In this document: positions 1-64,000 of the stretch, one piece after another | How the letters are laid out: each line of letters starts with the position of its first letter | Position numbering within the stretch: the first letter of the stretch is position 1 | From: Alphaproteobacteria bacterium | GTDB taxonomy: Bacteria > Pseudomonadota > Alphaproteobacteria > MPNO01 | Reading direction: 5' to 3' | Length of the DNA: 64,000 nucleotides | NCBI GenBank assembly: GCA_965117055.1 | Contig: OZ220750.1 | Location: 4,271,977 to 4,335,976, forward strand | Made by a program: the position numbers and the translations under genes | The notes under the pieces: model-generated | What the model was told of the DNA's origin: nothing | The model's input: the letters and a program-made list of their open reading frames with translations, nothing else | Databases searched by the model: none

Positions 1-276
1 CTTGATCCTGGAATAGACGCGCCGCCCCGGCTTGGAAATCCGCCGGATCTCGCGGATCACGGGCTCGCCCTCATGGTACTTGAGCTCGATGCGAAGCTCG
101 GAAATTCCCTTCTTGAGCTCGCTCTCGCTGTAGCCGCGGATAAACCCCTCGCGCTGGAGCACATCGAGGACGTTGGCGCGCAGCTTCGAGGAAGGCGCGT
201 CGACGGCCGTCTTGTTGGCCCGTTGACCGTTGCGGATACGGGTCAGCATATCGCCGAGGGGATCGCTCATCGTCAT
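1..276 (-). CDS. rpsH: 30S ribosomal protein S8, N-terminal part; gene runs off the window start
   Basis: Reverse-strand translation from ATG at 274-276 gives [32 protein letters not shown], a canonical S8 N-terminus. It sits immediately downstream of rpsN as in the spc operon order. Confidence 0.85.
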
Positions 277-289
277 CGTCGCGATTCTC

Positions 290-595
290 CTACCAGCTCG
301 ACTTGACCATGCCGGGGATCAGCCCGAACGCGGCGAGTTCGCGCAGCGCGATCCGGGAGATTCGGAACTTGCGGTAGTAGCCGCGCGGGCGTCCGCTCAG
401 CTCGCAGCGGTTGCGGATGCGCACCGGCGAGCCGTTGCGGTTCATCTTGGCGAGCCTGAGGCGCGCGTTGAACCGCTCCTCCATCGGCAGATCGCGGTCG
501 TTCGCCATCTCCTTCAGAGCCTTGCGCTTCTCCGCATCGCGGGCGGCCAGCCGCTTGCGTTTCTTGTTTCTCTCCACGGCGCTCTTCTTCGCCAT
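290..595 (-). CDS. rpsN: 30S ribosomal protein S14 (101 aa)
   Basis: ORF translation [16 protein letters not shown]...[17 protein letters not shown] matches S14; spc operon position between L5 and S8. Confidence 0.95.
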
Positions 596-618
596 TCGTC
601 GGTTCCCGGTTCTTTGCG

Positions 619-1161
619 TCAGTTCACGAAGGGAAACTGGAATCCCGTAAGCAGCGACCTCGCCTCTTCGTCGTTCTCCGCGGTGGTCACAACGACGACA
701 TCCATGCCGCGCATCTGGTCGACGCTGTCGTAGTCGATCTCGGGGAAGACGATCTGCTCCTGCAACCCCAGCGCGTAGTTGCCGTGGCCGTCGAAGCTGT
801 TGGGCGACAGGCCGCGGAAATCGCGCACCCGCGGCAGCGCGATGGTGATCAGCCGGTCGAGGAACTCGTACATCATCGCCCGTCTCAGCGTCACCTTGAC
901 GCCGACCGCCATACCCTCGCGCAGCTTGAACTGGGCGACCGACTTGCGGGCGCGGATGACGATCGGCTTCTGACCGGCAATCAGGGTCATGTCGCGGGTC
1001 GCGGCGTCGATTTTCTTGGAATCGCCGACCGCCTCGCCGACCCCCATGTTGAGCACGACCTTCTCCAGCCGGGGCACCTGCATCGGATTGGCGTAGCCGA
1101 ATTGCTCCTGCAGCGCCGGCCGGACGACCTGTTCGTAATGTTCCTGGAGGCGGGCTGGCAT
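619..1161 (-). CDS. rplE: 50S ribosomal protein L5
   Basis: 180-aa translation with L5 signature ([24 protein letters not shown]); operon position. Confidence 0.95.
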
Positions 1162-1172
1162 CGCGTTCGTCC

Positions 1173-1511
1173 CTAGTCGATCAACTCGCCGGAGGATTTC
1201 GCGTAGCGCACCTTGCGGCCGTCCTCGAGCATCCGGAATCCGGTGCGCGTCGGCTTGTCGGAGGCCGGATCGAGCAGCGCCACGTTGGAAACGTGGATCG
1301 GCGCTTCCTTCTCGACGATGCCGCCGGTCTGGGTCTGCGTCGGGCGCGTGTGACGCTTGACCACGTTGACGCCCTGGACGATCAGCCGGCCTTCCTTCGG
1401 CATCGCCTTGAGCACGCTGCCGCGCTTTCCCTTGTCGCGCCCGGTCAGCACGATCACGTTGTCGCCCTTGCGGATCCGCTTGATCCGTCCGCCCTTCGAC
1501 GCCCGTGCCAT
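1173..1511 (-). CDS. rplX: 50S ribosomal protein L24
   Basis: Translation [35 protein letters not shown]... matches L24. I place the start at the internal Met, 7 codons into the listed ORF. Confidence 0.88.
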
Positions 1512-1512
1512 G

Positions 1513-1881
1513 TCACAACACCTCCGGCGCAAGCGAGATGATCTTCATGTATTGCTTGGCGCGCAGCTCGCGCGTGACGGGGCCGAAGATGCGCGTCCCG
1601 ATGGGCTCGCCGGCGGGGCTGATCAGGACCGCGGCGTTGCGGTCGAAGCGGATGGCGGTGCCGTCGGGCCTGCGGATCTCCTTCGCGGTGCGGACCACCA
1701 CCGCCCGGTGGATGTCGCCCTTCTTCACCCGCCCGCGCGGAATGGCTTCCTTGACCGAGACCACGATCACGTCGCCGACCGACGCCCAGCGGCGCCTCGA
1801 CCCGCCCAGGATGCGGATGCACTGCACCCGCCGGGCGCCCGAGTTGTCCGCTACGTCGAGATTGCTTTCGGCCTGAATCAT
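1513..1881 (-). CDS. rplN: 50S ribosomal protein L14
   Basis: 122 aa [27 protein letters not shown]..., a canonical L14. Confidence 0.95.
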
Positions 1882-1888
1882 ACCGTCC

Positions 1889-2140
1889 TCACGTCGCCGG
1901 GGCGGCGCCCGCCTCGTCGATCACCTCCCACCGCTTGGACCTGGACAGCGGCCGGCATTCGCGGATACGCACCACATCGCCTTCCCTGCACCGGTTCGCG
2001 GCGTCGTGCGCCGTGAACTTGCCGGACCGGCGGATGATCTTCTTGTAGATCGGGTGCCGCACGCGGCGTTCAACCCGGACCACCACGGTCTTGTCCATCT
2101 TGTCGCTTACCACGACGCCTTGCAGAACCCGTCTCGGCAC
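1889..2140 (-). CDS. rpsQ: 30S ribosomal protein S17
   Basis: 83 aa with [20 protein letters not shown]... S17 signature. Confidence 0.95.
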
Positions 2141-2143
2141 CGC

Positions 2144-2350
2144 TCAGCCCTCCCCTTCGGCCGCGCGGCGGCGCTCGTTGACAATGGTCTGGATGCGCGC
2201 GATGTCGCGCCTGACCTCGCGCACGCGGGACGTGGCCTCAAGCTGCCCGCTGGCGCGCTGGAATCTGAGATTGAGGGCTTCCTTGCGGAGCGCCCTCAGC
2301 GCCTCGGCGAGCTCGTCGGGCGTCTTTTGCCTGACTTCCGCGGCCTTCAT
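2144..2350 (-). CDS. rpmC: 50S ribosomal protein L29
   Basis: Internal start [31 protein letters not shown]..., 68 aa. The upstream part of the listed ORF is read-through into the L16 region. Confidence 0.9.
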
Positions 2351-2352
2351 CG

Positions 2353-2772
2353 TCAATGCCCCCCCGCCAGGCGCCGCACGAAGCGGACGGGAATCGGCAG
2401 CTTCGCGGCGGCGAGCGACAGCGCGGAGCGCGCCACGTCGTCGGGCACGCCGTCGATCTCGAACATGATCCGGCCCGGCTTGACCCGGCACGCCCAGTAT
2501 TCGGGCGTCCCCTTGCCCTTGCCCTGGCGCACCTCGGCCGGTTTCTGCGACACCGGAACGTCGGGGAAGATGCGGATCCAGACCCGGCCCGAGCGCTTCA
2601 TGTGGCGCGTGATCGCGCGGCGCGAGGCCTCGATCTGGCGCGCGGTGACGCGGCCCGGCCCCATCGCCTTCAGCCCGTAGGCGCCGAAATTGAGCGTCGT
2701 GCCGGCCTTCGCGTTGCCGTGGATGCGGCCCTTGTGGGCCTTTCTGAACTTGGTTCGCTTCGGGCTCAGCAT
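2353..2772 (-). CDS. rplP: 50S ribosomal protein L16
   Basis: Internal start [19 protein letters not shown]..., 139 aa, canonical L16. The ORF-track N-terminal extension is an artefact. Confidence 0.93.
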
Positions 2773-2794
2773 CGCTCCGTACCCCCGGCGCCGC

Positions 2795-3472
2795 CTAGCG
2801 GGCGGTCTGCATTTCCTGGTTGGTCCTGTCGAGCGCCATCGGGTCGTGGGCCATGATCTCGCCCTTGAAGACCCACACCTTGACGCCGCAGGTGCCGTAG
2901 GTGGTCCGCGCCGTGGCGATCCCGTAATCGACGTTGGCGCGCAGCGTATGCAGCGGCACCCGGCCCTCGCGGTACCATTCCATCCGCGCGATCTCGGCCC
3001 CGCCGAGCCGGCCGCCGCAATTGATCCGGATGCCTTCGGCGCCAAGCCGCATCGCCGACTGGACGGAGCGCTTCATCGCGCGGCGGAACGCGACCCGGCG
3101 CTCGAGCTGCTGGGCGATGTTCTCGGCCACCAGCTTGGCGTCGATCTCCGGCTTGCGGAATTCCACGATGTTGATGTGGACGTCCGAATCGGTCATCCGG
3201 GAGACGTCCTGGCGCAGCTTCTCGATATCGGCGCCCTTCTTGCCGATCACCACGCCCGGCCGGGCGGAATGGATCGTCACCCGGGCCTTCTTGGCCGGCC
3301 GTTCGATGACCACGCGGCTGACCCCGGCCTGCGACAGGCGCTTGAACAGGTAGTCGCGAAGCTTGAGATCCTCGTGCAGCAGATCGCCGTACTGCGTATC
3401 GGCGTACCACCGCGAATCCCAGGTGCGGTTGATGCCGACCCTGAGCCCTACCGGATTGACCTTCTGACCCAT
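2795..3472 (-). CDS. rpsC: 30S ribosomal protein S3
   Basis: 225 aa [24 protein letters not shown]..., canonical S3 with KH domain. Confidence 0.95.
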
Positions 3473-3861
3473 CAGGCGTGTTCCTCGTCTTCCTCGCGTT
3501 CGCGCACCACGACGGTCAGGTTGCTGAACGGTTTTTCCAGCCGCCCGACGCGGCCGCGGGCGCGCGCGCGAAACCTCTTCATCACGAAGCTGCGCCCGAC
3601 ATGCGCTTCGGCCACGACCAGCCGGTCGACATCGAGCTGATGGTTGTTCTCCGCGTTGGCGATCGCCGATTGCAGCACCTTGCGGACGTCCTTGGCGACG
3701 CGCCGGCGCGAGAACGAGAGCGCGGAGAGCGCCGTCGAGGCGTCCATGCCGCGGATCATCTGCGCGACCAGGTTGAGCTTGCGCGGGCTGACGTGGATGG
3801 CCTTGAGATAGGCCATCGCCTCGTTCTCGCCCAGGCGCGGCGGTGCCGACGGCTTGCCCAT
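3472..3861 (-). CDS. rplV: 50S ribosomal protein L22
   Basis: 129 aa with [10 protein letters not shown] motif; operon position between S19 and S3. Confidence 0.93.
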
Positions 3862-3862
3862 C

Positions 3863-4141
3863 TCAGCCCCGCCTGGCGCGCTTGTCGGCCGCGTGGCCGT
3901 GATAGGTGCGCGTCATCGCGAACTCGCCGAATTTGTGGCCGACCATGTTCTCGGTCACCAGAACGGGCAGGAATTTCTGGCCGTTGTGAACGCCGAAGGT
4001 GAGCCCCACGAATTGCGGGAGAATGGTGGAGCGCCGGGACCACGTCCTGATGATCTCCTTGCGCCCCGACTCGCGGACCTTCTCGGCTTTCTTGAGCAGA
4101 TAGCCGTCCACGAAGGGCCCTTTCCAAACCGAACGAGACAC
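3863..4141 (-). CDS. rpsS: 30S ribosomal protein S19
   Basis: 92 aa [18 protein letters not shown]..., canonical S19. Confidence 0.95.
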
Positions 4142-4153
4142 CGTCTGCCCCCT

Positions 4154-4981
4154 CTATCTCTTGTGACGCCGGCGCATGATGAGCGCGTCGCTCTTCTTCT
4201 TGCGCCGCGTCCGCTTGCCCTTGGTCGGCACGCCCCACGGCGTCACCGGGTGGCGGCCGCCCGAGCTCCGGCCCTCGCCGCCGCCATGCGGATGGTCGAC
4301 CGGGTTCATCGCGACGCCGCGCACCGAAGGCCGCTTGCCCAGCCAGCGGTTTCGTCCCGCCTTGGCCTTCTTGATGTTCTGGTTGTCCGAATTGGAGACC
4401 GCGCCGATCGTCGCCATGCAGCGCGCCGGCACCATCCGCGCCTCGCCCGAGGTCAGGCGGAGCTGGGCGTAGCCCGAATCCTTGCCGACGAGCTGCGCAT
4501 AGGTGCCCGCCGCACGCGCGATCTGCGCGCCCTTTCCGGGGCGCATCTCGATATTGTGGATGATCGTGCCGACCGGGATGTTCTCCATCGGCATGGCGTT
4601 TCCCGGCTTGACGTCCACCGACCTGCCGGCAACCACCACATCGCCGGCAGCGAGTCGCTGGGGCGCGATGATGTAGCTCTGCTCCCCGTCCTCGTATTTG
4701 AGCAGCGCGATGAAGGCCGACCGGTTGGGGTCGTATTCGATCCGCTCGACCGTGGCGGGCACGTCGAACTTGCGCCGCTTGAAATCGATCTTGCGGTAGA
4801 GCCGCTTGTGGCCGCCGCCGCGCCGCCTGGCGGTGATCCGGCCCGCGTTGTTGCGCCCGCCCTTGGCGGACAGGCCCTCGGTCAGCTTCTTGACCGGGCG
4901 ACCCTTCCACAGCTCCGAGCGGTCGACGAGGATCAGCCCGCGCTGCGAAGACGTGACCGGGTTGTATTTCTTCAGCGCCAT
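4154..4981 (-). CDS. rplB: 50S ribosomal protein L2
   Basis: 275 aa with [13 protein letters not shown]2 signature. Confidence 0.95.
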
Positions 4982-4984
4982 CGC

Positions 4985-5302
4985 CTAGACCCCCGTCGTC
5001 ACGTCGATCGATTGGCCTTCGGCGAGCGAGACCATGGCCTTCTTGTAGTCCGACCGCTTTCCGATGCGGCCGCGGAAACGCTTCGTCTTGCCCTTCTGGC
5101 GGATCGTGTTGACCGCGGTGACCTCGACGCCGAACAGCTTCTCCACCGCCGCCTTGATCTCGGGCTTGGTGGCGTCGAGCGGCACGCGGAAGGTGATCTG
5201 GTTGTGCTCGCTCGCCATCGTCGACTTCTCGGTGATGATCGGCGAACGCAGCAGCTCGCAGGCGCGGCCCTCGGAGACCCGGACGGGACCGGTGCGCTTC
5301 AT
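4985..5302 (-). CDS. rplW: 50S ribosomal protein L23
   Basis: Internal start MKRTGPV...[24 protein letters not shown]... The start ATG overlaps the rplD stop (ATGA at 5299-5302). Confidence 0.88.
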
Positions 5303-5919
5303 GACAGCCGCTCCTCCAGATGGGTCACCGCGTCGCGCGTCAGCACCAGCGTCTCGCGCCGCAGGATGTCGTAGACATTGGCGCCCTGCTGCGGCAGGAC
5401 GTCGATATTGGGCAGGTTGGCGGCGGCGCGGGCGAAGTTGGGGTCGAGCTCCGGCCCGTCGATGATCAGCGCCGACGTCCATCCGAGAGCGGCGATCCGC
5501 TCGGCCAGGGCGGCGGTCTTGTGATCGTCCGCCTTCGCGGCGTCGAGGATGATCAGCTGCCCTTCCTCGCGCTTGCTCGACAGCGCCGAACGCAGCGCGA
5601 GCCGGCGTACCTTCTTGGGCAGCTTGTGAGCATGGCTGCGCGGCTTGGGACCGAACGTCACCGCGCCGCCCGCGAACTGGGGCGACCGGCGGCTGCCGTG
5701 GCGGGCGCGTCCGGTGCCCTTCTGCTTGTAGGGCTTGGCGGTGGTTCCGCGAATTTCGCTGATGCCCCTGGTGTTGTGGGTCCCGGCGCGCCGCTTGGCG
5801 CGCTGCCAGTTGACGACGCGCGCGAGGATGTCGCCGCGGACCGGCGCTCCGAAGACCGGCTCGGCAAGCTCGATGGAGCCGGCCTTCTTGTTGTCGAGGG
5901 TCACGACATCAATCTTCAT
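5299..5919 (-). CDS. rplD: 50S ribosomal protein L4
   Basis: 206 aa [24 protein letters not shown]..., canonical L4. Confidence 0.95.
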
Positions 5920-6661
5920 CGCCGTCCCCCTCCCGTTCCTCGGCCTGCTCCGACTCCGGTTCGGCCGGCTCCGCCGGCGTCTCCTCCGCCGCCCTCACGG
6001 CGCCCGGAAAAGGCAGCCCGTCGGGAGCCCGGCGTTTCTTCGCGTCGGAAACCAGGACATAGCCGCCCTTGGCGCCGGGCACCGCGCCCGCGACCAGGAT
6101 CAGCCCGCGGTCGGCGTCGGTCGAATGGATCTCCAGGTTCTGCACCGTGGTCCGGGCATCGCCGAGATGGCCGGCCATCTTCTTGCCTTTGAACACCTTG
6201 CCCGGGTCCTGGCTGTTGCCGGTGGAGCCGTGGCTCCGGTGGCTGATGGACACCCCGTGGCTCGCCTCCAGACCGCCGAAATTGTGCCGCTTCATCGCAC
6301 CGGCGAAGCCCTTGCCGATGCTGGTGCCGACCACGTCGACATGCTGGCCGGAGACGAAATGGTCCGCGGTCAACTCGGCGCCCACGTCGATCACCGCGTC
6401 GTCGGAGACGCGGAATTCGGCGAGCTTCCGCTTGGGCTCGACCCTGGACTTCGCGAAGTGGCCCCGCATCGGCTTCGAGACGTTCTTGACCTTGGCCGCG
6501 CCGACGCCGAGCTGGAGCGCCGTGTACCCGTCGCGTTCCGCCGTCTTGACCGCGACGACCTGGCAGTTGTCCACCTTGAGCACCGTCACCGGCACGTGCG
6601 AGCCGTCGTCGCGGAAGGCGCGGGTCATGCCGAGCTTCTGGGCTATAAGACCGGTCCGCAT
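5909..6661 (-). CDS. rplC: 50S ribosomal protein L3 with an acidic C-terminal extension
   Basis: Start placed at [16 protein letters not shown] (canonical L3 N-terminus). The C-terminus carries about 27 extra residues rich in E/D/P ([27 protein letters not shown]) that overlap the rplD start. Confidence 0.9.
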
Positions 6662-6671
6662 CGATCCGTCC

Positions 6672-6980
<309 letters not shown>

Positions 6981-7005
6981 TTGCTGCTCTCCGCCCCTGG
7001 CCGGG

Positions 7006-8198
7006 TGCTACTCGATGATCTGTGCGACGACGCCGGCGCCGACGGTGCGCCCGCCCTCGCGGATCGCGAACCGCAGACCCTCGTCCATCGCGATGGGCAC
7101 GATCAGCTCGACGTCCATCGAGACGTTGTCCCCCGGCATCACCATCTCCGTCCCCTCCGGCAACGCAACCTGGCCCGTCACGTCCGTCGTCCGGAAGTAA
7201 AACTGCGGACGGTAGTTCGAGAAGAACGGCGTGTGACGGCCCCCCTCCTCCTTGGTCAGAATGTACGCCTCCGCCTTGAACTTCGTGTGCGGCGTGATCG
7301 AACCCGGACGCGCCAATACCTGGCCGCGCTCCACCTCGGTCCGCCCGACCCCGCGCAGCAGGCAGCCCACATTGTCCCCAGCCTCGCCGCTGTCCAGAAG
7401 CTTGCGGAACATCTCCACGCCCGTAACCACCGTCTTCGAGGTCTCCTTCAACCCGACGATCTCGACCTCCTCGCCGACATTGATCGTCCCCCGCTCGATC
7501 CGGCCCGTCACAACCGTCCCACGCCCCGATATCGAGAACACGTCCTCGATCGGCATCAGAAACGCCATGTCCTTCGGGCGGTCCGGCTGAGGAACGTAAT
7601 CGTCAACCGCCGTCATCAGCTCCAGCACCGAACCCGTCGCCGCCGGACCCTCGCCGCCCTCCAGAGCCTGAAGCGCCGAGCCCCGCACCACCGGAATGTC
7701 GTCGCCCGGGAAGTCGTAGCTCGACAGCAACTCCCGGACCTCAAGCTCTACCAGATCCAGAATCTCCTCGTCGTCCACCTGGTCCACCTTGTTCATGTAG
7801 ACCACGATCGCCGGAACCCCCACCTGGCGCGCCAGCAGGATGTGCTCCCGGGTCTGCGGCATCGGGCCGTCCGCCGCCGACACCACCAGGATCGCACCGT
7901 CCATCTGAGCCGCCCCGGTGATCATGTTCTTCACGTAGTCCGCGTGACCCGGGCAATCCACGTGCGCGTAGTGGCGCGCGCCGGTCTCGTACTCGACATG
8001 CGCCGTCGCGATGGTGATCCCCCGCGCCTTCTCCTCCGGCGCCTTGTCGATCTGGTCGTAGGACGTGAACTCCGCCCCGCCGGCCTCCGCCAGAACCTTG
8101 GTGATCGCCGCCGTCAGCGTCGTCTTGCCGTGATCGACATGCCCGATCGTCCCCACATTGCAGTGCGGCTTCGTACGCTCGAACCTAGCCTTCGCCAT
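7006..8198. repeat. Duplicated tuf segment, copy 1 (about 1.19 kb, near-identical to 23309-24501)
   Basis: Identity starts 2-3 nt beyond the tuf stop and ends exactly at the start codon. One synonymous difference was noticed. Confidence 0.9.
7008..8198 (-). CDS. tuf: Elongation factor Tu, copy 1
   Basis: 396 aa [35 protein letters not shown]... with GTPase motifs; located between fusA and rpsJ. Confidence 0.97.
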
Positions 8199-8234
8199 CT
8201 CAATCCTTCCCCGGTCCGGTCTGGCCGACTGCGG

Positions 8235-10310
8235 CTACGCCATCTTGGCGCGGACTTCTTCCGCGATGCCTTGCGGAACCTGCTCGTAATGGTCGAAATG
8301 CATCGTGAACTGGGCCCGCCCCTGGCTCATCGAACGCAGGTTGTTGACGTAGCCGAACATGTTGGCGAGCGGCACGATCGCGGTGACGACGCTGGCGTTG
8401 CCCCGGCCGTCCATCGCGCTGATCTGGCCGCGCCGGCCCTGCAGATCGCCGATGATGTCGCCGAGATAGTCCTCCGGCGTCACCACTTCCAGCCGCATCA
8501 CCGGCTCCAGCAGCTTCGGCGCGGCGCGCGACACGCCCTCGCGAAACGCCGCTCGGGCCGCGATCTCGAACGCCACCGCGGACGAGTCGACCTCGTGGCT
8601 GTCGCCGTCCAAGAGCGTCACCGCGACGTCGATCACCGGGAACCCGGCGAGCACGCCGACCTCGCTCGCGCCCCGAATACCCTTTTCCACCGCGGGGATG
8701 AACTCGCGCGGTACCGTGCCGCCCCTTACCGAACTGACGAAGTCGTTTCCGCTTCCCCGCTCGCCCGGCTCGAAGCGGAGCGCCAGCTTGGCGTACTGCC
8801 CGGCGCCGCCGGTCTGCTTGCGGTGGGTGTATTCGTGCTCGACCGCCTTGGAGACGGTCTCGCGATAGGCCACCTGGGGCATGCCCACATTGGCGTCGAC
8901 CCGGAATTCCCGGCGCATGCGGTCGACCAGGATTTCCAGGTGGAGCTCGCCCATCCCCTTGAGAACGGTCTGTCCGCTCTCCGCGTCGACCGAGACCCGG
9001 AAGCTCGGATCCTCCTGGGCGAGACGGCCGAGCGCGGAGGACATCTTCTCCTGATCCGACTTGGTCTTGGGCTCGACCGCGATCTCGATCACCGGATCGG
9101 GGAACTCGATCCGTTCCAGCACCACCGGATGGCGCGGGTCGGACAGTGTCTCGCCGGTGGTGGTGTCCTTCAGACCGGCCAGCGCGACGATGTCGCCGGC
9201 ATGCGCCTGGCTCGCCTCCTCGCGCGAATTCGCGTGCATCAGGAGCATCCGGCCGACCCGCTCGCGCTTTCCCTTGACGGTGTTGAGGATGGTCTCCCCG
9301 CTCTTGAGGACCCCGGAATAGATCCTGATAAACGAAAGAGACCCCACGAAGGGGTCTGTCATGATCTTGAAGGCCAGCGCGGAAAACGGCTCGTCGTCGC
9401 TGTTGCTGCGCACGATTTCCTTGTCGGTGCGCATCTCCACGCCGCGAATCGCGTGGGTCTCGTCGGGCGCCGGGAGATAGTCGATCACGGCATCGAGCAG
9501 CGGCTGCACGCCCTTGTTCTTGAACGCCGAGCCGTTGAGCACCGGCACGAAGGCGCCGGCGACCGTGCCTTTGCGGATACAGGCCCTGAGCGTCTCTTCG
9601 TCGGGTTCGGTGCCCTCCAGATAGGCTTCCATCGCCGCGTCGTCCTGCTCGACGGCGACTTCGATGAGGGATTCCCGGAAGCGCCGCGCGCTGTCGGCGA
9701 GGTCCGCGGGGATCTCGCCCTCGACGAATTCGGCCCCGAGGGTTTCGTCCTTCCAGACGACCGCCTTCATCCGGACCAGATCGACCACGCCGGCATAGCC
9801 CGCCTCGACGCCGATCGGGAGTTGCAGGACCAGGGGCCGCGCGCCCAGGCGGTCCTCGATCATCTCCACGCAGCGCGGGAAGTCGGCGCCGACCCGGTCC
9901 ATCTTGTTGACGAAGCAGATGCGCGGCACCCGGTACTTGTCGGCCTGGCGCCAGACGGTCTCGGATTGCGGTTCGACCCCGGCGACGCTGTCGAACACGG
10001 CGACCGCGCCGTCCAGCACCCTGAGGCTTCGCTCGACCTCGATGGTGAAGTCGACATGGCCGGGAGTGTCGATGATGTTGACCCGGCAATCGCGCCAGAA
10101 ACAGGTCGTCGCGGCCGAGGTGATGGTTATGCCGCGTTCCTGCTCCTGCTCCATCCAGTCCATGGTGGCGGTGCCCTCGTGGACCTCGCCGAGCTTGTAG
10201 GACCGGCCGGTGTAGTAGAGCACGCGTTCCGTCGTGGTCGTCTTGCCGGCATCGATATGGGCCATGATGCCGATATTGCGGTAGCGGGAAATTGGCGTCT
10301 TGCGCGGCAT
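8235..10310 (-). CDS. fusA: Elongation factor G
   Basis: 691 aa [33 protein letters not shown]..., canonical EF-G. Confidence 0.97.
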
Positions 10311-10335
10311 GACCGATCCGGGCGGGAAGAGATTG

Positions 10336-11192
<857 letters not shown>

Positions 11193-11471
11193 GCCACCTC
11201 TTCCTTTCCACCGCGTTCCGCGCGCGGAACCCCGTCCGCAAGACAAACGCGACCGCGGTCGCCTTGCGCGCCGCGGCTGGCTTGGGATCTCCGCGATCCC
11301 GGTTCGACTTTTCGTCCCGGCTCAAGTGGGAACTGCGTCTAGGACCCGCTCCTACCGCCAGCCCCCGAAATGAGCGCCGGAATATAGTGGCGCGCCCAAC
11401 CCCCGTCAACCCGGAAACGCCCGGATTTCAAGGGAGTTGAGCGCGCCGTTTTCGCCTGCCGGGTCGGCCCG

Positions 11472-19883
<8,412 letters not shown>

Positions 19884-20046
19884 CTCTTCAAATGCGCGCG
19901 GCGGAGCGGCCGCGGCCGCCGTGCAACGCGCTGCGATCTGTCAGACTTGTGCGTGCGCCGCGGGGCGGACGGACCCCCGGGCATACCGCGCCGGAGTCGG
20001 CGCGGCGCCCGGGAATCGCGGCCGCCCGCGGTTGACCGGCGGTCAA

Positions 20047-20424
20047 TTACTTGACCTCGACGGTCGCCCCGGCTTCCTCGAGTTTCGTCTTGATCTCGTC
20101 GGCCTCGTCCTTGGACACGGCCTCCTTGACCGGCTTCGGAACGCCCTCGACGAGATCCTTGGCCTCCTTGAGGCCGAGCCCGGTGATCGCGCGGACTTCC
20201 TTGATGACGTTGATCTTCTTCTCGCCGAAGCTGACGAGGATCAGATCGAACTCGGTCTTCTCCTCCGCGGCCTCGCCGCCGTCGGCCGGCGCCGCGGCGG
20301 CGACAGCGACCGGCGCCGCCGCGCTCACGCCCCACTTGTCTTCCAGCAGCTTGGACAGCTCGGCGGCCTCGATGACCGTCAACTGCGACAGATCCTCGAC
20401 CAGTTGCTCAAGATTGGCAGCCAT
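20047..20424 (-). CDS. rplL: 50S ribosomal protein L7/L12
   Basis: 125 aa [33 protein letters not shown]... with an Ala-rich hinge. Confidence 0.95.
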
Positions 20425-20460
20425 GTTCGCTTTCTCCTCTCAGATACCCGTGGCGGCCGG

Positions 20461-20976
20461 TCAGGCCGCGTCCTTGTTCGCATAGGCCCCCATCACGCGG
20501 GCCACCTGACCCGCCGGCGCCTGCAGCACGCCGGCAAGCCTGGTCGCCGGCGTCTGGATCATCCCGACCAGCCTGCCTCTCAACTCGTCGAGCGAAGGCA
20601 GCTTGGCCAGCGCGGTCACCTGGGCGGCGTCGAGCACCTGCTCGCCAAGCCCGCCGCCCATGATGCCGAGCGTGTCGTTCTTCTCCGCGAAGTCGACCGC
20701 GACGCGCGCCGCGGCGACCGGATCGTCGGAATACGCGATCGCGGTGGGGCCGATGAAGAGCCCGTCCAGACCTTCGAAGGCCGTGCCCTTGAGCGCGAGC
20801 CTGGTCAGCCGGTTCTTCGTGACCTTGAAGAGCGCGCCGGCATCCCGCATCTGCCGCCGCAGATCGGTCGCCTGCGCGACCGTCAGGCCGACCGGCCTGG
20901 TTACCACCACAAGGGTCGCCGCGCCGAACAGCGCGTTGAGCATGGCGACCTGTTCTTCCTTTTGCGCCCGGTTCAA
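20461..20976 (-). CDS. rplJ: 50S ribosomal protein L10 (TTG start inferred)
   Basis: The conserved N-terminus NRAQKEEQVAML is preceded by a TTG (RC of 20974-20976) with a GAGAGGAGAGA SD about 7 nt upstream. The longer ORF in the track reads into the leader. The gene is 171 aa. Confidence 0.85.
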   Translation of the reverse strand: MNRAQKEEQVAMLNALFGAATLVVVTRPVGLTVAQATDLRRQMRDAGALFKVTKNRLTRLALKGTAFEGLDGLFIGPTAIAYSDDPVAAARVAVDFAEKNDTLGIMGGGLGEQVLDAAQVTALAKLPSLDELRGRLVGMIQTPATRLAGVLQAPAGQVARVMGAYANKDAA

Positions 20977-21245
20977 CGATCGTCTCTCCTCTCGGACCGG
21001 CGCCCGGAAGCCGCCGGTCGGGTTGCGACTGGACCTCCTTCCGGAGATCCGGCTTCCTGTCCCAGAAGCCCGAGCCGCCCGCGCCCGGAACGAGCGCAAC
21101 CGATGAACTCGCGACCCCTGTCTGTGCGGGACTTACCCGCCGGTCGACCGGCGGCGCCTGCAGTCTCGGACAGGTCTCCTCCCGGGCCGGAGCCCGGGTC
21201 GGAACACGCCGCGCCGACCGACGGCGCGGCAAGAATGGCTCGGCC

Positions 21246-21947
21246 CTATGCCCCGCCGATCACGCTCTGGACGTCGAGCTTGATGCCCGGGCCCATCGAC
21301 GAGCTCAGCGCCACGCGCTTGACGTAGGTTCCCTTCGCGCCGCTCGGCTTGGCCTTGACGATGGCATCGGCCAGCGCGCGAATGTTTTCCTTGATGTCGT
21401 CCTCGGCGAAGCTCGCCTTGCCGATCCCGGCATGGACGATCCCGGCCTTCTCGACCCGGAACTCGACCTGACCGCCTTTCGCCGCGCGGACCGCCTCGGA
21501 GACGTCCTGCGTGACGGTGCCGAGCTTGGGGTTGGGCATCAGCCCGCGCGGGCCGAGGATTTTCCCGAGCCGGCCGACCACGGCCATCATGTCGGGCGTG
21601 GCGACGCAGCGGTCGAAATCGATGGTGCCGCCCTGGACGCTCTCGGCGAGGTCCTCGGCGCCGACCAGGTCGGCTCCGGCCTCGCGCGCCTCGTCCGCCT
21701 TGTCGCCGCGCGCGAACACGGCGACCCGCACCGACTTGCCGGTGCCCTTGGGCAGCGAGACGACGCCGCGCACCATCTGGTCGGCATGGCGCGGATCCAC
21801 CCCGAGATTCATCGACAATTCCAGGGTTTCGTCGAACTTGGTGCTGGCGCGTTCCTTGACCAAGCCGACCGCCTCGTCGAGCGCGTAGAGCCGCTCGCGG
21901 TCGATCCCCTCATAGGCCTTGGCGAGGCGCTTTCCCTTCTTGGCCAT
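21246..21947 (-). CDS. rplA: 50S ribosomal protein L1
   Basis: 233 aa [27 protein letters not shown]..., canonical L1. Confidence 0.95.
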
Positions 21948-21951
21948 CGGC

Positions 21952-22380
21952 TTACTCCATCACCTGCACGCCCATCGACCGCGCGGTCCCGGCGAGCATC
22001 CGGCACGCGGCCTCGACGTCGTTGGCGTTGAGGTCGACCATCTTCTTCTCCGCGATCTCGCGCAGCTGCGACATGCGGACCGCGCCAACCATCTCGTGCC
22101 CGGGCTCGTTCGCGCCGGACTCGAGCCGCGCCGCCTGCTTGATGAAATAGGAGGCCGGCGGGGTCTTGGTCTCGAACGAGAACGAGCGGTCGGCATAGAC
22201 CGTGATCACGGTCGGGATCGGCACGCCCTGTTCCTGGTTCTGCGTGTGCGCGTTGAACGCCTTGCAGAACTCCATGATGTTGACGCCCTGCTGGCCGAGC
22301 GCGGGCCCGATGGGGGGCGACGGATTCGCCTGCCCCGCCGGCACCTGCAACTTGATGAAACCTGCAACCTTTTTCGCCAT
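21952..22380 (-). CDS. rplK: 50S ribosomal protein L11
   Basis: 142 aa [38 protein letters not shown]..., canonical L11. Confidence 0.95.
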
Positions 22381-22421
22381 CTTTCGCCCGCCGCCTCAGA
22401 TATCCACCAACCGCCCCGCCG

Positions 22422-22958
22422 TCAGAGCTTTTCGACCTGGGCGTATTCGAGCTCGACCGGGGTCGAGCGGCCGAAGATCGAGACCGCCACCTTGAGCCGG
22501 GCGCGTTCCTCGTCGATCTCCTCCACGGTTCCGTTGAAGGAGGTGAAGGGACCGTCGCTGACCCTGACCTGCTCGCCGACGTCGAAGGTGATCGACGGCT
22601 TGGGCCGCTCTACCCCCTCCTGGACCTGGCGCAGGATGCGCTGCGTCTCGGCCTCGGAGATCGGCGACGGCTTGCCGTGCCCGCCGCTGCCGAGGAACCC
22701 GGTGACCTTGGGCGTGTCCTTGACCAGGTGCCATGTCTCGTCGGTCAACTCCATCTTGATCAGCACGTAGCCCGGGAAGAACTTCCGGTCCGCGCGCACC
22801 TTGGCGCCGCGGCGCATGCGGACCACCTCCTCGGTCGGCACCAGGACCTCGTCGAACATGTCGTCCAGATGCTTCTGCACCGCCTGCTCGCGGATCGACT
22901 GGGCGACCTTGTTCTCGAAGCCCGAGTAGACGTGGATCACGTACCAGCGCGCCGTCAT
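22422..22958 (-). CDS. nusG: Transcription termination/antitermination factor NusG
   Basis: 178 aa MTARWYVIHVYSGFENKV... with the KOW region. Confidence 0.95.
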   Translation of the reverse strand: MTARWYVIHVYSGFENKVAQSIREQAVQKHLDDMFDEVLVPTEEVVRMRRGAKVRADRKFFPGYVLIKMELTDETWHLVKDTPKVTGFLGSGGHGKPSPISEAETQRILRQVQEGVERPKPSITFDVGEQVRVSDGPFTSFNGTVEEIDEERARLKVAVSIFGRSTPVELEYAQVEKL

Positions 22959-22961
22959 TCC

Positions 22962-23159
22962 CTAGCCCCCGAGACCCAGCACCGCGCGGACCGCGACCGA
23001 AAGGATCTGGTCCACCACGAAGAAGAACACCGCGGCCAGGGCGACGAAGATGAACACCATCACCGTCGTCACCAGGGTCTCCCGGCGGCTCGGCCAGGTC
23101 ACCCGGGCGACCTCGCGGCGAACCTGCTGAACGAACTCGATGGGGTTGATTTTCGCCAT
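22962..23159 (-). CDS. secE: Preprotein translocase subunit SecE
   Basis: Start placed at MAKINPIEFVQQVRREVARVTWPSRRE followed by a single transmembrane helix; position between tRNA-Trp and nusG. Confidence 0.85.
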   Translation of the reverse strand: MAKINPIEFVQQVRREVARVTWPSRRETLVTTVMVFIFVALAAVFFFVVDQILSVAVRAVLGLGG

Positions 23160-23200
23160 CTGTCCTCGACCGACCGTCACCCGTCAGACGCCGCACCGGC

Positions 23201-23276
23201 TGGCAGGAGTGGAGGGATTCGAACCCCCAACCCCCGGTTTTGGAGACCGGTGCTCTGCCAATTGAGCTACACTCCT
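23201..23276 (-). tRNA. trpT: tRNA-Trp (anticodon CCA)
   Basis: Reverse complement gives AGGAGTGTAGCTCAATTGGCAGAGCACCGGTCTCCAAAACCGG...TCGAATCCCTCCACTCCTGCCA. It has a cloverleaf, the anticodon loop CTCCAAA and an encoded CCA. Confidence 0.9.
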
Positions 23277-23308
23277 GTGGCCGCGCCCGCCGTCTCCGGG
23301 CTCGAACC

Positions 23309-24501
23309 TGCTACTCGATGATCTGTGCGACGACGCCGGCGCCGACGGTGCGCCCGCCCTCGCGGATCGCGAACCGCAGACCCTCGTCCATCGCGATGGG
23401 CACGATCAGCTCGACGTCCATCGAGACGTTGTCCCCCGGCATCACCATCTCCGTCCCCTCCGGCAACGCAACCTGGCCCGTCACGTCCGTCGTCCGGAAG
23501 TAGAACTGCGGACGGTAGTTCGAGAAGAACGGCGTGTGACGGCCCCCCTCCTCCTTGGTCAGAATGTACGCCTCCGCCTTGAACTTCGTGTGCGGCGTGA
23601 TCGAACCCGGACGCGCCAATACCTGGCCGCGCTCCACCTCGGTCCGCCCGACCCCGCGCAGCAGGCAGCCCACATTGTCCCCAGCCTCGCCGCTGTCCAG
23701 AAGCTTGCGGAACATCTCCACGCCCGTAACCACCGTCTTCGAGGTCTCCTTCAACCCGACGATCTCGACCTCCTCGCCGACATTGATCGTCCCCCGCTCG
23801 ATCCGGCCCGTCACAACCGTCCCACGCCCCGATATCGAGAACACGTCCTCGATCGGCATCAGAAACGCCATGTCCTTCGGGCGGTCCGGCTGAGGAACGT
23901 AATCGTCAACCGCCGTCATCAGCTCCAGCACCGAACCCGTCGCCGCCGGACCCTCGCCGCCCTCCAGAGCCTGAAGCGCCGAGCCCCGCACCACCGGAAT
24001 GTCGTCGCCCGGGAAGTCGTAGCTCGACAGCAACTCCCGGACCTCAAGCTCTACCAGATCCAGAATCTCCTCGTCGTCCACCTGGTCCACCTTGTTCATG
24101 TAGACCACGATCGCCGGAACCCCCACCTGGCGCGCCAGCAGGATGTGCTCCCGGGTCTGCGGCATCGGGCCGTCCGCCGCCGACACCACCAGGATCGCAC
24201 CGTCCATCTGAGCCGCCCCGGTGATCATGTTCTTCACGTAGTCCGCGTGACCCGGGCAATCCACGTGCGCGTAGTGGCGCGCGCCGGTCTCGTACTCGAC
24301 ATGCGCCGTCGCGATGGTGATCCCCCGCGCCTTCTCCTCCGGCGCCTTGTCGATCTGGTCGTAGGACGTGAACTCCGCCCCGCCGGCCTCCGCCAGAACC
24401 TTGGTGATCGCCGCCGTCAGCGTCGTCTTGCCGTGATCGACATGCCCGATCGTCCCCACATTGCAGTGCGGCTTCGTACGCTCGAACCTAGCCTTCGCCA
24501 T
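23309..24501. repeat. Duplicated tuf segment, copy 2
   Basis: See copy 1. The flanks are unique (tRNA-Trp on one side, tRNA-Gly on the other). Confidence 0.9.
23311..24501 (-). CDS. tuf: Elongation factor Tu, copy 2 (protein identical to copy 1)
   Basis: The same 396-aa translation as copy 1. The nucleotide sequence is near-identical from 23309 to 24501, with one synonymous TTT/TTC difference noticed. The listed ORF N-terminal extension is an artefact. Confidence 0.97.
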
Positions 24502-24565
24502 AACTACCTTTCCCCGGTGTGGTCTGGCGCGACGGTCCGCCGGGCGGTCGCGCGCAAATCGTGGT

Positions 24566-24639
24566 TGGAGCGGGTGATGGGAATCGAACCCACACAACCA
24601 GCTTGGAAGGCTGGGGCTCTACCATTGAGCTACACCCGC
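24566..24639 (-). tRNA. tRNA-Gly (anticodon TCC)
   Basis: RC is GCGGGTGTAGCTCAATGGTAGAGCCCCAGCCTTCCAAGCTGG...GGTTCGATTCCCATCACCCGCTCCA. It has a cloverleaf and the anticodon loop CTTCCAA. It sits upstream of tuf, as in the enterobacterial tufB tRNA cluster. Confidence 0.88.
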
Positions 24640-24732
24640 GCGAGGTTTCTGGGCCTTTCGCTGCAATGGCCGTTCGCTCCACCAAGACGCTCCGGATCCT
24701 CCGAGCCCGCCCGAGCACCGTCGCGGAGGGCT

Positions 24733-24817
24733 GGTGGAGGGGGTTGGATTCGAACCAACGTAGGCAAACGCCAACGGGTTTACAGCCCGTCCCCTTTAGC
24801 CACTCGGGCACCCCTCC
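24733..24817 (-). tRNA. tRNA-Tyr (anticodon GTA), type II with a long variable arm
   Basis: RC is GGAGGGGTGCCCGAGTGGCTAAAGGGGACGGGCTGTAAACCCGTTGGCGTTTGCCTACGTTGGTTCGAATCCAACCCCTCCACCA, with anticodon loop CTGTAAA. Confidence 0.88.
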
Positions 24818-24944
24818 GGACCCGCCGAACTAGGCGATCTGACTTCCCATGTCAACGACATGAAAAGGTCGAAAGCGCCCGTCCCGGACCATGGGAGGCG
24901 CGCCATGCAGGATTAGTCGTTCGGTTAATGACGATCCCGATTAT

Positions 24945-25698
24945 AGTCGCTCCCATGACGAGAAACAAGGGCAAGCGGCGGGGGCGCGAAAGCCGCTCCG
25001 CGGTCTGGCTCTACGGCCGCCACGCGGTGGCCGCGGCGCTTGCCAATCCGAAGCGCGGGCGGGTCCGGTTTCTCGCCGAGAACGAGGCCGCTGCGGCCTT
25101 CGCGGAGCACGCGCCCGAGATCGTCGAGCGCGCGGTGCTGCGCCAGGTGCTGCCGGAGGGCGCGGTGCACCAGGGGCTCGCCCTCCTCGCGGAGCCCTTG
25201 CCGGATGCCGGGCTCGACTCGCTTCTGCGCGCGGCGGAGGCGCGGAAACGCGCGGCGCTGGTGGTCCTCGACCGGGTGCAGGACCCGCAGAACGTGGGCG
25301 CCGTCCTGAGAAGCGCCGCGGCGCTCGGCGCGCTCGGCATGGTGATCCCGGACCGCCGCGCCCCGCCGGAAACCGGCGCGCTGGCCAAGGCGGCTTCGGG
25401 CGCGCTCGAACGCGTGCCGGTGATCCGGGCCGCCAACCTCGCCCGCGCGCTGGCCGCGATGAAGGCGCGCGGGTTCTGGTGCGTCGGTTTCGACGCCGAT
25501 TCGGAAACCGAGCTCTCGCCGGGCGCGCTGCCGGATCGCTGTGCGCTGGTGCTCGGCGCGGAGGGCGGCGGGCTGCGCCGGCTGACGGCGGAGACCTGCG
25601 ACCTGATGCTGCGGATCCCGATGGAGGAAGGGGCGGCGAGCCTCAACGTCTCGGCCGCCGCGGCGATCGCCCTCTACGCCCACTCCCAGGGAACGTGA
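24945..25698 (+). CDS. SpoU/TrmH-family RNA 2'-O-methyltransferase (RlmB-like 23S rRNA Gm methyltransferase)
   Basis: The C-terminal 250 aa of the listed ORF (MTRNKGKRRGRESRSAVWLYGRHAV...VLDRVQDPQNVGAVLRSAAALG...LVLGAEGGGLR...SLNVSAAAAIALY) carry SpoU methylase motifs. An alternative ATG lies at 24918. The 5' part of the 720-aa ORF is antisense read-through of tuf. Confidence 0.8.
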
Positions 25699-25704
25699 AC
25701 CCGC

Positions 25705-27108
25705 TCAGGCGGGGCAGGCAATCGCGCGGTGCAGGGCGCGCACCGCCTGGACGAAACACTCCATCGGGGCGGCGGTGATGCCGGCGCCGATCTGCCCGAT
25801 CCCGGCCTCCCGGTGGGCGATCCCGGTGTTGACGATGGGTAGAATCCCGCTGTCGGCGACCTTGCGCACGTCGATCCCGGCCGGCGCGGCGGCGAAATCG
25901 AGGATCGGCAGGGTGAAGGCCGGGTTCTCGCCGATGGTCACCCGGCGCATCTCGCGGCTGGCGGCGATCGCCTCGCTCGCGCTGCCGCCGACGAAGCGGA
26001 CGATGGCGGGCGCCGCGGCCATGGCGAATCCGCCGAGCCCGGCGGTCTCGGTGATCGCGCTGTCGCCGATATCGCGCGCCGCGTCCTCCCGGGAGAAACC
26101 GGAGAAGTAGAGCCCCTCGACGACGGGCGCGGGGGCGGCGAACCAGCGGTCGCCCGTTCCGCTCATCTGGATGCCGAACTCCACGCCGTTCCGCGCCATC
26201 GCGATGACCATCGACGAAAACGGCACGTCGTGCGCGGCGTCGAGCATCGCCTTGCAGGCCGCCATCGAGAGGTTGATGAAGAAGTGGTCGTTGCCGGCCA
26301 TGAACGCGAACGCCCGGGAAACCGCGTCGGGATCGGCGCCCGAGCGGAGCGCCGGCGGAACCAGCCGCTTGATCAGGAGCGAGGTGGCCGCCGCGTTGCG
26401 GTTATGCGCCTCGTCGCCCATGTGGAGCGCCTGCGCGATCAGCGGCTTGAGCGCGATGGGACCGCTCTCGTCGAGCGCGCGGGCGAGGATGCCGGCGAGC
26501 TCGCCCCGCATCCAGCGCAGCCGTTCGATCACCTCGGGTCCGTTGGCGCCGAACCGCAGCACCTTGCCGAGCCCCTCGTTGAGCCCGGAACAGGCGACAT
26601 TCCCGGCGTCGGCGTTCTCCACGATCCACATCGGCATCGAGGGCGAGGTGACACCGGACATCGGACCCACCGCGCAATGGTGGTGGCACGAATCGAATTC
26701 GATCCCGCCCGCATCCACGAGCGCGCGCGCCGCATCGAGATCGTCGGCCCAGCCTTCGAACAGCACCGCGCCCAGCACCGCGCCCCGCATCGGCCCGCAC
26801 ATCTCCTCCCAGGCCACCGGCGGGCCGGCGTGGAGGATCGTGCGCGCGCCCATCCCCGGCAGCACGTCGATCGCCGGCCCGATTCCCTGCACCGTGGGCT
26901 CCGCGGCCAGGAAGCGTCCGAACGCGGCCCGGTTCGCGGCTTCGATTTGCGTATGCTCCACCAGGGTCGCGAGTTCCATCCCGGCCTCGCGCGACCCGCC
27001 GGCCGGGGGTCGCCAGTCGATGTCGCGGACGGCGCCTCCTTCCTCCTGTATGGCCTCGGCGAACGCCCCGATGCCAAGATTGAGCACCGCGGGGGCGCGT
27101 TTCAGCAT
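25705..27108 (-). CDS. DUF1116-family protein (YlbE-like)
   Basis: Start placed at MLKRAP (GGGGAGG SD upstream, 8 nt after the fdrA-like stop). Blocks HAGPP..W.EMCGPMRGA..GA.LFEGWA, CHH..AVGPM.G.TS.SMPM..VEN, LNEG.GKV.RFGA.G, DSAITET.G.GG.AMAAAP..VRFVG and NTGIAHREAGIGQIGAG resemble E. coli YlbE/DUF1116 as I recall it. This needs HMM confirmation. Confidence 0.7.
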   Translation of the reverse strand: MLKRAPAVLNLGIGAFAEAIQEEGGAVRDIDWRPPAGGSREAGMELATLVEHTQIEAANRAAFGRFLAAEPTVQGIGPAIDVLPGMGARTILHAGPPVAWEEMCGPMRGAVLGAVLFEGWADDLDAARALVDAGGIEFDSCHHHCAVGPMSGVTSPSMPMWIVENADAGNVACSGLNEGLGKVLRFGANGPEVIERLRWMRGELAGILARALDESGPIALKPLIAQALHMGDEAHNRNAAATSLLIKRLVPPALRSGADPDAVSRAFAFMAGNDHFFINLSMAACKAMLDAAHDVPFSSMVIAMARNGVEFGIQMSGTGDRWFAAPAPVVEGLYFSGFSREDAARDIGDSAITETAGLGGFAMAAAPAIVRFVGGSASEAIAASREMRRVTIGENPAFTLPILDFAAAPAGIDVRKVADSGILPIVNTGIAHREAGIGQIGAGITAAPMECFVQAVRALHRAIACPA

Positions 27109-27116
27109 GTCTTCGC

Positions 27117-28607
27117 TCACGCCGCCTCCCCGCCCGAGATTTCGGCCGCGGCGCGCGCCGCGCGGGCATTGCTCTCGGCGACGATCATGCCGGCCTCGCG
27201 CAGCGCCGCCTCCTGGCGTGACAGGCATTGGGGATCGGCGTCGGTACCGCACACCGAGCCGACTACGGCCGGACCGTCGATTTGGCGGATCGCGGGCGCG
27301 AGGACGGAGGCGGGGTCCTCGTGCGCGCCGGTCCCGAGCACGACGTCGATCAGGATCGCGGCGGTGTCGGGGGCCGAGGCGGCGTCCCGGATACGCTCCA
27401 GCCGGAGGCCGAAATCGATCATCGGATGCGGCCGCCCGCGGGTGAAGGCGTCGTCCCCCAGATCGAGCATGACATGCGCCCCGCCGGGATTGCCGTCCAG
27501 CGCGTCGCCGGGATCGAGCGGCGCGTTGGAAAGAATCCGTCCGAGAACGGGCGCCGCGACCGCCTGGGCCTCGTAACAGAAGGTGCCGCCGCTGAAGAGG
27601 CCGACGAGCCGGTTCCGGCCGGGCGTCCGGGGGACATCCGGCGGAGCGTTCGGAATCGGAGCGCCCGCCGCGAGGCAGGCCGCCTCTTCGAGCGTCGCCG
27701 CGAAACGCACGTTACCGGGGAGGGCCTTCGGCAGGGCCGCGCCGATGAGACAAGCGACGACCGGCTTCCCGGTCCCCGAGGCGGCGTCGAGCACGCGGCG
27801 CATCACGGAATCGTCGGGAGGCTTGGAGACCAGGACGACGGTCCGGGTGGCCTCGTCGTCGGCCAGCATGGCGAGCGCGCGCAGCGTCGTCGCTCCCCCG
27901 ATTTCGGCCGACAGGTCCCGCCCGCCGGTCCCGATGGCGTGCGAGATCCCCGCGCCGCATCGGTCGACCAGGCAGGCGACCTGCTGCAACCCGGTGCCGG
28001 AAGCTCCGACCGCGCCGACATCGCCGCGCCGCACCCGGTTCGCGAAGCCGAGCGGCACGCCGCCGACGATCGCGGTGCCGCAATCCGGGCCCATGACCAG
28101 CCTGCCGCGCTCTTCGGCCTCGCGTTTCAGGGCGATTTCGTCGTCGAGCGAAACGTTGTCGGAGAAGATCATCGCGTCGAGCCCGAGGCGGAGCGCCTTC
28201 ATCGCCTCCGCCGCGGCGTACTCGCCGGGGCAGGAGATCAGCGCGAGGGTCGCGCCGGGCAGGGCTTCCCTCGCCTCGGCGAGGCTGCGGGGCCGCCCGG
28301 GTGGGGTATCGTCACCAGCGGCGGTCGGGGACCCGGCTTCGCTCTCAAGCAAGGCCGCCGCCGCGTCGAGCGCTTCCGCGAGAACCTCGCCGTCATCTCC
28401 CTCCACGACCACCAGGAGATCGTTCGGCCCGGCTCCCGTCTCCGCGACCGGTACGCCGTGCTCGGCCAGCATTTCTAGGTTGGCGGGCGTCGCCATTACC
28501 GCAGACGCCCGCGTGACGCCGGGCCGCGCTTCGAGCGCCGCGGCGAGGCGCATCAGGGTCACGGAGTCGCGGTAGAGGCCGCGCAGCAGCAGCGTCTCGA
28601 CCGCCAT
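27117..28607 (-). CDS. fdrA: FdrA-like protein (acyl-CoA synthetase NDP-forming alpha-domain / CoA-binding fold)
   Basis: 496 aa. Motifs LLRGLYRDSVTLMRL, VMATPANLEML, LALISCPGEYAAAEAMKALRLGLDAMIFSDNVSLDDEIALKREAEERGRLVMGPDCGTAIVGGVPLGFAN, GASGTGLQ and HAIGTGGRDLS track E. coli FdrA closely. Confidence 0.8.
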   Translation of the reverse strand: MAVETLLLRGLYRDSVTLMRLAAALEARPGVTRASAVMATPANLEMLAEHGVPVAETGAGPNDLLVVVEGDDGEVLAEALDAAAALLESEAGSPTAAGDDTPPGRPRSLAEAREALPGATLALISCPGEYAAAEAMKALRLGLDAMIFSDNVSLDDEIALKREAEERGRLVMGPDCGTAIVGGVPLGFANRVRRGDVGAVGASGTGLQQVACLVDRCGAGISHAIGTGGRDLSAEIGGATTLRALAMLADDEATRTVVLVSKPPDDSVMRRVLDAASGTGKPVVACLIGAALPKALPGNVRFAATLEEAACLAAGAPIPNAPPDVPRTPGRNRLVGLFSGGTFCYEAQAVAAPVLGRILSNAPLDPGDALDGNPGGAHVMLDLGDDAFTRGRPHPMIDFGLRLERIRDAASAPDTAAILIDVVLGTGAHEDPASVLAPAIRQIDGPAVVGSVCGTDADPQCLSRQEAALREAGMIVAESNARAARAAAEISGGEAA

Positions 28608-28616
28608 CGGGGTGCC

Positions 28617-29726
28617 TTACGCGGGCAGCTTGTCCATGTCGACGATCGCCGCCACCATCCCGCCGCCGGCCGGCCCCTGCTGGAGCGCGGCGACCGAGAC
28701 GAAGACCGCCGGATCGCCGACCGCGGCCGAGACCACCCCGCCCACCGTCGCCTTTGTCGTAAGGGTGTGGTGCACGTCGGAATCGTTGAGCGAGACCTGC
28801 CGCCTGCCGCGCAGCCGCCCGGTCGGGTCGGTCTCGCACTTGACGAAGCAGTTGACCAGCGCATCGCCGAGATCCGACGGGTGCGGCCGGTCCGGCAGGT
28901 TCAGCCCGGCGTCGCGGATCGCCTCGTAGATCCCGTCCGTGTCGATCGCGTCCTTCATCACCGAATGGCCGATGCGGAACCGGCCGCCGGCGCCCTTCCG
29001 GTTGCCGACGACGACGATCTGCGCCGCCAGCTGCTCGTTGCCGCTGGAGCACGACGCGACCGACGAATAGACGTCGAAGTCTTTCCCGATCTGGTCCTCG
29101 CGCGGCATCGGGATCTCGCCGAGCGCGTAACCGATGCCGAGCGCCGCGGTGGCGTTGGCGATCGACATCGATTCCATGGTCTCCTCGGTGGCCACGGTAT
29201 GGCCGCGCGCCTTGGCGTCGGCGATGGTCTCGACGGTGAGCAGGGGGGACTTGGACTGGACGTAGTGGATGTCGGACGCATCCTCGATGCCGGCGTCCAG
29301 CATCGCGAGCTTCACCCCCGCGGCGACCTTCTCCACGCCCGCCGGCCGGCCGATGTCCTCGGGCGCGATCGCCTCGGACATGGCGATGCCCATGGCGAGC
29401 CGTTCGGCCTCCGGGTCGGCATCGGGATCGTCCACCCGCGCGAACACGTTGATATGGGGCGAGATGACGCCGGGGCAGCCGCCCGACAGCGCGATCGGCA
29501 CCCGCATGGCGGCCTCGCGTCCGCCGCTCCCCCCGGCCACCAGGAAGTCGCGCAGCACCCGGTCGACCAGGATGCGGCCCAGATCGTTGACCCCGCCATT
29601 GCCCTCGGTCTTGGCGACCAGCGCCACGATGTCGTCGACGCCGAACCCCTCCTCCGCCATCGCCGCCTCGATGCCGGCGGTATCCTGAACGCTCTCCATC
29701 GGAACCTTGCGGGCGACGATCGCCAT
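28617..29726 (-). CDS. Ring-opening amidohydrolase of the cyanuric acid hydrolase (AtzD/TrzD) / barbiturase family
   Basis: 369 aa. KTEGNGGVNDLGR, ALSGGCPGVISPHINVFAR, HYVQSKSPLL, SLNDSDVHHTLTTKATVGGVVSAAVG and QQGPAGGGMVAAIV parallel the AtzD blocks KTEGNGCVND, SGGTEGVLSPHHTVFAR, HFVQVKCPLL, LSDSDINSTRHARAVTGAAIASVVG and HQGPAGGG. The length and three-repeat architecture are typical of the family. Confidence 0.8.
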   Translation of the reverse strand: MAIVARKVPMESVQDTAGIEAAMAEEGFGVDDIVALVAKTEGNGGVNDLGRILVDRVLRDFLVAGGSGGREAAMRVPIALSGGCPGVISPHINVFARVDDPDADPEAERLAMGIAMSEAIAPEDIGRPAGVEKVAAGVKLAMLDAGIEDASDIHYVQSKSPLLTVETIADAKARGHTVATEETMESMSIANATAALGIGYALGEIPMPREDQIGKDFDVYSSVASCSSGNEQLAAQIVVVGNRKGAGGRFRIGHSVMKDAIDTDGIYEAIRDAGLNLPDRPHPSDLGDALVNCFVKCETDPTGRLRGRRQVSLNDSDVHHTLTTKATVGGVVSAAVGDPAVFVSVAALQQGPAGGGMVAAIVDMDKLPA

Positions 29727-29824
29727 GGCTTCCCCCTTCGATTTCCCGTAACCCTGCCCCGCAGGCTAGCAGAGACGCCGCCGCGCTTGAACGCGGGCCG
29801 GAGCGGCGCTATTTGTGGCCGGCT

Positions 29825-29900
29825 GCCGGATTAGCTCAGATGGTAGAGCGGCTGATTTGTAATCAGCAGGTCGGCGGTTCGAGCCCGTCATCCGGCACCA
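29825..29900 (+). tRNA. tRNA-Thr (anticodon TGT)
   Basis: GCCGGATTAGCTCAGATGGTAGAGCGGCTGATTTGTAATCAGCAGGTCGGCGGTTCGAGCCCGTCATCCGGCACCA. Acceptor stem GCCGGAT/ATCCGGC, anticodon loop TTTGTAA, encoded CCA. Confidence 0.85.
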
Positions 29901-30603
29901 GCCTTTTCGTTGGTATACGGGTAGAATACGTCAGGGTTGTCGCCCTATTTTGTCACTTTCGACAGCGAGTTTGTCGCCGTTGTCCTCGTTTTGAGCTCGA
30001 CGATGGCCACGCGGGGGAGGCGTTCCTTGTTGGCGCCGTGCGTCAACCGCCTGCCATCACGGCCTACCGATAGCCTGTGATCGCCATGATCTCGCGGTCC
30101 GTCGCGCATGCTTCGGCAAGCCGCGCGTGCGTAGTAGGGGCCGTGAAACTTGGGACCTTTCAAGCCCAAGCGGCCCGACCCCGACAATTTTGCCAAGGCC
30201 GCAATCGACGCTTGCAGCAGCAGCGCATCCCGGACGCCTTCGCTTGGCTGGGGGGCTCGGGGTCGCCGCACGCGCCCGCCCCGTCCAGCTGATGTTTCTT
30301 GTGGGCTCCAAGTCGAGCGGCAGCACCTTCTACAACACGGGGCAGCCTGCGCTCACACAAGCTGATTGGGTATCCCGCCCCGGGATAGGCGGTTGCGCTG
30401 CTGGTGTCGTTCGTCGAGAGGTGGCGGGCTTCCGAACGTCCAGATGTGTACGGGGCAGTGCAGGGGCCCCGGTCCTTTCCAAGTTGCCGTTCAGGCGACC
30501 GGAGCGCATATTCCGCGCCGGTCCCGGAAAGCCAAGGAAAAGCAAACAAAACCCCGGGCGCATACCAGATGGCAGAGGCGGGTCCGGAGCGTACGAGGTG
30601 AAT

Positions 30604-31322
30604 ATGGCCAGTCGGACGACGGACGTCAAGCGGTTCTCCTACACAGACGATATCCTAGGCCAACTCTCAGTCTCGCTGTCGGAGGAGCGCCTGACCACCT
30701 ATCTTGATGCTGCCGATGGAGACCGCAAACGGGCCATTCGCCTGCACGTCTGGAACACGGGCATCAGCGCCGCGTTCTACGGGCCGCTGCAGGGGCTGGA
30801 GGTGGCGCTGCGCAACGCGATGCACCGGCGCCTTGCCGGCGCGTACGGCGAAACCTGGTACGACAATGGCAACGCGGAGCTCGACGCGGGCGCAAGGGAG
30901 CAAATCGTCCACGTGCGCGCACGCCTAGCGGGTGATGGCCGCGCCGACAACCCCCACCGAATTGTTGCGGGGTTGTCTTTCGGGTTCTGGGTTGCGCTGC
31001 TGCGTCGCGGAGGCCCCTTGGCGACGGCCGCAGGGCGGATTACGAGATGACGCTCTGGCGACCAGCCCTGCGCGGGGCATTCCCGCATTGCGCCTCCCTC
31101 AATCGCAGGCAGGCCCACCAGCCATTAGACGCATTGCGGTTGTTGCGCAACCGGACCGCTCATCACGAGCCGATTTTCACGCGAGACTTGGCGGAGGACC
31201 ACGACCGGATACTCGAAGTGGTGGGATGGATTTCTCCAGAGACGCGGAGGTGGATCGCCCACCACAGCCGCGTTCCTGGATTGCTCCAGACTTCGCGCTA
31301 CGCGGGAAAATCCGGGTTTTGA
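30604..31322 (+). pseudogene. Abi_2-family (AbiD/AbiF-like) abortive-infection gene, interrupted by a frameshift near 31010-31046
   Basis: The N-terminal piece MASRTTDVKRFSYTDDILGQLSVSLSEERLTTYL...GLSFGFWVALLRRG (GAGGTGA SD) ends at 31050. The continuation in another frame (31047-31322) carries LWRPALRGAFPHCASLNRRQAHQPLDALRLLRNRTAHHEPIF, which fits the conserved Abi_2 RNR.AHH.R.WN motif. Together they are about 240 aa. Confidence 0.65.
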
Positions 31323-31648
31323 AAATGAAAGTCCCGAACGGGCGGGCGGCACGCCACGATTGCCGATCCTCGATCTACGCGAAACGCGGAGCCACTGGCT
31401 GGACCCAACGCACTGCACAAATTCCTGCTCGGCCCGGATCCCGATGATCTGCTCTACCCTGAACCTCGATCGTCTCGTGTCCGTCTCCTCGGTGATGGAT
31501 TTTCCCATTGGACAAGGGAGATTCTAGGGCGCAGGTCAGGCTGGGCCCGACCGTGTCGAGAGTTCGGAGATGTTCCTTTCGCCCCGCGGCGCGACTTTCC
31601 CGCCAGCCCCGACCGTCGAAACGTGAATTGTGGCTCGCACTTGCCCGC

Positions 31649-31693
31649 GTTGTAATCTCCAGGCCAGCGGTTCGAGCCCGTCATCCGGGACCA
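31649..31693 (+). repeat. Direct repeat of the tRNA-Thr 3' half (putative attR of an integrated element)
   Basis: TTGTAATCTCCAGGCCAGCGGTTCGAGCCCGTCATCCGGGACCAGCC versus tRNA 29859-29903 TGTAATCAGCAGGTCGGCGGTTCGAGCCCGTCATCCGGCACCAGCC. About 40/46 bases are identical and the T-arm and acceptor are perfectly conserved. Confidence 0.75.
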
Positions 31694-31848
31694 GCCGTGC
31701 GCCTCCGCCCAGATAGACGGTTGCCAACGCTTCGCCGGTCATCCATAAGGTTCGCGGCATATTCCCGTGACCGGTCGTCGAGGCGTGCGCGTCCCATGCC
31801 GCCGTGCCCTCGTCCCCTGGCAGTCGACCGAAGGACGAGGAGACGGTC

Positions 31849-33816
31849 ATGACCGGCGCCGCGAACGCGCTCCCGGATATTACGCTCCACGACACCTCGC
31901 CCAAGCTGCTCCGGTGGAACGCGGAGACGCGCGGCGGCCGGCCCTGCCTGAGGGAGAAGCATCTCGGCATCTGGGAGACCATGACCTGGAGCGAAGCCGC
32001 GGCTAACGCGAGGCAAATCGCCTGCGGGCTCAAGACCCTCGGCATGGCGCGTGGCGACCGGGTGTCGATCATCGGCGACAACCGGCCGGTGCTCTACAAC
32101 GCGATCCTCGCGATCCAGTCGCTCGGCGGCGTGCCGGTGCCGATCTACCAGGATTCGGTGGCCGACGAGACGCGCTACGTCCTCAACAACTCCGAGGTGC
32201 GCTTCGTCTTCGCCGAGGACCAGGAACAGGTCGACAAGGTCCTGGAGATCAAGCCCGACTGCCCGACCATCGAGGGGGTGATCTACGACGACCCGCGCGG
32301 GCTCAGGAACTACCGCGAGGCGTTCCTGTGCAGCACCGAGGACCTGATGCGGGACGGCCGGGCATACGACGCCGCGAATCCCGGGTTCTACGACGCGGAA
32401 GTCGACCGGGGAACGCCGGACGACACCTCGGTCATCCTCTATACCTCCGGCACCACCGGCAATCCGAAGGGCGTCGTCCTTTCCTACCGGAACGTGCTGG
32501 TCAGCGCGATGAACTCGGTGCGGCTGGAGGGGCTCGGCGAGACCGACGAGGTGCTGGCCTATCTGCCGATGGCCTGGGTGGGCGATCACATGTTCTCCTG
32601 CGGGCAGGCGCTGGTGGCGGGTTTCTGCGTGTCCTGCCCGGAATCGTCCGACACCGTGCTCAACGATCTGTGGGAGGTGGGGCCGACCTATTTCTTCGCG
32701 CCGCCCCGGATCTTCGAGAACGTCCTGACCACGGTGATGATCCGCATCCAGGACTCGGGCTGGGTGAAGCGGAAGCTGTTCTTCCACTTCCTCGAGATCG
32801 CGAAGCTGTACGGCAAGAAGATCCTCGACGGCGAGAAGGTCGCGTTGGCGAACCGTCTCCACTACGCGCTCGGCTCGCTGCTGATCTTCCGGCCGCTGAT
32901 GAACACGCTCGGGCTGACCAGGGTGAAGCTCGGCTACACCGCCGGGGAGGCGATCGGGCCCGACATCTTCGACTTCTACCGCAGCATCGGTTTCAACCTG
33001 AAGCAGCTTTACGGCATGACCGAGGCGAGCGTGTTCATCACCATCCAGCCGAACGGCGAGGTCCGGTCGGACACCGTGGGGCGGCCGGCGACCGAGGTCG
33101 AGCTCAGGATCGAGGGCAACGAGGTCCAGTTCCGCAGCCCCGGCGTGTTCGTCGAGTACTTCCGCAACCCGGAAGCGACCGCGGAGACCAAGACCGAGGA
33201 CGGCTGGTGCCGCACCGGCGACGCCGGCTTCATCGACGCCGAGGGCCACCTCAAGATCATCGACCGCGCCAAGGATGTCGGCCGTCTGAACGACGGCACG
33301 CTGTTCGCGCCCAAATACATCGAGAACAAGCTCAAGTTCTTCCCCGACGTTTTCGAGGCCGTCAGCTTCGGCCACGAGCAGGACTACGTGACGGCCTTCA
33401 TCAACATCGACCTCGAAGCGATGGGCGACTGGGCGGAGCGCAACGGCATCTCCTATGCCAGCTACCAGGAGCTCGCCGGCCTGCCGCAGGTCTACGACAT
33501 CGTCCAAAGGCGGGTGGAGCAGGTGAACCGGGATCTCGCCGCGGACTCCGATCTCGCCGGCGCGCAGATCAGGCGCTTCCTCGTGCTCCACAAGCAGCTC
33601 GACGCGGACGACGGCGAGCTGACCCGGACCCGGAAGGTCCGCCGCCGCCACGTCTCGGACAAGTACGGCTCCCTGATCGAGGCGCTCTATTCCGGGCAGG
33701 ACCGTTGCGGGATCGAGACCGAGGTGACGTTCGAGGACGGCCGCAAGGGCATGGTGCGCGCCGATCTGCAGATCCGGGACGTCGCCCCGTCCGAAGCGGA
33801 GAGGAGCGCCGCGTGA
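31849..33816 (+). CDS. AMP-dependent synthetase/ligase (long-chain-fatty-acid--CoA ligase family)
   Basis: Start at MTGAANALPDITLHD. It has the AMP-binding motif YTSGTTGNPKGV and a C-terminal ligase domain. The listed ORF has a short upstream extension. Confidence 0.85.
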   Translation: MTGAANALPDITLHDTSPKLLRWNAETRGGRPCLREKHLGIWETMTWSEAAANARQIACGLKTLGMARGDRVSIIGDNRPVLYNAILAIQSLGGVPVPIYQDSVADETRYVLNNSEVRFVFAEDQEQVDKVLEIKPDCPTIEGVIYDDPRGLRNYREAFLCSTEDLMRDGRAYDAANPGFYDAEVDRGTPDDTSVILYTSGTTGNPKGVVLSYRNVLVSAMNSVRLEGLGETDEVLAYLPMAWVGDHMFSCGQALVAGFCVSCPESSDTVLNDLWEVGPTYFFAPPRIFENVLTTVMIRIQDSGWVKRKLFFHFLEIAKLYGKKILDGEKVALANRLHYALGSLLIFRPLMNTLGLTRVKLGYTAGEAIGPDIFDFYRSIGFNLKQLYGMTEASVFITIQPNGEVRSDTVGRPATEVELRIEGNEVQFRSPGVFVEYFRNPEATAETKTEDGWCRTGDAGFIDAEGHLKIIDRAKDVGRLNDGTLFAPKYIENKLKFFPDVFEAVSFGHEQDYVTAFINIDLEAMGDWAERNGISYASYQELAGLPQVYDIVQRRVEQVNRDLAADSDLAGAQIRRFLVLHKQLDADDGELTRTRKVRRRHVSDKYGSLIEALYSGQDRCGIETEVTFEDGRKGMVRADLQIRDVAPSEAERSAA

Positions 33817-33847
33817 GCGCACCGGAAGACGCGGCCGCCGGGGCGCC

Positions 33848-34610
33848 GATGCTTCGCCTGGACAGGATCTCCCTCGCCTTCGGCGGGGTCACGGTGCTCG
33901 ACGACGTGAGCTTCGACATCCGCGAGGGAGAGATCCGCGCGATCATCGGCCCCAACGGCGCCGGCAAGTCGTCGATGCTCAACGTGATCAACGGCTTCTA
34001 CCACCCGGACGACGGCACCATCACCTACAAAGGCGAGACCCGGACGCGGATGCGGCCGGACCAGGCGGCGCGGCAGGGGATCGCCCGGACCTTCCAGAAC
34101 ATCGCCCTGTTCCGCGGCATGAGCACGCTCGACAACATCATGACCGGGCGCAACACGATGATGCGCCGGAACTTCCTCTGGCAGGCGCTCTATCTCGGCC
34201 CGGCGCGGCGCGAGGAGCTCGAGCACCGGGCGCATGTCGAGAGGGTCATCGAGTTTCTCGAGATCGAGGCCATCCGGCGGGTTCCGGTCGGGCGTCTGCC
34301 CTACGGGCTGCAGAAGCGAGTGGAGCTCGGCCGGGCGCTCGCCGCCGAGCCCGATCTCCTCCTCCTCGACGAGCCGATGGCCGGTATGAACTCGGAAGAA
34401 AAAGAGGACATGTGCCGGTTCGTGCTCGACGTGAACGACGAGTTCGGGACGACGATCGCGCTGATCGAGCACGACATGGGCGTGGTGATGGATATTTCGG
34501 ATCGCGTGGTGGTTCTCGATTACGGCCGTCTGATCGCCGACGGCTCGCCCGACGAGGTGCGCGGGAACGAAGAGGTCATCGCCGCCTATCTCGGCGTGGT
34601 GCACGACTGA
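33848..34610 (+). CDS. livG: Branched-chain amino acid-type ABC transporter ATP-binding protein (LivG-like)
   Basis: MLRLDRISLAFGGVTVLDDVSFDIREGEIRAIIGPNGAGKSS with Walker A, LSYGLQKRVELGRAL and LLLDEP. An alternative GTG start at 33813 overlaps the upstream stop. Confidence 0.88.
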
Positions 34611-34634
34611 CGGCGGGCGAGCGGGGAAGCGGGC

Positions 34635-35573
34635 ATGGAGTTTCTCGAGTCGGTCACGGTCACCCCGTTCGTCATGATCGCGCAGGACTTCCCGGTGTTT
34701 TTCGGCGAGGTCGTGTTCAATGGCGTTCTGACCGGCGTGCTCTATTCGCTGGTGGCGCTCGGTTTCGTGCTGATCTTCAAGGCGTCCGGGGTGTTCAACT
34801 TCGCGCAGGGCGCGATGGTGCTGTTCGCCGCGCTCACCCTGGTCGGGCTGATGGAGCTCGGCCTGCCGGTATGGCTCGCCTTCATCCTCACCATGGGAGC
34901 GATGGTGGCGCTGGCCTATCTGGTCGAGCTGCTGGTGCTCCGGCACCTGGTCAATCAGCCGGACATCATCCTGTTCATGTCGACCATCGGGCTGACCTTC
35001 TTCCTGGAAGGGTTCGGAGAGACGTTGTGGGGCTCCAACGTCAAGAAGCTCGACATCGGAATCCCGGATGTCCCCGTCGATGTCGTCGGGATGCTGTTCA
35101 ACAGCTTCGACCTGATCGCGGCGCTCGCCTGCGCCCTCCTGGTGACCGGGCTCGCGTTCTTCTTCCAGTACACGCCGACCGGGCGGGCGCTCCGGGCGGT
35201 CGCCGACGACCATCAGGCAGCGCTCGCGGTGGGCATTCCGCTGAAGAAGATCTGGATCATCGTCTGGTCGGTCGCCGGCATCGTGGCGCTTGTCGCCGGG
35301 ATCGTCTGGGGCGCCAAGAGCGGGGTGCAGTTCTCGCTTTCCCTGATCGCGCTCAAGGCCCTGCCGGTGCTGATCCTGGGCGGCTTTACCTCGGTGCCGG
35401 GGGCCATAGTGGGCGGCCTGATCATCGGCGTCGGCGAGAAGATCGCGGAAGTCTACTGGGGTCCCGCGGTCGGCGGCGCCATCGAGAACTGGTTCGCCTA
35501 CGTGCTGGCGCTGGCTTTCCTGTTCGTGCGGCCGCAGGGCCTGTTCGGCGAGCGGATCATCGAGAGGGTCTGA
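34635..35573 (+). CDS. livH: ABC transporter permease (LivH-like)
   Basis: 312 aa polytopic membrane protein with a LivH-type N-terminus VFNGVLTGVLYSLVALGFVLIF. Confidence 0.88.
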   Translation: MEFLESVTVTPFVMIAQDFPVFFGEVVFNGVLTGVLYSLVALGFVLIFKASGVFNFAQGAMVLFAALTLVGLMELGLPVWLAFILTMGAMVALAYLVELLVLRHLVNQPDIILFMSTIGLTFFLEGFGETLWGSNVKKLDIGIPDVPVDVVGMLFNSFDLIAALACALLVTGLAFFFQYTPTGRALRAVADDHQAALAVGIPLKKIWIIVWSVAGIVALVAGIVWGAKSGVQFSLSLIALKALPVLILGGFTSVPGAIVGGLIIGVGEKIAEVYWGPAVGGAIENWFAYVLALAFLFVRPQGLFGERIIERV

Positions 35574-35576
35574 TTC

Positions 35577-36653
35577 ATGCTTTACCGGGAAACAGGCCAG
35601 TTCAAGACGACCTACGCCGCCGACCAGGCGATTTTTCCGATCTTCCAGGACCGCGTTTTCCTGTTTGCGGCGATCGCGTTCGCTTATGTCGCAATTCCCC
35701 TGATCGCGTCGGAATACATGCTCCAGGCCGTGTTGATTCCGATGATGATTTTTTCGATCGCCGCGCTGGGTCTGAACATTCTGACCGGCTACGCCGGCCA
35801 GCTTTCGCTCGGCACGGGGGCCTTCATGGCGATGGGCGCCTATTCGGCTTACAAGATCACCACCGGGTTCCCGGAGCTCAACATCATCGTTGTTTTTGTG
35901 CTGTCGGGCGTGGCGGCCGCGCTGGTCGGTATCGTGTTCGGACTCCCCAGCCTGCGCATCAAGGGATTTTATCTCGCCGTCGCCACGCTGGCGGCGCAAT
36001 TCTTCCTGATCTGGATGTTTAATCGTGTCCCGTGGTGGTACAATTACCATTCCAGCGGGACGATTACCGCTCCGCCGCGCGAGGTCGCCGGCATCATGCT
36101 CACCGGCCCGACGGCGACCGCCGAGACGCGCTACCTGCTGGTTCTCACATTCTGCGTCCTGGGCGGCCTGCTCGCCAAGAACCTGGTGCGGAGCAGGGTC
36201 GGACGGCACTGGATGGCGATCCGGGACATGGACATCGCCGCCGAAATCATCGGGATTCGCCTGCTCCCCAACAAGCTGCTCGCCTTCGCCATCAGCTCGT
36301 TCTATTGCGGGGTGGCCGGGGCGTTGCTGCTGTTTTCCTATCTCGGCAGCGCCGAAACCGAGGCTTTCGACATATTCGTCTCCTTCGACGTCCTGTTCAT
36401 GATCATCATCGGCGGGCTGGGCAGCATCCTCGGAGCCTATCTCGGCGCCGCCTTCATCTGGCTGTTGCCCATATTCCTCACCAACGCGCCGCAACTTGTC
36501 GGACTGTACATGCCGGTCGATTTCCAGAAGCACCTGGAAGTCATGATCTTCGGCTCGCTGATCGTCGTTTTCCTGATTTTCGAGCCGGCCGGGCTCGCCC
36601 GGCTGTGGCAGATCGGCAAGGAAAAGCTGAGGCGATGGCCGTTCCCGTATTGA
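35577..36653 (+). CDS. livM: ABC transporter permease (LivM-like)
   Basis: 358 aa; LivM-like with GYAGQLSLGTGAFMAMGAY. Confidence 0.88.
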   Translation: MLYRETGQFKTTYAADQAIFPIFQDRVFLFAAIAFAYVAIPLIASEYMLQAVLIPMMIFSIAALGLNILTGYAGQLSLGTGAFMAMGAYSAYKITTGFPELNIIVVFVLSGVAAALVGIVFGLPSLRIKGFYLAVATLAAQFFLIWMFNRVPWWYNYHSSGTITAPPREVAGIMLTGPTATAETRYLLVLTFCVLGGLLAKNLVRSRVGRHWMAIRDMDIAAEIIGIRLLPNKLLAFAISSFYCGVAGALLLFSYLGSAETEAFDIFVSFDVLFMIIIGGLGSILGAYLGAAFIWLLPIFLTNAPQLVGLYMPVDFQKHLEVMIFGSLIVVFLIFEPAGLARLWQIGKEKLRRWPFPY

Positions 36654-36780
36654 CGGGTTCGGTTGACGCCGGATTCGGGCGCGTGATAGCGTTTCCCGCG
36701 CGTTCCGGGTTGGAATTTTCGCGGGTCGGGCGATGTCGGGCCGGCGGGCGTAAACGTCAATCACCTCAAGGGAGGACCTC

Positions 36781-38106
36781 ATGAACCTCAAGAAACTGGG
36801 CCTGGTGCTGACCGCGGCGGTGGTCGGCCTGCCCGCCGTTCCGGTCACCGCGATGGCGGCGGGAGAAATGTTCATCCCGCTTCTCGTCTACCGCACGGGA
36901 CCGTACGCGCCGAACGGAATTCCGGCGGCGAACGGCATGGTCGACTACCTCAAACTCCTCAACGCGCGCGACGGCGGCATCAACGGCGTCAAGATCGTCT
37001 GGGAGGAATGCGAGACCAAGTACAACACGAAGCTGGGCGTCGAGTGCTACGAGAAGCTGAAGAAGAAGGGGCCGACCGGCGCCGCGATCGTCAATCCGTT
37101 CAGCACCGGCATCACCTATCAGCTCATCCCGAAGGCCTTCGTCGACAAGGTGCCGATCCATTCGATGGGCTACGGGCGCACCGCCGCGGGCGACGGGCGG
37201 GTCTTCAAATGGGCCTTCACCGCGCCGACCAGCTACTGGAGCCAGGCGACCGCCTTCATCAAGTACGTCGGCGAGCAGGAGGGCGGCCTCGACAAGCTCA
37301 AGGGCAAGAAGATCACGCTGATCTACCACAACAGCGCCTACGGCAAGGAGCCGATCCCGACGCTGAAGATCCTGTCCGGGAAGCACGGCTACAAGCTCGA
37401 TCTGCTTGCGGTCGACCACCCGGGCCAGGAGCAGAAATCGACCTGGCTGCAAATCCGCCGTCTGAAGCCCGATTACATCTTCATGTGGGGCTGGGGCGTG
37501 ATGAACCAGGTCGCGATCAAGGAGGCCGCCGCCATCAAGTTCCCGATGGACAAGTTCATCGGAGTCTGGTGGTCCGGTTCCGAGAGCGACGTCCGCCCCG
37601 CCGGCGAGGCCGCCAAGGGCTACAAGGCGGGCAACTTCCACGGCGTGGGGTCCGGCTACGACATCCACCAGCAGATCCTCAAGACGATCTACAAGGGCGA
37701 TGTCGCGGCGGCGAAGAAGAACAACTGGGGCGAGGTGCTCTACAATCGCGGGCTGACCAACATGGTCTACGACACCGAGGCCATCCGCACCGCGATGGGC
37801 AAGTTCGGCAACAAGCCGATGACCGGCGAGCAGGTCCGCTGGGGCATGGAGAACCTCAACCTCACCCAGGACAAGCTGACCAAGCTCGGCTTCAAGGACT
37901 TCATGCAGGCCCACCGCATCACCTGCGAGGATCACGAGGGCGGCGGACCCGTCATCTTCCAGCAGTGGGACGGCAAGCAGTGGAAGCTGATCTCGAAGTG
38001 GTACAAGCCGATGTACGACATCGTGCGCGAACAGGTCGAGAAGGAAGCCGCCAAGTACGCGAAGGAGAACAACATCACGCCTCGCGACTGCTCCAAGGAG
38101 GGGTAA
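36781..38106 (+). CDS. ABC transporter periplasmic substrate-binding protein (Leu/Ile/Val-binding family, Peripla_BP_6)
   Basis: 441 aa with a signal peptide MNLKKLGLVLTAAVVGLPAVPVTAMAAGE and a type I periplasmic binding fold. Confidence 0.88.
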   Translation: MNLKKLGLVLTAAVVGLPAVPVTAMAAGEMFIPLLVYRTGPYAPNGIPAANGMVDYLKLLNARDGGINGVKIVWEECETKYNTKLGVECYEKLKKKGPTGAAIVNPFSTGITYQLIPKAFVDKVPIHSMGYGRTAAGDGRVFKWAFTAPTSYWSQATAFIKYVGEQEGGLDKLKGKKITLIYHNSAYGKEPIPTLKILSGKHGYKLDLLAVDHPGQEQKSTWLQIRRLKPDYIFMWGWGVMNQVAIKEAAAIKFPMDKFIGVWWSGSESDVRPAGEAAKGYKAGNFHGVGSGYDIHQQILKTIYKGDVAAAKKNNWGEVLYNRGLTNMVYDTEAIRTAMGKFGNKPMTGEQVRWGMENLNLTQDKLTKLGFKDFMQAHRITCEDHEGGGPVIFQQWDGKQWKLISKWYKPMYDIVREQVEKEAAKYAKENNITPRDCSKEG

Positions 38107-38140
38107 GTCCTTCGCACCGAGTAGTAACGGAACCGTTGGC

Positions 38141-38953
38141 ATGGCGGAGAACGGAAGCGCCCTTCTCAATGTGAACAACATTGAGGTGATCTACGACCGG
38201 GTGATCCTGGTCCTCAAGGGCGTTTCCTTCCACGTTCCCGAGGGGGGCATCGTCGCCCTCCTCGGCGCCAACGGAGCCGGCAAGACGACCACGCTCAAGG
38301 CGATATCGAACCTGCTCAAGGCGGAGCGGGGAGACGTCACCAAGGGAACCATCGAGTATCGCAACGAACGGATCGAGAAGCTGACCGCCCACGACCTGGT
38401 CACCCGCGGCGTCGTGCAGGTGATGGAAGGGCGCCACTGCTTCGAGCATCTGACGGTCGAGGAAAACCTGCTGACCGGCGCCTATATCCGGGGCGACAAG
38501 AAGAACTTCGCCGACGACCTCGACATGGTCTACCGCTACTTCCCGCGGCTCAAGGAACGTCGCAGGGCGCAGTCCGGCTACACCTCGGGCGGCGAACAGC
38601 AGATGACCGCGATCGCCCGCGCGCTGATGACGCGCCCGAAGATGATGCTGCTCGACGAGCCGTCCATGGGGCTCGCCCCGCAGCTCGTCGAAGAGATCTT
38701 CGGGATTGTGTCGCGCCTCAACGAGGAGGAGGGCGTGACCATCCTGCTCGCCGAGCAGAACACCAACATGGCGCTGCGCTATGCGCGCTACGGCTACATC
38801 CTGGAGAACGGCCGCGTGGTTCTCGACGGCGAGGCCTCGACGCTGCGCGAGAACGAGGACGTCAAGGAGTTCTATCTCGGCCTCTCCACCTCCGGCCGCA
38901 AGAGTTACCGGGACGTGAAATCCTATCGCCGCCGCAAGCGCTGGCTCGCCTGA
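38141..38953 (+). CDS. livF: ABC transporter ATP-binding protein (LivF-like)
   Basis: 270 aa with GANGAGKTT, LSGGEQQM and LLDEPS. Confidence 0.88.
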   Translation: MAENGSALLNVNNIEVIYDRVILVLKGVSFHVPEGGIVALLGANGAGKTTTLKAISNLLKAERGDVTKGTIEYRNERIEKLTAHDLVTRGVVQVMEGRHCFEHLTVEENLLTGAYIRGDKKNFADDLDMVYRYFPRLKERRRAQSGYTSGGEQQMTAIARALMTRPKMMLLDEPSMGLAPQLVEEIFGIVSRLNEEEGVTILLAEQNTNMALRYARYGYILENGRVVLDGEASTLRENEDVKEFYLGLSTSGRKSYRDVKSYRRRKRWLA

Positions 38954-38957
38954 ACCG

Positions 38958-40190
38958 ATGACCGACTGTTTCGACGCGCTCGAGACGCGCTCTCCCGACG
39001 AGCGGGAGGCCCGGCTGATGGAAGCGCTGCCCGGGCAGGTGGCGCGCGCCAGGGAGACCGCCGGTCAGGCGGAGGTCCTTTCCGGTATCGAACCCCGCGA
39101 CATCGCCAGCCGGGAAGCGCTCGCGGAACTCCCGGTCATCCGCAAGAGCGATCTGATGGAACGCCAGGCCGAGATGCCGCCCTTCGGCGGGCTCAACCGG
39201 CTTCCGGACGGGAAGCTGACCCGCCTGTTCCTGTCGCCGGGGCCGATCGCCGAACCGCAGGGAAGGCGCCCCGATTACTGGCGGATGGCCCGCGCGCTCT
39301 ACGCCGCCGGGTTCCGCGCCGGCGACATCGTGCTCAACTGCTTCTCCTACCACTTCACGCCGGCCGGCATGATGTTCGACGGCGCTGCGGCGGCGATCGG
39401 CTGTCCGGTGATTCCGGGCGGCACCGGCCAGACCGAGAGCCAGATCGAGGCGATCCGCCGCTTCCGGCCGGTCGGCTATGCCGGCACGCCCGATTTCCTG
39501 AAGATCATCCTCGACAAGGCGGACGAGACCGGCGCCGACATCTCCTCGATCCGCCGCGGCGGGGTCGGCGGCGGCGCCCTACTGCCGCCGCTCCGCAAGG
39601 AATACGACGACCGCGGCATCGCCGTTCTGCAATCCTACGGCACCGCCGATGTCGGTCTGATCGCCTACGAGTCGGAGGCCCGGGAAGGCATGATCCTCGA
39701 CGAGGAGATCGTCGTCGAGATCGTCCGCCCGGGAACCGGAACCCCGGTGCCCGAAGGGGAAGTCGGCGAGGTTCTGGTCACGCTACTGGACGAGGACTAT
39801 CCGCTGCTCCGCTTCGCGACCGGCGACCTCTCCGCCATGATGCCGGGGCAGAGCCCGTGCGGCCGCACCGCGCCGCGCATCAAGGGATGGCTCGGCCGCG
39901 CCGACCAGCGGACCAAGATCCGCGGCATGTTCGTCGATCCCGCGCAGATCGACCGCGTCCTGGAACGCCACTCGGAGATCGGCCGGATGCGGCTTATCGT
40001 CAACGAGGAGGGCGGCATCGACGCTCCGGTTCTCCAGTGCGAGACCGGCGGCGGCCCGGAAGACCTCGCCGACGCCGTGGCCGGGACGTTCCGGTCCGAA
40101 TGCAAGTTGCGGGTCGCGGTCGAGCTCGTCGACGCCGGCAGCCTGCCGAACGACGGCAAGGTGATCGACGACCGGCGCGATTACGGCTGA
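38958..40190 (+). CDS. Phenylacetate-CoA ligase family protein (PaaK-like / coenzyme F390 synthetase-like adenylate-forming enzyme)
   Basis: 410 aa. PaaK-type features: NCFSYHFTPAGMMFDGAAAAIGCPVIPGGTGQTESQIEAI, GTPDFL and a C-terminal ACT-like part. Confidence 0.8.
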   Translation: MTDCFDALETRSPDEREARLMEALPGQVARARETAGQAEVLSGIEPRDIASREALAELPVIRKSDLMERQAEMPPFGGLNRLPDGKLTRLFLSPGPIAEPQGRRPDYWRMARALYAAGFRAGDIVLNCFSYHFTPAGMMFDGAAAAIGCPVIPGGTGQTESQIEAIRRFRPVGYAGTPDFLKIILDKADETGADISSIRRGGVGGGALLPPLRKEYDDRGIAVLQSYGTADVGLIAYESEAREGMILDEEIVVEIVRPGTGTPVPEGEVGEVLVTLLDEDYPLLRFATGDLSAMMPGQSPCGRTAPRIKGWLGRADQRTKIRGMFVDPAQIDRVLERHSEIGRMRLIVNEEGGIDAPVLQCETGGGPEDLADAVAGTFRSECKLRVAVELVDAGSLPNDGKVIDDRRDYG

Positions 40191-41452
40191 CCGTCCGGGG
40201 CCGCGCGGGCGGGCTCCGGTTCGCGCAGCGGACCGCCGCCCAGCGTCAGAGACAACAGGACGATTCCGACGATCATCAGCGTCCCGGCGCTCAGGCCGAG
40301 CGACCAGTGGATGCCGATCAGGCTGCCGCCGAAGCCGACGGTGATGCCGCTGAAGGAGCGCAGGCCGAGCGAGGCCATGTTGTAGAGCCCGACCACACGG
40401 CCGCGGATCGCCTCCGGCGCGTTGAGCTGCACCAGCGTCATCGCCATCGAGTTGTAGGAAAGATCGAGAAAACCCGCGGCGAACAGCAGCCCGAGTGCCA
40501 GCGTGTAGTTCTCCGAAGATGCGAAGCCCGCGATCGCGCAGCACCAGAGGACCACCAGGATGAAGGCGGTCCGGGGGCGCGCGCTCAGCAGTCCCCGGCT
40601 CTCCAGGACGAACCCGGCCATCAGCGCCCCGGCCGCGGTGGCGGCGAGCAGGGCGCTGTAGTGCAGGCCGTCGTCGTGTCCCAGATGGTGCGCGAATTCC
40701 GGCATCTGCGCCTGGTGCGCGTTGCCGACCAGGAACGCGGCGCAACCGGCCAGGACGATCATCGAGACGATGGTGCGGTCGGAAGCGATGTCGCGCAGCG
40801 TCGCGAGGATTTCGGCGAAACCCGCGAACGCGCGTCCGGGCGGGCGCGGGCCGGAGCGGAACGCGGGCCCGTACGGCGCCTTCCACAGCCACAGCGCCAG
40901 CGGCAGGTAGATCAGGACGTTCAGCAGGATGCCCCAGGCCGGTCCGAGGGCGATCATCAACGCGCCGCCCACCGCCGGCCCGAGCAGGATGCCGAGCTGC
41001 CGCCCCGACGCGATCGTCCGGACCGCGCTCTGGAGCTGGGCGGCCCCGACGATGTCGTGGACCAGGAGCTGCGCCGCGGGCGCCCAGATCACGCCTGCGA
41101 AGCCGTGCAGGATCAGGAGCACGACGGCATGCCACATCTCGAGCGAATCGGTCAGGAACAGGATGCCCCAGCCGGACGAGACGACCATGAACAGGACCAT
41201 GCCGAACTGGATGATCCGGCGCGGGTCGAACCGGTCGGCGAGCGCGCCGGCATAGACCGAGAACAGCAGGAACGGCACCCAGTGGGAAAACACCGCGAAG
41301 CCGGCGAGCGCGGGCGATTCGAACTTCTGGAAGATGATCCAGTAGCTGATCACGTGCTCGATATTGTCCGCCATCATGGCGAGCATCGCGAAACTCAGAT
41401 AGGCGCGCCCGCCGGGATGGCGAAGCGCCGCGAAGGATCGTGGTTCAGTCAT
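40181..41452 (-). CDS. MFS transporter (EntS/YbdA-like efflux family)
   Basis: 423 aa with 12 predicted TM helices and an MFS signature around GALADRFDPRRI. Confidence 0.8.
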   Translation of the reverse strand: MTEPRSFAALRHPGGRAYLSFAMLAMMADNIEHVISYWIIFQKFESPALAGFAVFSHWVPFLLFSVYAGALADRFDPRRIIQFGMVLFMVVSSGWGILFLTDSLEMWHAVVLLILHGFAGVIWAPAAQLLVHDIVGAAQLQSAVRTIASGRQLGILLGPAVGGALMIALGPAWGILLNVLIYLPLALWLWKAPYGPAFRSGPRPPGRAFAGFAEILATLRDIASDRTIVSMIVLAGCAAFLVGNAHQAQMPEFAHHLGHDDGLHYSALLAATAAGALMAGFVLESRGLLSARPRTAFILVVLWCCAIAGFASSENYTLALGLLFAAGFLDLSYNSMAMTLVQLNAPEAIRGRVVGLYNMASLGLRSFSGITVGFGGSLIGIHWSLGLSAGTLMIVGIVLLSLTLGGGPLREPEPARAAPDGQP

Positions 41453-41494
41453 TCATGTTTCCTGGGCATTTTCCGACCTGACCGGGTCGCGGCG

Positions 41495-41632
41495 GTCCCG
41501 TACCGTCCTCCCCCTCACCCCGGCCCTCTCCCCGCCGGGGAGAGGGAGAGTAACGGCACCCACCGCGCCTTACTTCTCCCCTCCCGCTGGCGGGAGGGGC
41601 CGGGGGAGGGTGGAGCTACGCGGTACGGACCC
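41495..41632. repeat. GC-rich double-hairpin repeat element, copy A (REP/MITE-like)
   Basis: Terminal inverted repeats (GGTCCCGTACCG ... CGGTACGGACC) enclose two perfect 10-bp-stem hairpins, CCCTCTCCCC-GCCG-GGGGAGAGGG and CCCCTCCCGC-TGG-GCGGGAGGGG. It is about 75-80% identical to the reverse complement of copy B. Confidence 0.6.
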
Positions 41633-41664
41633 GATAGATAGGCGACAGGTTACGGCCAAACCGC

Positions 41665-42969
41665 TCAGCGGATCATCGATTCCGGCAGGAACAGGGCGAT
41701 GTCCGGAAACGCGATCAGCAGGGCGGTGCAGATCAGCATCGCCCCCCAGAAGGGGATGATGCCGCGGAATATCTCGCCCATCGGCACGCCCTCGGCGATC
41801 CCCTTGACCACGAACACGTTGAGCCCGAGCGGCGGGCTGATCAGGCTCATCTCCAGGATCACCACCAGGAGCGCGCCGAACCAGATCGGGTCGTAGCCCA
41901 TGTCCTTGATCAGCGGGAACACGATCGGCAGCGTCAGCACCATCATCGCGAGCCCTTCGAGGAAGGTGCCGAGCACGATGTAGCCGATCACTATGACGAT
42001 CAGCACCGCCACCGGAGCCAGATCGAGCCCCGGCATCGCGGCCGCGAGCTTGGCCGGGATCTGGGTGACGGCGAGGAACGGGTTGAACAGGAAGGCGCCG
42101 ATCACGATCAGGTAGACGAAGGCGAAGGTCTTGACCGTCTCCAGAATGCAGAACTTGAGCACGCCGAGGGTGAGCCTTCCGCGGACCACGGTGAGGACGA
42201 AGGTGAGGAACGCGCCGACCGCCGCCGCCTCAACCGGCGTGAAGACGCCGAGATAGATCCCGCCGAGAACCGCGAACACGATGCCGATCAGCGAGAACGA
42301 ACGGCCCACCATGCGCGCGCGTTCCCGCCACGGCAGCCGCTCCGCCTTGGGCCCGATCGCCGGGTTGAGACGGGTCAGGATGGCGATCGTCACCATGAAC
42401 AGGCCGGTGAGCAGGATGCCGGGCAGCACGCCGGCCAGGAAGAGCTGGCCGATCGATTCCTCGGTCAAGAGCGCGTAGATGATGAACCCGGTCGAGGGCG
42501 GTATCAGGATGCCCAGCGTGCCGCCCGCCGCCACGCAGCCGGTGGCGAGGCGCGGGTGGTAGTCGTGGCGCTTCATCTCCGGCAGCGCGACCCGCCCCAT
42601 CGTGACCGCCGAGGCGAGGCTCGATCCGGAGACCGCCGCGAACCCGGCGCAGCCGACCACGGTCGCCGACGCCAGCCCGCCCGGCCAGTGCCCGACCAGG
42701 CTGCGCGCCATGTCGTAGAGGTCGCGGCTCATCCCCGACACCATCGCGAAGTTTCCCATCAGCACGAACAGCGCGATGATGCTGAGGTCGTAGTTGTAGG
42801 CGATCTCGAACGGAACGCTGCCGAGCAGCGCCAGCGTCGGGTCGAGCCCGCTCAGCGCCCAGTAGCCGAGCGCGCCAGCGATCGCCAGCGCGATACCGAT
42901 CGGCACGCGCAGGAAGATCAGCAGGAACAGCCCCGCGAGACCGAGAATGCCGACGAGGGTGGGGCTCAC
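41665..42969 (-). CDS. dctM: TRAP transporter large permease (DctM family), GTG start overlapping the dctQ stop
   Basis: The conserved DctM N-terminus SPTLVGILGLAGLFLLIFLRVPIGIALAIAG follows a GTG that overlaps the dctQ TGA (GTGA). The gene is 434 aa. The 532-aa listed ORF is over-extended. Confidence 0.88.
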   Translation of the reverse strand: MSPTLVGILGLAGLFLLIFLRVPIGIALAIAGALGYWALSGLDPTLALLGSVPFEIAYNYDLSIIALFVLMGNFAMVSGMSRDLYDMARSLVGHWPGGLASATVVGCAGFAAVSGSSLASAVTMGRVALPEMKRHDYHPRLATGCVAAGGTLGILIPPSTGFIIYALLTEESIGQLFLAGVLPGILLTGLFMVTIAILTRLNPAIGPKAERLPWRERARMVGRSFSLIGIVFAVLGGIYLGVFTPVEAAAVGAFLTFVLTVVRGRLTLGVLKFCILETVKTFAFVYLIVIGAFLFNPFLAVTQIPAKLAAAMPGLDLAPVAVLIVIVIGYIVLGTFLEGLAMMVLTLPIVFPLIKDMGYDPIWFGALLVVILEMSLISPPLGLNVFVVKGIAEGVPMGEIFRGIIPFWGAMLICTALLIAFPDIALFLPESMIR

Positions 42970-43472
42970 GCCGCTTCGTCGCTTTCCGGCCCGGGCACGA
43001 AGATGCGGATCGCCAGCACGAGAGCCATCGACCCGGCGCCGAACGCCACCACCCAGTAGAACGGAAAGAACGGGATCGTCAGCAGCTGGGAAGCCTCGGC
43101 GAATTCGCGCACGTCGACCGACTGGACCACCGCGCGCCACGCGATCAGGGCGAACATGGCGCAACCGAACAGATTGATCGCGGGGTCGAGGACACGCTGC
43201 ACGCCCCGGCCGAGCCGGTTGTAGAGCAGCTCGATGACCACATGCGCCCCGCGCCACGCGCAATAGGCGAAGCCCAGAAAAGTCATGATCAGAACCGCGA
43301 ACTGGGTGAGGTCGAAGACCCCGGTAATCGGCGCGTTGAAGAAGTAGCGGCCGACCACGTCCGCCGTGGTCAGCAACATGAGAAGGAAGAGAACGGCCCC
43401 GGCGATATACGCCGAGGCCGTGACCAGGATGCCGACGGCCCGGGAGACCGGACCCTCGCGAGAGTCCATCAA
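42966..43472 (-). CDS. dctQ: TRAP transporter small permease (DctQ family)
   Basis: 168 aa with four TM helices and a DctQ-like profile. Its start overlaps the dctP stop. Confidence 0.85.
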   Translation of the reverse strand: MMDSREGPVSRAVGILVTASAYIAGAVLFLLMLLTTADVVGRYFFNAPITGVFDLTQFAVLIMTFLGFAYCAWRGAHVVIELLYNRLGRGVQRVLDPAINLFGCAMFALIAWRAVVQSVDVREFAEASQLLTIPFFPFYWVVAFGAGSMALVLAIRIFVPGPESDEAA

Positions 43473-44506
43473 CCCTTGGCCAGGTAGTCGGCGAGCATCT
43501 GCTTATAGGTCGGGTCCGATTTCCCGTAGCGCTTGACCCAGTCAGCGACGATGGTCTTGAAGCGCGCGGTCCAGGCCGCCTTGTCGGCCGCGCTCAACTC
43601 GGTGATGTTGGTGTCTTCCCGGGTCCGCACCGTCTTGAGGCCCGCCGCGCGCGCTGCCTCGTAGAGCTTGGCGCCCTTGAGGCTGAGCGGCAGGCCGCGC
43701 TGGGCGTCGACGGCCTTCTTCTGGTCGGCGGAAAGGCCCGCATAGGTCTTCTTGTTCATCACCATCATCTGCGGCGAATAGCCCATCGGCAGGTCGACGA
43801 TGAAGTTCTTGACCACCTCGGCCAGCTTGAAACTGTTCACGGTCGAGATGCCTACCAGCGCGCCGTCGACCACACCCTTCTCGATCGCGCTGTAGGTCTG
43901 CGGCATCGGCATCCCGACGGGGATCGCGCCCAGCCCCTTGATGATCGCCGCCTGGTCGCGCGACGGCGTCCTGAGCTTCATGCCCTTGAGGTCGTCTGGG
44001 GTGCGGACGACCTTGTTGGTCATCAGCACCGGAACGTCGGTGGTCCAGAGCCCGAGAACCTCGACGCGCGCGTACTCGGACGAGAGGTGCTTGTCGAAGA
44101 TCTTCCACATCGCCGTGGTCGCCTCGGTGGGCGAGCCCCATTGCAGCGGAATTTCCACCACCATGGTCTTCGGGAACACCGTCGAGGTGTAGCCCTGCAG
44201 CCCGAACTCGATGTCGGCGATGCCGTTGACCACCCGCTTGAAGGCGCCGGGCGGCTTGCCGCCGATCTGCCCGCCGGGGAAACCGACCACCTTCAGGCCG
44301 ACATTCGCCGCCGCGATGCCCTTGCCCCAGGGCGTCATCAGCTTGGCCCAGACATGGTGCTTGGGGCTGGTGAAGAACGCCATCTTCAGGTCGCGCGCCT
44401 CTGCCTGCGAGACCCAGCTCGCGCCGGCGAGAACCGCCCCGGCCACGCCGAGCGCGGTCAGCCCCTTCAACACCGAACGCAACGAAACCCTCATGTGTCC
44501 ATGCAT
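43469..44506 (-). CDS. dctP: TRAP transporter substrate-binding protein (DctP family)
   Basis: Start at MHGHMRVSLRSVLKGLTALGVAGAVLAGASW (signal peptide; GGGGAGGG SD). The longer listed ORF reads through repeat copy B. Confidence 0.88.
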   Translation of the reverse strand: MHGHMRVSLRSVLKGLTALGVAGAVLAGASWVSQAEARDLKMAFFTSPKHHVWAKLMTPWGKGIAAANVGLKVVGFPGGQIGGKPPGAFKRVVNGIADIEFGLQGYTSTVFPKTMVVEIPLQWGSPTEATTAMWKIFDKHLSSEYARVEVLGLWTTDVPVLMTNKVVRTPDDLKGMKLRTPSRDQAAIIKGLGAIPVGMPMPQTYSAIEKGVVDGALVGISTVNSFKLAEVVKNFIVDLPMGYSPQMMVMNKKTYAGLSADQKKAVDAQRGLPLSLKGAKLYEAARAAGLKTVRTREDTNITELSAADKAAWTARFKTIVADWVKRYGKSDPTYKQMLADYLAKG

Positions 44507-44619
44507 CGCTATTCCCTCCCCGATAGGAGCCTTGTCGCCCTTCGACGGGCGCCACAGCTGAGGCGATTCTACGGGGGGAGACCGTCCGGGTGTCAAGCGC
44601 AAGCGCGCTTGTGCCGGGT

Positions 44620-44730
44620 CGCCACCCTCCCCCAACCCCTCCCGCAAGCGGGAGGGGCGAAGATAAGGAAGAGTCGGCGCGCTAATCCCCTCTCCCCCGC
44701 GGGGGAGAGGGTCAGGGTGAGGGGGGTCTC
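44620..44730. repeat. GC-rich double-hairpin repeat element, copy B (inverted relative to copy A)
   Basis: Contains CCCCTCCCGC-AAG-CGGGAGGGG and CCCCTCTCCCCC-GCG-GGGGGAGAGGG hairpins. Its reverse complement aligns with copy A over about 110 bp. It overlaps the last few codons of the dehydrogenase gene. Confidence 0.6.
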
Positions 44731-45650
44731 TGCGCCAACGGTCGGGCGGCGGCGCCGTCCGCCTCTTCGCCCAGCGCGAGGCGGCGGAGCGCGGCCCCGA
44801 CATTCACCACGTCCTCGTTGCCGTAACCCATCAGCGTCGCCAGCTGGTAGGTCTCGCGGGTCGCGTTGGAAAGCAGCGACGGCGATTTCGTGTCGGCCGC
44901 GAGCTTGGCGAACAGCGAAACGTCCTTGAGCGCGATTTCGGTCGCGAAGAAAGGTCCGTCCTCGCCGGTGACGATCCGCCTGGACAGCGCGCCCAGCGCC
45001 GCGCTGTTCGACGTGCTGTTGGAAAGCACGTCGAGCAGCCGGTCGAGATCGACCCCGAGCTTGGCCGCCAGCGCGAAGGTCTCGGCATACATCGCATGGA
45101 TGCAGAGCCCGTTGACGTTGTTCAGAATCTTGAAGATGTGGCCGGTCCCCACCGGACCGCAATGCACGAAACGCTCGGAAACCGCCTCGAAGGCGGGACG
45201 GCAGCGCTCGACGATGTCCTCGGACCCGCCGACCAGAAGCACGATCTGCCCCTCCCAGGCGTGCTGCTCCATGCGCAGCATTGGCGCGTCGATGACGTGC
45301 ACCGAACGCGCCTCGGCCTCGGCGGCCAGCTCTCGGGTCACCGCGGGATCGCTCGTCGAGAAGTCGATCAGCACCGAATCCTGGCGCGCGTTGGCGATCA
45401 GCCCGTCGGGACCCTGGTACACCGCCCTGATCGCATCGATGCTTTGCAGACAGGTGCCGATCGTCCCGGTTGCCGCGCACAGCCCGGCGAGCCCGTTGGC
45501 CGGCTTCGCCCCCATGCCGACGGCGCGGTCGACCGCCGACGCGTCGATGTCGTGAACCGAGAGCTCGAAACCCTTCCTGAGAAGGTTGCGCGCGAGCCCC
45601 TTGCCCATGGTCCCGGCGCCGACCAGCCCGAAGCTGCGTTCCACCGTCAT
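44712..45650 (-). CDS. NAD(P)-dependent beta-hydroxyacid dehydrogenase (3-hydroxyisobutyrate dehydrogenase / tartronate-semialdehyde reductase family)
   Basis: Rossmann N-terminus FGLVGAGTMGKGLARNLLRKGFELSVHD and a HIBADH-type C-terminal domain. The start is ATG at 45650 or GTG at 45644 just after a GGGAGG SD. Confidence 0.82.
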   Translation of the reverse strand: MTVERSFGLVGAGTMGKGLARNLLRKGFELSVHDIDASAVDRAVGMGAKPANGLAGLCAATGTIGTCLQSIDAIRAVYQGPDGLIANARQDSVLIDFSTSDPAVTRELAAEAEARSVHVIDAPMLRMEQHAWEGQIVLLVGGSEDIVERCRPAFEAVSERFVHCGPVGTGHIFKILNNVNGLCIHAMYAETFALAAKLGVDLDRLLDVLSNSTSNSAALGALSRRIVTGEDGPFFATEIALKDVSLFAKLAADTKSPSLLSNATRETYQLATLMGYGNEDVVNVGAALRRLALGEEADGAAARPLAQRPPSP

Positions 45651-45661
45651 CCTCCCTGCGA

Positions 45662-47170
45662 TCACTCGGCGGCCCGATCTTCGGCCGCCGGCGGGCGCCA
45701 GCGCAAGACCGGGCGGCGCGCGGCCGCGGTCTCGTCGAAACGGCGGCGCGGCGCCTCGCCGGGCGCGGCGTGGAACGCGTGGGCCTCGCCCGCAAGCGCC
45801 CGCTCGGCGATGCGCCGCAGCGTCGCGATCAGGTGATCGAGGCTTTCCTTCGACTCCGTTTCGGTGGGCTCCAGGAGAAGCGCGCCATGCACCACCAGCG
45901 GGAAGTAGATCGTCGCGGGATGGTATCCCTCGTCGATCATCGCCTTGGCGAGGTCGAGCGTGGTGACGCCGGTGTCCTTGAGGAACGCGTCGTCGAACAG
46001 GACCTCGTGCATGCAGGGACCGTCATAGGGAAGGCTCATCAGATCGCAGAGCCCGGCCGAGACGTAGTTGGCGTTCAGCACCGCGTCCGAAGAAGCCTGG
46101 TTCAGGCCATCGATGCCGTGGCTCAGAATGTAGGCGAGCGCGCGGACGAACATCCCCATCTGGCCGTGGAAGCCCTTCACCCGGCCGAACGAGGTCCCCG
46201 AAGCGTCGCTCTCGACCAGCCGCAGCCCGTCCGGCCCCTGCGCTACATACGGCACCGGCGCGAAAGGAGCGAGCGCTTCGCAGAGCGCGATCGGGCCGCT
46301 GCCCGGCCCGCCGCCGCCATGCGGCGTGGAGAATGTCTTGTGCAGGTTGAGATGCATGCAGTCGATGCCGAGATCGCCCGGCCGAACCCGGCCAACGATG
46401 GCGTTGAAGTTGGCGCCGTCGCAATAGAAATAGGCGCCCGCGTCGTGGACCGCTTCGGCCTGTTCCAGGATCTCGTCCTCGAACAGCCCGCAGGTATTCG
46501 GGTTGGTCAGCATGAAGGCGGCGACGCCGTCGTCGAGCGCCGATTTGAGCGCCTCCAGGTCGACCCGTCCCCGCGCGTTCAACGGCACCGCCGCGACTTC
46601 GTAACCGCACATCGCGGCGCTCGCCGGGTTGGTGCCGTGCGCGGAATCGGGCACCAGCACGCGCTTGCGCGCATCGCCCGCCGCCTCGTGGGCCGAGCGG
46701 ATCGTCATCAGCCCGGTCCATTCGCCGTGCGCGCCGGCGGCGGGGGAAAGGGCGATCGCCGGCATCCCGGTAAGGGCCCTCAGCCAGTCCGAAAGCCGCT
46801 CCATCAGCGCGAGCGCGCCCTGCACGGTGGACTCGGGTTGGAGCGGATGGATGTCGGCGAACCCCGGCAGGCGCGCGAGCTTCTCGTTGAGCCTGGGGTT
46901 GTGCTTCATCGTGCATGAGCCCAGCGGGTAAAGCCCGGAATCGATCGCGTAGTTCTTCTGGCTGAGCCGTGTGAAGTGGCGCACGACCTGCGGCTCGGAG
47001 AGACCCGGCAGACCGATCGGCGCCTTCCGGGCCAGCCCGCCGAGACGATCCTTCATGTCCGGCGCATCGGGCAGATCGACGCCGGTTCTGCCCTCGGCGC
47101 CCTGCTCGAAGATCAGCGGCTCCTCGAAGCGGAGTCCGCGATGGCGGATAGCCTCCATCCCAGTGCTCAT
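45662..47170 (-). CDS. gcvPB: Glycine dehydrogenase (decarboxylating) subunit 2 (P-protein C-terminal half)
   Basis: Start [24 protein letters not shown]... (ATGA overlap with the gcvPA stop). It has the PLP-binding motif HLNLHKTF. The listed 811-aa ORF is over-extended. Confidence 0.93.
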
Positions 47171-48510
47171 CGGAGAGCCTCCCGGAGGGCGGCTTCGAGG
47201 GCCGCGATGTCTCCTTCGTCGGTGGTCTCGGTCGCGGCGACCAGCAGGAACGGCGCCGCCTCCGGTTCGCCGGGCAGGAGTCGGGAAACCGGGACCCCGG
47301 CGAGCACGCCGCGGCCGGCGAGCTCGTCCACCACCTCCGCAGCGGGCCGGTCGAGGCGGAGAGTGAACTCGTTGAAGAAGCTGTCGTTCACCACTTCCGC
47401 CCCGGCGACCGAATCGAGCCGGTCGGCGAGCGTCGCGGCTTTCGCGTGGTTCAGCCGCGCGAGCCGGGAAAACCCCTCTTCGCCGAGCAGGCTCAGATGG
47501 ATGGTGAAGGCGAGCGCGCACAGACCGGAATTGGTGCAGATGTTGCTGGTCGATTTCTCGCGCCGGATGTGCTGTTCGCGCGTCGCCAGCGTCAGCACCC
47601 AGCCGCGCTTGCCGTCGGCGTCGAGCGCCTCCCCCGCCAGACGCCCCGGCATCTGCCGCACATGACGCTCGCGGCACGCGAACAGACCGACATAGGGTCC
47701 GCCGAAGGTGAGCGGATTGCCGATCGACTTGCCCTCGGCCGCGACGATGTCGGCCCCCATCTCGCCGGGCGACTTCAGCGCGCCGAGCGCCACGACTTCG
47801 GTCACCGCGACAATGAGCAGCGCGCCGGCCTCGTGGCACGCCTCGGCCAGCGGCGCCAGGTCGCGCACCCGGCCGAAGAAATCGGGGTACTGGACGACGA
47901 CGCAGGCGGTCTCGGCATCGATCCGGTCGGCAAGCGACTCGATCCCGTCGAAGTCGGGCGGCAGGCGGTCGAGCCGGGCCGGAAGGAACCTGAGACCGGT
48001 CTCCGTCACCTCGCGGTAGTGCGGATGAAGCGCGCCGGACAACACCACGCCCGCCCGCTTCGTCACCCGCAGCGCCATGTTGACGGCTTCGAGACACGAG
48101 GTCGCGCCGTCGTACATCGACGCGTTGGCGACATCCAGTCCGGTAATCAGCGCGACCTGGGTCTGGAACTCGAACAGCGCCTGCAGCGTTCCCTGGGATA
48201 TCTCCGGCTGATAGGGCGTGTAGGAGGTGAGGAATTCTCCCCGCTGGATCAGCGCATCGACGCTTGCGGGTACGTGGTGGCGGTATGCGCCCGCGCCGAG
48301 AAAGAACGGGACGGATCCGGCCGGAACGTTTCGCGCGGCGAGCGCGCCGAGCGCGCGCTCGACCTCGATCTCGCCGGCATGGTCGGGCAGGTCGAAAACC
48401 GGATCGCGCGCCGCCTCGGGCACGTCCCGAAACAGGCTGTCCACGGACGGCGCGCCGATCGAGGCCAGCATCGCCCCCCGGTCGGCATCGGTCAGCGGCA
48501 GGTAGCGCAT
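47167..48510 (-). CDS. gcvPA: Glycine dehydrogenase (decarboxylating) subunit 1 (P-protein N-terminal half)
   Basis: Start [27 protein letters not shown] with a GGGAGG SD; 447 aa. Confidence 0.93.
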
Positions 48511-48530
48511 GGCTCGACCTCCCGTGTCGA

Positions 48531-48905
48531 TCAGAGGGCGGAAACGAAACTGTCGTAGGCGGCCTGGTCGAGCAACGCTTCGACCTCCCCGGGATCGGTC
48601 ATCCTGACCTTCATGAACCAGCCGCCCGCGGTGGGCTCGCGGTTGACCAGGCCGGGATCGTCGGCCAGCGGCTCGTTGACCTCGACCACTTCTCCGCTCA
48701 CCGGGGTATAGACCTCGCTCGCCGCCTTCACCGATTCGACGACGGCCGCCTCCTCGCCCTGCGCCACCGCGCGGCCCGGTTCGGGCAGTTCGACGAACAC
48801 GACGTCGCCGAGCTGATCCTGCGCATAGTCCGATATCCCGATCACGGCGATGTCGCCTTCCACGCGCACCCACTCATGTTCCTCGCTGTATCTGAGCTCG
48901 GCCAT
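48531..48905 (-). CDS. gcvH: Glycine cleavage system H protein
   Basis: 124 aa [41 protein letters not shown] with the lipoyl-lysine motif ESVKAAS. Confidence 0.95.
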
Positions 48906-48909
48906 CGCC

Positions 48910-50031
48910 TCACCCTCCCTTGCCCTTGAAATAGCGGTGCGGAACGAACGGCAGCTTCGCGATGCGCGCCGGAAGCGCCTTGTCGCGGACGACGACCTCG
49001 ACGGCCCGACCCGCCTCGCTCGCTCCACTGGCGACGTAGCCCATCGCGACCGGCCCGCCGACGCTCGGCCCGAAGCTGCCGCTGGTGATCTCGCCGAGCG
49101 TGCCGCCGCCGGACTCCCGGATCTCCGTGTGCGCCCGCGCCGGCGCACGGCCCTCGGGCCGGATCCCGACGCGGCGGCGCGACGCGCCATTGGCGAGCTG
49201 GTCGAGGATCGCGCCGGCGCCGGGGAAACCGCCCTCCGCCCGCCTGCGCTTTCCGACGGTCCAGCCGAGCCCCGCCTCGACCGGCGTGACGGTCCGGTCG
49301 ATGTCCTGCCCGTAGAGGCAGAGCCCCGCTTCCAGCCTCAGCGTGTCGCGCGCGCCGAGCCCGGCCGGCTCCACTCCCGGAAGATCGAGCAGCATGCGGG
49401 CGATCCGTTCGGTGTCCTCGGCCGGTATCGAGATCTCGAACCCGTCTTCGCCGGTATAGCCGGAACGCGTGATGGCGAGCCTGACGCCGTCGATCTCGAA
49501 CGGCGCGGCGGCCATGAACGGGAGCGTATCGGCGCCCGGCGCCAGACCGGCGAGCGCCGAAGCCGCTCGCGGTCCCTGGAGCGCCACCAGCCCCCGATCG
49601 AGCTCCTCGACCGTGCATCCGGAAGGCAGCGCGGCACGGATATGGACGATGTCGGCCGCCTTGCAGGCGGCGTTGGCGACAATGAACAGGTAGCCGCCGA
49701 CATTGGTGACGATGAGATCGTCGAGTATGCCGCCGGCCTCGTCGGTGAGCATGGTATAGCGCATGCGGCCGGGCGCGAGCCCCCGGATGTCGGCCGGAAC
49801 GAGCGCCTCGAGAGCCCCTTCCCTGCCCTCGCCGCGGATGACCAGTTGGCCCATATGCGAGACGTCGAACAGCGAAGCCGCGCTTCGCGTGTGCAGGTGC
49901 TCCCGGACGATCCCGGTACCGTACTGGATCGGCATGTCGTAGCCCGCGAACGGCGCCATCCTGGCGCCGAGGGCCCGATGCAGTTCGGTCAGCGGTGTCG
50001 ATTTTGCCAGCCCGGCTTCGGGGTCGCTCAT
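48910..50031 (-). CDS. gcvT: Glycine cleavage system aminomethyltransferase T
   Basis: Start MSDPEAGLAKSTPLTELHRALGARMAPFAGYDMPIQY. Canonical GcvT, 373 aa. Confidence 0.93.
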   Translation of the reverse strand: MSDPEAGLAKSTPLTELHRALGARMAPFAGYDMPIQYGTGIVREHLHTRSAASLFDVSHMGQLVIRGEGREGALEALVPADIRGLAPGRMRYTMLTDEAGGILDDLIVTNVGGYLFIVANAACKAADIVHIRAALPSGCTVEELDRGLVALQGPRAASALAGLAPGADTLPFMAAAPFEIDGVRLAITRSGYTGEDGFEISIPAEDTERIARMLLDLPGVEPAGLGARDTLRLEAGLCLYGQDIDRTVTPVEAGLGWTVGKRRRAEGGFPGAGAILDQLANGASRRRVGIRPEGRAPARAHTEIRESGGGTLGEITSGSFGPSVGGPVAMGYVASGASEAGRAVEVVVRDKALPARIAKLPFVPHRYFKGKGG

Positions 50032-50040
50032 CGGGTCCTC

Positions 50041-50265
50041 CGACAGACAGCACGCGCGCGCGATGCGCCGCGCGCCCCCTCTGTCTGTGGACCTGAGAGA
50101 ATCACGGAACCCGCCGGTTCCGCTTACCCCTTCGGTGGAACCGCTCCCCTGTGGACGGAGCGGCCCGCTTTCCAGAGACACATCGACCTGCGGTCCGTTT
50201 GCCTGAGAGTTTCCGGGGCCCTTGCTCCTTCGGCGCCGGTCGTGAACCGGACTCTCCCGCAGGCG
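50041..50265 (-). promoter_or_regulatory. Tandem glycine riboswitch (two aptamers plus expression-platform hairpin) in the gcvT leader
   Basis: On the minus-strand transcript, aptamer 1 reads CUGCGGGAGAGUCC...CGCCGAAGGAGCAA...CUCAGGCAAACGGACCGCAGG and aptamer 2 reads CUCUGGAAAG...ACCGAAGGGGUAA...CUCAGGUCCACAGACAG. A GC hairpin follows (ACAGACAGAGGGGGCGCGCG...CGCGCGCGUGCUGUCUGU) directly before GGAGG-N5-AUG of gcvT. Confidence 0.8.
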
Positions 50266-50332
50266 TCTTCTGTGTAGCGCAGCGTCCGGCCCGAGCCGGA
50301 CAGGTTTTATCTAATGAGCCGGCAAATCCGCG

Positions 50333-50902
50333 TCAACCGCCGGCACGGCCGCCGGACCGGTTGAACTCAAGCTGGCCGCGATCCAGTTGAAAGCCGATGA
50401 AGAGGTTGAAGTCGCTCGCGTTCCGCCCTTCCGCGATCGGTATCCCGACGGAGATTTCGTCGCGATAGACCACCCGGTTGACGCCGCTCTCGAATTCCAT
50501 CTCGATGGGGAAGACCCGCTTGCCGCGCGGCGCCGGATGAAACTCGGGAATCGCGACGAAATAGGCGAAACGCCCCTTGCCGCCGCGGCTTGCCGGACCG
50601 CGCTCGATCAGGAAGTCCAGCACGAGATCGAGCTCGACCGCGTCCTTCTCGACATTGCACTCGCCCTCGAAATTGACGAGCCGCCCCCTGAGCACGACGT
50701 CGGTCACGTCCCGCCCGGCTCCGTCGGCAAACTCGGTCAGCCTGTCGGCATATTCGAGAATCTGGACCTGCGGACAGATCCGTTGGGCGAACCTCTCCTC
50801 GCCGCCGCAGCCATACGCCAGCAACGATATCGCGGCCGCGGCCGCCGCAACGGCCGATCTTCGCCGGATGGGCAAGGAAGAATGGCCTCTCGGACGCGCC
50901 AT
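50333..50902 (-). CDS. Hypothetical secreted protein / possible lipoprotein
   Basis: 189 aa with an N-terminal Arg-rich region, a hydrophobic stretch AVAAAAAAISLLAYGCGG with a Cys that could be lipidated, and no recognisable catalytic motif. Confidence 0.5.
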   Translation of the reverse strand: MARPRGHSSLPIRRRSAVAAAAAAISLLAYGCGGEERFAQRICPQVQILEYADRLTEFADGAGRDVTDVVLRGRLVNFEGECNVEKDAVELDLVLDFLIERGPASRGGKGRFAYFVAIPEFHPAPRGKRVFPIEMEFESGVNRVVYRDEISVGIPIAEGRNASDFNLFIGFQLDRGQLEFNRSGGRAGG

Positions 50903-50908
50903 TCCGTC

Positions 50909-51148
50909 CTAGAGGTCGTTGTGGGTGCCGTCGCAGACCGGCTGGTTGGACGTGCTCTTGCAGCCGCAGAACCAGATCGTGCGGTCCGCCTTCGCCTCGT
51001 ACTGCATGGGCGCGAGGCCGGTGCCCTTGTGAGAGCCGTCGCAGAACGGCTGGGACTGGCTCCGCCCGCAGGCGCACCACCAATATTCGTTGCCCGCCTC
51101 GACCTCGATGCCGTAGGGCTCCTTCTGCGCGATAACCGGTTCCGCCAT
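50909..51148 (-). CDS. CDGSH iron-sulfur domain protein with two CDGSH motifs
   Basis: Start MAEPVIAQKEPYGIEVE. Two motifs, CACGRSQSQPFCDGSH and CGCKSTSNQPVCDGTH; 79 aa. Confidence 0.8.
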   Translation of the reverse strand: MAEPVIAQKEPYGIEVEAGNEYWWCACGRSQSQPFCDGSHKGTGLAPMQYEAKADRTIWFCGCKSTSNQPVCDGTHNDL

Positions 51149-51249
51149 GCCAAGGTTCCTATCCGAATGACGCTGTGGTATCTGATGTGGCACTCTAGTG
51201 TTCCGCCCCCCCATCCTCAAGGCACGGATCGGGACGGAGTCAGGGGTCG

Positions 51250-52194
51250 ATGAAAAAGCCTCCGCTGAGAATTCTCCTCGCCGGGCCGCGCGGCTTTTGC
51301 GCGGGCGTGGACCGCGCGATCAGGATCGTCGAGCTGTCCCTCGAGAAATACGGCGCGCCGGTCTATGTGCGCCACGAGATCGTCCATAACCGTTTCGTGG
51401 TCGAGGCGCTCGAAGAAAAGGGCGCGGTATTCGTGGAGGAGCTGGAGGAAGTTCCGAACGGCGTTCCGGTCGTATTCAGCGCCCACGGAGTCGCACGGGC
51501 GGTTTTCTCGGAGGCGAACGAGCGCGAGCTGTTCTATCTCGACGCCACCTGTCCGCTGGTCACCAAGGTCCATGTCGATGCGCGCCGTCACGAGACCGAG
51601 GGCCGCCAGGTCATCCTGATCGGCCATGCCGGCCATCCGGAAGTAATCGGCACGATGGGCCAGCTCCCCGAGGGCAGGATGATCCTGGTGGAAACCGTCG
51701 AGCAGGCGCGGACCGTCGAGGTGGCCGACGCGGAGCGGCTTTCCTTCGTCACCCAGACCACCCTGTCGGTCGACGAGACCGAAGCGATCGTCGAGGTTCT
51801 GAAGCAGCGCTTTCCCGCCATCGAGCCGCCGCGCAAGGAAGACATCTGCTATGCCACCACCAACCGGCAGGCGGCGGTCAAGGCGATCGCGCGGCGCTGC
51901 GACGCGCTCGCCGTGATCGGCGCGCCCTATTCGTCCAACTCCAAGCGCCTCGCCGAGGTCGCCGGGGACGCCGGTTGCGAGAAGGCGATCCTGATCCAGC
52001 GCGCCCGGGAAATCGATCCCGCCTGGCTGGACGGCGTGGCAACGCTCGGCCTGACCGCGGGCGCGTCGGCGCCGGAGATCCTGGTTCAGGAACTGATCGA
52101 TTATTGCCGGACGCTGTTCGACGTGACGGTGGAAGAGGTCTCGCTGATCGAGGAGTCGGTCGAATTCAGCCTGCCGCGGGCGCTTACGGCCTGA
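51250..52194 (+). CDS. ispH: 4-hydroxy-3-methylbut-2-enyl diphosphate reductase
   Basis: 314 aa [24 protein letters not shown]...; the three conserved Cys and HNRFVV are present. Confidence 0.93.
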
Positions 52195-52213
52195 CCCGGC
52201 GGCCGACGCCGAG

Positions 52214-53179
52214 ATGGCGGTTTACACCGATGTTCCCGACGACGCGCTCGAAGCGTTCGTGAACGCCTACGACATCGGCGGCATTCTCTCGTGCAAGGGA
52301 ATAGCGGAGGGAATCGAGAACTCGAACTACCTGCTCCAGACCGAGCAGGGGGTATTCATCCTCACCCTCTACGAGCGCCGGGTAGCGCCGGAAGACCTGC
52401 CTTTCTTTCTCGGCCTGATGGACCACCTCGCGGCGCGCGGCATCGCCTGTCCGACCCCGGTGCCGGGGCGCGACGGCAAGGCGCTGCGCGAACTCTGCGG
52501 GCGGCCCGCCGCCATCGTCACCTTCCTCAACGGGATGTGCGTGCGCCGGATCACGCCCGAGCATTGCGCCGCGCTGGGCCGCGCGGTCGCCGAGATGCAC
52601 CGCGCCGGGGAGGATTTTTCCGCGCGGCGGGAGAACGCGCTCGGCCCGGCCGGCTGGGGACCGCTGTTCGCGACCTGCCGGGATTCAGCGGACGGGATCG
52701 CTCCCGGGCTCGACCGGGAAATCGACGACGAGCTGAGTTTTGTCGATACGCATTGGCCCGCCGGCGCCGCGAGCGGCGTGATCCACGCCGATCTCTTCCC
52801 GGACAACGTGTTCTTCCTCGGCGACAGGCTGTCCGGGATCATCGACTTCTACTTCGCCTGCAACGACCTCTACGCGTATGAGCTCGCGATCTGTCTCAAC
52901 GCGTGGTGCTTCGAAGCGGATCTCAGCTTCAACGTCACCAAGGCGCGCCGCATGATCGCGGGGTACCGCTCGGTGCGGGAGCTGGACGGGGAGGAAATCG
53001 CGTCCCTTCCGGTGCTGGCGCGCGGCGCGGCGCTTCGATTCCTCCTGACCCGGCTCCACGACGCCGTCTTTCCGCCGGAAGGGGTGCTGGTGCGCCAGAA
53101 GGACCCCCTCGAATACCTCTACAAGCTGCGCTTTCACCAGAAGGTGGAGGAGCCGGGAGCCTACGGATTCGACATATGA
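52214..53179 (+). CDS. thrB: Homoserine kinase, type II (protein-kinase-like / APH fold)
   Basis: 321 aa. [18 protein letters not shown] and [14 protein letters not shown] motifs; typical alphaproteobacterial ThrB. Confidence 0.85.
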
Positions 53180-53622
53180 ACCCTGTCGACATCTTCACTG
53201 ACGGCGCGTGCAGCGGGAATCCCGGACCCGGCGGCTGGGGCGTTCTTCTGCGCTACCGCGCGACCGAGAAGGAGATGTTCGGAGGCGAGGACGCGACGAC
53301 CAACAACCGGATGGAGCTGATGGCCGCGATCAAGGCGTTGGAGGCTCTCAAGCGCCCGACCAAAGTGCGGCTGCATACCGACAGCACCTACCTCAAGGAC
53401 GGCATCACGCGCTGGATATCGGGGTGGAAATCCAACGGATGGAAGACCGCGGCGAAGAAGCCGGTCAAGAACGTCGATCTCTGGGAGCGCCTCGATGCGC
53501 TCGCCGCCGGGCACGAGATCGAGTGGCGCTGGGTGAAAGGCCATGCCGGTCACCCGGACAACGAACGCGCCGACGGCCTGGCGCGCAAGGGCCTCGCGCG
53601 GACGCGCGAGGCCGATGCGTAA
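53176..53622 (+). CDS. rnhA: Ribonuclease HI
   Basis: [27 protein letters not shown]...TNNRMEL...; the start overlaps the thrB stop (ATGA). Confidence 0.93.
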
Positions 53623-53637
53623 CCGCGTCTTCCGGGA

Positions 53638-54120
53638 TCAGAGCTGGCTAAGGATCGTGCCGGCGTCGCTGACCTCGTATCCGCCGCCCTCCTCGAGATT
53701 GAGCTGGGTCACGGTGCCGTCGTCGACGATCATCGAATAGCGCCGCGACCGGACCCCGAGCCCGCGGCCGACGAGGTCGAGCTCGACGTCGAGCGCCCTC
53801 GCGAAATCGGCGCTGCCGTCCGCCAGCATCTGCACCTTGTCGCCGACATTCTGGCTCTTGCCCCACGCATCCATGACGAACACGTCGTTGACGGCCACGC
53901 AGGCGATGGTGTCGACACCCTTGGCCCTGATCGCGTCGGCCTGCTCGACGAAGCTCGGCAGGTGCTTGGCCGAACAGGTCGGGGTGAACGCTCCCGGAAC
54001 CGCGAAGAGCACGACCTTCTTGCCGGAGAACAACTCGTCGGTCTCGACCGCCCCGGGACCGTCCGCGCCCATCGCGGTCAGGGTTGCGGAAGGAATCTTG
54101 TCGCCGACCTTGATTGTCAT
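53638..54120 (-). CDS. Peroxiredoxin (Prx5-type thiol peroxidase)
   Basis: 160 aa MTIKVGDKIPSATLT...VVLFAVPGAFTPTCSAKHLP, matching the Prx5/PrxD active-site motif. Confidence 0.88.
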   Translation of the reverse strand: MTIKVGDKIPSATLTAMGADGPGAVETDELFSGKKVVLFAVPGAFTPTCSAKHLPSFVEQADAIRAKGVDTIACVAVNDVFVMDAWGKSQNVGDKVQMLADGSADFARALDVELDLVGRGLGVRSRRYSMIVDDGTVTQLNLEEGGGYEVSDAGTILSQL

Positions 54121-54202
54121 GTCATGCCCTCGCTGGTTTCGATCACGGTGACATAGGCGAAAGGCTGCCGCTTGTCACCCTGCCCGGCCGCACTTTCCGG
54201 GT

Positions 54203-56344
54203 TCAGCGTTCGGCGATCCGGGGAGCTGCGCCGCCGGCTCTCTCTATCGCGTCGAGCACGATCGCCTCGGTGAGGAGTTCGGGGAGCGCCTCGCCGTTCG
54301 GCCGCGCCGGCCCGTAAACCGCGTTGAACGGTATGCCGAAGCGTCCGAACGACTTGAGATAGGCGCCGATCTCGTCGCTCGGCCGGGTCCAGTCGCCGAC
54401 CATCGCCACCACGCCGTCCCCCGCGAGCCGGCTGCGAACCGGATCGTTGTTGAGCACCAGCGCCTTGTTGACCTGGCACGTGATGCACCAGTCGGCGGTG
54501 ACGTCGACGAAAACCACCGCGCCCGACGCGACCGCCGAGGCGATCGCTTCGCGGTTCAACGGCGTCCAGTGCGCCTCGGCGGTCCTCGCGCCGCCCGCCC
54601 CGGTGCCCGACCAGACCGCGATCGCCAGCGCGGCCGCGCCCGCGACTCCGGTCAGGCCGCGTCCGAGCCCCGCCGTCCGCCCGGCCCCGGGTCTGGCGAA
54701 GACGAGCCCGAGGAGCAGAACGGCCAGCGCCGCGCCGACCGCAACCGCGGGCCAGGTTCCCAGCTGCACCGCGAGCACCGTCACCAGCCAGACCGCGGTG
54801 CCGAGGAGAAGGACCGCGAGACCCCGGCGGAGGGTGATCATCCACGGCCCGGGGCGCGGCATCCGTGTCGCGATCCCGGGGAAAGCGGCGCCGGCCAGAT
54901 AGGGCAGCGCCAGCCCGATTCCAAGGCACAGGAACACGGCATAGATCTCGATACTGCCGCGGGACAGCGCGAAGCTGACCGCCGTGCCGAGGAACGGGGC
55001 CGAACAGGGAGTCGCCAGCAGCGTCGCGAAAACGCCGGTGAGGAAGTGGCCCGCGACGCCGTGGGACTTCCCGCCGCTCGCCCCGACGGCGATGTCCGAT
55101 ACCGCGCCGGGCAGCCGGATCTCGAACAGGCCGAAGAGGTTGGCGGAAAACAGGGTAACGACGATCGCCATGAAGGCGAGGAATACCGGCTGCTGGAACT
55201 GGATTCCCCAGCCCACGGTCTCGCCGGCGAGGCGGAGCCCGGCGACCCCGGTCGCCAGCGCCAGGAACGAGACCAGGATCCCCGCCGCGGAAGCGAGAAA
55301 GCCCGTTCTCACTTCTCCCCGGTCTCCGCCGCCATGCCCCATCGCGGAAACCAGCTTCAGCGACAGGACCGGGAGCACGCAGGGCATCAGGTTGAGGATC
55401 AACCCGCCGGCGATCGCGAGCAGGAGCACCAGCCACAGGCCCATGTCCATCGACTGGCCCGGCGCCGGAGAAGCGGTTTGCGCGGCCGAAGGCGTCAGCG
55501 CCTGCTCGGATGCGCGGACGCCGTCGACCACGGTAAACCGGATCTCCCGCCCGGCCAGACTTCCGCCTTCCCTGGGCGGGGCCAGGGCGGCGATGCGGGC
55601 GAACGCGGTCTTGCCGTCGTCACCGATCCGGTAGTCGGGCGCGCCGAAGGCCCAGCCTTCCGGTCCCTCGACATAGATATCGGGCCGCGACAAAGGTGCA
55701 TCGGCGGCGAGGGTGACCTCGAGCGCCTGGGTAACCTCTCCGCCCACGGCCGCCGCGGACGCGACGCGGATGGGGCGGCCGGCATCGCTGCGCGGGACCA
55801 GCGCGGCATATCGTTCGATCAGACCCGCCTCCACCGAGCTCGCCGCCGCCCCTCGCGGCAGACGAAGCGCGAGGTCCGCGACATAGGGCACGCAAACGTC
55901 GTCGCAGGTCAGGTAGGGGATTTTGGCCCGGAGACTCAGCGCCCTGCCGGCGTCGGTTGCCGTCGCATTCACCGGCAGCACCACCTCGTCGCGATAGCCC
56001 AGGGTCTCGAGACCGATCACCGAGAATCGCTCCGGCGCCGGCCAGGAAAGCACCGCGCGGCCGAGATTGTCGGAGCCCGACCAGTCCGGCTGCGGCGGGA
56101 ACCCGGCGTCGCCCGGCGACCGCCAGTAGATCTTCCAACCCGGGTTCATACGGAAATGGATGCCGAGGCGCAGCGTCCCGCCGTCGCCGACGGCATTCGA
56201 CGCGGCGACCAGGCGGACGGCGCCGTGCTCGTTGGTCCACCACTGGGAGGCCGCCGCGCGCGCTTCTCCCGGATACGCGGCCCACAGCGCGAGCACGGCG
56301 AGACCGAGAAATGCGGCCAGACGGGATGTCGAATCGCGAATCAC
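54203..56344 (-). CDS. dsbD: Thiol:disulfide interchange protein DsbD
   Basis: 713 aa with a signal peptide, an N-terminal DsbD-alpha domain with a CVPY-type motif (DDVCVPY), a central multi-TM core and a C-terminal thioredoxin motif WCITCQ. Confidence 0.85.
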   Translation of the reverse strand: MIRDSTSRLAAFLGLAVLALWAAYPGEARAAASQWWTNEHGAVRLVAASNAVGDGGTLRLGIHFRMNPGWKIYWRSPGDAGFPPQPDWSGSDNLGRAVLSWPAPERFSVIGLETLGYRDEVVLPVNATATDAGRALSLRAKIPYLTCDDVCVPYVADLALRLPRGAAASSVEAGLIERYAALVPRSDAGRPIRVASAAAVGGEVTQALEVTLAADAPLSRPDIYVEGPEGWAFGAPDYRIGDDGKTAFARIAALAPPREGGSLAGREIRFTVVDGVRASEQALTPSAAQTASPAPGQSMDMGLWLVLLLAIAGGLILNLMPCVLPVLSLKLVSAMGHGGGDRGEVRTGFLASAAGILVSFLALATGVAGLRLAGETVGWGIQFQQPVFLAFMAIVVTLFSANLFGLFEIRLPGAVSDIAVGASGGKSHGVAGHFLTGVFATLLATPCSAPFLGTAVSFALSRGSIEIYAVFLCLGIGLALPYLAGAAFPGIATRMPRPGPWMITLRRGLAVLLLGTAVWLVTVLAVQLGTWPAVAVGAALAVLLLGLVFARPGAGRTAGLGRGLTGVAGAAALAIAVWSGTGAGGARTAEAHWTPLNREAIASAVASGAVVFVDVTADWCITCQVNKALVLNNDPVRSRLAGDGVVAMVGDWTRPSDEIGAYLKSFGRFGIPFNAVYGPARPNGEALPELLTEAIVLDAIERAGGAAPRIAER

Positions 56345-56523
56345 GACGGATGCACCATTATCGCTCTTGCCGATCCTGGGCTATACTCCGACCGACGGCC
56401 GGTGCGGCATCGGTACCGGATATATAGATCGGCGATGCGCGGCGGGAATTCAAATTGTTGCGCGCGTCCGGTTTTTCCGGCGCCCGTTCGGTCCGCGGTT
56501 CGGTCCTGTCGGGAGGGCTTGAG

Positions 56524-57099
56524 ATGAGTGCCGAGGACGAAAGCCAGGGCTATCTGACGGGCCAGCTTCTGGTGGCGATGCCCCAGATGGAGGATTCTCG
56601 CTTCGTCAGGTCGGTGATCTATCTCTGCGCCCATACCGCCGAGGGCGCGATGGGTCTGGTGGTCAACAAGCTGATGGACAATATCAGCTTCCCCGACCTG
56701 CTCGACCAGCTCAACCTGACCGGGTCGGACGCGCCGGACGGCATCAAGGTCCATTTCGGCGGTCCGGTCGAGACCGGCCGGGGCTTCGTCCTGCATTCCG
56801 CCGACTACGTACAGGACGCGACGCTGGTGATCGACGACACCGTAGCGCTGACGGCGACGATCGACATTCTGAAGGCGATCGCCACCGGCAAGGGACCGAA
56901 ACACAGCCTGCTCGCGCTCGGCTATGCCGGATGGGGGCCGGGGCAGCTCGACGACGAAATACAGCGGAACGGCTGGCTCTCCGTGCCCGCCGACGACGGT
57001 CTCATATTCGGCGGGGGGCTGGACGAACGGTGGGAACGCGCCATCGCGAAGCTCGGCATCAACGCCAGCATGCTCTCGGGCGCCGCCGGCCGCGCCTGA
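56524..57099 (+). CDS. YqgE/AlgH family protein (UPF0301)
   Basis: Start [37 protein letters not shown]...; matches the YqgE family. Confidence 0.85.
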
Positions 57100-57108
57100 C
57101 ACGCGGCG

Positions 57109-58365
57109 TCAGGACAGCGACGAAGCGATCTCTTCGTAAGGCGGTATCGCGGCCTCCGGGCCGAGGGTCGAGACCGTCGGCCGGCCGGCCCTCAGGCGTT
57201 CCGAAATTCGGGCGATCGCGTCGCGGTCGACCGCGTCCACCGCATCGGTGATCTCCTTCGTCGGCAGCACGCGGCCGAAGATCAGCGTATGCCGCGCGAT
57301 CTGTTCCGTCCGCGCGGCGGTGCTCTCCAGCGACATCAGGATTCCCGCCTTGAGCTGAGCCCGGGCGCGCGCGATCTCCCGGTCGTCGGCGTCGTCCGCC
57401 ATCGTCTTCAGATTGACGCAGATGCGTTCGACCACCTCGGTCGCGCTTTCCGCGCCGGTCCCCGCGTAGATGCCGAACAGCCCGCTGTCGGCATAGCTCG
57501 AGTTGAAGCTGTAGATCGAATAGACCAGCCCGCGCTCCTCGCGGATGTCCTGAAACAGGCGCGAGGACAGGCCGCCGCCCAGCGCCGCCGAGAACACCGC
57601 CAGCGCGTAGTAGTCCGCATCCCGGTGCGCGATGCCCTCCAGCCCCAGCACGAGGTGCAACTGTTCGAGCGTCCGGACTTCGCGGCCGTCCCCGCCCGCA
57701 TAGATAGCGGGCTCCGGCGCGGCCGCCGGGGCGCCTCGCAGCCCGGCGAACGCATGCTCGACGTTGCGGGCGAAGTCGTCGTGGTCGAGCTTTCCCGCCG
57801 CCGCGACCACGATCCGGTCGGCCGTGTAATGGCGGGCGATGTAGTCGACCAGCGCGGTGCGTTCGATCGTCCCCACCAATTGCGGCGTGCCCAGCGTCGG
57901 GCGGCCGACCGGCTGGTCGGGGAAGGCGGTCGCCTGGAAACGGTCGAACACGACGTCTTCCGGCGTGTCGTTGCTCTGGCCGATCTCGCGCAGGATCACC
58001 GCCCGTTCGCGCTCCAGCTCTTCGGTATCCAGAACGGCGTGCTGCATGATGTCCGCGACGATGTCGAGCGCGAGACCTTCGTCGCCGGCCAACACGGTGG
58101 CGTGAAAGGCGGTGACCTCGCGCGATGTGTAGGCGTTCAGATGCCCGCCGACCGATTCGATCTCTTCGGCGATCGCGCGGGCCGAGCGCCGGCGGGTGCC
58201 CTTGAACGCCATGTGCTCGACCATGTGGGCGATGCCGTTGACGTCGGCGCGTTCGTGCCGGGTGCCGACACCGATCCAGGCGCCGAGGGACACCGTCTCG
58301 ACAGATTCCATGCGGTGCGTGACGACACGGAGCCCGCTCGGAAGACGCGTCGACCGGACGGTCAT
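57109..58365 (-). CDS. M16-family zinc metallopeptidase (pitrilysin-like processing peptidase)
   Basis: 418 aa with the inverted zinc motif HMVEH and downstream Glu; start overlaps the thrC stop. Confidence 0.85.
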   Translation of the reverse strand: MTVRSTRLPSGLRVVTHRMESVETVSLGAWIGVGTRHERADVNGIAHMVEHMAFKGTRRRSARAIAEEIESVGGHLNAYTSREVTAFHATVLAGDEGLALDIVADIMQHAVLDTEELERERAVILREIGQSNDTPEDVVFDRFQATAFPDQPVGRPTLGTPQLVGTIERTALVDYIARHYTADRIVVAAAGKLDHDDFARNVEHAFAGLRGAPAAAPEPAIYAGGDGREVRTLEQLHLVLGLEGIAHRDADYYALAVFSAALGGGLSSRLFQDIREERGLVYSIYSFNSSYADSGLFGIYAGTGAESATEVVERICVNLKTMADDADDREIARARAQLKAGILMSLESTAARTEQIARHTLIFGRVLPTKEITDAVDAVDRDAIARISERLRAGRPTVSTLGPEAAIPPYEEIASSLS

Positions 58366-59768
58366 GCGGCCCCCCTCAGGCCGATCCGCTCGCGCACGAA
58401 GGTCTTGATGGGCGCGGGATCGTTGGCGAAGGATTCGACCCGTTCGGGCAGCTCCATCAGCTTCTCCAGGCGGGGCGGCAGGGACGGCCGGTTGCCGGTC
58501 GCGTCCTCCACGGCGTCCGGGAACTTCGCGGGGTGTGCGGTCGCCAGCGCGATCAGCGGGATGTCGGGGTCTCGTCTTTGCGCCCGCCCAACCCCGTATC
58601 CGACGGCGGTATGGGGATCGAGCAGGACCCGCGAGCGTTGGAAGACCTCGGCGACGGTCCGGCGGGTCTGATCGTCATCGCGCTTTCCGGCCGTGAACAG
58701 GTCCCGGATGCCCGCCATCGCCACCGCCGCCACGGTCATCCTCCCCGACTGGCCGAAGCGTTCCATCGCGCGGCGCACCGCGGCCGGGTCGCGGCGAACG
58801 AAGTCGTAGAGCAGGCGTTCGAAATTGCTCGACACCTGGATATCCATGCTGGGGCTGATCGTCGGCACGACCTCGCCGATCTCCATGGCGCCGGTTTCGA
58901 AGAACCGGGCGAGAATGTCGTTGCGGTTGGTCGCGACGATCAGCCGGTCGATGGTCAGACCCATGCATTTCGCAACGTAGCCCGCGAACACGTTGCCGAA
59001 ATTTCCGGTGGGTACCGAGAACGCAACGGACCTGTGGGGAGCGCCGAGAGCGACCCCGGCGGTCACGTAATAGACCGTCTGCGCGGCGATCCGCGCCCAG
59101 TTGATCGAGTTGACCGCGGTCAGCCGGCAGTCGGCCCGGAAGCGTGCGTCGCCGAACATCGCCTTCACCAGGCCCTGGCAGTCGTCGAAGGTCCCCTGGA
59201 CGGCGATATTGTGGACATTGGCGGCATCGACCGTCGTCATCTGGCGGCGCTGGACTTCCGACACCCGTCCCTCGGGGTGCAGCACGAAGATCTCCATGCC
59301 GGCCCGGTCGCGGCAGGCCTCGATGGCCGCGGAGCCCGTGTCGCCGGACGTGGCCGCGACGATCGTCACCTTCTCGCCGCGCTTCGCGAGAACGTGGTCG
59401 AATAACCGGCCGACGACCTGGAGGGCATAGTCCTTGAAGGCCAGCGTCGGCCCGTGAAACAGCTCCAGCAGCCAATCGTTGGCGTCCAGCTGGATCAGCG
59501 GCGCCACGGCGGGGTGCTCGAAATCCGCATAGGCGGCGGCCGCGATCTCGACGAGCGTTGCCTCGTCGATCTGGGGCGCGGCGAAAGGCGCCATGATACG
59601 GGCCGCGACCTCGCGATAGGGAAGGGCCGCGAACCCGGCGAGCGTTTCGGCGTCGAATTGCGGCCAGGTCTCGGGCAGATAGAGGCCGCCGTCGGGCGCG
59701 AGCCCGCTCAGCAGCACATCCTCGAAATGCAGCGGCGGGGCCTCGCCCCGCGTGCTCACGTACCGCAC
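58362..59768 (-). CDS. thrC: Threonine synthase (GTG start)
   Basis: The conserved N-terminus (V)RYVSTRGEAPPLHFEDVLLSGLAPDGGLYLP follows a GTG with a GGAGAGGG SD. The PLP-binding region FKDYALQ is present. The 1130-aa listed ORF is over-extended. Confidence 0.9.
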   Translation of the reverse strand: MRYVSTRGEAPPLHFEDVLLSGLAPDGGLYLPETWPQFDAETLAGFAALPYREVAARIMAPFAAPQIDEATLVEIAAAAYADFEHPAVAPLIQLDANDWLLELFHGPTLAFKDYALQVVGRLFDHVLAKRGEKVTIVAATSGDTGSAAIEACRDRAGMEIFVLHPEGRVSEVQRRQMTTVDAANVHNIAVQGTFDDCQGLVKAMFGDARFRADCRLTAVNSINWARIAAQTVYYVTAGVALGAPHRSVAFSVPTGNFGNVFAGYVAKCMGLTIDRLIVATNRNDILARFFETGAMEIGEVVPTISPSMDIQVSSNFERLLYDFVRRDPAAVRRAMERFGQSGRMTVAAVAMAGIRDLFTAGKRDDDQTRRTVAEVFQRSRVLLDPHTAVGYGVGRAQRRDPDIPLIALATAHPAKFPDAVEDATGNRPSLPPRLEKLMELPERVESFANDPAPIKTFVRERIGLRGAA

Positions 59769-59873
59769 CTGCCGCCCTCTCCACCCGGTTGAGGGGCATA
59801 TACGCCGCCAGCCGCCCGGGGACAACCGACGCCCCTCGTCATCCCGGTCCGAAATTCCTATGCTCCGGCCCCG

Positions 59874-60974
59874 ATGACCGGCCTCGACCGTAACACGCTC
59901 AGCCTCGGCCTGTTCGGCGCCAATTGCTCCGGCGGGCTCGCCACCTCGACTTTTCCCGACCGTTGGGAAGCGACCTGGGAGAACAACCTCGCGCTCGCCC
60001 GCATGGCGGACGATGCGGGCATGGACTTCATGCTGCCGCTCGGGCGGTGGATCGGTTACGGCGGGGAAACCAACCACAACGGCTCGAACTTCGAGACCCT
60101 GACCTGGGCCGCGGGTATTCTCGCCGCCACCGAGCGCATCATGGCGTTCGGAACCCTGCACGTGACGCTGATCAACCCGGTCTTCGCCGCGAAGCAGATG
60201 GTCACCTGCCACCATATCGGCGGCGGGCGGTTCGGGCTCAACATCGTCTGCGGCTGGTACCAGAAGGAGTTCGACATGCTGGGCGTCGATCTCGGCGCCC
60301 ATGACCGCCGCTACGACCTCGGCCAGGAATGGCTCGACATCGTCAACCGCGTGTGGACCGAGGACGCGCCGTTCGATTTCGACGGCGATTTCTTCACGCT
60401 CAGGTCGACGGTGCTGGAGCCCAAGCCGTTCGACCGGCGCCGTCCGATGCTGGTGAGCGCCGCGATGTCGCCGACCGGGCGGGCCTTCGCGCTCAGAAAT
60501 GCCGACATGCTGTTTACCGTCGTCTGGGATGTCGACGAATTGCCGGCCCAGGCGGCGGAAATCCGCAGCGGGGCGGAGGCGGCGGGGCGCGAAGTCGGCA
60601 TTTTCACCAACGCCTATGTCGTCTGCCGCCCGACGCAGAAGGAGGCCGACGAGTACCACCACCACTACGCCGTCGAGCATCGCGACGCCGAGGCGGTCGA
60701 AACCATGGTCGTGGAGCGCGGCTGGGACCGGCCGGGCATCCCCGAGGAACGCCGGCAACTGTTCCGCCTGCGCGCGGCCGGGGGGAACAGCGGCTTTCCG
60801 ATCGTCGGCGACCCCGACAGCGTCGCCGAGACCATGCGCCGGCTGTCGGACGGCGGGGTGACCGCGCTCGCGCTGGGGTTTCCCAACTATCTCAAGCACT
60901 TCCCCTATTTCCGCGACGAAGTGCTGCCGCGGCTGGAACGGATGGGGCTCAGGGTTCCCGCCGGGCGCGGCTGA
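59874..60974 (+). CDS. LLM-class flavin-dependent oxidoreductase (luciferase-like monooxygenase)
   Basis: 366 aa; TIM-barrel luciferase-like profile (NLALARMADDAGMDFMLPLGRWIG ... VTALALGFPNYL). Confidence 0.8.
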   Translation: MTGLDRNTLSLGLFGANCSGGLATSTFPDRWEATWENNLALARMADDAGMDFMLPLGRWIGYGGETNHNGSNFETLTWAAGILAATERIMAFGTLHVTLINPVFAAKQMVTCHHIGGGRFGLNIVCGWYQKEFDMLGVDLGAHDRRYDLGQEWLDIVNRVWTEDAPFDFDGDFFTLRSTVLEPKPFDRRRPMLVSAAMSPTGRAFALRNADMLFTVVWDVDELPAQAAEIRSGAEAAGREVGIFTNAYVVCRPTQKEADEYHHHYAVEHRDAEAVETMVVERGWDRPGIPEERRQLFRLRAAGGNSGFPIVGDPDSVAETMRRLSDGGVTALALGFPNYLKHFPYFRDEVLPRLERMGLRVPAGRG

Positions 60975-62271
60975 GGGCGACGCCGGCGGCCAACCGGACG
61001 TTGCGGGGCGCCGCCATCCATATGCAGAAGATCGAAACCAGCGCCAGCGCGATGCAGAGCGTGAAAGCGGGCCCATAGCTGCCGGCGCGGTCGAAGATCG
61101 CCCCGGTGATCCACGGGCCGGCGCCGGCGCCCAGATTGCCGCCGACGCTGACGAAGCCGAACACCACCGCGAAGCGCGGCCCGGAATAGATATCGGCCGC
61201 GATGGTGCCGTATAGCGCGCCGAGTCCGTAGCCGAACAGGCCCTGGCAGGCGACGATCGCATAGACCAGCAGCGGCGAAGGCGCGGCCGGGAGGACGAGC
61301 AGCAGGACGTAGCAGAGCGCGAAGCCGCACAGCGCGATCGTCCAGCCCCACTCCCTGCCGATGCGGTCGGACAGCCCGCCGACCCCGATCTGCCCGAAGA
61401 TCCCGCAGAACCCGACCAGGCCGAGGGCGAGCGCGGCGAAATCGGGCGCAAAGCCGACATCCAGCAGATACCTGGTCTGGTGCACCTGAACCGCGTACCA
61501 GGCGAACAGTCCGGTGAAATAGCCGAACGTGACCCACCAGAAACGGGAGGTCCGCAACGCGCGGGCCAGCGTCCAGTCGGTGGCGACCCAGAGCCGGTCC
61601 ACCACCGTGTCGGGCGCGCGGGCGGTCGTCTCGTCCCCGCGCCGGTTGACCCCGTCGGGCTCGAGTCCGACCGAAGCCGGATCCTTTCGCTGGGCAATGA
61701 CGTTGAGAGGCACGATGACCGCGACGAGCAGCACCGCCAGCGACAGGCAGGCATGGCGCCAACCGTCGGTTTCGATGACCCGCTGTATCCACGGCAGGAT
61801 CACGATGGCGCCGACGCCGACGCCGGAGAACGCGATCCCGGTCGCCAGTCCGCGGCGGCGCAGGAACCAGTTGGGCAGAAACATCGAATGACCGGCATAG
61901 CTCATCGAGACGGCGAAGCTCACCGTCATGATGCCGAGGGTGAGATAGAACCCGACCGGCGTCGTCGCCATGGTGGCGCAAACCAGCCCGGCCGCGGTGA
62001 CGGTGGCCCCGACCGGAATGATCAGGCGCGGCCCGAAGCGCGTCATGACGAACCCGAGCGTCGGCACCAGCATGATGGACGCCGCGAATCCGATCGAGAA
62101 CACGGCCGCGGTCACGCCCCGGTCCCAGCCGAACTCGTCGAGAATGGGGGGGAAGAAGAGCGAGAACGAGGTCCGCGCGCTGACCCCGACGGACATCGTG
62201 ACGAACGCGATCCCCACCACCACCCAGCCGTAATAGAACGGCAGCCGGGCGGCGAGCGAACGGCCGTTCAT
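60949..62271 (-). CDS. MFS transporter (oxalate/formate antiporter-like family)
   Basis: 440 aa with 12 TM helices. Confidence 0.8.
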   Translation of the reverse strand: MNGRSLAARLPFYYGWVVVGIAFVTMSVGVSARTSFSLFFPPILDEFGWDRGVTAAVFSIGFAASIMLVPTLGFVMTRFGPRLIIPVGATVTAAGLVCATMATTPVGFYLTLGIMTVSFAVSMSYAGHSMFLPNWFLRRRGLATGIAFSGVGVGAIVILPWIQRVIETDGWRHACLSLAVLLVAVIVPLNVIAQRKDPASVGLEPDGVNRRGDETTARAPDTVVDRLWVATDWTLARALRTSRFWWVTFGYFTGLFAWYAVQVHQTRYLLDVGFAPDFAALALGLVGFCGIFGQIGVGGLSDRIGREWGWTIALCGFALCYVLLLVLPAAPSPLLVYAIVACQGLFGYGLGALYGTIAADIYSGPRFAVVFGFVSVGGNLGAGAGPWITGAIFDRAGSYGPAFTLCIALALVSIFCIWMAAPRNVRLAAGVALSRARREP

Positions 62272-63510
62272 TCAGGCCCCGGCGGGCGCGGGGACCGGGC
62301 TGCCGCCGCGGTTCTCGCGGATAAGGATCGTCAGCGCCGCCGCCGTCAGGGCGAGCGCGAAGGAGACGTACCAGACCCAGTCGTAGCGCGCGAAGAGGTC
62401 GAACAGGTGGCCGCCGAGGAAGGCGCCCGCCGCGGCCCCGAGCGAGTGCGCGGCGAAGATGAGCCCCATGGTGAAACCCATGATGTGCCGCCCCATGTGG
62501 CTCGCGACGAGGCTGGCGACGATCGGGAAGGTGGCGTAGTCGAAGACGCCGAAAAGGACCGCGAACGCGAACAGGAGCGTCGAGTTCCCGGCAATCTGCA
62601 GCAGCACGAGAAAGGTGAGCGCCCGCATGAAGTAGATCGAGGCGAGCAGCGCCGGGCGGTGGAACCGGTCGGAGAGGTGCCCGAACGCGATCATCCCGGC
62701 GAGGCTGAACGCGGACATGACCCCGTAGGCCGTGGCGCTTTCCAGCGGAGGGAAGCCGCAGGCGACGGCGTAGGGGATCAGGTGGATCTTGATCACCCCG
62801 GCGGTGGTGAAGCCGCAGATCGCGAACCCCGCGGCGAGCAGCCAGAAGGTGCCTTGCCGGGAGAGCCCCAGGGTCACGGCGCGGAAGCCCTGGCGCCGGC
62901 CCCGGTTCCGGTCCGGGCGCGCGTCATAGGGCGGCGCCTCGCGGCGTCCGATCAGGAGATTGACCGCGACCGCCGCGGCCACCACGGCCCCGCCGGCGAT
63001 CCACAGGCTCGACCGCCAGCCGAACCATCCGATCAGCACCGCGAGCAGCGGCATCAGCGCGAGCTGTCCCGCGGTGCTGCCCGACGTCGCGACCCCGGTG
63101 GCAAGGCCGAGGCCGCGGTCGAAATACGACGCGACCGTGGTGGAGACCAGCGAGGGGGAGATCGCCGCGAAGCCCAGCCCCCCGACGATGCCGTAGAACG
63201 CCACGAGCTGCCAGAGTTCCGACGCCAGCGCGGTGAGGCCGATGCCGAGCGCGGCAAGGGACATGCCGAGCGCATACACCAGCCGGGGGCCGTGACGGTC
63301 GAGCATCATGCCGGCGATCGGCGCGATCAGCGCCATCGTTGTCAGCATCGTCGCGCTGGCCAGCGAGACGCGGCCATAGCTCCAGCCCAGATCCTTCTCG
63401 AGATAGGGCATCAGGAGCCCGATGGAGTTGCGCGCGGTGATCACGATGCCGAGCATGAGGAACAGCGCGCAGACGACGACCCAGCCCTTGCCGGTCGAGC
63501 GCGTCTCCAT
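62272..63510 (-). CDS. MFS transporter, tandem paralogue of the preceding gene
   Basis: Start METRSTGKGWVVVCALFLMLG (alternative ATG at 63534); 12 TM helices. Confidence 0.8.
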   Translation of the reverse strand: METRSTGKGWVVVCALFLMLGIVITARNSIGLLMPYLEKDLGWSYGRVSLASATMLTTMALIAPIAGMMLDRHGPRLVYALGMSLAALGIGLTALASELWQLVAFYGIVGGLGFAAISPSLVSTTVASYFDRGLGLATGVATSGSTAGQLALMPLLAVLIGWFGWRSSLWIAGGAVVAAAVAVNLLIGRREAPPYDARPDRNRGRRQGFRAVTLGLSRQGTFWLLAAGFAICGFTTAGVIKIHLIPYAVACGFPPLESATAYGVMSAFSLAGMIAFGHLSDRFHRPALLASIYFMRALTFLVLLQIAGNSTLLFAFAVLFGVFDYATFPIVASLVASHMGRHIMGFTMGLIFAAHSLGAAAGAFLGGHLFDLFARYDWVWYVSFALALTAAALTILIRENRGGSPVPAPAGA

Positions 63511-63723
63511 GTCGGATGCTTGTCCTGCGGCCAAGGAACCCCCGTGCCCGGCAACCCCCCGGACGGGCGAGCGGCAATCGAGGGACCCCGTTACTGCCGG
63601 TTATAGGCGGATTCGGCGAAGGGTTGCCAGAGTGGCGGTTGACGCCGTTGTCGCGTATTCCAATTTCCGGTATGAAGTGATACGAAAGTTGGAAATTCCA
63701 ACAATCGACCTGCGAGGCCCGCA

Positions 63724-64000
63724 ATGCCGTTGGTCACCGTGAAACCGAAATTCCAGGTCACCATCCCCGCCAAACTCCGCAAAGGGCTCGACCTCCATGA
63801 GGGCGATCTCATGGAGGCGACCCTCGTCGAAGACGGCATCCTCTTTCGTCCCAAGGAGGTTGTGGACCGTAACGCGGCCGCCGACCGGATTGCGTCCCTT
63901 CTGGCGCGGATCGAACCCTCGCCCGAGGACGCCGGCCGCTCCGAGGACGAGATCTTCGAAGAGATTCTCTCTGACATCGCCGAAGCCCGCAGAACTCGCC
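63724..64000 (+). CDS. AbrB/MazE/SpoVT-family antitoxin-like protein (partial; runs off the window end)
   Basis: MPLVTVKPKFQVTIPAKLRKGLDLHEGDLMEATLVEDGILFRPKEV... is a swapped-hairpin AbrB-type N-terminal domain typical of type II antitoxins. No stop codon occurs before the window end. Confidence 0.6.
   Translation, partial: MPLVTVKPKFQVTIPAKLRKGLDLHEGDLMEATLVEDGILFRPKEVVDRNAAADRIASLLARIEPSPEDAGRSEDEIFEEILSDIAEARRTR

Follow-up and report, generated by a model that had tools for sequence, protein, structure and literature searches.

A three-gene operon that couples an AtzD/barbiturase-family ring-opening amidohydrolase to homologues of AllF and AllG, subunits of the only recently identified E. 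coli oxamate carbamoyltransferase, was found in a 64,000-nucleotide stretch of alphaproteobacterial DNA (the window). We propose that it constitutes a self-contained three-gene catabolic module, and the recurrence of the same pairing in distant bacteria points to an undescribed, energy-saving breakdown route for pyrimidine-like rings. If true, ureide ring breakdown would conserve energy via carbamoyl phosphate. As the preceding sequence-only reading had supposed, our literature search returned no paper on the AtzD/barbiturase–AllF–AllG pairing or on the proposed pathway.

Organization of the operon and its protein families

The three genes follow each other on the minus strand in the order hydrolase (28617..29726; 369 aa), AllF/FdrA homologue (27117..28607; 496 aa) and AllG/YlbE (DUF1116) homologue (25705..27108; 467 aa), with intergenic gaps of 9 nt (TAA...ATG) and 8 nt (TGA...ATG), confirming the open reading frames and the 8–9 nt spacing reported initially. 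Their GC3 of 0.87–0.94 resembles that of the housekeeping genes of the window, indicating that all three are coding. The 98-nt leader (29727..29824, minus strand; sequence read directly) separating the first ATG from the divergently oriented tRNA-Thr gene is presumed to be the promoter region of the operon and contains a purine-rich, Shine-Dalgarno-like GAAGGGGGA directly 5' of the hydrolase start. No match to the sigma-70 consensus was detected in this leader, and an Rfam scan of it yielded the tRNA as the sole element.

At the distal end, a SpoU/RlmB-type methylase gene on the plus strand (about 24955–25698) converges on the AllG stop codon and separates the operon from the tRNA-Tyr/Gly-tuf cluster. 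The sequence-only reading had placed the operon between this cluster and the tRNA-Thr. The island remnant it had noticed is real: the 3' half of the tRNA-Thr recurs there as a 47-nt repeat (29857–29903 and 31650–31696). The suggested accessory-like context was not borne out, as the remnant lies on the opposite side of the tRNA, placing the operon outside the island, and the operon is syntenic, adjoining rlmB-tuf, in four related alphaproteobacterial metagenome-assembled genomes (MAGs). An IS66 element interrupts AllG in the closest MAG (L003), indicating that the AllF–AllG pair is dispensable there.

The hydrolase matched Pfam PF09663 (Amido_AtzD_TrzD) over its full length (E 1e-121) and TIGR02714 with 410 bits (cut-off 153), and all previously quoted AtzD/barbiturase motif blocks are present in its translation. 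Its assignment to the AtzD/TrzD/barbiturase family of Toblerone-fold, ring-opening Ser-Lys amidohydrolases is thereby confirmed. Identity amounted to 56% with the Rhodococcus barbiturase and at most 43% with cyanuric acid hydrolases, and the best solved relative was likewise the Rhodococcus barbiturase (5HWE; 411 bits), compared to 262 bits for cyanuric acid hydrolases. At the barbiturase specificity residues as defined by Peat 2013 (PMC3758960), the signature N191-T321-K325-V345-A346 agrees at four of five positions, whereas only the Thr of the cyanuric acid hydrolase signature R-T-R-G-G is kept, Asn, Lys, Val and Ala replacing Arg195, Arg325, Gly345 and Gly346. The enzyme is therefore of the barbiturase type and no cyanuric acid hydrolase and, of the two ring substrates offered earlier, a barbiturate-like compound is favoured over cyanurate. 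In the phylogenetic tree, it groups in a clade with the signature NTKVA, sister to that of the characterised barbiturase (NHKVS/A). Further, His is replaced by Gln349 and Asp/Glu by Pro85; given these differences, its substrate may not be barbiturate.

The second protein matched the NCBIfam FdrA model NF004760 with 465 bits (cut-off 433), comprises Ligase_CoA and CoA_binding domains and shares 40% identity with E. coli K-12 AllF across 490 aa. It scored 293 bits against the E. coli FdrA structure 3DMY, followed by succinyl-CoA synthetase alpha chains as next-best solved relatives, and by homology it is a succinyl-CoA-synthetase-alpha-like subunit of the oxamate carbamoyltransferase type. The third protein matched PF06545 (E 1.6e-93), the former DUF1116 now termed 'Oxamate carbamoyltransferase subunit AllG', shares 49% identity with E. 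coli K-12 YlbE/AllG and scored 425 bits against the uncharacterised structure 3CLQ. Its amino-terminal stretch of ~50 residues is equivalent to the carboxy-terminal tail of E. coli FdrA, residues 2–41 matching FdrA model positions 507–546 and residues 7–54 matching E. coli AllF 512–555. Thus, the HMM analysis corroborated all three family assignments.

Recurrence of the pairing in distant bacteria

Among the 80 closest AtzD-family loci of species-representative genomes, 18 carry AllF and AllG at most 10 kb from the AtzD-family gene, where fewer than one of 80 would be expected by chance; L001 and L083 show the same linkage. The records of the 18 loci name five phyla, and in most linked loci AllF and AllG lie directly downstream of the AtzD-family gene. 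This co-occurrence, whose absence had been set beforehand as grounds for rejecting the proposal, also shows up in several parts of the AllG tree independently of one another. AllGs that partner AtzD-family genes occupy at least four separate places therein: a clade of 14 members, 100% of them barbiturase-linked; the 5-member clade holding the window AllG; L122; and two positions whose partner enzymes bear the cyanuric acid hydrolase signature. The tree indicates at least four independent origins of the link. Within Alphaproteobacteria, the three genes are found together at two distinct chromosomal locations, indicating that they move as one. The window AllG is 56–67% identical to AllGs of AllH–AllF–AllG–carbamate kinase clusters, which adjoin isochorismatase-type and allophanate hydrolase genes, whereas it shares only 47–53% identity with actinobacterial barbiturase-linked AllGs.

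Outside Alphaproteobacteria, the linked loci also contain AllH, often a xanthine-dehydrogenase-type trio (9 AllFG-positive loci), a candidate uracil/thymine dehydrogenase, and sometimes a carbamate kinase, located within the cluster in L023, L025, L060 and L072. Kinase and trio are what formation of carbamoyl phosphate, and hence ATP, predicts. Carbamate kinase genes adjoin barbiturase-type genes in 25 loci, mostly devoid of AllFG, and AllFG alone therefore does not explain the kinase link. Barbiturase-type loci lacking AllFG contain CoA-transferase and carboxyltransferase genes, which fits a malonate end product. Carbamate kinase, the xanthine-dehydrogenase trio and an amidase for the predicted malonamate were not found in the 64-kb window, and AllH was found neither there nor in five related loci.

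A proposed phosphorolytic route and its alternatives

Based on its family and specificity residues, the hydrolase would open a pyrimidine-2,4,6-trione-type ring, with barbiturate or a closely related, possibly substituted, compound as substrate, yielding an N-carbamoyl amide such as ureidomalonate or an analogue. AllF–AllG would subsequently move the carbamoyl group to phosphate, releasing carbamoyl phosphate and the amide malonamate, as gene linkage and the chemical analogy to E. coli AllFGH acting on oxalurate suggest. Oxalurate (H2N-CO-NH-CO-COO-), ureidomalonate (H2N-CO-NH-CO-CH2-COO-) and carboxybiuret (H2N-CO-NH-CO-NH-COO-) form the corresponding series of known and proposed substrates. 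The carbamoyl phosphate would then serve carbamate kinase for ATP, or arginine or pyrimidine synthesis; clusters of other lineages encode the kinase, this window does not. We consider the chances about even that phosphate cleaves the opened ring product, ureidomalonate or a related ureide, to carbamoyl phosphate and an amide. Weighing against it are the sister-clade position and substitutions of the hydrolase, the lack of AllH and of the kinase, trio and amidase in the window, the higher identity of its AllG to those of clusters adjoining isochorismatase-type and allophanate hydrolase genes, and the kinase link in loci mostly devoid of AllFG. According to PMC11326118, purified E. coli AllFGH is experimentally shown to act as a carbamoyltransferase on an acylurea, forming oxalurate from oxamate and carbamoyl phosphate, the only substrate pair shown there, and without allH only about 7% of oxamate formation is left, AllH being needed for ~93%. 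In the alphaproteobacterial lineage of the window, the carbamoyltransferase would function without this subunit.

The absence of AllH, which the E. coli enzyme needs, together with the CoA_binding and Ligase_CoA domains, the succinyl-CoA synthetase relatives of AllF and the thiolase-like and DUF35-type genes that follow the cluster in Acidimicrobiia-type loci, would suit a different AllF–AllG chemistry on the ring-opened product, e.g. a nucleotide-dependent CoA ligation or acyl-phosphate step without carbamoyl phosphate. We regard it as unlikely, given that carbamate kinase recurs in the clusters and that the E. coli enzyme makes oxalurate, with no CoA requirement mentioned in the accessible part of that report. 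Similarly improbable is an ordinary oxamate carbamoyltransferase acting on oxalurate. The hydrolase would then supply oxalurate from another cyclic ureide, for instance parabanate (oxalylurea), or act in a parallel branch of purine degradation. The identities to the E. coli proteins agree with it, and xanthine-dehydrogenase-type trios accompany AllFGH in 10–11 metagenome loci lacking an AtzD-family gene, which would fit purine oxidation. However, no allantoin-pathway gene (allB/C/D/E type) was present among the scanned neighbours in the window and the linked loci, the AtzD-family active site fits six-membered triketo rings with no five-membered-ring substrate known (PMC3758960), and one whole AllG clade is exclusively barbiturase-linked.

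Quite unlikely is a cyanurate version, in which the hydrolase acts as a cyanuric acid hydrolase and AllF–AllG use phosphate to split carboxybiuret, or else biuret or allophanate, yielding carbamoyl phosphate and allophanate, urea or carbamate. The hydrolase does score 387 against the NCBIfam equivalog model for cyanuric acid amidohydrolase (cut-off 360), allFGH-allK adjoining biuH has been reported (PMC12625717), and the nearest AllG relatives have isochorismatase-type and allophanate hydrolase genes around them. Moreover, cyanuric acid hydrolase-type enzymes occur in three linked loci: the full-length RTRGG enzymes of the metagenome loci L143 and L148, 66% identical to known cyanuric acid hydrolases, lie directly after AllG, and in L141, a locus that also encodes an isochorismatase-type (BiuH/TrtA-like) protein, AllH and carbamate kinase, a truncated AtzD-family gene follows AllG. 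The window enzyme, in contrast, lacks four of these five residues and aligns far better with barbiturase, which is reportedly inactive on cyanuric acid (PMC4051656). That the genes are neighbours merely by descent or chance is very unlikely. While the arrangement could be inherited within the window lineage, and the IS66 insertion in L003 would agree with this, the short same-strand gaps, the linkage in five named phyla and at independent AllG-tree points, and the two chromosomal sites argue for a functional unit.

Comparison with known systems

E. coli employs AllF–AllG–AllH together with the carbamate kinase AllK, as described by Kim & Kim 2024 (PMC11326118). The window resembles this system in carrying adjacent AllF and AllG homologues in unchanged order and, as proposed, in that an N-carbamoyl amide would be split phosphorolytically to give carbamoyl phosphate. 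It differs in lacking AllH, AllK and nearby allantoin genes, in its upstream partner, a barbiturase-type enzyme instead of ureidoglycolate dehydrogenase, in a shifted AllF/AllG boundary, the E. coli AllF tail forming the AllG head, and in a predicted substrate with one extra CH2.

The oxidative pyrimidine pathway of Rhodococcus erythropolis comprises uracil/thymine dehydrogenase, barbiturase and ureidomalonase (Soong et al., as summarized in PMC3758960 and PMC4051656). Its barbiturase is the nearest solved relative of the window hydrolase, with four of five specificity residues in common, and the molybdenum dehydrogenase trio in linked clusters of other phyla could be a uracil dehydrogenase. 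The window hydrolase, however, belongs to the sister clade with Thr321 instead of His321, no dehydrogenase is encoded in the window, and the hydrolytic ureidomalonase step to urea and malonate would give way to a phosphorolytic one.

Cyanuric acid mineralisation (AtzD/TrzD, then AtzEGH or BiuH, then AtzF) shares the ring-opening family and an N-carbamoyl product, and genes of its hydrolase type adjoin AllF–AllG elsewhere (L141, L143, L148); the window enzyme lacks its signature except for the Thr, and the operon contains neither biuret hydrolase nor allophanate hydrolase. In the arginine deiminase and agmatine deiminase pathways, a catabolic carbamoyltransferase and carbamate kinase convert a ureido group via carbamoyl phosphate to ATP. 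These routes employ the ATCase/OTCase fold on an alkylurea, whereas AllF/AllG, of an unrelated fold, would act on an acylurea, yet the proposed module would follow the same energy-conserving logic.

Three genes and their genomic surroundings

Three closely packed genes on the minus strand of the window encode, in this order, a 369-residue hydrolase of the AtzD/TrzD/barbiturase family (28617–29726), an AllF/FdrA homologue (27117–28607) and an AllG homologue (25705–27108), separated by gaps of 9 and 8 nt. They were picked out by codon-position GC in a window of ~66% GC, where long spurious open reading frames are consequently common, and showed GC3 values of 0.94, 0.87 and 0.91, respectively. 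The first ATG of the operon is preceded by GAAGGGGGA, and its leader yielded no riboswitch and no match to a promoter consensus.

Coordinates, strand, gaps and Pfam/NCBIfam profile matches confirmed the three-gene arrangement described by the sequence-only reading, with the hydrolase, FdrA and DUF1116 assignments all above cut-off. PF09663 matched the hydrolase end to end (residues 6–363 of 369; 407 bits, cut-off 25; E 1e-121), and TIGR02714 scored 410 bits (cut-off 153). Its residues K39/S81, K159/S227 and K296/S344 together with R51 align with the three Ser-Lys dyads and the invariant arginine of the family, which are Lys42/Ser85, Lys162/Ser233, Lys296/Ser344 and Arg54 in AtzD (PMC3758960). 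AllF reached 465 bits with NF004760 (cut-off 433) and 293 bits with the E. coli FdrA structure 3DMY, sharing 40% identity with E. coli AllF. AllG matched PF06545, once DUF1116 and now named 'Oxamate carbamoyltransferase subunit AllG' in Pfam, with 313 bits, and is 49% identical to E. coli YlbE. The two proteins together comprise 963 residues compared with 974 for the E. coli pair, and their lengths agree apart from a shifted AllF/AllG boundary, indicating that no added domain replaces AllH (YlbF), the third subunit of the E. coli enzyme.

A plus-strand gene for a SpoU/RlmB-type rRNA methylase (~24955–25698), absent from the sequence-only reading, is convergent with AllG, ending 6 nt from its stop codon, and keeps this operon-adjoining place in related MAGs. 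A 252-residue minus-strand ORF at 24925–25683, considered as a fourth downstream gene, was rejected as a shadow of this rlmB-type gene; it displays the wrong GC-by-position pattern and has no Pfam match.

At the other end, a 47-nt direct repeat of the 3' half of tRNA-Thr (29857–29903 and 31650–31696, 89% identical) encloses a 1.8-kb segment that shows no convincing sign of being coding; an ORF at 30127–31050 within it gave no Pfam match. The segment resembles an att-type scar left behind by an integrated element that has decayed. The island remnant suspected at tRNA-Thr is therefore real, but the operon lies outside it, beyond the tRNA, and we rejected the operon as island cargo because the att-like repeat brackets the far side of the tRNA. 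Recent horizontal transfer, which the high GC might suggest, was rejected as well, since the GC excess sits at codon positions 1–2, GC3 being the same as in rpoBC and tuf. The repeat-bracketed segment is different in the closest MAG, the alphaproteobacterial locus L003 (~91% nucleotide identity), where a separate repeat of a 57-nt tRNA fragment is present. Upstream of the scar lies a plus-strand cluster (31804–40190) with genes for two AMP-binding proteins of the acyl-CoA synthetase type and for a Liv-type ABC transporter (two permeases, binding protein, ATPase); no link to the operon is evident. Elsewhere in the window, a tandem glycine riboswitch (RF00504, 75 and 41 bits) occupies 50079–50269 on the minus strand, upstream of a gcvT-type aminomethyltransferase gene; the mechanically called ORF 48910–50310 over-extends into it.

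Predicted specificity of the ring-opening hydrolase

Among solved structures, the hydrolase matched the Rhodococcus erythropolis barbiturase best (5HWE, 411 bits) versus 195–262 bits for cyanuric acid hydrolases, and it is 56% identical to this characterised barbiturase compared with at most 43% to any cyanuric acid hydrolase. At AtzD positions 195, 321, 325, 345 and 346, Peat 2013 (PMC3758960) assigned the signature R-T-R-G-G to cyanuric acid hydrolases (Groups I–III) and N-H-K-V-S/A to the barbiturase group (Group VI, EC 3.5.2.1). The window hydrolase reads N-T-K-V-A (N191, T321, K325, V345, A346), thus carrying four of the five barbiturase residues; in place of the barbiturase histidine it has Thr321, the residue of cyanuric acid hydrolases and the sole signature position that it has in common with them. 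The motifs GNGG and VQ[ST]K[ST]P are likewise common to the hydrolase and barbiturase, the cyanuric acid hydrolases having GNGC and VQ[IV]KCP. Pro85 and Gln349 characterise the window subgroup, where the reference enzymes compared carry Asp/Glu and His.

A neighbour-joining tree of 93 sequences divided the barbiturase-like proteins into two sister clades. Clade A comprises the R. erythropolis enzyme and 66 loci with the signature NHKV[A/S/D], whereas clade B comprises 21 loci, all NTKVA and hence all with Thr321, among them the window, further alphaproteobacterial MAGs and sponge-type Acidimicrobiales MAGs. The window hydrolase accordingly falls outside the clade of the characterised barbiturase itself.

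The NCBIfam equivalog NF052395 'cyanuric acid amidohydrolase' also passes on the hydrolase (387 bits, cut-off 360). We regard this model as over-inclusive here and rejected the name that it confers, because the signature residues contradict it. The cyanurate-type enzyme of the sequence-only reading was thus not borne out; by its sequence the protein is best called barbiturase-type, and its predicted substrate may be somewhat unlike plain barbiturate. Signatures of the N..K-V type were found in all of the nearest 80 genome loci (the best 80 of roughly 600+). Since NF052395 passes a protein with the barbiturase signature and these 80 loci are all N..K-V, many database names in the AtzD family are probably wrong, which matters for annotation, as many genes named 'cyanuric acid amidohydrolase' by the equivalog model have the barbiturase signature.

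Recurrence and partners of the linkage

With an AtzD-family alignment we scanned a single genome for each species and analyzed the best 80 of roughly 600+ loci (58–96% identity). No more than 10 kb separates the AtzD-family gene from AllF and AllG homologues in 18 of these, as also in L001 and L083, two alphaproteobacterial loci retrieved outside the 80 by exact protein look-up. As a 20-kb neighbourhood amounts to ~0.5% of a genome, less than one such locus in 80 would be expected by chance. A lack of recurrent co-occurrence, which the sequence-only reading had named as a refutation, was not what we observed. By record title, the linked loci belong to Alphaproteobacteria, Actinomycetota (Acidimicrobiia, Nitriliruptoria and others), Gemmatimonadales, Candidatus Dormibacteraeota and Saprospiraceae.

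The order hydrolase-AllF-AllG, with no gene in between, is found in five alphaproteobacterial loci (L001, L003–L005 and L083). In L001 and L003–L005 rlmB-tuf adjoins the unit exactly as in the window, and in L083 the unit lies between a restriction/defence island and unrelated genes, indicating that the three genes travel together. The AllG gene of L003 is broken by a ~2.9-kb insertion encoding an IS66-family transposase (13429–16347 of that locus), so the module can also be lost. In the remaining linked genome loci AllH (PF11392) is inserted, giving the order hydrolase-AllH-AllF-AllG. A tblastn search of the window for AllH (YlbF, DUF2877) returned nothing better than E = 0.003 and no hit spanning full-length AllH, and our own AllH profile, with which E. 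coli AllH scores 72 bits, had no match in the 64-kb window or in L001, L003–L005 and L083. AllH may be encoded elsewhere in the genome, beyond the 64-kb window.

A trio of genes for the FAD, 2Fe-2S and molybdopterin subunits of a xanthine-dehydrogenase-family enzyme is present in nine AllFG-positive loci, in most cases directly after AllG. This trio scored below every specific NCBIfam equivalog cut-off; it is a candidate uracil/thymine dehydrogenase making barbiturate, xanthine oxidation being the other possible reading. The clusters of L023, L025, L060 and L072 include a carbamate kinase (NF009007, 284–314 bits, cut-off 266), and in Acidimicrobiia-type loci the cluster is followed by genes for a 252-residue protein without family match, a thiolase-like protein and a DUF35-type protein. 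The barbiturase-type loci without AllFG instead contain CN-hydrolase, family III CoA-transferase, carboxyltransferase and hydantoinase A/B genes, a set that fits the classical route ending in malonate. In 25 loci, mostly without AllF/AllG within 10 kb, the barbiturase-type gene is immediately preceded by a carbamate kinase gene that has the same orientation and lies no more than 300 nt away; these are among L019–L081, mostly Streptosporangiales (for example L029, 9054–11095).

Two further observations concern these neighbourhoods. A conserved protein of ~250 residues with no Pfam or NCBIfam match accompanies the molybdenum trio and AllFGH (L057, 18566–19324; relatives in L031, L038, L052, L062, L072, L076, L134, L153, L159 and L164), its gene often being followed by thiolase-like and DUF35-type genes. 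In L134 (4938–5873), L154 (11383–12210) and L159 (11408–12235), AllG is followed by a gene of the kynurenine formamidase/isatin hydrolase family (PF04199 'cyclase'), accompanied by some of the barbiturase-cluster partners (molybdenum dehydrogenase trio, 252-residue unknown, thiolase); here a non-homologous enzyme may stand in for the ring-opening one.

An AllG alignment, scanned against metagenomes, recovered 80 loci (50–67% identity to the window AllG), usually laid out as AllH-AllF-AllG-carbamate kinase, with AllH present in 24 and absent in 6 of the 30 loci with enough flanking DNA. The most conserved AllG neighbours were isochorismatase-family (21 loci), allophanate hydrolase (15) and PF04199 'cyclase' (15) genes, along with a GntR regulator and a nucleobase permease. 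The isochorismatase family includes biuret and triuret hydrolases. These surroundings agree with and extend a remark on nitrifier MAGs, in which allFGH-allK stand beside biuH, were read as oxalurate catabolism, and no atzD was found (PMC12625717).

An AtzD-family gene adjoins AllG in four of the 80 metagenome loci. That of L122, which is without AllH, has the barbiturase signature, and the L143 and L148 genes, 66% identical to known enzymes, carry that of true cyanuric acid hydrolases; the gene of L141 is incomplete at the contig end and gives no signature score, and the AllGs of L141 and L143 are nearly identical. A tree of AllGs that includes E. coli YlbE puts the AtzD-family-linked ones in at least four separate places: a 14-member all-barbiturase-linked clade, the 5-member window clade, L122, and two placements for partners of cyanuric-acid-hydrolase-type genes, one of L141 with L143 and one of L148. 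The window AllG is nearer to AllGs in a biuret/allophanate context than to the actinobacterial barbiturase-linked ones. Judged from these sequences, such repeated independent clustering is the strongest argument for functional coupling.

Proposed acylurea phosphorolysis and comparison with AllFGH

Oxidative pyrimidine breakdown, a route recognised since the 1950s, is genetically incomplete; to our knowledge, no gene has been assigned to uracil dehydrogenase or to ureidomalonase. Ureidomalonate is the product of barbiturase, and carboxybiuret that of cyanuric acid hydrolase and triuret hydrolase. Oxalurate (H2N-CO-NH-CO-COO-), ureidomalonate (H2N-CO-NH-CO-CH2-COO-) and carboxybiuret (H2N-CO-NH-CO-NH-COO-) form a close series. 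The purified E. coli AllF-AllG-AllH enzyme converts oxamate plus carbamoyl phosphate to oxalurate and back (PMC11326118). By analogy, AllF-AllG-type enzymes would phosphorolyse acylureas, and in the operon ureidomalonate, or the analogue formed by the clade-B enzyme, would react with phosphate to carbamoyl phosphate and malonamate, the carbamoyl phosphate then yielding ATP through carbamate kinase or feeding biosynthesis. In a wider, more tentative reading, we propose that AllF-AllG-type enzymes are a general family of acylurea phosphorylases, releasing carbamoyl phosphate from opened pyrimidine rings (ureidomalonate), opened triazine rings (carboxybiuret) and purine products (oxalurate), that in barbiturase-linked clusters they could represent the long-missing ATP-yielding gene after barbiturase in place of a hydrolytic ureidomalonase, and that the window would hold an AllH-less, two-subunit form.

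Several alternatives were weighed against this proposal. An ordinary oxalurate enzyme would match the activity shown for E. coli; with one AllG clade entirely barbiturase-linked, it appears unlikely. It is equally doubtful that AllF-AllG perform CoA-ligase-type chemistry, considering the carbamoyl phosphate chemistry of their E. coli homologues. A cyanurate version of the pathway, to which the NF052395 match and the genes of L143 and L148 would point, is improbable for the window in view of N-T-K-V-A. Adjacency without functional meaning, compatible with the disrupted AllG of L003, is very improbable given 18 linked loci in 80 and the scattered placements in the AllG tree.

The proposed acylurea phosphorolysis, the central idea of the sequence-only reading, survives with corrections: the hydrolase is barbiturase-type, AllH is missing and the operon is not island cargo. 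The sequence-only reading knew of no described AtzD-family/FdrA pathway, and a full-text literature search likewise found no paper on this pairing or on phosphorolysis of ureidomalonate. Each of the three proteins falls in a known family; it is their combination, with the pathway that it implies, that appears new. We consider the operon, as read from sequence, a well-supported lead and not a demonstrated system. Identified as recently as 2024, the AllFGH carbamoyltransferase is so far known for a single substrate in one organism, and the recurrent, multiply evolved link of AllF/AllG to enzymes of both the barbiturase and the cyanuric acid hydrolase type offers candidates for direct testing, bearing on a phosphorolytic, ATP-conserving branch of ureide catabolism, on a wider substrate range of AllFGH and on the role of AllH.

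The operon is surrounded by rlmB, tRNAs, an AMP-binding enzyme and the Liv-type ABC transporter, and in the 64-kb window we found no carbamate kinase, xanthine-dehydrogenase trio, 252-residue unknown or thiolase, nor any dehydrogenase, kinase or amidase completing a pathway. The window lineage would run the proposed phosphorolysis without AllH. In E. coli, an allH deletion strain retains about 7% of oxamate formation, and an allFG plasmid brings back about 7% in the triple mutant (PMC11326118). Compared with the E. coli AllFGH type, the window lacks AllH, a linked allK and the allantoin-pathway genes, but has AllF and AllG in common with it.

Follow-up and report, generated by a model that had tools for sequence, protein, structure and literature searches.

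What lies between a tRNA gene and a second, incomplete copy of that gene's own 3′ end, and how did it come to be there? The question is raised by a 64-kb stretch of alphaproteobacterial DNA (the window, to which all coordinates refer), in which a tRNA-Thr gene is separated by roughly 1.8 kb from a gene for an acyl-CoA ligase. A preliminary description of the window had proposed that the intervening DNA is a degenerate island, integrated at the tRNA gene, that lacks an integrase and carries an Abi_2-family defence gene as its sole cargo.

The tRNA-Thr gene, its partial copy and the DNA between them

ARAGORN and Rfam (RF00005, 70.1 bits) agree on an intact tRNA-Thr gene with a TGT anticodon (UGU in the RNA) at 29825-29900 on the forward strand, which would be the target of integration. 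A repeat search returned a single 47-nt direct repeat, of which one copy (29857-29903) starts within this gene and the other lies downstream on the same strand (31650-31696), so that the previously reported combination of a tRNA and a downstream copy of its 3′ half is confirmed. The two copies are identical at 42 of 47 positions (89%), including a perfect core of 22 nt. They begin in the anticodon loop (TTGTAAT) and extend past the CCA end by 3 nt (GCC), whose match between the copies had been noticed before. The accompanying claim that the T-arm and acceptor are perfectly conserved was mistaken, however. The distal copy has five mismatches: two in the anticodon stem (31658 and 31659), one in the variable loop (31664), one at the first base of the T stem (31666, G to A) and one at the last base of the acceptor (31689, C to G). 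This distal fragment consists of the 3′ 44 nt of the tRNA plus 3 nt, with no 5′ tRNA half in front of it.

This geometry fits an attL-like copy within the tRNA gene and an attR-like fragment at the far end, as had been suggested. Typical tRNA-att identity blocks reportedly extend from the anticodon loop to a few nucleotides past CCA, in an outline said to follow Williams 2002. Within the window there are exactly two occurrences of the 30-mer GCGGTTCGAGCCCGTCATCCGGNACCAGCC, and 100 dinucleotide-preserving shuffles contain none. We could rule out a generic, dispersed tRNA-derived repeat, a possibility that the preliminary description had itself raised, since there are only two copies in the 64 kb and the extra copies in related genomes are confined to the tRNA-Thr locus. 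(A weak T-arm-like 22-mer with three mismatches is found at 25201-25222 on the reverse strand.) In our interpretation, the distal fragment is what was originally the 3′ end of the tRNA-Thr gene, since displaced. Orthologous fragments precede the ligase gene in three other genomes (L033, L003 and L006), and a residual piece does so in a fourth (L002). Moreover, the 12-14 nt downstream of the distal fragment resemble the native 3′ flank of the tRNA in two genomes in which the site is empty (L010 and L011).

The DNA between the repeats, 1.75 kb in the window and 1.2 kb in L033, begins directly behind the tRNA gene (at 29901 to ~29920) and is compositionally foreign. Its GC content is 63.5%, compared to 67.2% for the window (6th percentile), and its tetranucleotide distance is the largest among equal-sized stretches of the window. 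Furthermore, GC3 is 0.73-0.78 in the Abi ORF versus 0.87-0.94 in the flanking genes. On one side the flanks encode AtzD and an FdrA-like protein, as reported before, and also AllG. On the other side a metabolic cluster starts with the AMP-binding acyl-CoA ligase gene (31849-33816, forward strand; Pfam AMP-binding, 3.2e-67), in a region that is collinear with L002, L003, L005, L006 and L033.

The insert itself is a mosaic of segments. Its left arm (29901-30013, forward strand) has only 53% GC, in agreement with the AT-richer opening stretch that had been described, and is 84% identical to positions 3-117 of L033. A terminator scan found a terminator-like hairpin with a T run immediately after the tRNA, at 29933-29956, and the initial ~20 nt of the arm (TTTTCGTTGG...) are common to the post-tRNA sequences of six relatives (L001-L003, L005, L006 and L009). 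This arm is followed by a window-specific segment of 325 bp (30014-30338), which is flanked by short direct repeats (ACGGGG) and is missing from the otherwise collinear island of L033; it matched no other locus, and a Pfam scan of its ORFs was negative, leaving no recognisable coding content. The next segment (30339-30550, forward strand) is ~90% conserved in L033 and presumably contains the promoter of the cargo, for which a scan for sigma-70-like sites upstream of the hairpin described below returned nothing on the forward strand. Beyond the cargo, a second window-specific segment of 229 bp (31388-31616, reverse strand), missing in the L033 alignment and flanked by CGAAACG(C/T)G repeats, contains a remnant of an IS3-family orfA/orfB junction at ~31422-31552. 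By blastn, this remnant resembles IS3 transposase genes annotated on Dinoroseobacter plasmids (82% identity in 67 nt) and DNA of Azospirillum (73.5% in 130 nt).

The absence of integrase and excisionase genes from the insert, as previously claimed, was upheld by repeated searches. Pfam detected no recombinase in any ORF of 50 aa or more within 29901-31700, and a more permissive scan (E≤1) of ten small ORFs, which together cover 29901-30700 and 31100-31700, revealed no credible integrase remnant. Likewise, tblastn with two P4-type integrases (taken from locus L036) and the phiC2 integrase found no integrase match in the island. IS3, IS66 and IS481-like transposases were also used as queries, and the sole match was an IS3 fragment of 18 aa (31422-31475, E=5.7e-4). 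Neither the island of the window nor L033 contains an integrase, an excisionase or a remnant of either, and none lies in the 10 kb around the tRNA in any of the 13 related species introduced below; we therefore infer site-specific integration from the scar alone. Exact searches of IMG/VR with the 3′ half of the tRNA (a 27-mer and a 20-mer) matched no viral contig, so these searches yielded no candidate donor element. A blastn comparison of the island with plasmids returned only distant Abi genes and IS3 fragments.

The same site in related genomes

The preliminary description had suggested looking for an empty tRNA-Thr site in relatives, and such sites exist. In 13 related species (L001-L013), all of which have the tRNA-Thr gene adjoining AtzD, the 1.75 kb is absent, and homology to the window breaks at the 3′ end of the tRNA or at most ~20 nt from it. 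Three of these species (L007, L010 and L011) have no insert, and their tRNA is joined to DNA that lies at 44.76 kb of the window; in L007 and L011 it runs straight into the sequence from 44759 onward. More distant relatives have an ‘empty’ tRNA 3′ side. Compared to the empty-site genomes, the extra DNA in the window thus amounts to 14.85 kb (29901 to ~44750) and reaches beyond the 1.8 kb. The ligase gene lies outside the mini-island, yet within this larger segment.

The island is present only in L033, a Logan contig that is 93% identical to the window and contains both repeats and an intact Abi gene. The similarity between the window and L033 is comparable inside and outside the island, with nucleotide identities of 92.7% for the island and 93.1% for the flanking ligase gene, and dS values of 0.14 and 0.22, respectively. 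These comparisons show that the island is old and shared, and was already reduced in the common ancestor with the L033 lineage. The Abi gene has a dN/dS of 0.27 between the two, which indicates purifying selection for most of the time since the split from L033.

In several relatives the same site is filled by RM-type genes, which are candidate defence genes, or by IS elements. The former include an Eco57I-like methyltransferase, an N6/N4 methylase and an MmeI-like enzyme. The 3′ side of tRNA-Thr(UGU) is thus an insertion hotspot with turnover in multiple species. Additional tRNA-Thr fragments of differing lengths occur at this locus in L003, L005 and L006, and would be what repeated integration and accretion leave behind. 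However, the initial ~20 nt after the tRNA are common to genomes with quite different inserts, and a single ancient event followed by internal replacement would fit this pattern at least as well as independent integrations.

The cargo: an AbiF-like pseudogene and an upstream RNA hairpin

The gene in the insert (30604-31322, forward strand) starts with an ATG at 30604 that is preceded by a ribosome-binding site (GAGGTGA, 30595-30601). Three-frame translation shows that it is split into two frames, 30604-31050 (ending with TGA at 31048-31050) and 31047-31322 (TGA at 31320-31322), and it should therefore be annotated as a pseudogene. Alignment places the frameshift in a run of four C nucleotides (31014-31017), where the intact L033 orthologue has five. 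Four C are also found in another Logan contig (L034), and a truncated product of 148 aa (P0098) is on record; the agreement between the two assemblies concerns a homopolymer position, and both may derive from the same reads. The repaired, frameshift-corrected protein has 238 aa and contains the HEPN motif RNRTAHH (31146-31166). In this motif the window copy alone has replaced I with T, where RNRIAHH is otherwise nearly invariant, while R187, N188 and H192 are invariant in our family alignment (A2), in accordance with the R-[NHD]-x3-H pattern of HEPN proteins.

By profile and predicted fold, this family belongs to Abi_2/AbiF. Among defence-system profiles, the repaired protein best matches PADLOC PD-T4-5 (PDLC04038; 6.9e-15, residues 44-200). 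Its score against Pfam Abi_2 (PF07751) is 22.6 bits (E 1.5e-4), below the gathering threshold of 25.6, and a 92% identical protein (P0001) is just over it, at 25.9 bits; each of the 22 family members that we sampled matched Abi_2 at E≤0.01, with 2e-8 as the best value. A search of PDB sequences with the family profile A2 returned only spurious DARPin matches. An AF2 model of P0001 (pLDDT 85.3, pTM 0.81) had as its top Foldseek match in the PDB 8VZ6_A, ‘PbAbiF dimer bound to ncRNA’ (probability 1.00, TMq 0.60, E 0.041), and all other PDB matches had TM <0.2. The description of the cargo as nothing but an Abi_2-family gene thus needs correcting: the gene is frameshifted, its repaired product falls below the Abi_2 threshold, and an RNA hairpin accompanies it.

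The family is large, with over 1000 full-length homologues of 239-244 aa, and is found in sponge symbionts, in soil, freshwater and marine metagenomes, and in prophage contigs. The contexts of the homologues vary: in L036 the gene is next to an integrase, and in L039 it stands alone between ppx and ppk. In loci L035-L037 the Abi gene is preceded by a wHTH gene, no trace of which is present in the window. We rejected the idea that the family is a specific cargo of tRNA-Thr islands: a tRNA of any kind is found in the flanks of only 7 of 60 homologue loci, which is near background, and none of these is tRNA-Thr(UGU). One further homologue locus has a tmRNA ~1.3 kb upstream.

In the 5′ leader of the gene we found a conserved RNA hairpin of ~40 nt (30551-30590, forward strand), which consists of the helices P1, P2 and P3 and has the consensus aCCCCGG-nCGC-A-UGC[loop]GCA-GAG-GCGn-nn-CCGGGGu. 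It hardly varies across six loci that share only 66-72% identity at the protein level. The covariance model R1 matches the window at 30541-30602 with 61.8 bits, and also matches upstream of, and on the same strand as, the gene in 51 of 72 homologue loci that were chosen by protein alone; in these 51 loci the match ends at most ~20 nt from the start codon. The structure is supported by compensatory changes in 14 of its 15 pairs, alongside G-U pairs. Pairing cells make up 90.6% of the hairpin alignment versus 35-51% of slid controls, and none of 500 shuffles scored as high. The cargo is a two-part module, comprising a putative toxin gene and the conserved hairpin upstream of it.

Rfam has no match to this hairpin. 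In particular, we could reject the known abiF motif (RF03085), which gave no match at E≤10 in the window at 30480-30640, none at E≤1 in 18 loci that carry our motif, and none at the gathering threshold in nine viral loci, although the model detected our positive control, phage phiC2, with 37.6 bits. No tandem repeats of the ToxI type are present in the island. By analogy with AbiF, for which an upstream RNA antitoxin is documented in the C. difficile AbiF-RCd22 pair (PMC12373285; reviewed in PMC12737573), the hairpin is probably an AbiFr-like RNA antitoxin. Whether it further represents an uncatalogued class of RNA antitoxins, belonging to a compact (~240 aa) and widespread clade of AbiF-fold HEPN toxins, is a proposal whose chances we consider about even.

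The likeness to AbiF/AbiFr extends to both partners. The proteins share the HEPN R-N-x3-H motif, and in both cases a conserved structured RNA lies directly upstream on the same strand. The layout of the RNA loosely parallels that of RF03085: both have a basal stem rich in GC, a single A on the 5′ side, an apical stem of 3 bp (NGC/GCN) whose loop is variable, a 3′ internal loop rich in purines, and a closing U. However, the protein described here is shorter (~240 aa versus ~290-300) and only 14% identical to PbAbiF, while the hairpin has an extra helix, P2, and is a single copy that abuts the ribosome-binding site with no terminator in between. PD-T4-5 is an abortive-infection system that consists of one gene, comes from an E. 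coli plasmid and has been described as distantly related to AbiF/D (PMC9519451). It resembles the present gene in that both are single-gene systems on mobile DNA. It differs in that its profile has 309 positions, of which our match covers 34-214, and in that the part of PMC9519451 that deals with the system mentions no RNA partner.

In the window, this module is dead: the gene has a 1-nt deletion and the I-to-T change, and the hairpin has two substitutions that open its base. The latter affect invariant positions in the 3′ arm of P1, where CCGGGGT has become CCGGAGC, are seen in this copy alone, and raise the minimum free energy from -20.6 kcal/mol in L033 to -12.9 kcal/mol, a cost of about 7.7 kcal/mol.

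Origin of the island and its relation to known systems

Considering these data together, we think it probable that a tyrosine-type integrase once inserted an island into the 3′ half of tRNA-Thr(UGU), and that the locus is what remains of this island, with an AbiF-like cargo that is now dead. In this scenario, the crossover would have taken place at some point from the anticodon loop to the tRNA's 3′ end. The incoming element would have delivered a new 3′ half, which kept the tRNA intact (attL, 29857-29903), and would have displaced the original 3′ end by 1.8 kb (attR, 31650-31696). The attP expected under this reading is TTGTAATC...CACCAGCC joined to the island's left arm. The integrase and the remaining content would later have been lost, and small indels would have accumulated, including an IS3 element of which ~130 nt is left, to yield an att-flanked, integrase-less remnant akin to a CIME. 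The cargo, when functional, may have consisted of a HEPN RNase toxin of ~240 aa (RNxxxH motif, AbiF fold) and the three-helix hairpin ahead of it in the same transcript. The hairpin would bind and neutralise the toxin, as in AbiF/AbiFr and C. difficile AbiF/RCd22, and the resulting type III toxin-antitoxin system would act in abortive infection. The addictive nature of such a module would explain why it survived beyond the rest of the island. The original idea of a degenerate, integrase-less island at a tRNA is thus retained insofar as the insert is att-bounded, foreign and equipped with a defence-type gene, but this gene is a pseudogene, and the island is old and shared between lineages.

Given the turnover at this hotspot and the lack of an integrase in every relative, a single decayed island is one of two live scenarios. 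In the other, the tRNA fragment is an ancient scar with no relation to the present cargo, and the Abi module came later, either by homologous recombination between flanking sequences (the tRNA with its ~20 nt on one side, the fragment and ligase gene on the other) or by illegitimate insertion, as has been proposed for integrase-less defence hotspots. This would account for the lack of an integrase at the site in 14 genomes, and for the retention of the ~20 nt after the tRNA and of the distal fragment in genomes with unrelated DNA between them. Solitary inserts of close Abi homologues also occur elsewhere (between ppx and ppk in L039, among housekeeping genes in L037), so that the module can evidently move without a tRNA-specific integrase, and the homologue loci that do have a tRNA nearby never have tRNA-Thr(UGU). 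On the other hand, the distal tRNA-like part reaches the anticodon loop (TTGTAATC) in the window and L033 but starts only at the variable loop in L003 and L006. The island-side attR thus differs between types of island, which fits each island bringing its own attP rather than an exchange between fixed flanks. In addition, the entire segment between the repeats is uniform in composition, and foreign. Later entry of the module is, in our estimation, rather unlikely.

Two other explanations fare worse. The distal fragment could be left over from a tandem duplication of tRNA-Thr, or from a second tRNA-Thr that lost its 5′ half, with no mobile element involved. L006 offers a precedent, since it has duplicated the 5′ end of AtzD together with tRNA-Thr (the equivalent of 29646-29920 in the window), with one copy degenerate and 2.2 kb of methylase-containing DNA between the copies. 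In the window, however, only the 47 nt is duplicated, the intervening DNA is foreign in composition and missing from relatives, and the fragment has the extent that is generally typical of tRNA-att identity blocks, all of which leaves local duplication with hardly any credibility. The remaining explanation concerns the state of the module, rather than its arrival: if the missing C were a homopolymer sequencing error, the gene and hairpin might still work. Indeed, the lesion amounts to one base in a C4/C5 run, and the dN/dS value implies long-term constraint. Yet the four-C run recurs in L034, with the truncated protein on record, and both the I-to-T change and the two substitutions in the basal stem of the hairpin are private to this copy. 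We consider a living module very unlikely; the frameshift, the amino-acid change and the hairpin substitutions together fit relaxed selection after inactivation.

The island remnant that we favour is most similar to CIMEs, with which it shares direct att-like repeats, one of them the 3′ end of a tRNA, a small cargo and the lack of integrase, excisionase and transfer genes; the extra and tandem att fragments in relatives also resemble accretion. However, CIMEs were defined in Firmicutes, beside identifiable parental ICEs or IMEs and with demonstrated cis-mobilisation, whereas neither a parental element nor a cognate integrase was found for the present island, and its attR copy has five mismatches. 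It also resembles tRNA-associated defence islands and integrase-less hotspots, in that variable DNA of atypical composition begins at most ~20 nt from the 3′ end of the tRNA, differs in content between species and includes IS elements, but with 1.75 kb (1.2 kb in L033) and a single module it is very small.

As an island, the locus is ordinary and its scar is a textbook one, of use chiefly to annotators, and the RNA motif is more interesting. For the organisms concerned, Defluviicoccus-like alphaproteobacteria known only from MAGs, the results indicate that the 3′ side of tRNA-Thr(UGU) collects RM-type genes and IS elements, and that, even with no integrase, an element between att-like repeats can survive in at least two lineages ~7% apart in nucleotide sequence. 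If addiction is what preserved the cargo, such modules would be what lasts when tRNA-borne islands decay. The more useful outcome is a family of small AbiF-fold proteins with a covarying upstream hairpin that has no match in Rfam. If this hairpin is indeed an AbiFr-like antitoxin, it would extend the type III paradigm of AbiF/AbiFr to a second RNA architecture, and our covariance model would be ready for annotating such modules in metagenomes. It would also provide a second RNA-protein pair, and a simpler one, in which to study how cis-encoded RNAs restrain HEPN toxins, a form of control that bears on the origin of Cas13, for which AbiF/AbiFr is the proposed ancestor.

The tRNA-Thr repeat and the insert it bounds

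ARAGORN predicts four tRNA genes in the window, one of which, tRNA-Thr(tgt) at 29825-29900 on the + strand, is scored at 70.1 bits by the Rfam tRNA model. The preliminary description held that the 3′ half of this gene is echoed downstream, and this is the case. A repeat search within 29700-31900 returned a single long direct repeat, pairing 29857-29903 with 31650-31696 (47 nt, 42 identical, copy spacing 1793 nt), in which identity runs from the anticodon loop (TTGTAATC) through the remaining tRNA to 3 nt beyond CCA, which are GCC in both copies, as had also been reported. No resemblance to the tRNA 5′ half was found before the distal copy. An exact search for the 30-mer GCGGTTCGAGCCCGTCATCCGGNACCAGCC finds two copies in 64 kb and none in any of 100 dinucleotide-preserving shuffles, so the repeat is real rather than due to chance, and it is not a generic dispersed repeat within the window. 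However, the T arm and acceptor, which had been called perfectly conserved, are not, since the five mismatches include 31666 (first T-stem base, G to A) and 31689 (last acceptor base, C to G); the perfect part is a 22-nt core, GCGGTTCGAGCCCGTCATCCGG. A weak T-arm/acceptor-like 22-mer with three mismatches to this core lies at 25201-25222 (− strand), between tRNA-Tyr and AllG.

Composition marks the insert as foreign. Our GC and tetranucleotide scan bore out the claim of a lower-GC insert with an AT-richer start: the insert has 63.5% GC versus 67.2% for the window (6th percentile among equal-sized stretches), its first 113 nt have 53%, and no other stretch of equal size in the window deviates as strongly in tetranucleotide usage. 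GC3 is 0.73-0.78 in the Abi-like ORF, compared with 0.87-0.94 for the AtzD, FdrA-like and ligase genes next to the insert. This ORF, proposed as an Abi_2-family gene and the only cargo, is indeed the sole gene-like feature within the insert, but it is broken by a frameshift at 31014-31017. Ten small ORFs that cover the remaining insert yielded no credible hit in a Pfam search at E<=1, and a tblastn search with two P4-type integrases, one phage integrase and several transposases as queries found no integrase remnant, in agreement with the reported lack of an integrase; no tandem repeats were found in the insert either. An IS3-like remnant of ~130 nt at ~31422-31552 (− strand) resembles the orfA/orfB junction of IS3-family transposase genes, and blastn aligns it at 82% over 67 nt to IS3 copies on Dinoroseobacter plasmids.

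The tRNA-Thr site in related genomes

We fetched 32 loci from GTDB species representatives via the neighbouring AtzD protein, 13 of them alphaproteobacterial (L001-L013; several titled Defluviicoccus sp.). All 13 carry tRNA-Thr(tgt) ~100 bp from the AtzD start, and in all of them homology to the window ends at 29900-29920, no more than ~20 nt past the tRNA 3′ end; window 29920-31650 was found in none. The ligase side (from 31659/31700 onward) is present in four of the 13, at a variable distance from the tRNA (~0.6 kb in L002, ~0.8 kb in L003, ~1.2 kb in L006 and ~2.9 kb in L005), and the intervening DNA is unrelated to the window insert. L003 and L006 have a tRNA-Thr 3′ fragment at the same position before the ligase gene, of which L002 has a short residue; L005 has another tRNA-Thr fragment, 340 bp from its tRNA, and L006 a third, degenerate tRNA-Thr copy. 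The variable DNA comprises IS66 and IS3 elements in L001, an Eco57I-like methyltransferase in L004, an IS element and an NYN-domain gene in L005, an N6/N4 DNA methylase in L006, an MmeI-like enzyme in L009, and an IS element with metabolic genes in L012; no tyrosine integrase was found in the variable DNA of these relatives. These patterns are best accounted for if the tRNA 3′ side is a hotspot, occupied in related species by RM-type (candidate defence) genes or IS elements.

In L006 (CBDDOM010000002.1, 7634-9925) the AtzD 5′ end and tRNA-Thr are duplicated, with a degenerate tRNA copy at the original place (9872-9918), an intact tRNA 2.2 kb further (7654-7729), and the methylase and a 236-aa ORF between the two; this looks like an insertion that brought its own full tRNA copy. 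The tRNA-Thr-to-ligase spacer of L002 (9234-9822), L003, L005 and L006 is short and non-coding, and consists mostly of GC-rich palindromic repeats (e.g. CGTCATGCCCGGACTTGTTCCGGGCATCCACG) that are common to these species and absent from the window island. A second collinearity break, which may be another variable spot, lies at 25686-25717, where L001, L002 and L004 have insertions of 0.2-2.5 kb.

The relatives had been proposed as a test for an empty site, and three of them have one. In L007, L010 and L011, DNA collinear with window 44759 onward, beginning at a 3-hydroxyisobutyrate-dehydrogenase-like gene, lies 160-320 bp past the tRNA. Relative to these loci the window has an extra 14.85 kb (29901 to ~44750), made up of the 1.75-kb mini-island, the tRNA fragment and a metabolic cluster (31.8-44.7 kb) encoding the acyl-CoA ligase, a Liv-type ABC transporter, a second AMP-binding enzyme, an MFS transporter and a TRAP transporter. 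Since the empty-site relatives join the tRNA to 44759 onward, the metabolic cluster is also lineage-specific at this site. GC3, which for the cluster rests on two measured genes, is native-like for the ligase (0.94 in the window, 0.80-0.95 in the L002-L006 orthologues), and no second tRNA fragment was found at the far end of the cluster. Two ~105-nt GC-rich palindromic (REP/MITE-like) copies, at 41510-41613 and 44622-44726, stand inverted on either side of the TRAP transporter genes, the latter ~30 nt before 44759, where L007 collinearity starts; the element also occurs in L001.

Age and origin of the island

The closest homologue of the repaired Abi-like protein (the window product with the frameshift mended) is P0001, an intact 244-aa protein with 92% identity, encoded on the 3.2-kb Logan contig L033. 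From its start within tRNA-Thr, this contig runs through the left arm and upstream region of the island to the intact gene, and on through the distal tRNA fragment into the ligase gene. Identity to the window is 92.7% in the island and 93.1% in the ligase. Two window segments with short direct repeats at their borders, 30014-30338 (325 bp) and 31388-31616 (229 bp, which contains the IS3-like remnant and is bordered by CGAAACG(C/T)G repeats), are absent from L033. Between window and L033, dN/dS is 0.27 (dS 0.14) for the Abi gene and 0.13 (dS 0.22) for the ligase. The presence of the same island in L033, the divergence of ~7% and these values show that integrase loss predates the split: the island was already integrase-less in the common ancestor of the two lineages. 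The Abi gene has been under selection for most of the time since, and its inactivation in the window is recent.

The best account of the locus is a remnant of an island integrated into tRNA-Thr, whose attL lies within the tRNA and whose attR is the gene's original 3′ end, displaced downstream. Its integrase would have been lost long ago, and the remnant would keep solely an addictive AbiF-like toxin/RNA module, now inactivated; such a remnant fits the definition of a CIME (PMC5704250). In L010 and L011 the native tRNA flank is similar to the 12-14 nt past the distal fragment, as expected if this fragment is the displaced original 3′ end; that the repeat is a purely local duplication is unlikely. 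The main rival is that the repeat is an ancient scar whose cargo was swapped later through homologous or illegitimate recombination, for which speak the lack of an integrase in any genome examined and the first ~20 nt after the tRNA, which are common to genomes with different inserts. Against this rival, island types differ in how far the distal repeat reaches on the island side: to the anticodon loop in the window and in L033, but just to the variable loop in L003 and L006. The original reading of a degenerate or minimal island is largely right, although it needed correcting on whether the gene is intact, how exactly the repeat is conserved, how old and how widely shared the island is, and how far (14.85 kb) the window exceeds the empty-site genomes.

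The Abi-like gene and its upstream RNA hairpin

The reading frame from ATG 30604 stops at 31048-31050, while the conserved C-terminal part (…LRNRTAHHEPIF…) goes on in another frame to 31322. The frameshift corresponds to four C at 31014-31017 versus five in L033; L034, an independent Logan assembly with 100% identity to window 29025-32082, has the same four-C run, and the truncated product of 148 aa has been recorded from a 4.79-Mb contig. The repaired protein matches PADLOC PD-T4-5 (6.9e-15), described in PMC9519451 as a distant relative of AbiF/D, and Pfam Abi_2 at 1.5e-4 and 22.6 bits, below the 25.6-bit threshold; it also matches HEPN_Swt1 weakly. Its homologues number >1000, mostly of 239-244 aa; all 22 sampled match Abi_2 at E<=0.01 (P0001 at 25.9 bits), and R187, N188 and H192 (R-N-x3-H) are invariant among those aligned. 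A profile search of PDB sequences gave nothing real. For the AlphaFold2 model of P0001 (pLDDT 85.3, pTM 0.81), the sole meaningful Foldseek PDB match is 8VZ6_A, ‘PbAbiF dimer bound to ncRNA’ (probability 1.00, TM 0.60), all others having TM <0.2. AbiF has been documented as a type III toxin that is paired with an upstream ncRNA antitoxin, AbiFr, and so has C. difficile AbiF, whose antitoxin RCd22 carries the Rfam abiF motif RF03085 (PMC12373285, PMC12737573).

The ~55 nt before the start codon are nearly invariant across six aligned loci whose proteins are just 66-72% identical. So as not to argue in a circle, we chose 80 more loci by protein alone and searched them with a sequence profile and then with R1, a covariance model of three helices (7, 4 and 4 pairs). 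Of the 72 loci with enough upstream DNA, 51 have an R1 match on the gene strand that ends no more than ~20 nt from the estimated start codon; five prophage-type IMG/VR contigs are matched as well. The hairpin, of ~40 nt and three helices, lies directly before the genes of a ~240-aa AbiF-fold family, and alphaproteobacterial copies hardly vary. A single copy is present in the window, on the gene strand (R1 match 30541-30602, hairpin 30551-30590); others are at L033 356-417, L035 8509-8570, L036/L037/L039 7953-8014 and in ~50 metagenome loci. Among 64 distinct sequences, 90.6% of pairing cells can pair versus 35-51% with slid partners, both sides change at 14 of 15 pairs, and the covariation score is 0.200 versus 0.087 in shuffles (reached by 0 of 500), figures that are somewhat inflated because the alignment was fitted to R1. 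The hand-checked alignment A3 shows covariation in the same direction, with apical stems of varying length (UGC/GCA, UGCC/GGCA, CCUUCC/GGAAGG, UGUCGU/ACGAUA), and G-U pairs indicate that the RNA is transcribed from the gene strand.

Rfam 15 has no match in window 30480-30640 at E<=10, in 18 motif-bearing loci at E<=1 or in nine viral loci at gathering, while RF03085 is readily detected in phage phiC2. The new hairpin (CCCCGG-nCGC-A-UGC-loop-GCA-GAG-GCGn-nn-CCGGGG-U) shares its general plan with RF03085 (CCCGCC-A-AGC-loop-GCU-CAAAUC-GGCGGG-U), but has an extra helix. Its probable role is that of an AbiFr-like antitoxin or leader.

The window copy has CCGGAGC in place of the invariant CCGGGGT on the 3′ side of the basal stem, which makes the fold less stable (-12.9 rather than -20.6 kcal/mol), and the catalytic motif has an I to T change (RNRTAHH). 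Taken with the frameshift, these changes speak for genuine decay of the module and against a sequencing error as the cause of the frameshift; a live module with an artefactual frameshift is unlikely.

Elsewhere, a 66%-identical Abi-like gene with the hairpin (L039 8001-8735, same genome as L006) forms a solitary ~0.85-kb insert between ppx and ppk, with spacers of just 104 and 52 bp. In L036 (5322-8735) gene and hairpin follow two tandem P4-type tyrosine integrase genes, with a third integrase fragment at 4865-5092 and no tRNA within 8 kb; the family was seen in no other integrase-linked context. Some distant homologues have other well-known integration targets nearby, lying downstream of a tmRNA (L066, 1.3 kb; 817-1167 and 2454-3181) or of tRNA-Cys at 300-450 bp (L088, 4483-4556; L097, 332-405), and tRNA association of the family, at 7 of 60 loci, is near background.

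As an island, the locus is ordinary; the hairpin of the AbiF-like clade is the more noteworthy by-product.

Follow-up and report, generated by a model that had tools for sequence, protein, structure and literature searches.

Two GC-rich double-hairpin repeats, inverted with respect to each other, bracket the dctPQM operon of a TRAP transporter in the window, that is, the whole 64-kb stretch of alphaproteobacterial DNA that was analysed, and this arrangement raises the question of whether they are the ends of a unit that mobilised the operon, regulatory hairpins that serve it, or copies of a dispersed repeat. Both are present where the initial annotation had placed them, and the gene order that it gave holds on the minus strand, namely dehydrogenase, copy B, dctP, dctQ, dctM, copy A and the gene of an MFS transporter. 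Very probably, the repeats arose independently of each other as copies of the dispersed non-coding element known as BoxC, PIT (potential intrastrand triplex) or 'triplex motif'; they mark plastic junctions and neither delimit a transposon-like unit nor act as a dedicated regulator. In the annotation of the window they would thus stand as dispersed BoxC/triplex-motif repeats, and not as TRAP-operon regulators or transposon ends. The genes of the locus, assigned with Pfam, and a promoter-like sequence, read from the sequence, are the following.

40181–41452, minus strand: MFS transporter gene, downstream of copy A
41665–44506, minus strand: dctPQM TRAP transporter cassette
41665–42969, minus strand: dctM
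42966–43472, minus strand: dctQ
43469–44506, minus strand: dctP
44566–44596, minus strand: promoter-like TTGACA-N19-TAGAAT upstream of dctP, conserved in the related contig L121
44712–45665, minus strand: NAD-binding dehydrogenase of the 3-hydroxyisobutyrate/6-phosphogluconate type

The promoter-like sequence, which was missed by the consensus scan because its spacer is 19 nt long, is part of the dctPQM cassette and not of the repeat. Copy A occupies the slot from the dctM stop (41665) to the MFS start (41452), and copy B lies between the 3' end of the dehydrogenase gene and the dctP promoter region. The overlap of copy B with the dehydrogenase end, noted in the initial annotation, is confirmed, as the gene takes its stop codon and the codons just before it from the repeat, the stop codon lying inside the TMECO/BoxC-type motif; compared with its siblings, the protein has about 13 additional C-terminal residues and terminates (...PPSP-stop) within copy B, so that the repeats account for its altered C-terminus. 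They also explain the proline/glycine-rich spurious ORFs that had been ascribed to their translation.

Each element consists of two inverted intrastrand triplex motifs, each of them made of a C-rich arm, a G-rich arm and a G-rich block that is a mirror repeat. The ends of copy A were set by alignment with the 10 other full-length copies described below, and the parts of both copies, together with an inverted repeat around copy A, are as follows.

41494–41505, no strand: left arm of a locus-specific inverted repeat, GGTCCCGTACCG, pairing with 41621–41631
41621–41631, no strand: right arm of the same inverted repeat, CGGTACGGACC
41511–41612, plus strand: 102-bp core of copy A, two triplex motifs in inverted arrangement, matched by the nhmmer family profile
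41512–41546, minus strand: copy A TMECO/BoxC-type motif, CCCTCTCCC-CGGCG-GGGAGAGGG-CCG-GGGTGAGGG, an exact match to the published pattern (hairpin 41524–41546; third block 41511–41520, mirroring the purine arm at 10/10 positions)
41578–41612, plus strand: copy A variant motif, 'hp2', CCCCTCCCGC-TG-GCGGGAGGGG-CCG-GGGGAGGGTG, with a perfect 10-bp stem (hairpin 41578–41599; third block 41603–41612, 9/10 mirror)
44623–44724, minus strand: copy B core, 102 bp, with the architecture of copy A, inverted (nhmmer profile and 11-copy alignment)
44688–44723, plus strand: copy B TMECO/BoxC-type motif, CCCTCTCCC-CCGCGG-GGGAGAGGG-TCA-GGGTGAGGG, an exact pattern match (hairpin 44688–44711; third block 44715–44724, 10/10 mirror)
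44623–44657, minus strand: copy B variant 'hp2' motif (hairpin 44636–44657; third block 44623–44632), from mirror and stem scans; this end is also found at the start of contig L121

All four hairpins, two per copy as had been claimed, have perfect stems, of 10, 10, 10 and 11 bp, and they make up four of the nine perfect hairpins with a stem of at least 9 bp in the 64 kb. Their third blocks mirror the purine arms, as in the class II purine motif, at 10/10, 9/10, 9/10 and 10/10 positions, and random positions reach a mirror score of at least 85% in 1.9% of trials. Folding with ViennaRNA, which models hairpins and has triplexes outside its scope, gives copy A as a single long hairpin (RNA −111 kcal/mol, z −7.4; DNA z −5.7) and a weaker fold for copy B (z −2.2 for RNA and −1.9 for DNA). 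The G-rich arm followed by the third block (GGGAGGGGCCGGGGGAGGG) would also have the potential to form a G-quadruplex, judging from its sequence.

The similarity of about 75–80% proposed earlier for copy A and reverse-complemented copy B is recovered as a mean column identity of 79% over the spans first delimited, and falls to 73% over the 102-bp cores with gaps counted; the match has E = 5e-9 (blastn-short), and in its two best sub-blocks identity is 90% over 41 nt and 76% over 46 nt. Copy B is closer to copies from other genomes (84–86% identity) than to copy A, and the two copies are of independent origin. The CCGTACCG/CGGTACGG pair (41498–41505 and 41621–41628), which had been taken as terminal inverted repeats of copy A, lies outside the family consensus and occurs elsewhere only in the orthologous copy of locus L002, where it has diverged and is partly kept; it is therefore a feature of the locus and not of the element.

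The family to which both repeats belong is recognised by the published TMECO pattern, CCCTCNCCC-N3-6-GGGNGAGGG-N3-GGGNGAGGG (Holder et al. 2015, PMC4666352), which has exactly two matches in the window and none in 100 shuffles of it. The BoxC/PIT/TMECO elements have the same three-block design, and one half of each window copy fits their pattern exactly; like the window family, they are intergenic and lie in either orientation, and in many cases two motif types, type A and type B in E. coli, are joined in an inverted pair; like the window copies they are tied to local rearrangement among close relatives (PMC4666352). Three differences set the window family apart from TMECO: the partner half, CCCCTCCCGC/GCGGGAGGGG, is a variant outside the pattern, the elements are hosted by an uncultured high-GC alphaproteobacterium and not by E. 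coli, and the unit conserved across genomes is a fixed 102-bp doublet. The inverted pair of a TMECO-type and an hp2-type motif is found in both window copies and in nine further full-length copies, and these 11 copies come from at least six genomes. Full-length copies stand in unrelated contexts in at least four other alphaproteobacterial genomes, which bears out the earlier description of the repeat as a REP/MITE-like dispersed hairpin element; relatives that carry it include the MAGs CBDBCA01, CBDBCV01 and CBDDOM01 and a Defluviicoccus MAG, with several copies per related MAG, and every full-length copy separates a stop codon from the following gene or sits where two genes end convergently. 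The 30-nt half-element signature, taken from the hp2 motif of copy A, is spread far more widely, over more than 113 genome stretches, mainly of Sphingomonadales, 158 plasmid records and 42 IMG/VR contigs, as is expected of the generic dispersed family that the initial annotation had considered, and a related motif has a median of 17 copies per E. coli genome. Within the 64-kb window the count is two, as blastn-short and nhmmer found no third copy there. A literature search with the literal stem sequences returned only eukaryotic G-quadruplex and Sp1 papers.

Comparison with sibling loci indicates how the two junctions have changed. The cassette is homologous to every sibling and non-syntenic locus between about 44600–44624 and 41660–41665 (blastn breakpoints), and the edges of this homology are sharp, shared across loci and placed just inside both repeats. 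Five syntenic siblings (L003, L118–L120 and L122) bear the TRAP locus with neither copy, L002 has an orthologous copy A only, and in L121 copy B is seen and copy A is not; the cassette is also found repeat-free, at 86–93% nucleotide identity, in the different contexts of L001, L004 and L124. Copy B takes the place of a 1.3-kb Meth_synt_2 segment found in siblings, with breakpoints at 44746 and 44619 (blastn against L002, L003, L120 and L122). The slot between dctM and the MFS gene is occupied by copy A in the window, by copy A and a CGTC-type REP dimer in L002, by another REP dimer in L122 and by an Amidohydro_2 gene in L003 and L118, and it has been deleted along with the MFS gene in L121. 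At least five configurations per junction, counted at these junctions, thus occur among loci whose dctPQM genes are 86–93% identical. The junctions marked by the repeats are prone to rearrangement, in agreement with E. coli, where an excess of rearrangements was reported at TM loci (PMC4666352), and two junctions of this locus are flagged as unstable among relatives.

It could be argued that the repeats are instead dedicated regulatory hairpins, either terminators or insulators or mRNA-stabilising 3' hairpins, selected to separate the expression of dctPQM from that of the dehydrogenase and MFS genes. Both copies coincide with gene 3' ends in a row of genes that share one direction, their RNA folds are very stable, the remaining full-length copies have the same placement, and E. 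coli REPs are reported to be able to act as 3'UTR regulators. Against this, no U-tract follows any of the hairpins and no terminator-like call was made at either copy, the sequence past the stems being G/C-rich, so that the earlier suggestion of bidirectional terminators or insulators finds no footing; the two copies have opposite orientations relative to transcription; and close relatives retain the same gene row without the repeats, which also speaks against stabilising hairpins dedicated to the operon. In E. coli, PIT/BoxC elements were reported to act neither as promoters nor as terminators (work cited in PMC4666352), and Rfam gave no family above the gathering threshold. At E ≤ 1 the Rfam matches stayed below that threshold and were hairpin-like noise, made of miRNA precursors and of whalefall-1 at 20.9 bits against a cut-off of 37 bits. 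A dedicated regulatory role is therefore improbable.

Less probable still is that the doublets are classical REPs or REPINs, that is, REP pairs mobilised by a RAYT, a tyrosine transposase of the IS200/IS605 type. The window family shares with REP, BIME and REPIN elements (PMC2817692, PMC3116915) the short palindromes arranged as inverted doublets, the intergenic dispersal, and the capacity of two palindromes and their spacer to fold into one long hairpin, a trait that is stronger in copy A than in copy B; moreover, tagged REPs occupy the same slot in relatives. However, the 11-copy alignment shows no conserved GTAG or CGTC tag (tag definition from PMC3733652), and membership of the tagged REPs is rejected because the tag is absent; the window family has instead polypyrimidine/polypurine stems and a third, mirror block. 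The CGTC-tagged alphaproteobacterial REPs (Di Nocera et al. 2013, PMC3733652), which form inverted dimers in the dctM–MFS slot of L002 and L122 and are absent from the window, have an unrelated sequence (CGTCATGGTCGGC-GAAG-GCCGACCAT...), mixed-base stems and no third block. A crude check of 113 loci found no HUH-like small ORF beside the signature, no transposase was found near the E. coli TMs (Holder et al., PMC4666352), and the gene that is recurrently flanked, which forms the largest neighbour cluster, encodes not a RAYT but a DUF559 protein.

The proposal that the inverted copies are composite-transposon ends that mobilised dctPQM, to which their bracketing of the operon, the homology edges just inside them and the presence of dctPQM and its promoter in at least three unrelated genomic contexts would lend themselves, is already largely refuted and highly unlikely, since the non-syntenic cassettes have no repeat at either end, syntenic siblings have neither copy or only one of them, the two copies are not each other's closest relatives, copy A is older than the split from L002, copy B lies where siblings have another gene, a crude check (with the right-end cut a few bases short) gave no consistent target-site duplication, and Pfam assignments of the surrounding genes include no transposase. 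The dispersal of the family, the dissimilarity of the copies, the sibling loci without them and the repeat-free cassettes therefore leave both the composite-transposon and the terminator/insulator readings unsupported. A generic family and sibling loci lacking the repeats were the two outcomes that the initial annotation had itself named as refuting, and both are observed.

As dispersed BoxC/triplex-motif elements, the repeats can be modelled as follows. A 102-bp copy pairs the TMECO type with the CCCCTCCCGC/GCGGGAGGGG variant in inverted orientation, with the G-rich third blocks facing outward. Each half may fold into a 10-bp hairpin as single-stranded DNA or RNA; as DNA it might also adopt an intrastrand purine-motif triplex, and a long hairpin or cruciform may arise from the pair as a whole; for the E. 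coli TMs, triplex formation was shown in vitro and not supported in vivo (PMC4666352). The elements would settle in intergenic DNA directly at gene 3' ends and be gained, lost and replaced quickly, marking junctions at which neighbouring DNA has been deleted or swapped, so that the bracketing of dctPQM would represent two such plastic junctions. Effects on transcripts, with 3' ends protected by the hairpins, would be incidental. Their spread or upkeep may depend on a nuclease acting in trans, most plausibly the DUF559 Vsr-like endonuclease.

DUF559 genes are associated with the repeats in a strong and specific manner. The gene is bracketed by matching triplex-motif hairpins in 45 of 69 metagenomic loci and in all eight genome loci; in the same loci, polypyrimidine/polypurine hairpins reach 3.6 per kb beside DUF559 genes against 0.17 per kb elsewhere, the upstream and downstream stem cores are identical in 36 of 49 cases (7 expected), and the loci represent 47 different genomic contexts. 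This flanking makes DUF559 the candidate cognate nuclease of the repeat family, linked to it by genomic association, although no DUF559 gene was found in the window, in the 11 sibling TRAP loci (L001–L004 and L118–L124) or in the 8-kb loci of the nearest MAGs, by a tblastn screen of a subset of these loci. Proteins similar to one another tend to share a stem class (0.554 versus 0.521 identity, reached by none of 2000 permutations), a small effect that is not leaned on because shared ancestry could explain it.

To our knowledge, BoxC and PIT have been recognised since the 1990s with no assigned enzyme, mobility mechanism or function, and no activity is known to us for DUF559. According to Holder et al. 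(PMC4666352), BoxC/PIT elements had no mobility genes in their vicinity, and no report linking DUF559 with BoxC, PIT or triplex motifs was found in the searchable literature. DUF559 is a Vsr-like protein of the PD-(D/E)XK type, as opposed to the HUH tyrosine transposase (RAYT) of REPs, and its fold is related to that of the Vsr endonuclease, of the EDxHD homing endonuclease I-Bth0305I (PDB 3r3p) and of the DUF559 structure 3hrl; the motif-flanked proteins match 3hrl with E = 6e-35 and, weakly, 3r3p with E = 0.002. The latter, a mobile-intron nuclease, offers a precedent for the selfish use of this fold, but the DUF559 loci, unlike I-Bth0305I, have no intron or intein context. A small nuclease gene between two inverted copies of its cognate repeat recalls the RAYT–REPIN arrangement, and the partnership would be of that kind on a different nuclease fold. 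Somewhat short of an even chance is the possibility that BoxC/PIT/triplex-motif repeats, the window pair included, are the terminal inverted repeats, along with gene-less derivatives, of a widespread selfish or domesticated element whose enzyme is the DUF559 endonuclease. If so, nicking of the hairpin or triplex by DUF559 would account at once for the way in which the repeats have spread and for the rearrangement hot spots that they mark. The association, with cognate hairpins in many taxa and contexts, makes the question of the BoxC/PIT enzyme directly testable, and it is also partly seen at E. coli ycjD, which adjoins the first-described BoxC region.

The two GC-rich double-hairpin repeats that bracket the dctPQM TRAP transporter genes, copies A and B, are a new member of the known BoxC/PIT/triplex-motif family, real and ordinary in kind. 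Both lie where the initial annotation had placed them, in a region whose genes are all encoded on the minus strand and which is arranged in the following order:

45665..44712 (-), NAD-binding dehydrogenase, first in the local gene order, upstream of copy B
44623-44724, copy B element, 102 bp
44506..43469 (-), dctP, after copy B
43472..42966 (-), dctQ, between dctP and dctM
42969..41665 (-), dctM, before copy A
41511-41612, copy A element, 102 bp
41452..40181 (-), MFS transporter, after copy A

The element ends, CCCCCTCACCC... and ...GGGGGAGGGYGG, were set by an alignment of A and B to nine additional full-length copies found elsewhere, in other genomes. The pair CCGTACCG/CGGTACGG, originally described as terminal inverted repeats of copy A, falls outside these ends and is common only to the orthologous copy in the sibling locus L002, in diverged form. 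The proposed likeness of the two copies (about 75-80%) is confirmed by 79% column identity between A and reverse-complemented B over the spans first delimited, the best alignment blocks spanning 41 nt (90%) and 46 nt (76%). As had been claimed, every one of the four hairpins is perfect. Their stems are 10-11 bp long, and the 64 kb contain nine perfect hairpins with a stem of at least 9 bp, these four included; blastn-short and an nhmmer profile found no third copy there.

Each half of a copy consists of a hairpin whose G-rich arm leads, by way of a short loop, into another G-rich block, a mirror of that arm. The three blocks read CCCTCTCCCC / GGGGAGAGGG / GGGTGAGGGG in the type 1 half and CCCCTCCCGC / GCGGGAGGGG / GGGGAGGGTG in the type 2 half. 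The third block mirrors the arm at 10/10, 9/10, 9/10 and 10/10 positions in the four hairpins, a score of at least 85% being reached by 1.9% of control positions. This design is the 'intrastrand triplex motif' (TM) of Holder et al. 2015, earlier named BoxC or PIT (potential intrastrand triplex) element (PMC4666352), and both A and B are inverted pairs of such motifs with their third blocks outward. The published E. coli pattern, TMECO (CCCTCNCCC-N3-6-GGGNGAGGG-N3-GGGNGAGGG; PMC4666352), is matched exactly at 41512-41546 (-) and 44688-44723 (+), and in none of 100 shuffles. The E. coli TMs are always intergenic, lie on either strand and frequently form close inverted pairs of two different motif types; the loci that bear them are rearranged more often between close strains, and Holder et al. 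found no transposase, integrase or mobility functions beside them (PMC4666352).

When folded, the entire copy A forms a single long hairpin (RNA -111 kcal/mol, z -7.4; DNA z -5.7), and the corresponding fold of copy B is less clear (z about -2). A TM single strand adopts a stable triplex in vitro, not detectably in vivo (PMC4666352). The G-rich arm and third block of every half, taken together, also match the pattern of a G-quadruplex (e.g. GGGAGGGGCCGGGGGAGGG), at 41578-41612 (+) and 41511-41546 (-), and at 44623-44657 (-) and 44688-44724 (+), so that one strand would have hairpin, triplex and quadruplex as competing folds. Rfam holds no family for the element. The type 1 motif at 41505-41548 (-) gives a sub-threshold match (20.9 bits against a 37-bit cut-off) to whalefall-1 RNA, a metagenome-derived 'RNA motif' that might itself be a related repeat.

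The family is dispersed at gene ends. A 30-nt type 2 signature matched at least 113 stretches of a species-representative genome collection, mostly from Sphingomonadales and, among the matches listed, also from several uncultured alphaproteobacterial MAGs and one Defluviicoccus MAG. Full-length doublets in these uncultured alphaproteobacterial and Defluviicoccus MAGs are 83-86% identical over 104-117 nt, and every one of them directly follows a stop codon, which it sometimes provides itself, between genes in tandem or convergent orientation. Matches to the element were also found in 158 plasmid or chromid records (up to 15 places in one record), among them records from Sinorhizobium, Azospirillum, Rhizobium, Pantoea, Sphingomonas and Escherichia; the signature is present in 42 IMG/VR contigs, and the median number of places matched by a 71-nt E. 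coli BoxC query in an E. coli genome is 17.

Eleven related TRAP loci, fetched via DctP homologues and compared by blastn, reveal that neighbouring DNA has been replaced and deleted at both sites. Upstream of dctP, the syntenic loci L002, L003, L120 and L122 carry a 1.3-kb Meth_synt_2 segment between the dehydrogenase and dctP, without a repeat, and L119 also has Meth_synt_2 upstream of dctP, again without a repeat. In the window this segment gives way to 128 bp (44619-44746) containing copy B. The replacement removed the original dehydrogenase stop, and the protein now ends ...ADGAAARPLAQRPPSP, its stop lying within the motif, where sibling dehydrogenases end ...GEEAEPER or similar. Copy B is not unique to the window, since the related contig L121 starts within the type 2 hairpin of a copy at the same dehydrogenase-dctP position. 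A palindrome, CAAGCGCGCTTGCGCTTG, adjoins a promoter-like TTGACA-N19-TAGAAT upstream of dctP (44566-44612, - strand); it could be an operator for some regulator, and it is kept in siblings (CAAGCGCCGCCGCGCTTG).

Content of the slot downstream of dctM, which leads on to MFS in all loci listed except L121

Window: copy A
L002: the orthologue of copy A together with a CGTC-tagged REP dimer of 158 bp
L122: a CGTC-type dimer unlike that of L002
L003 and L118: Amidohydro_2 gene
L121: dctM straight into an AMP-binding gene, without copy A and MFS

The dimers of L002 (11021-11180) and L122 (about 11100-11225) are inverted pairs of CGTC-tagged REPs, e.g. CGTCATGGTCGGC-GAAG-GCCGACCATCCACG, of the kind catalogued in Alphaproteobacteria by Di Nocera et al. 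2013. Their presence in sibling dctM-MFS slots indicates that this slot collects several unrelated repeat families.

Copies A and B have independent histories, which fits two separate insertions at two rearrangement-prone junctions. They are 73% identical to each other over the core; copies from other genomes come closer to B, at 84-86% identity. It had been suggested that the repeats could be bidirectional terminators or insulators, and the combined evidence speaks against a dedicated regulatory role: neither copy has a U-tract terminator, and related loci do without one or both copies. An earlier study cited by PMC4666352 found no promoter or terminator activity in the E. coli motifs. The further suggestion of a composite structure that mobilised dctPQM is ruled out, as several siblings (e.g. 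L003, L122) have the same TRAP locus with neither copy, both ends of the promoter-plus-dctPQM cassette are repeat-free in the unrelated contexts L001, L124 and L004 (86-90% nucleotide identity), A and B are as divergent as stated, and a crude check found no consistent target-site duplication at the copies. Across the fuller set (window 41660-44624 against L001, L004 and L118-L124), the cassette is 86-93% identical in at least five genomic contexts, with sharp boundaries that are the same throughout, one lying about 95-115 bp before dctP and the other 0-5 bp past the dctM stop.

We infer that the observed gene swaps come from breakage and repair that the structure-prone doublets either trigger or attract. 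New copies may arise through a trans-acting nuclease, for which DUF559 is the best candidate. Any stabilisation of dehydrogenase or dctPQM transcripts by the hairpins, as initially considered, would be incidental.

The finding that merits further work is the association with DUF559. In sphingomonad signature loci, two inverted signature copies 370-470 bp apart bracket an ORF of about 144 aa that encodes a DUF559 protein (PF04480, E = 1e-37 to 1e-41). This is the largest recurrent family among the small ORFs adjoining the signature, none of which appeared HUH-like in a crude check. Eight DUF559 ORFs occur in 7 of the 113 signature loci, all eight flanked by hairpins of this kind (type 2 in six, type 1 in two), with that of L084 having a perfect hairpin downstream only and a weaker nhmmer match upstream.

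DUF559 genes flanked by the motif, and other DUF559 loci with the pattern

L012, 3850-4353, flanked gene
L044, 3453-3912, flanked gene
L066, 7205-7634, flanked gene
L049, 3045-3543 and 5637-6074, flanked genes
L059, 5466-5960, flanked gene
L125-L204, metagenomic loci
L205, 4206-4761, E. coli locus

In the reverse test, metagenomic loci were picked by DUF559 homology alone (the best 80 relatives, 44-65% identical to the query, GC 0.40-0.71). Counting perfect hairpins only, and with a query alignment built from genes already known beside the motif, polypyrimidine/polypurine-arm hairpins reach 3.64/kb within about 230 bp of DUF559 ends versus 0.17/kb elsewhere in the same loci, a 21-fold local enrichment in this sample; other hairpins show 0.45/kb versus 0.26/kb. 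Of the 69 loci that extend 120 bp or more to each side of the gene, 45 are flanked on both sides, 20 on one and 4 on neither. Such a hairpin follows the 3' end of DUF559 in 51/69 cases and of other genes in these loci in 3/41. At 36 of 49 loci the upstream stem core is identical to the downstream one, where permutation gives a mean of 7.2 and at most 14, and the mirror third block, usually on the gene side, accompanies 67% of hairpins near DUF559 versus 1.9% of control positions. The flanks are inverted repeats, because informative upstream and downstream loops are mostly reverse complements. The 68 loci with usable flanks represent 47 different gene contexts; the type 2 group sits at a conserved yqeY-dnaG position, and its cases are therefore not independent.

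The pattern is partial at ycjD, the DUF559 gene of E. coli, which ends ...RRSPSP* in a degenerate motif; next come a second copy of part of the gene's 3' end and, about 170 bp downstream, an exact TMECO. In K-12 (NC_000913.3, 1351200-1351430) the duplicated piece is about 60 nt (GGAGACGGTGCTGGAGAATATTC...), lying between degenerate motif and TMECO, which suggests that duplication or repair once took place at the motif. In E. coli the sapF-fabI slot is taken by the ycjD segment; other phylogroups have the eefRABCD operon there (PMC12817139).

With the DUF559 profile, PDB 3hrl is matched at E = 6e-35; a weak match (E = 0.002) is 3r3p, the catalytic domain of I-Bth0305I, a homing endonuclease of a mobile intron (grouping in PMC3424549). 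No paper linking DUF559, YcjD or COG2852 to BoxC/triplex repeats was found in the literature searched, and tblastn detected no DUF559 gene in the window or in the loci of the nearest relatives screened. The link is a genomic association, and action of the protein on the repeats is a candidate idea drawn from gene neighbourhoods. Such a partnership would resemble that of RAYT and REPIN, the DUF559 fold being Vsr-like, unlike that of RAYT.

Elsewhere in the window, two 100%-identical segments (7006-8164 and 23309-24467, 16,303 bp apart, reported as 300-nt and 54-nt blocks) probably represent duplicate tuf genes that gene conversion keeps identical, and tRNA genes adjoin the second (23204-23276, 24569-24817). 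The dehydrogenase is preceded by gcvT-gcvH-gcvP, upstream of which lies a tandem glycine riboswitch (Rfam RF00504; 75 and 41 bits) at 50079-50269 (-).
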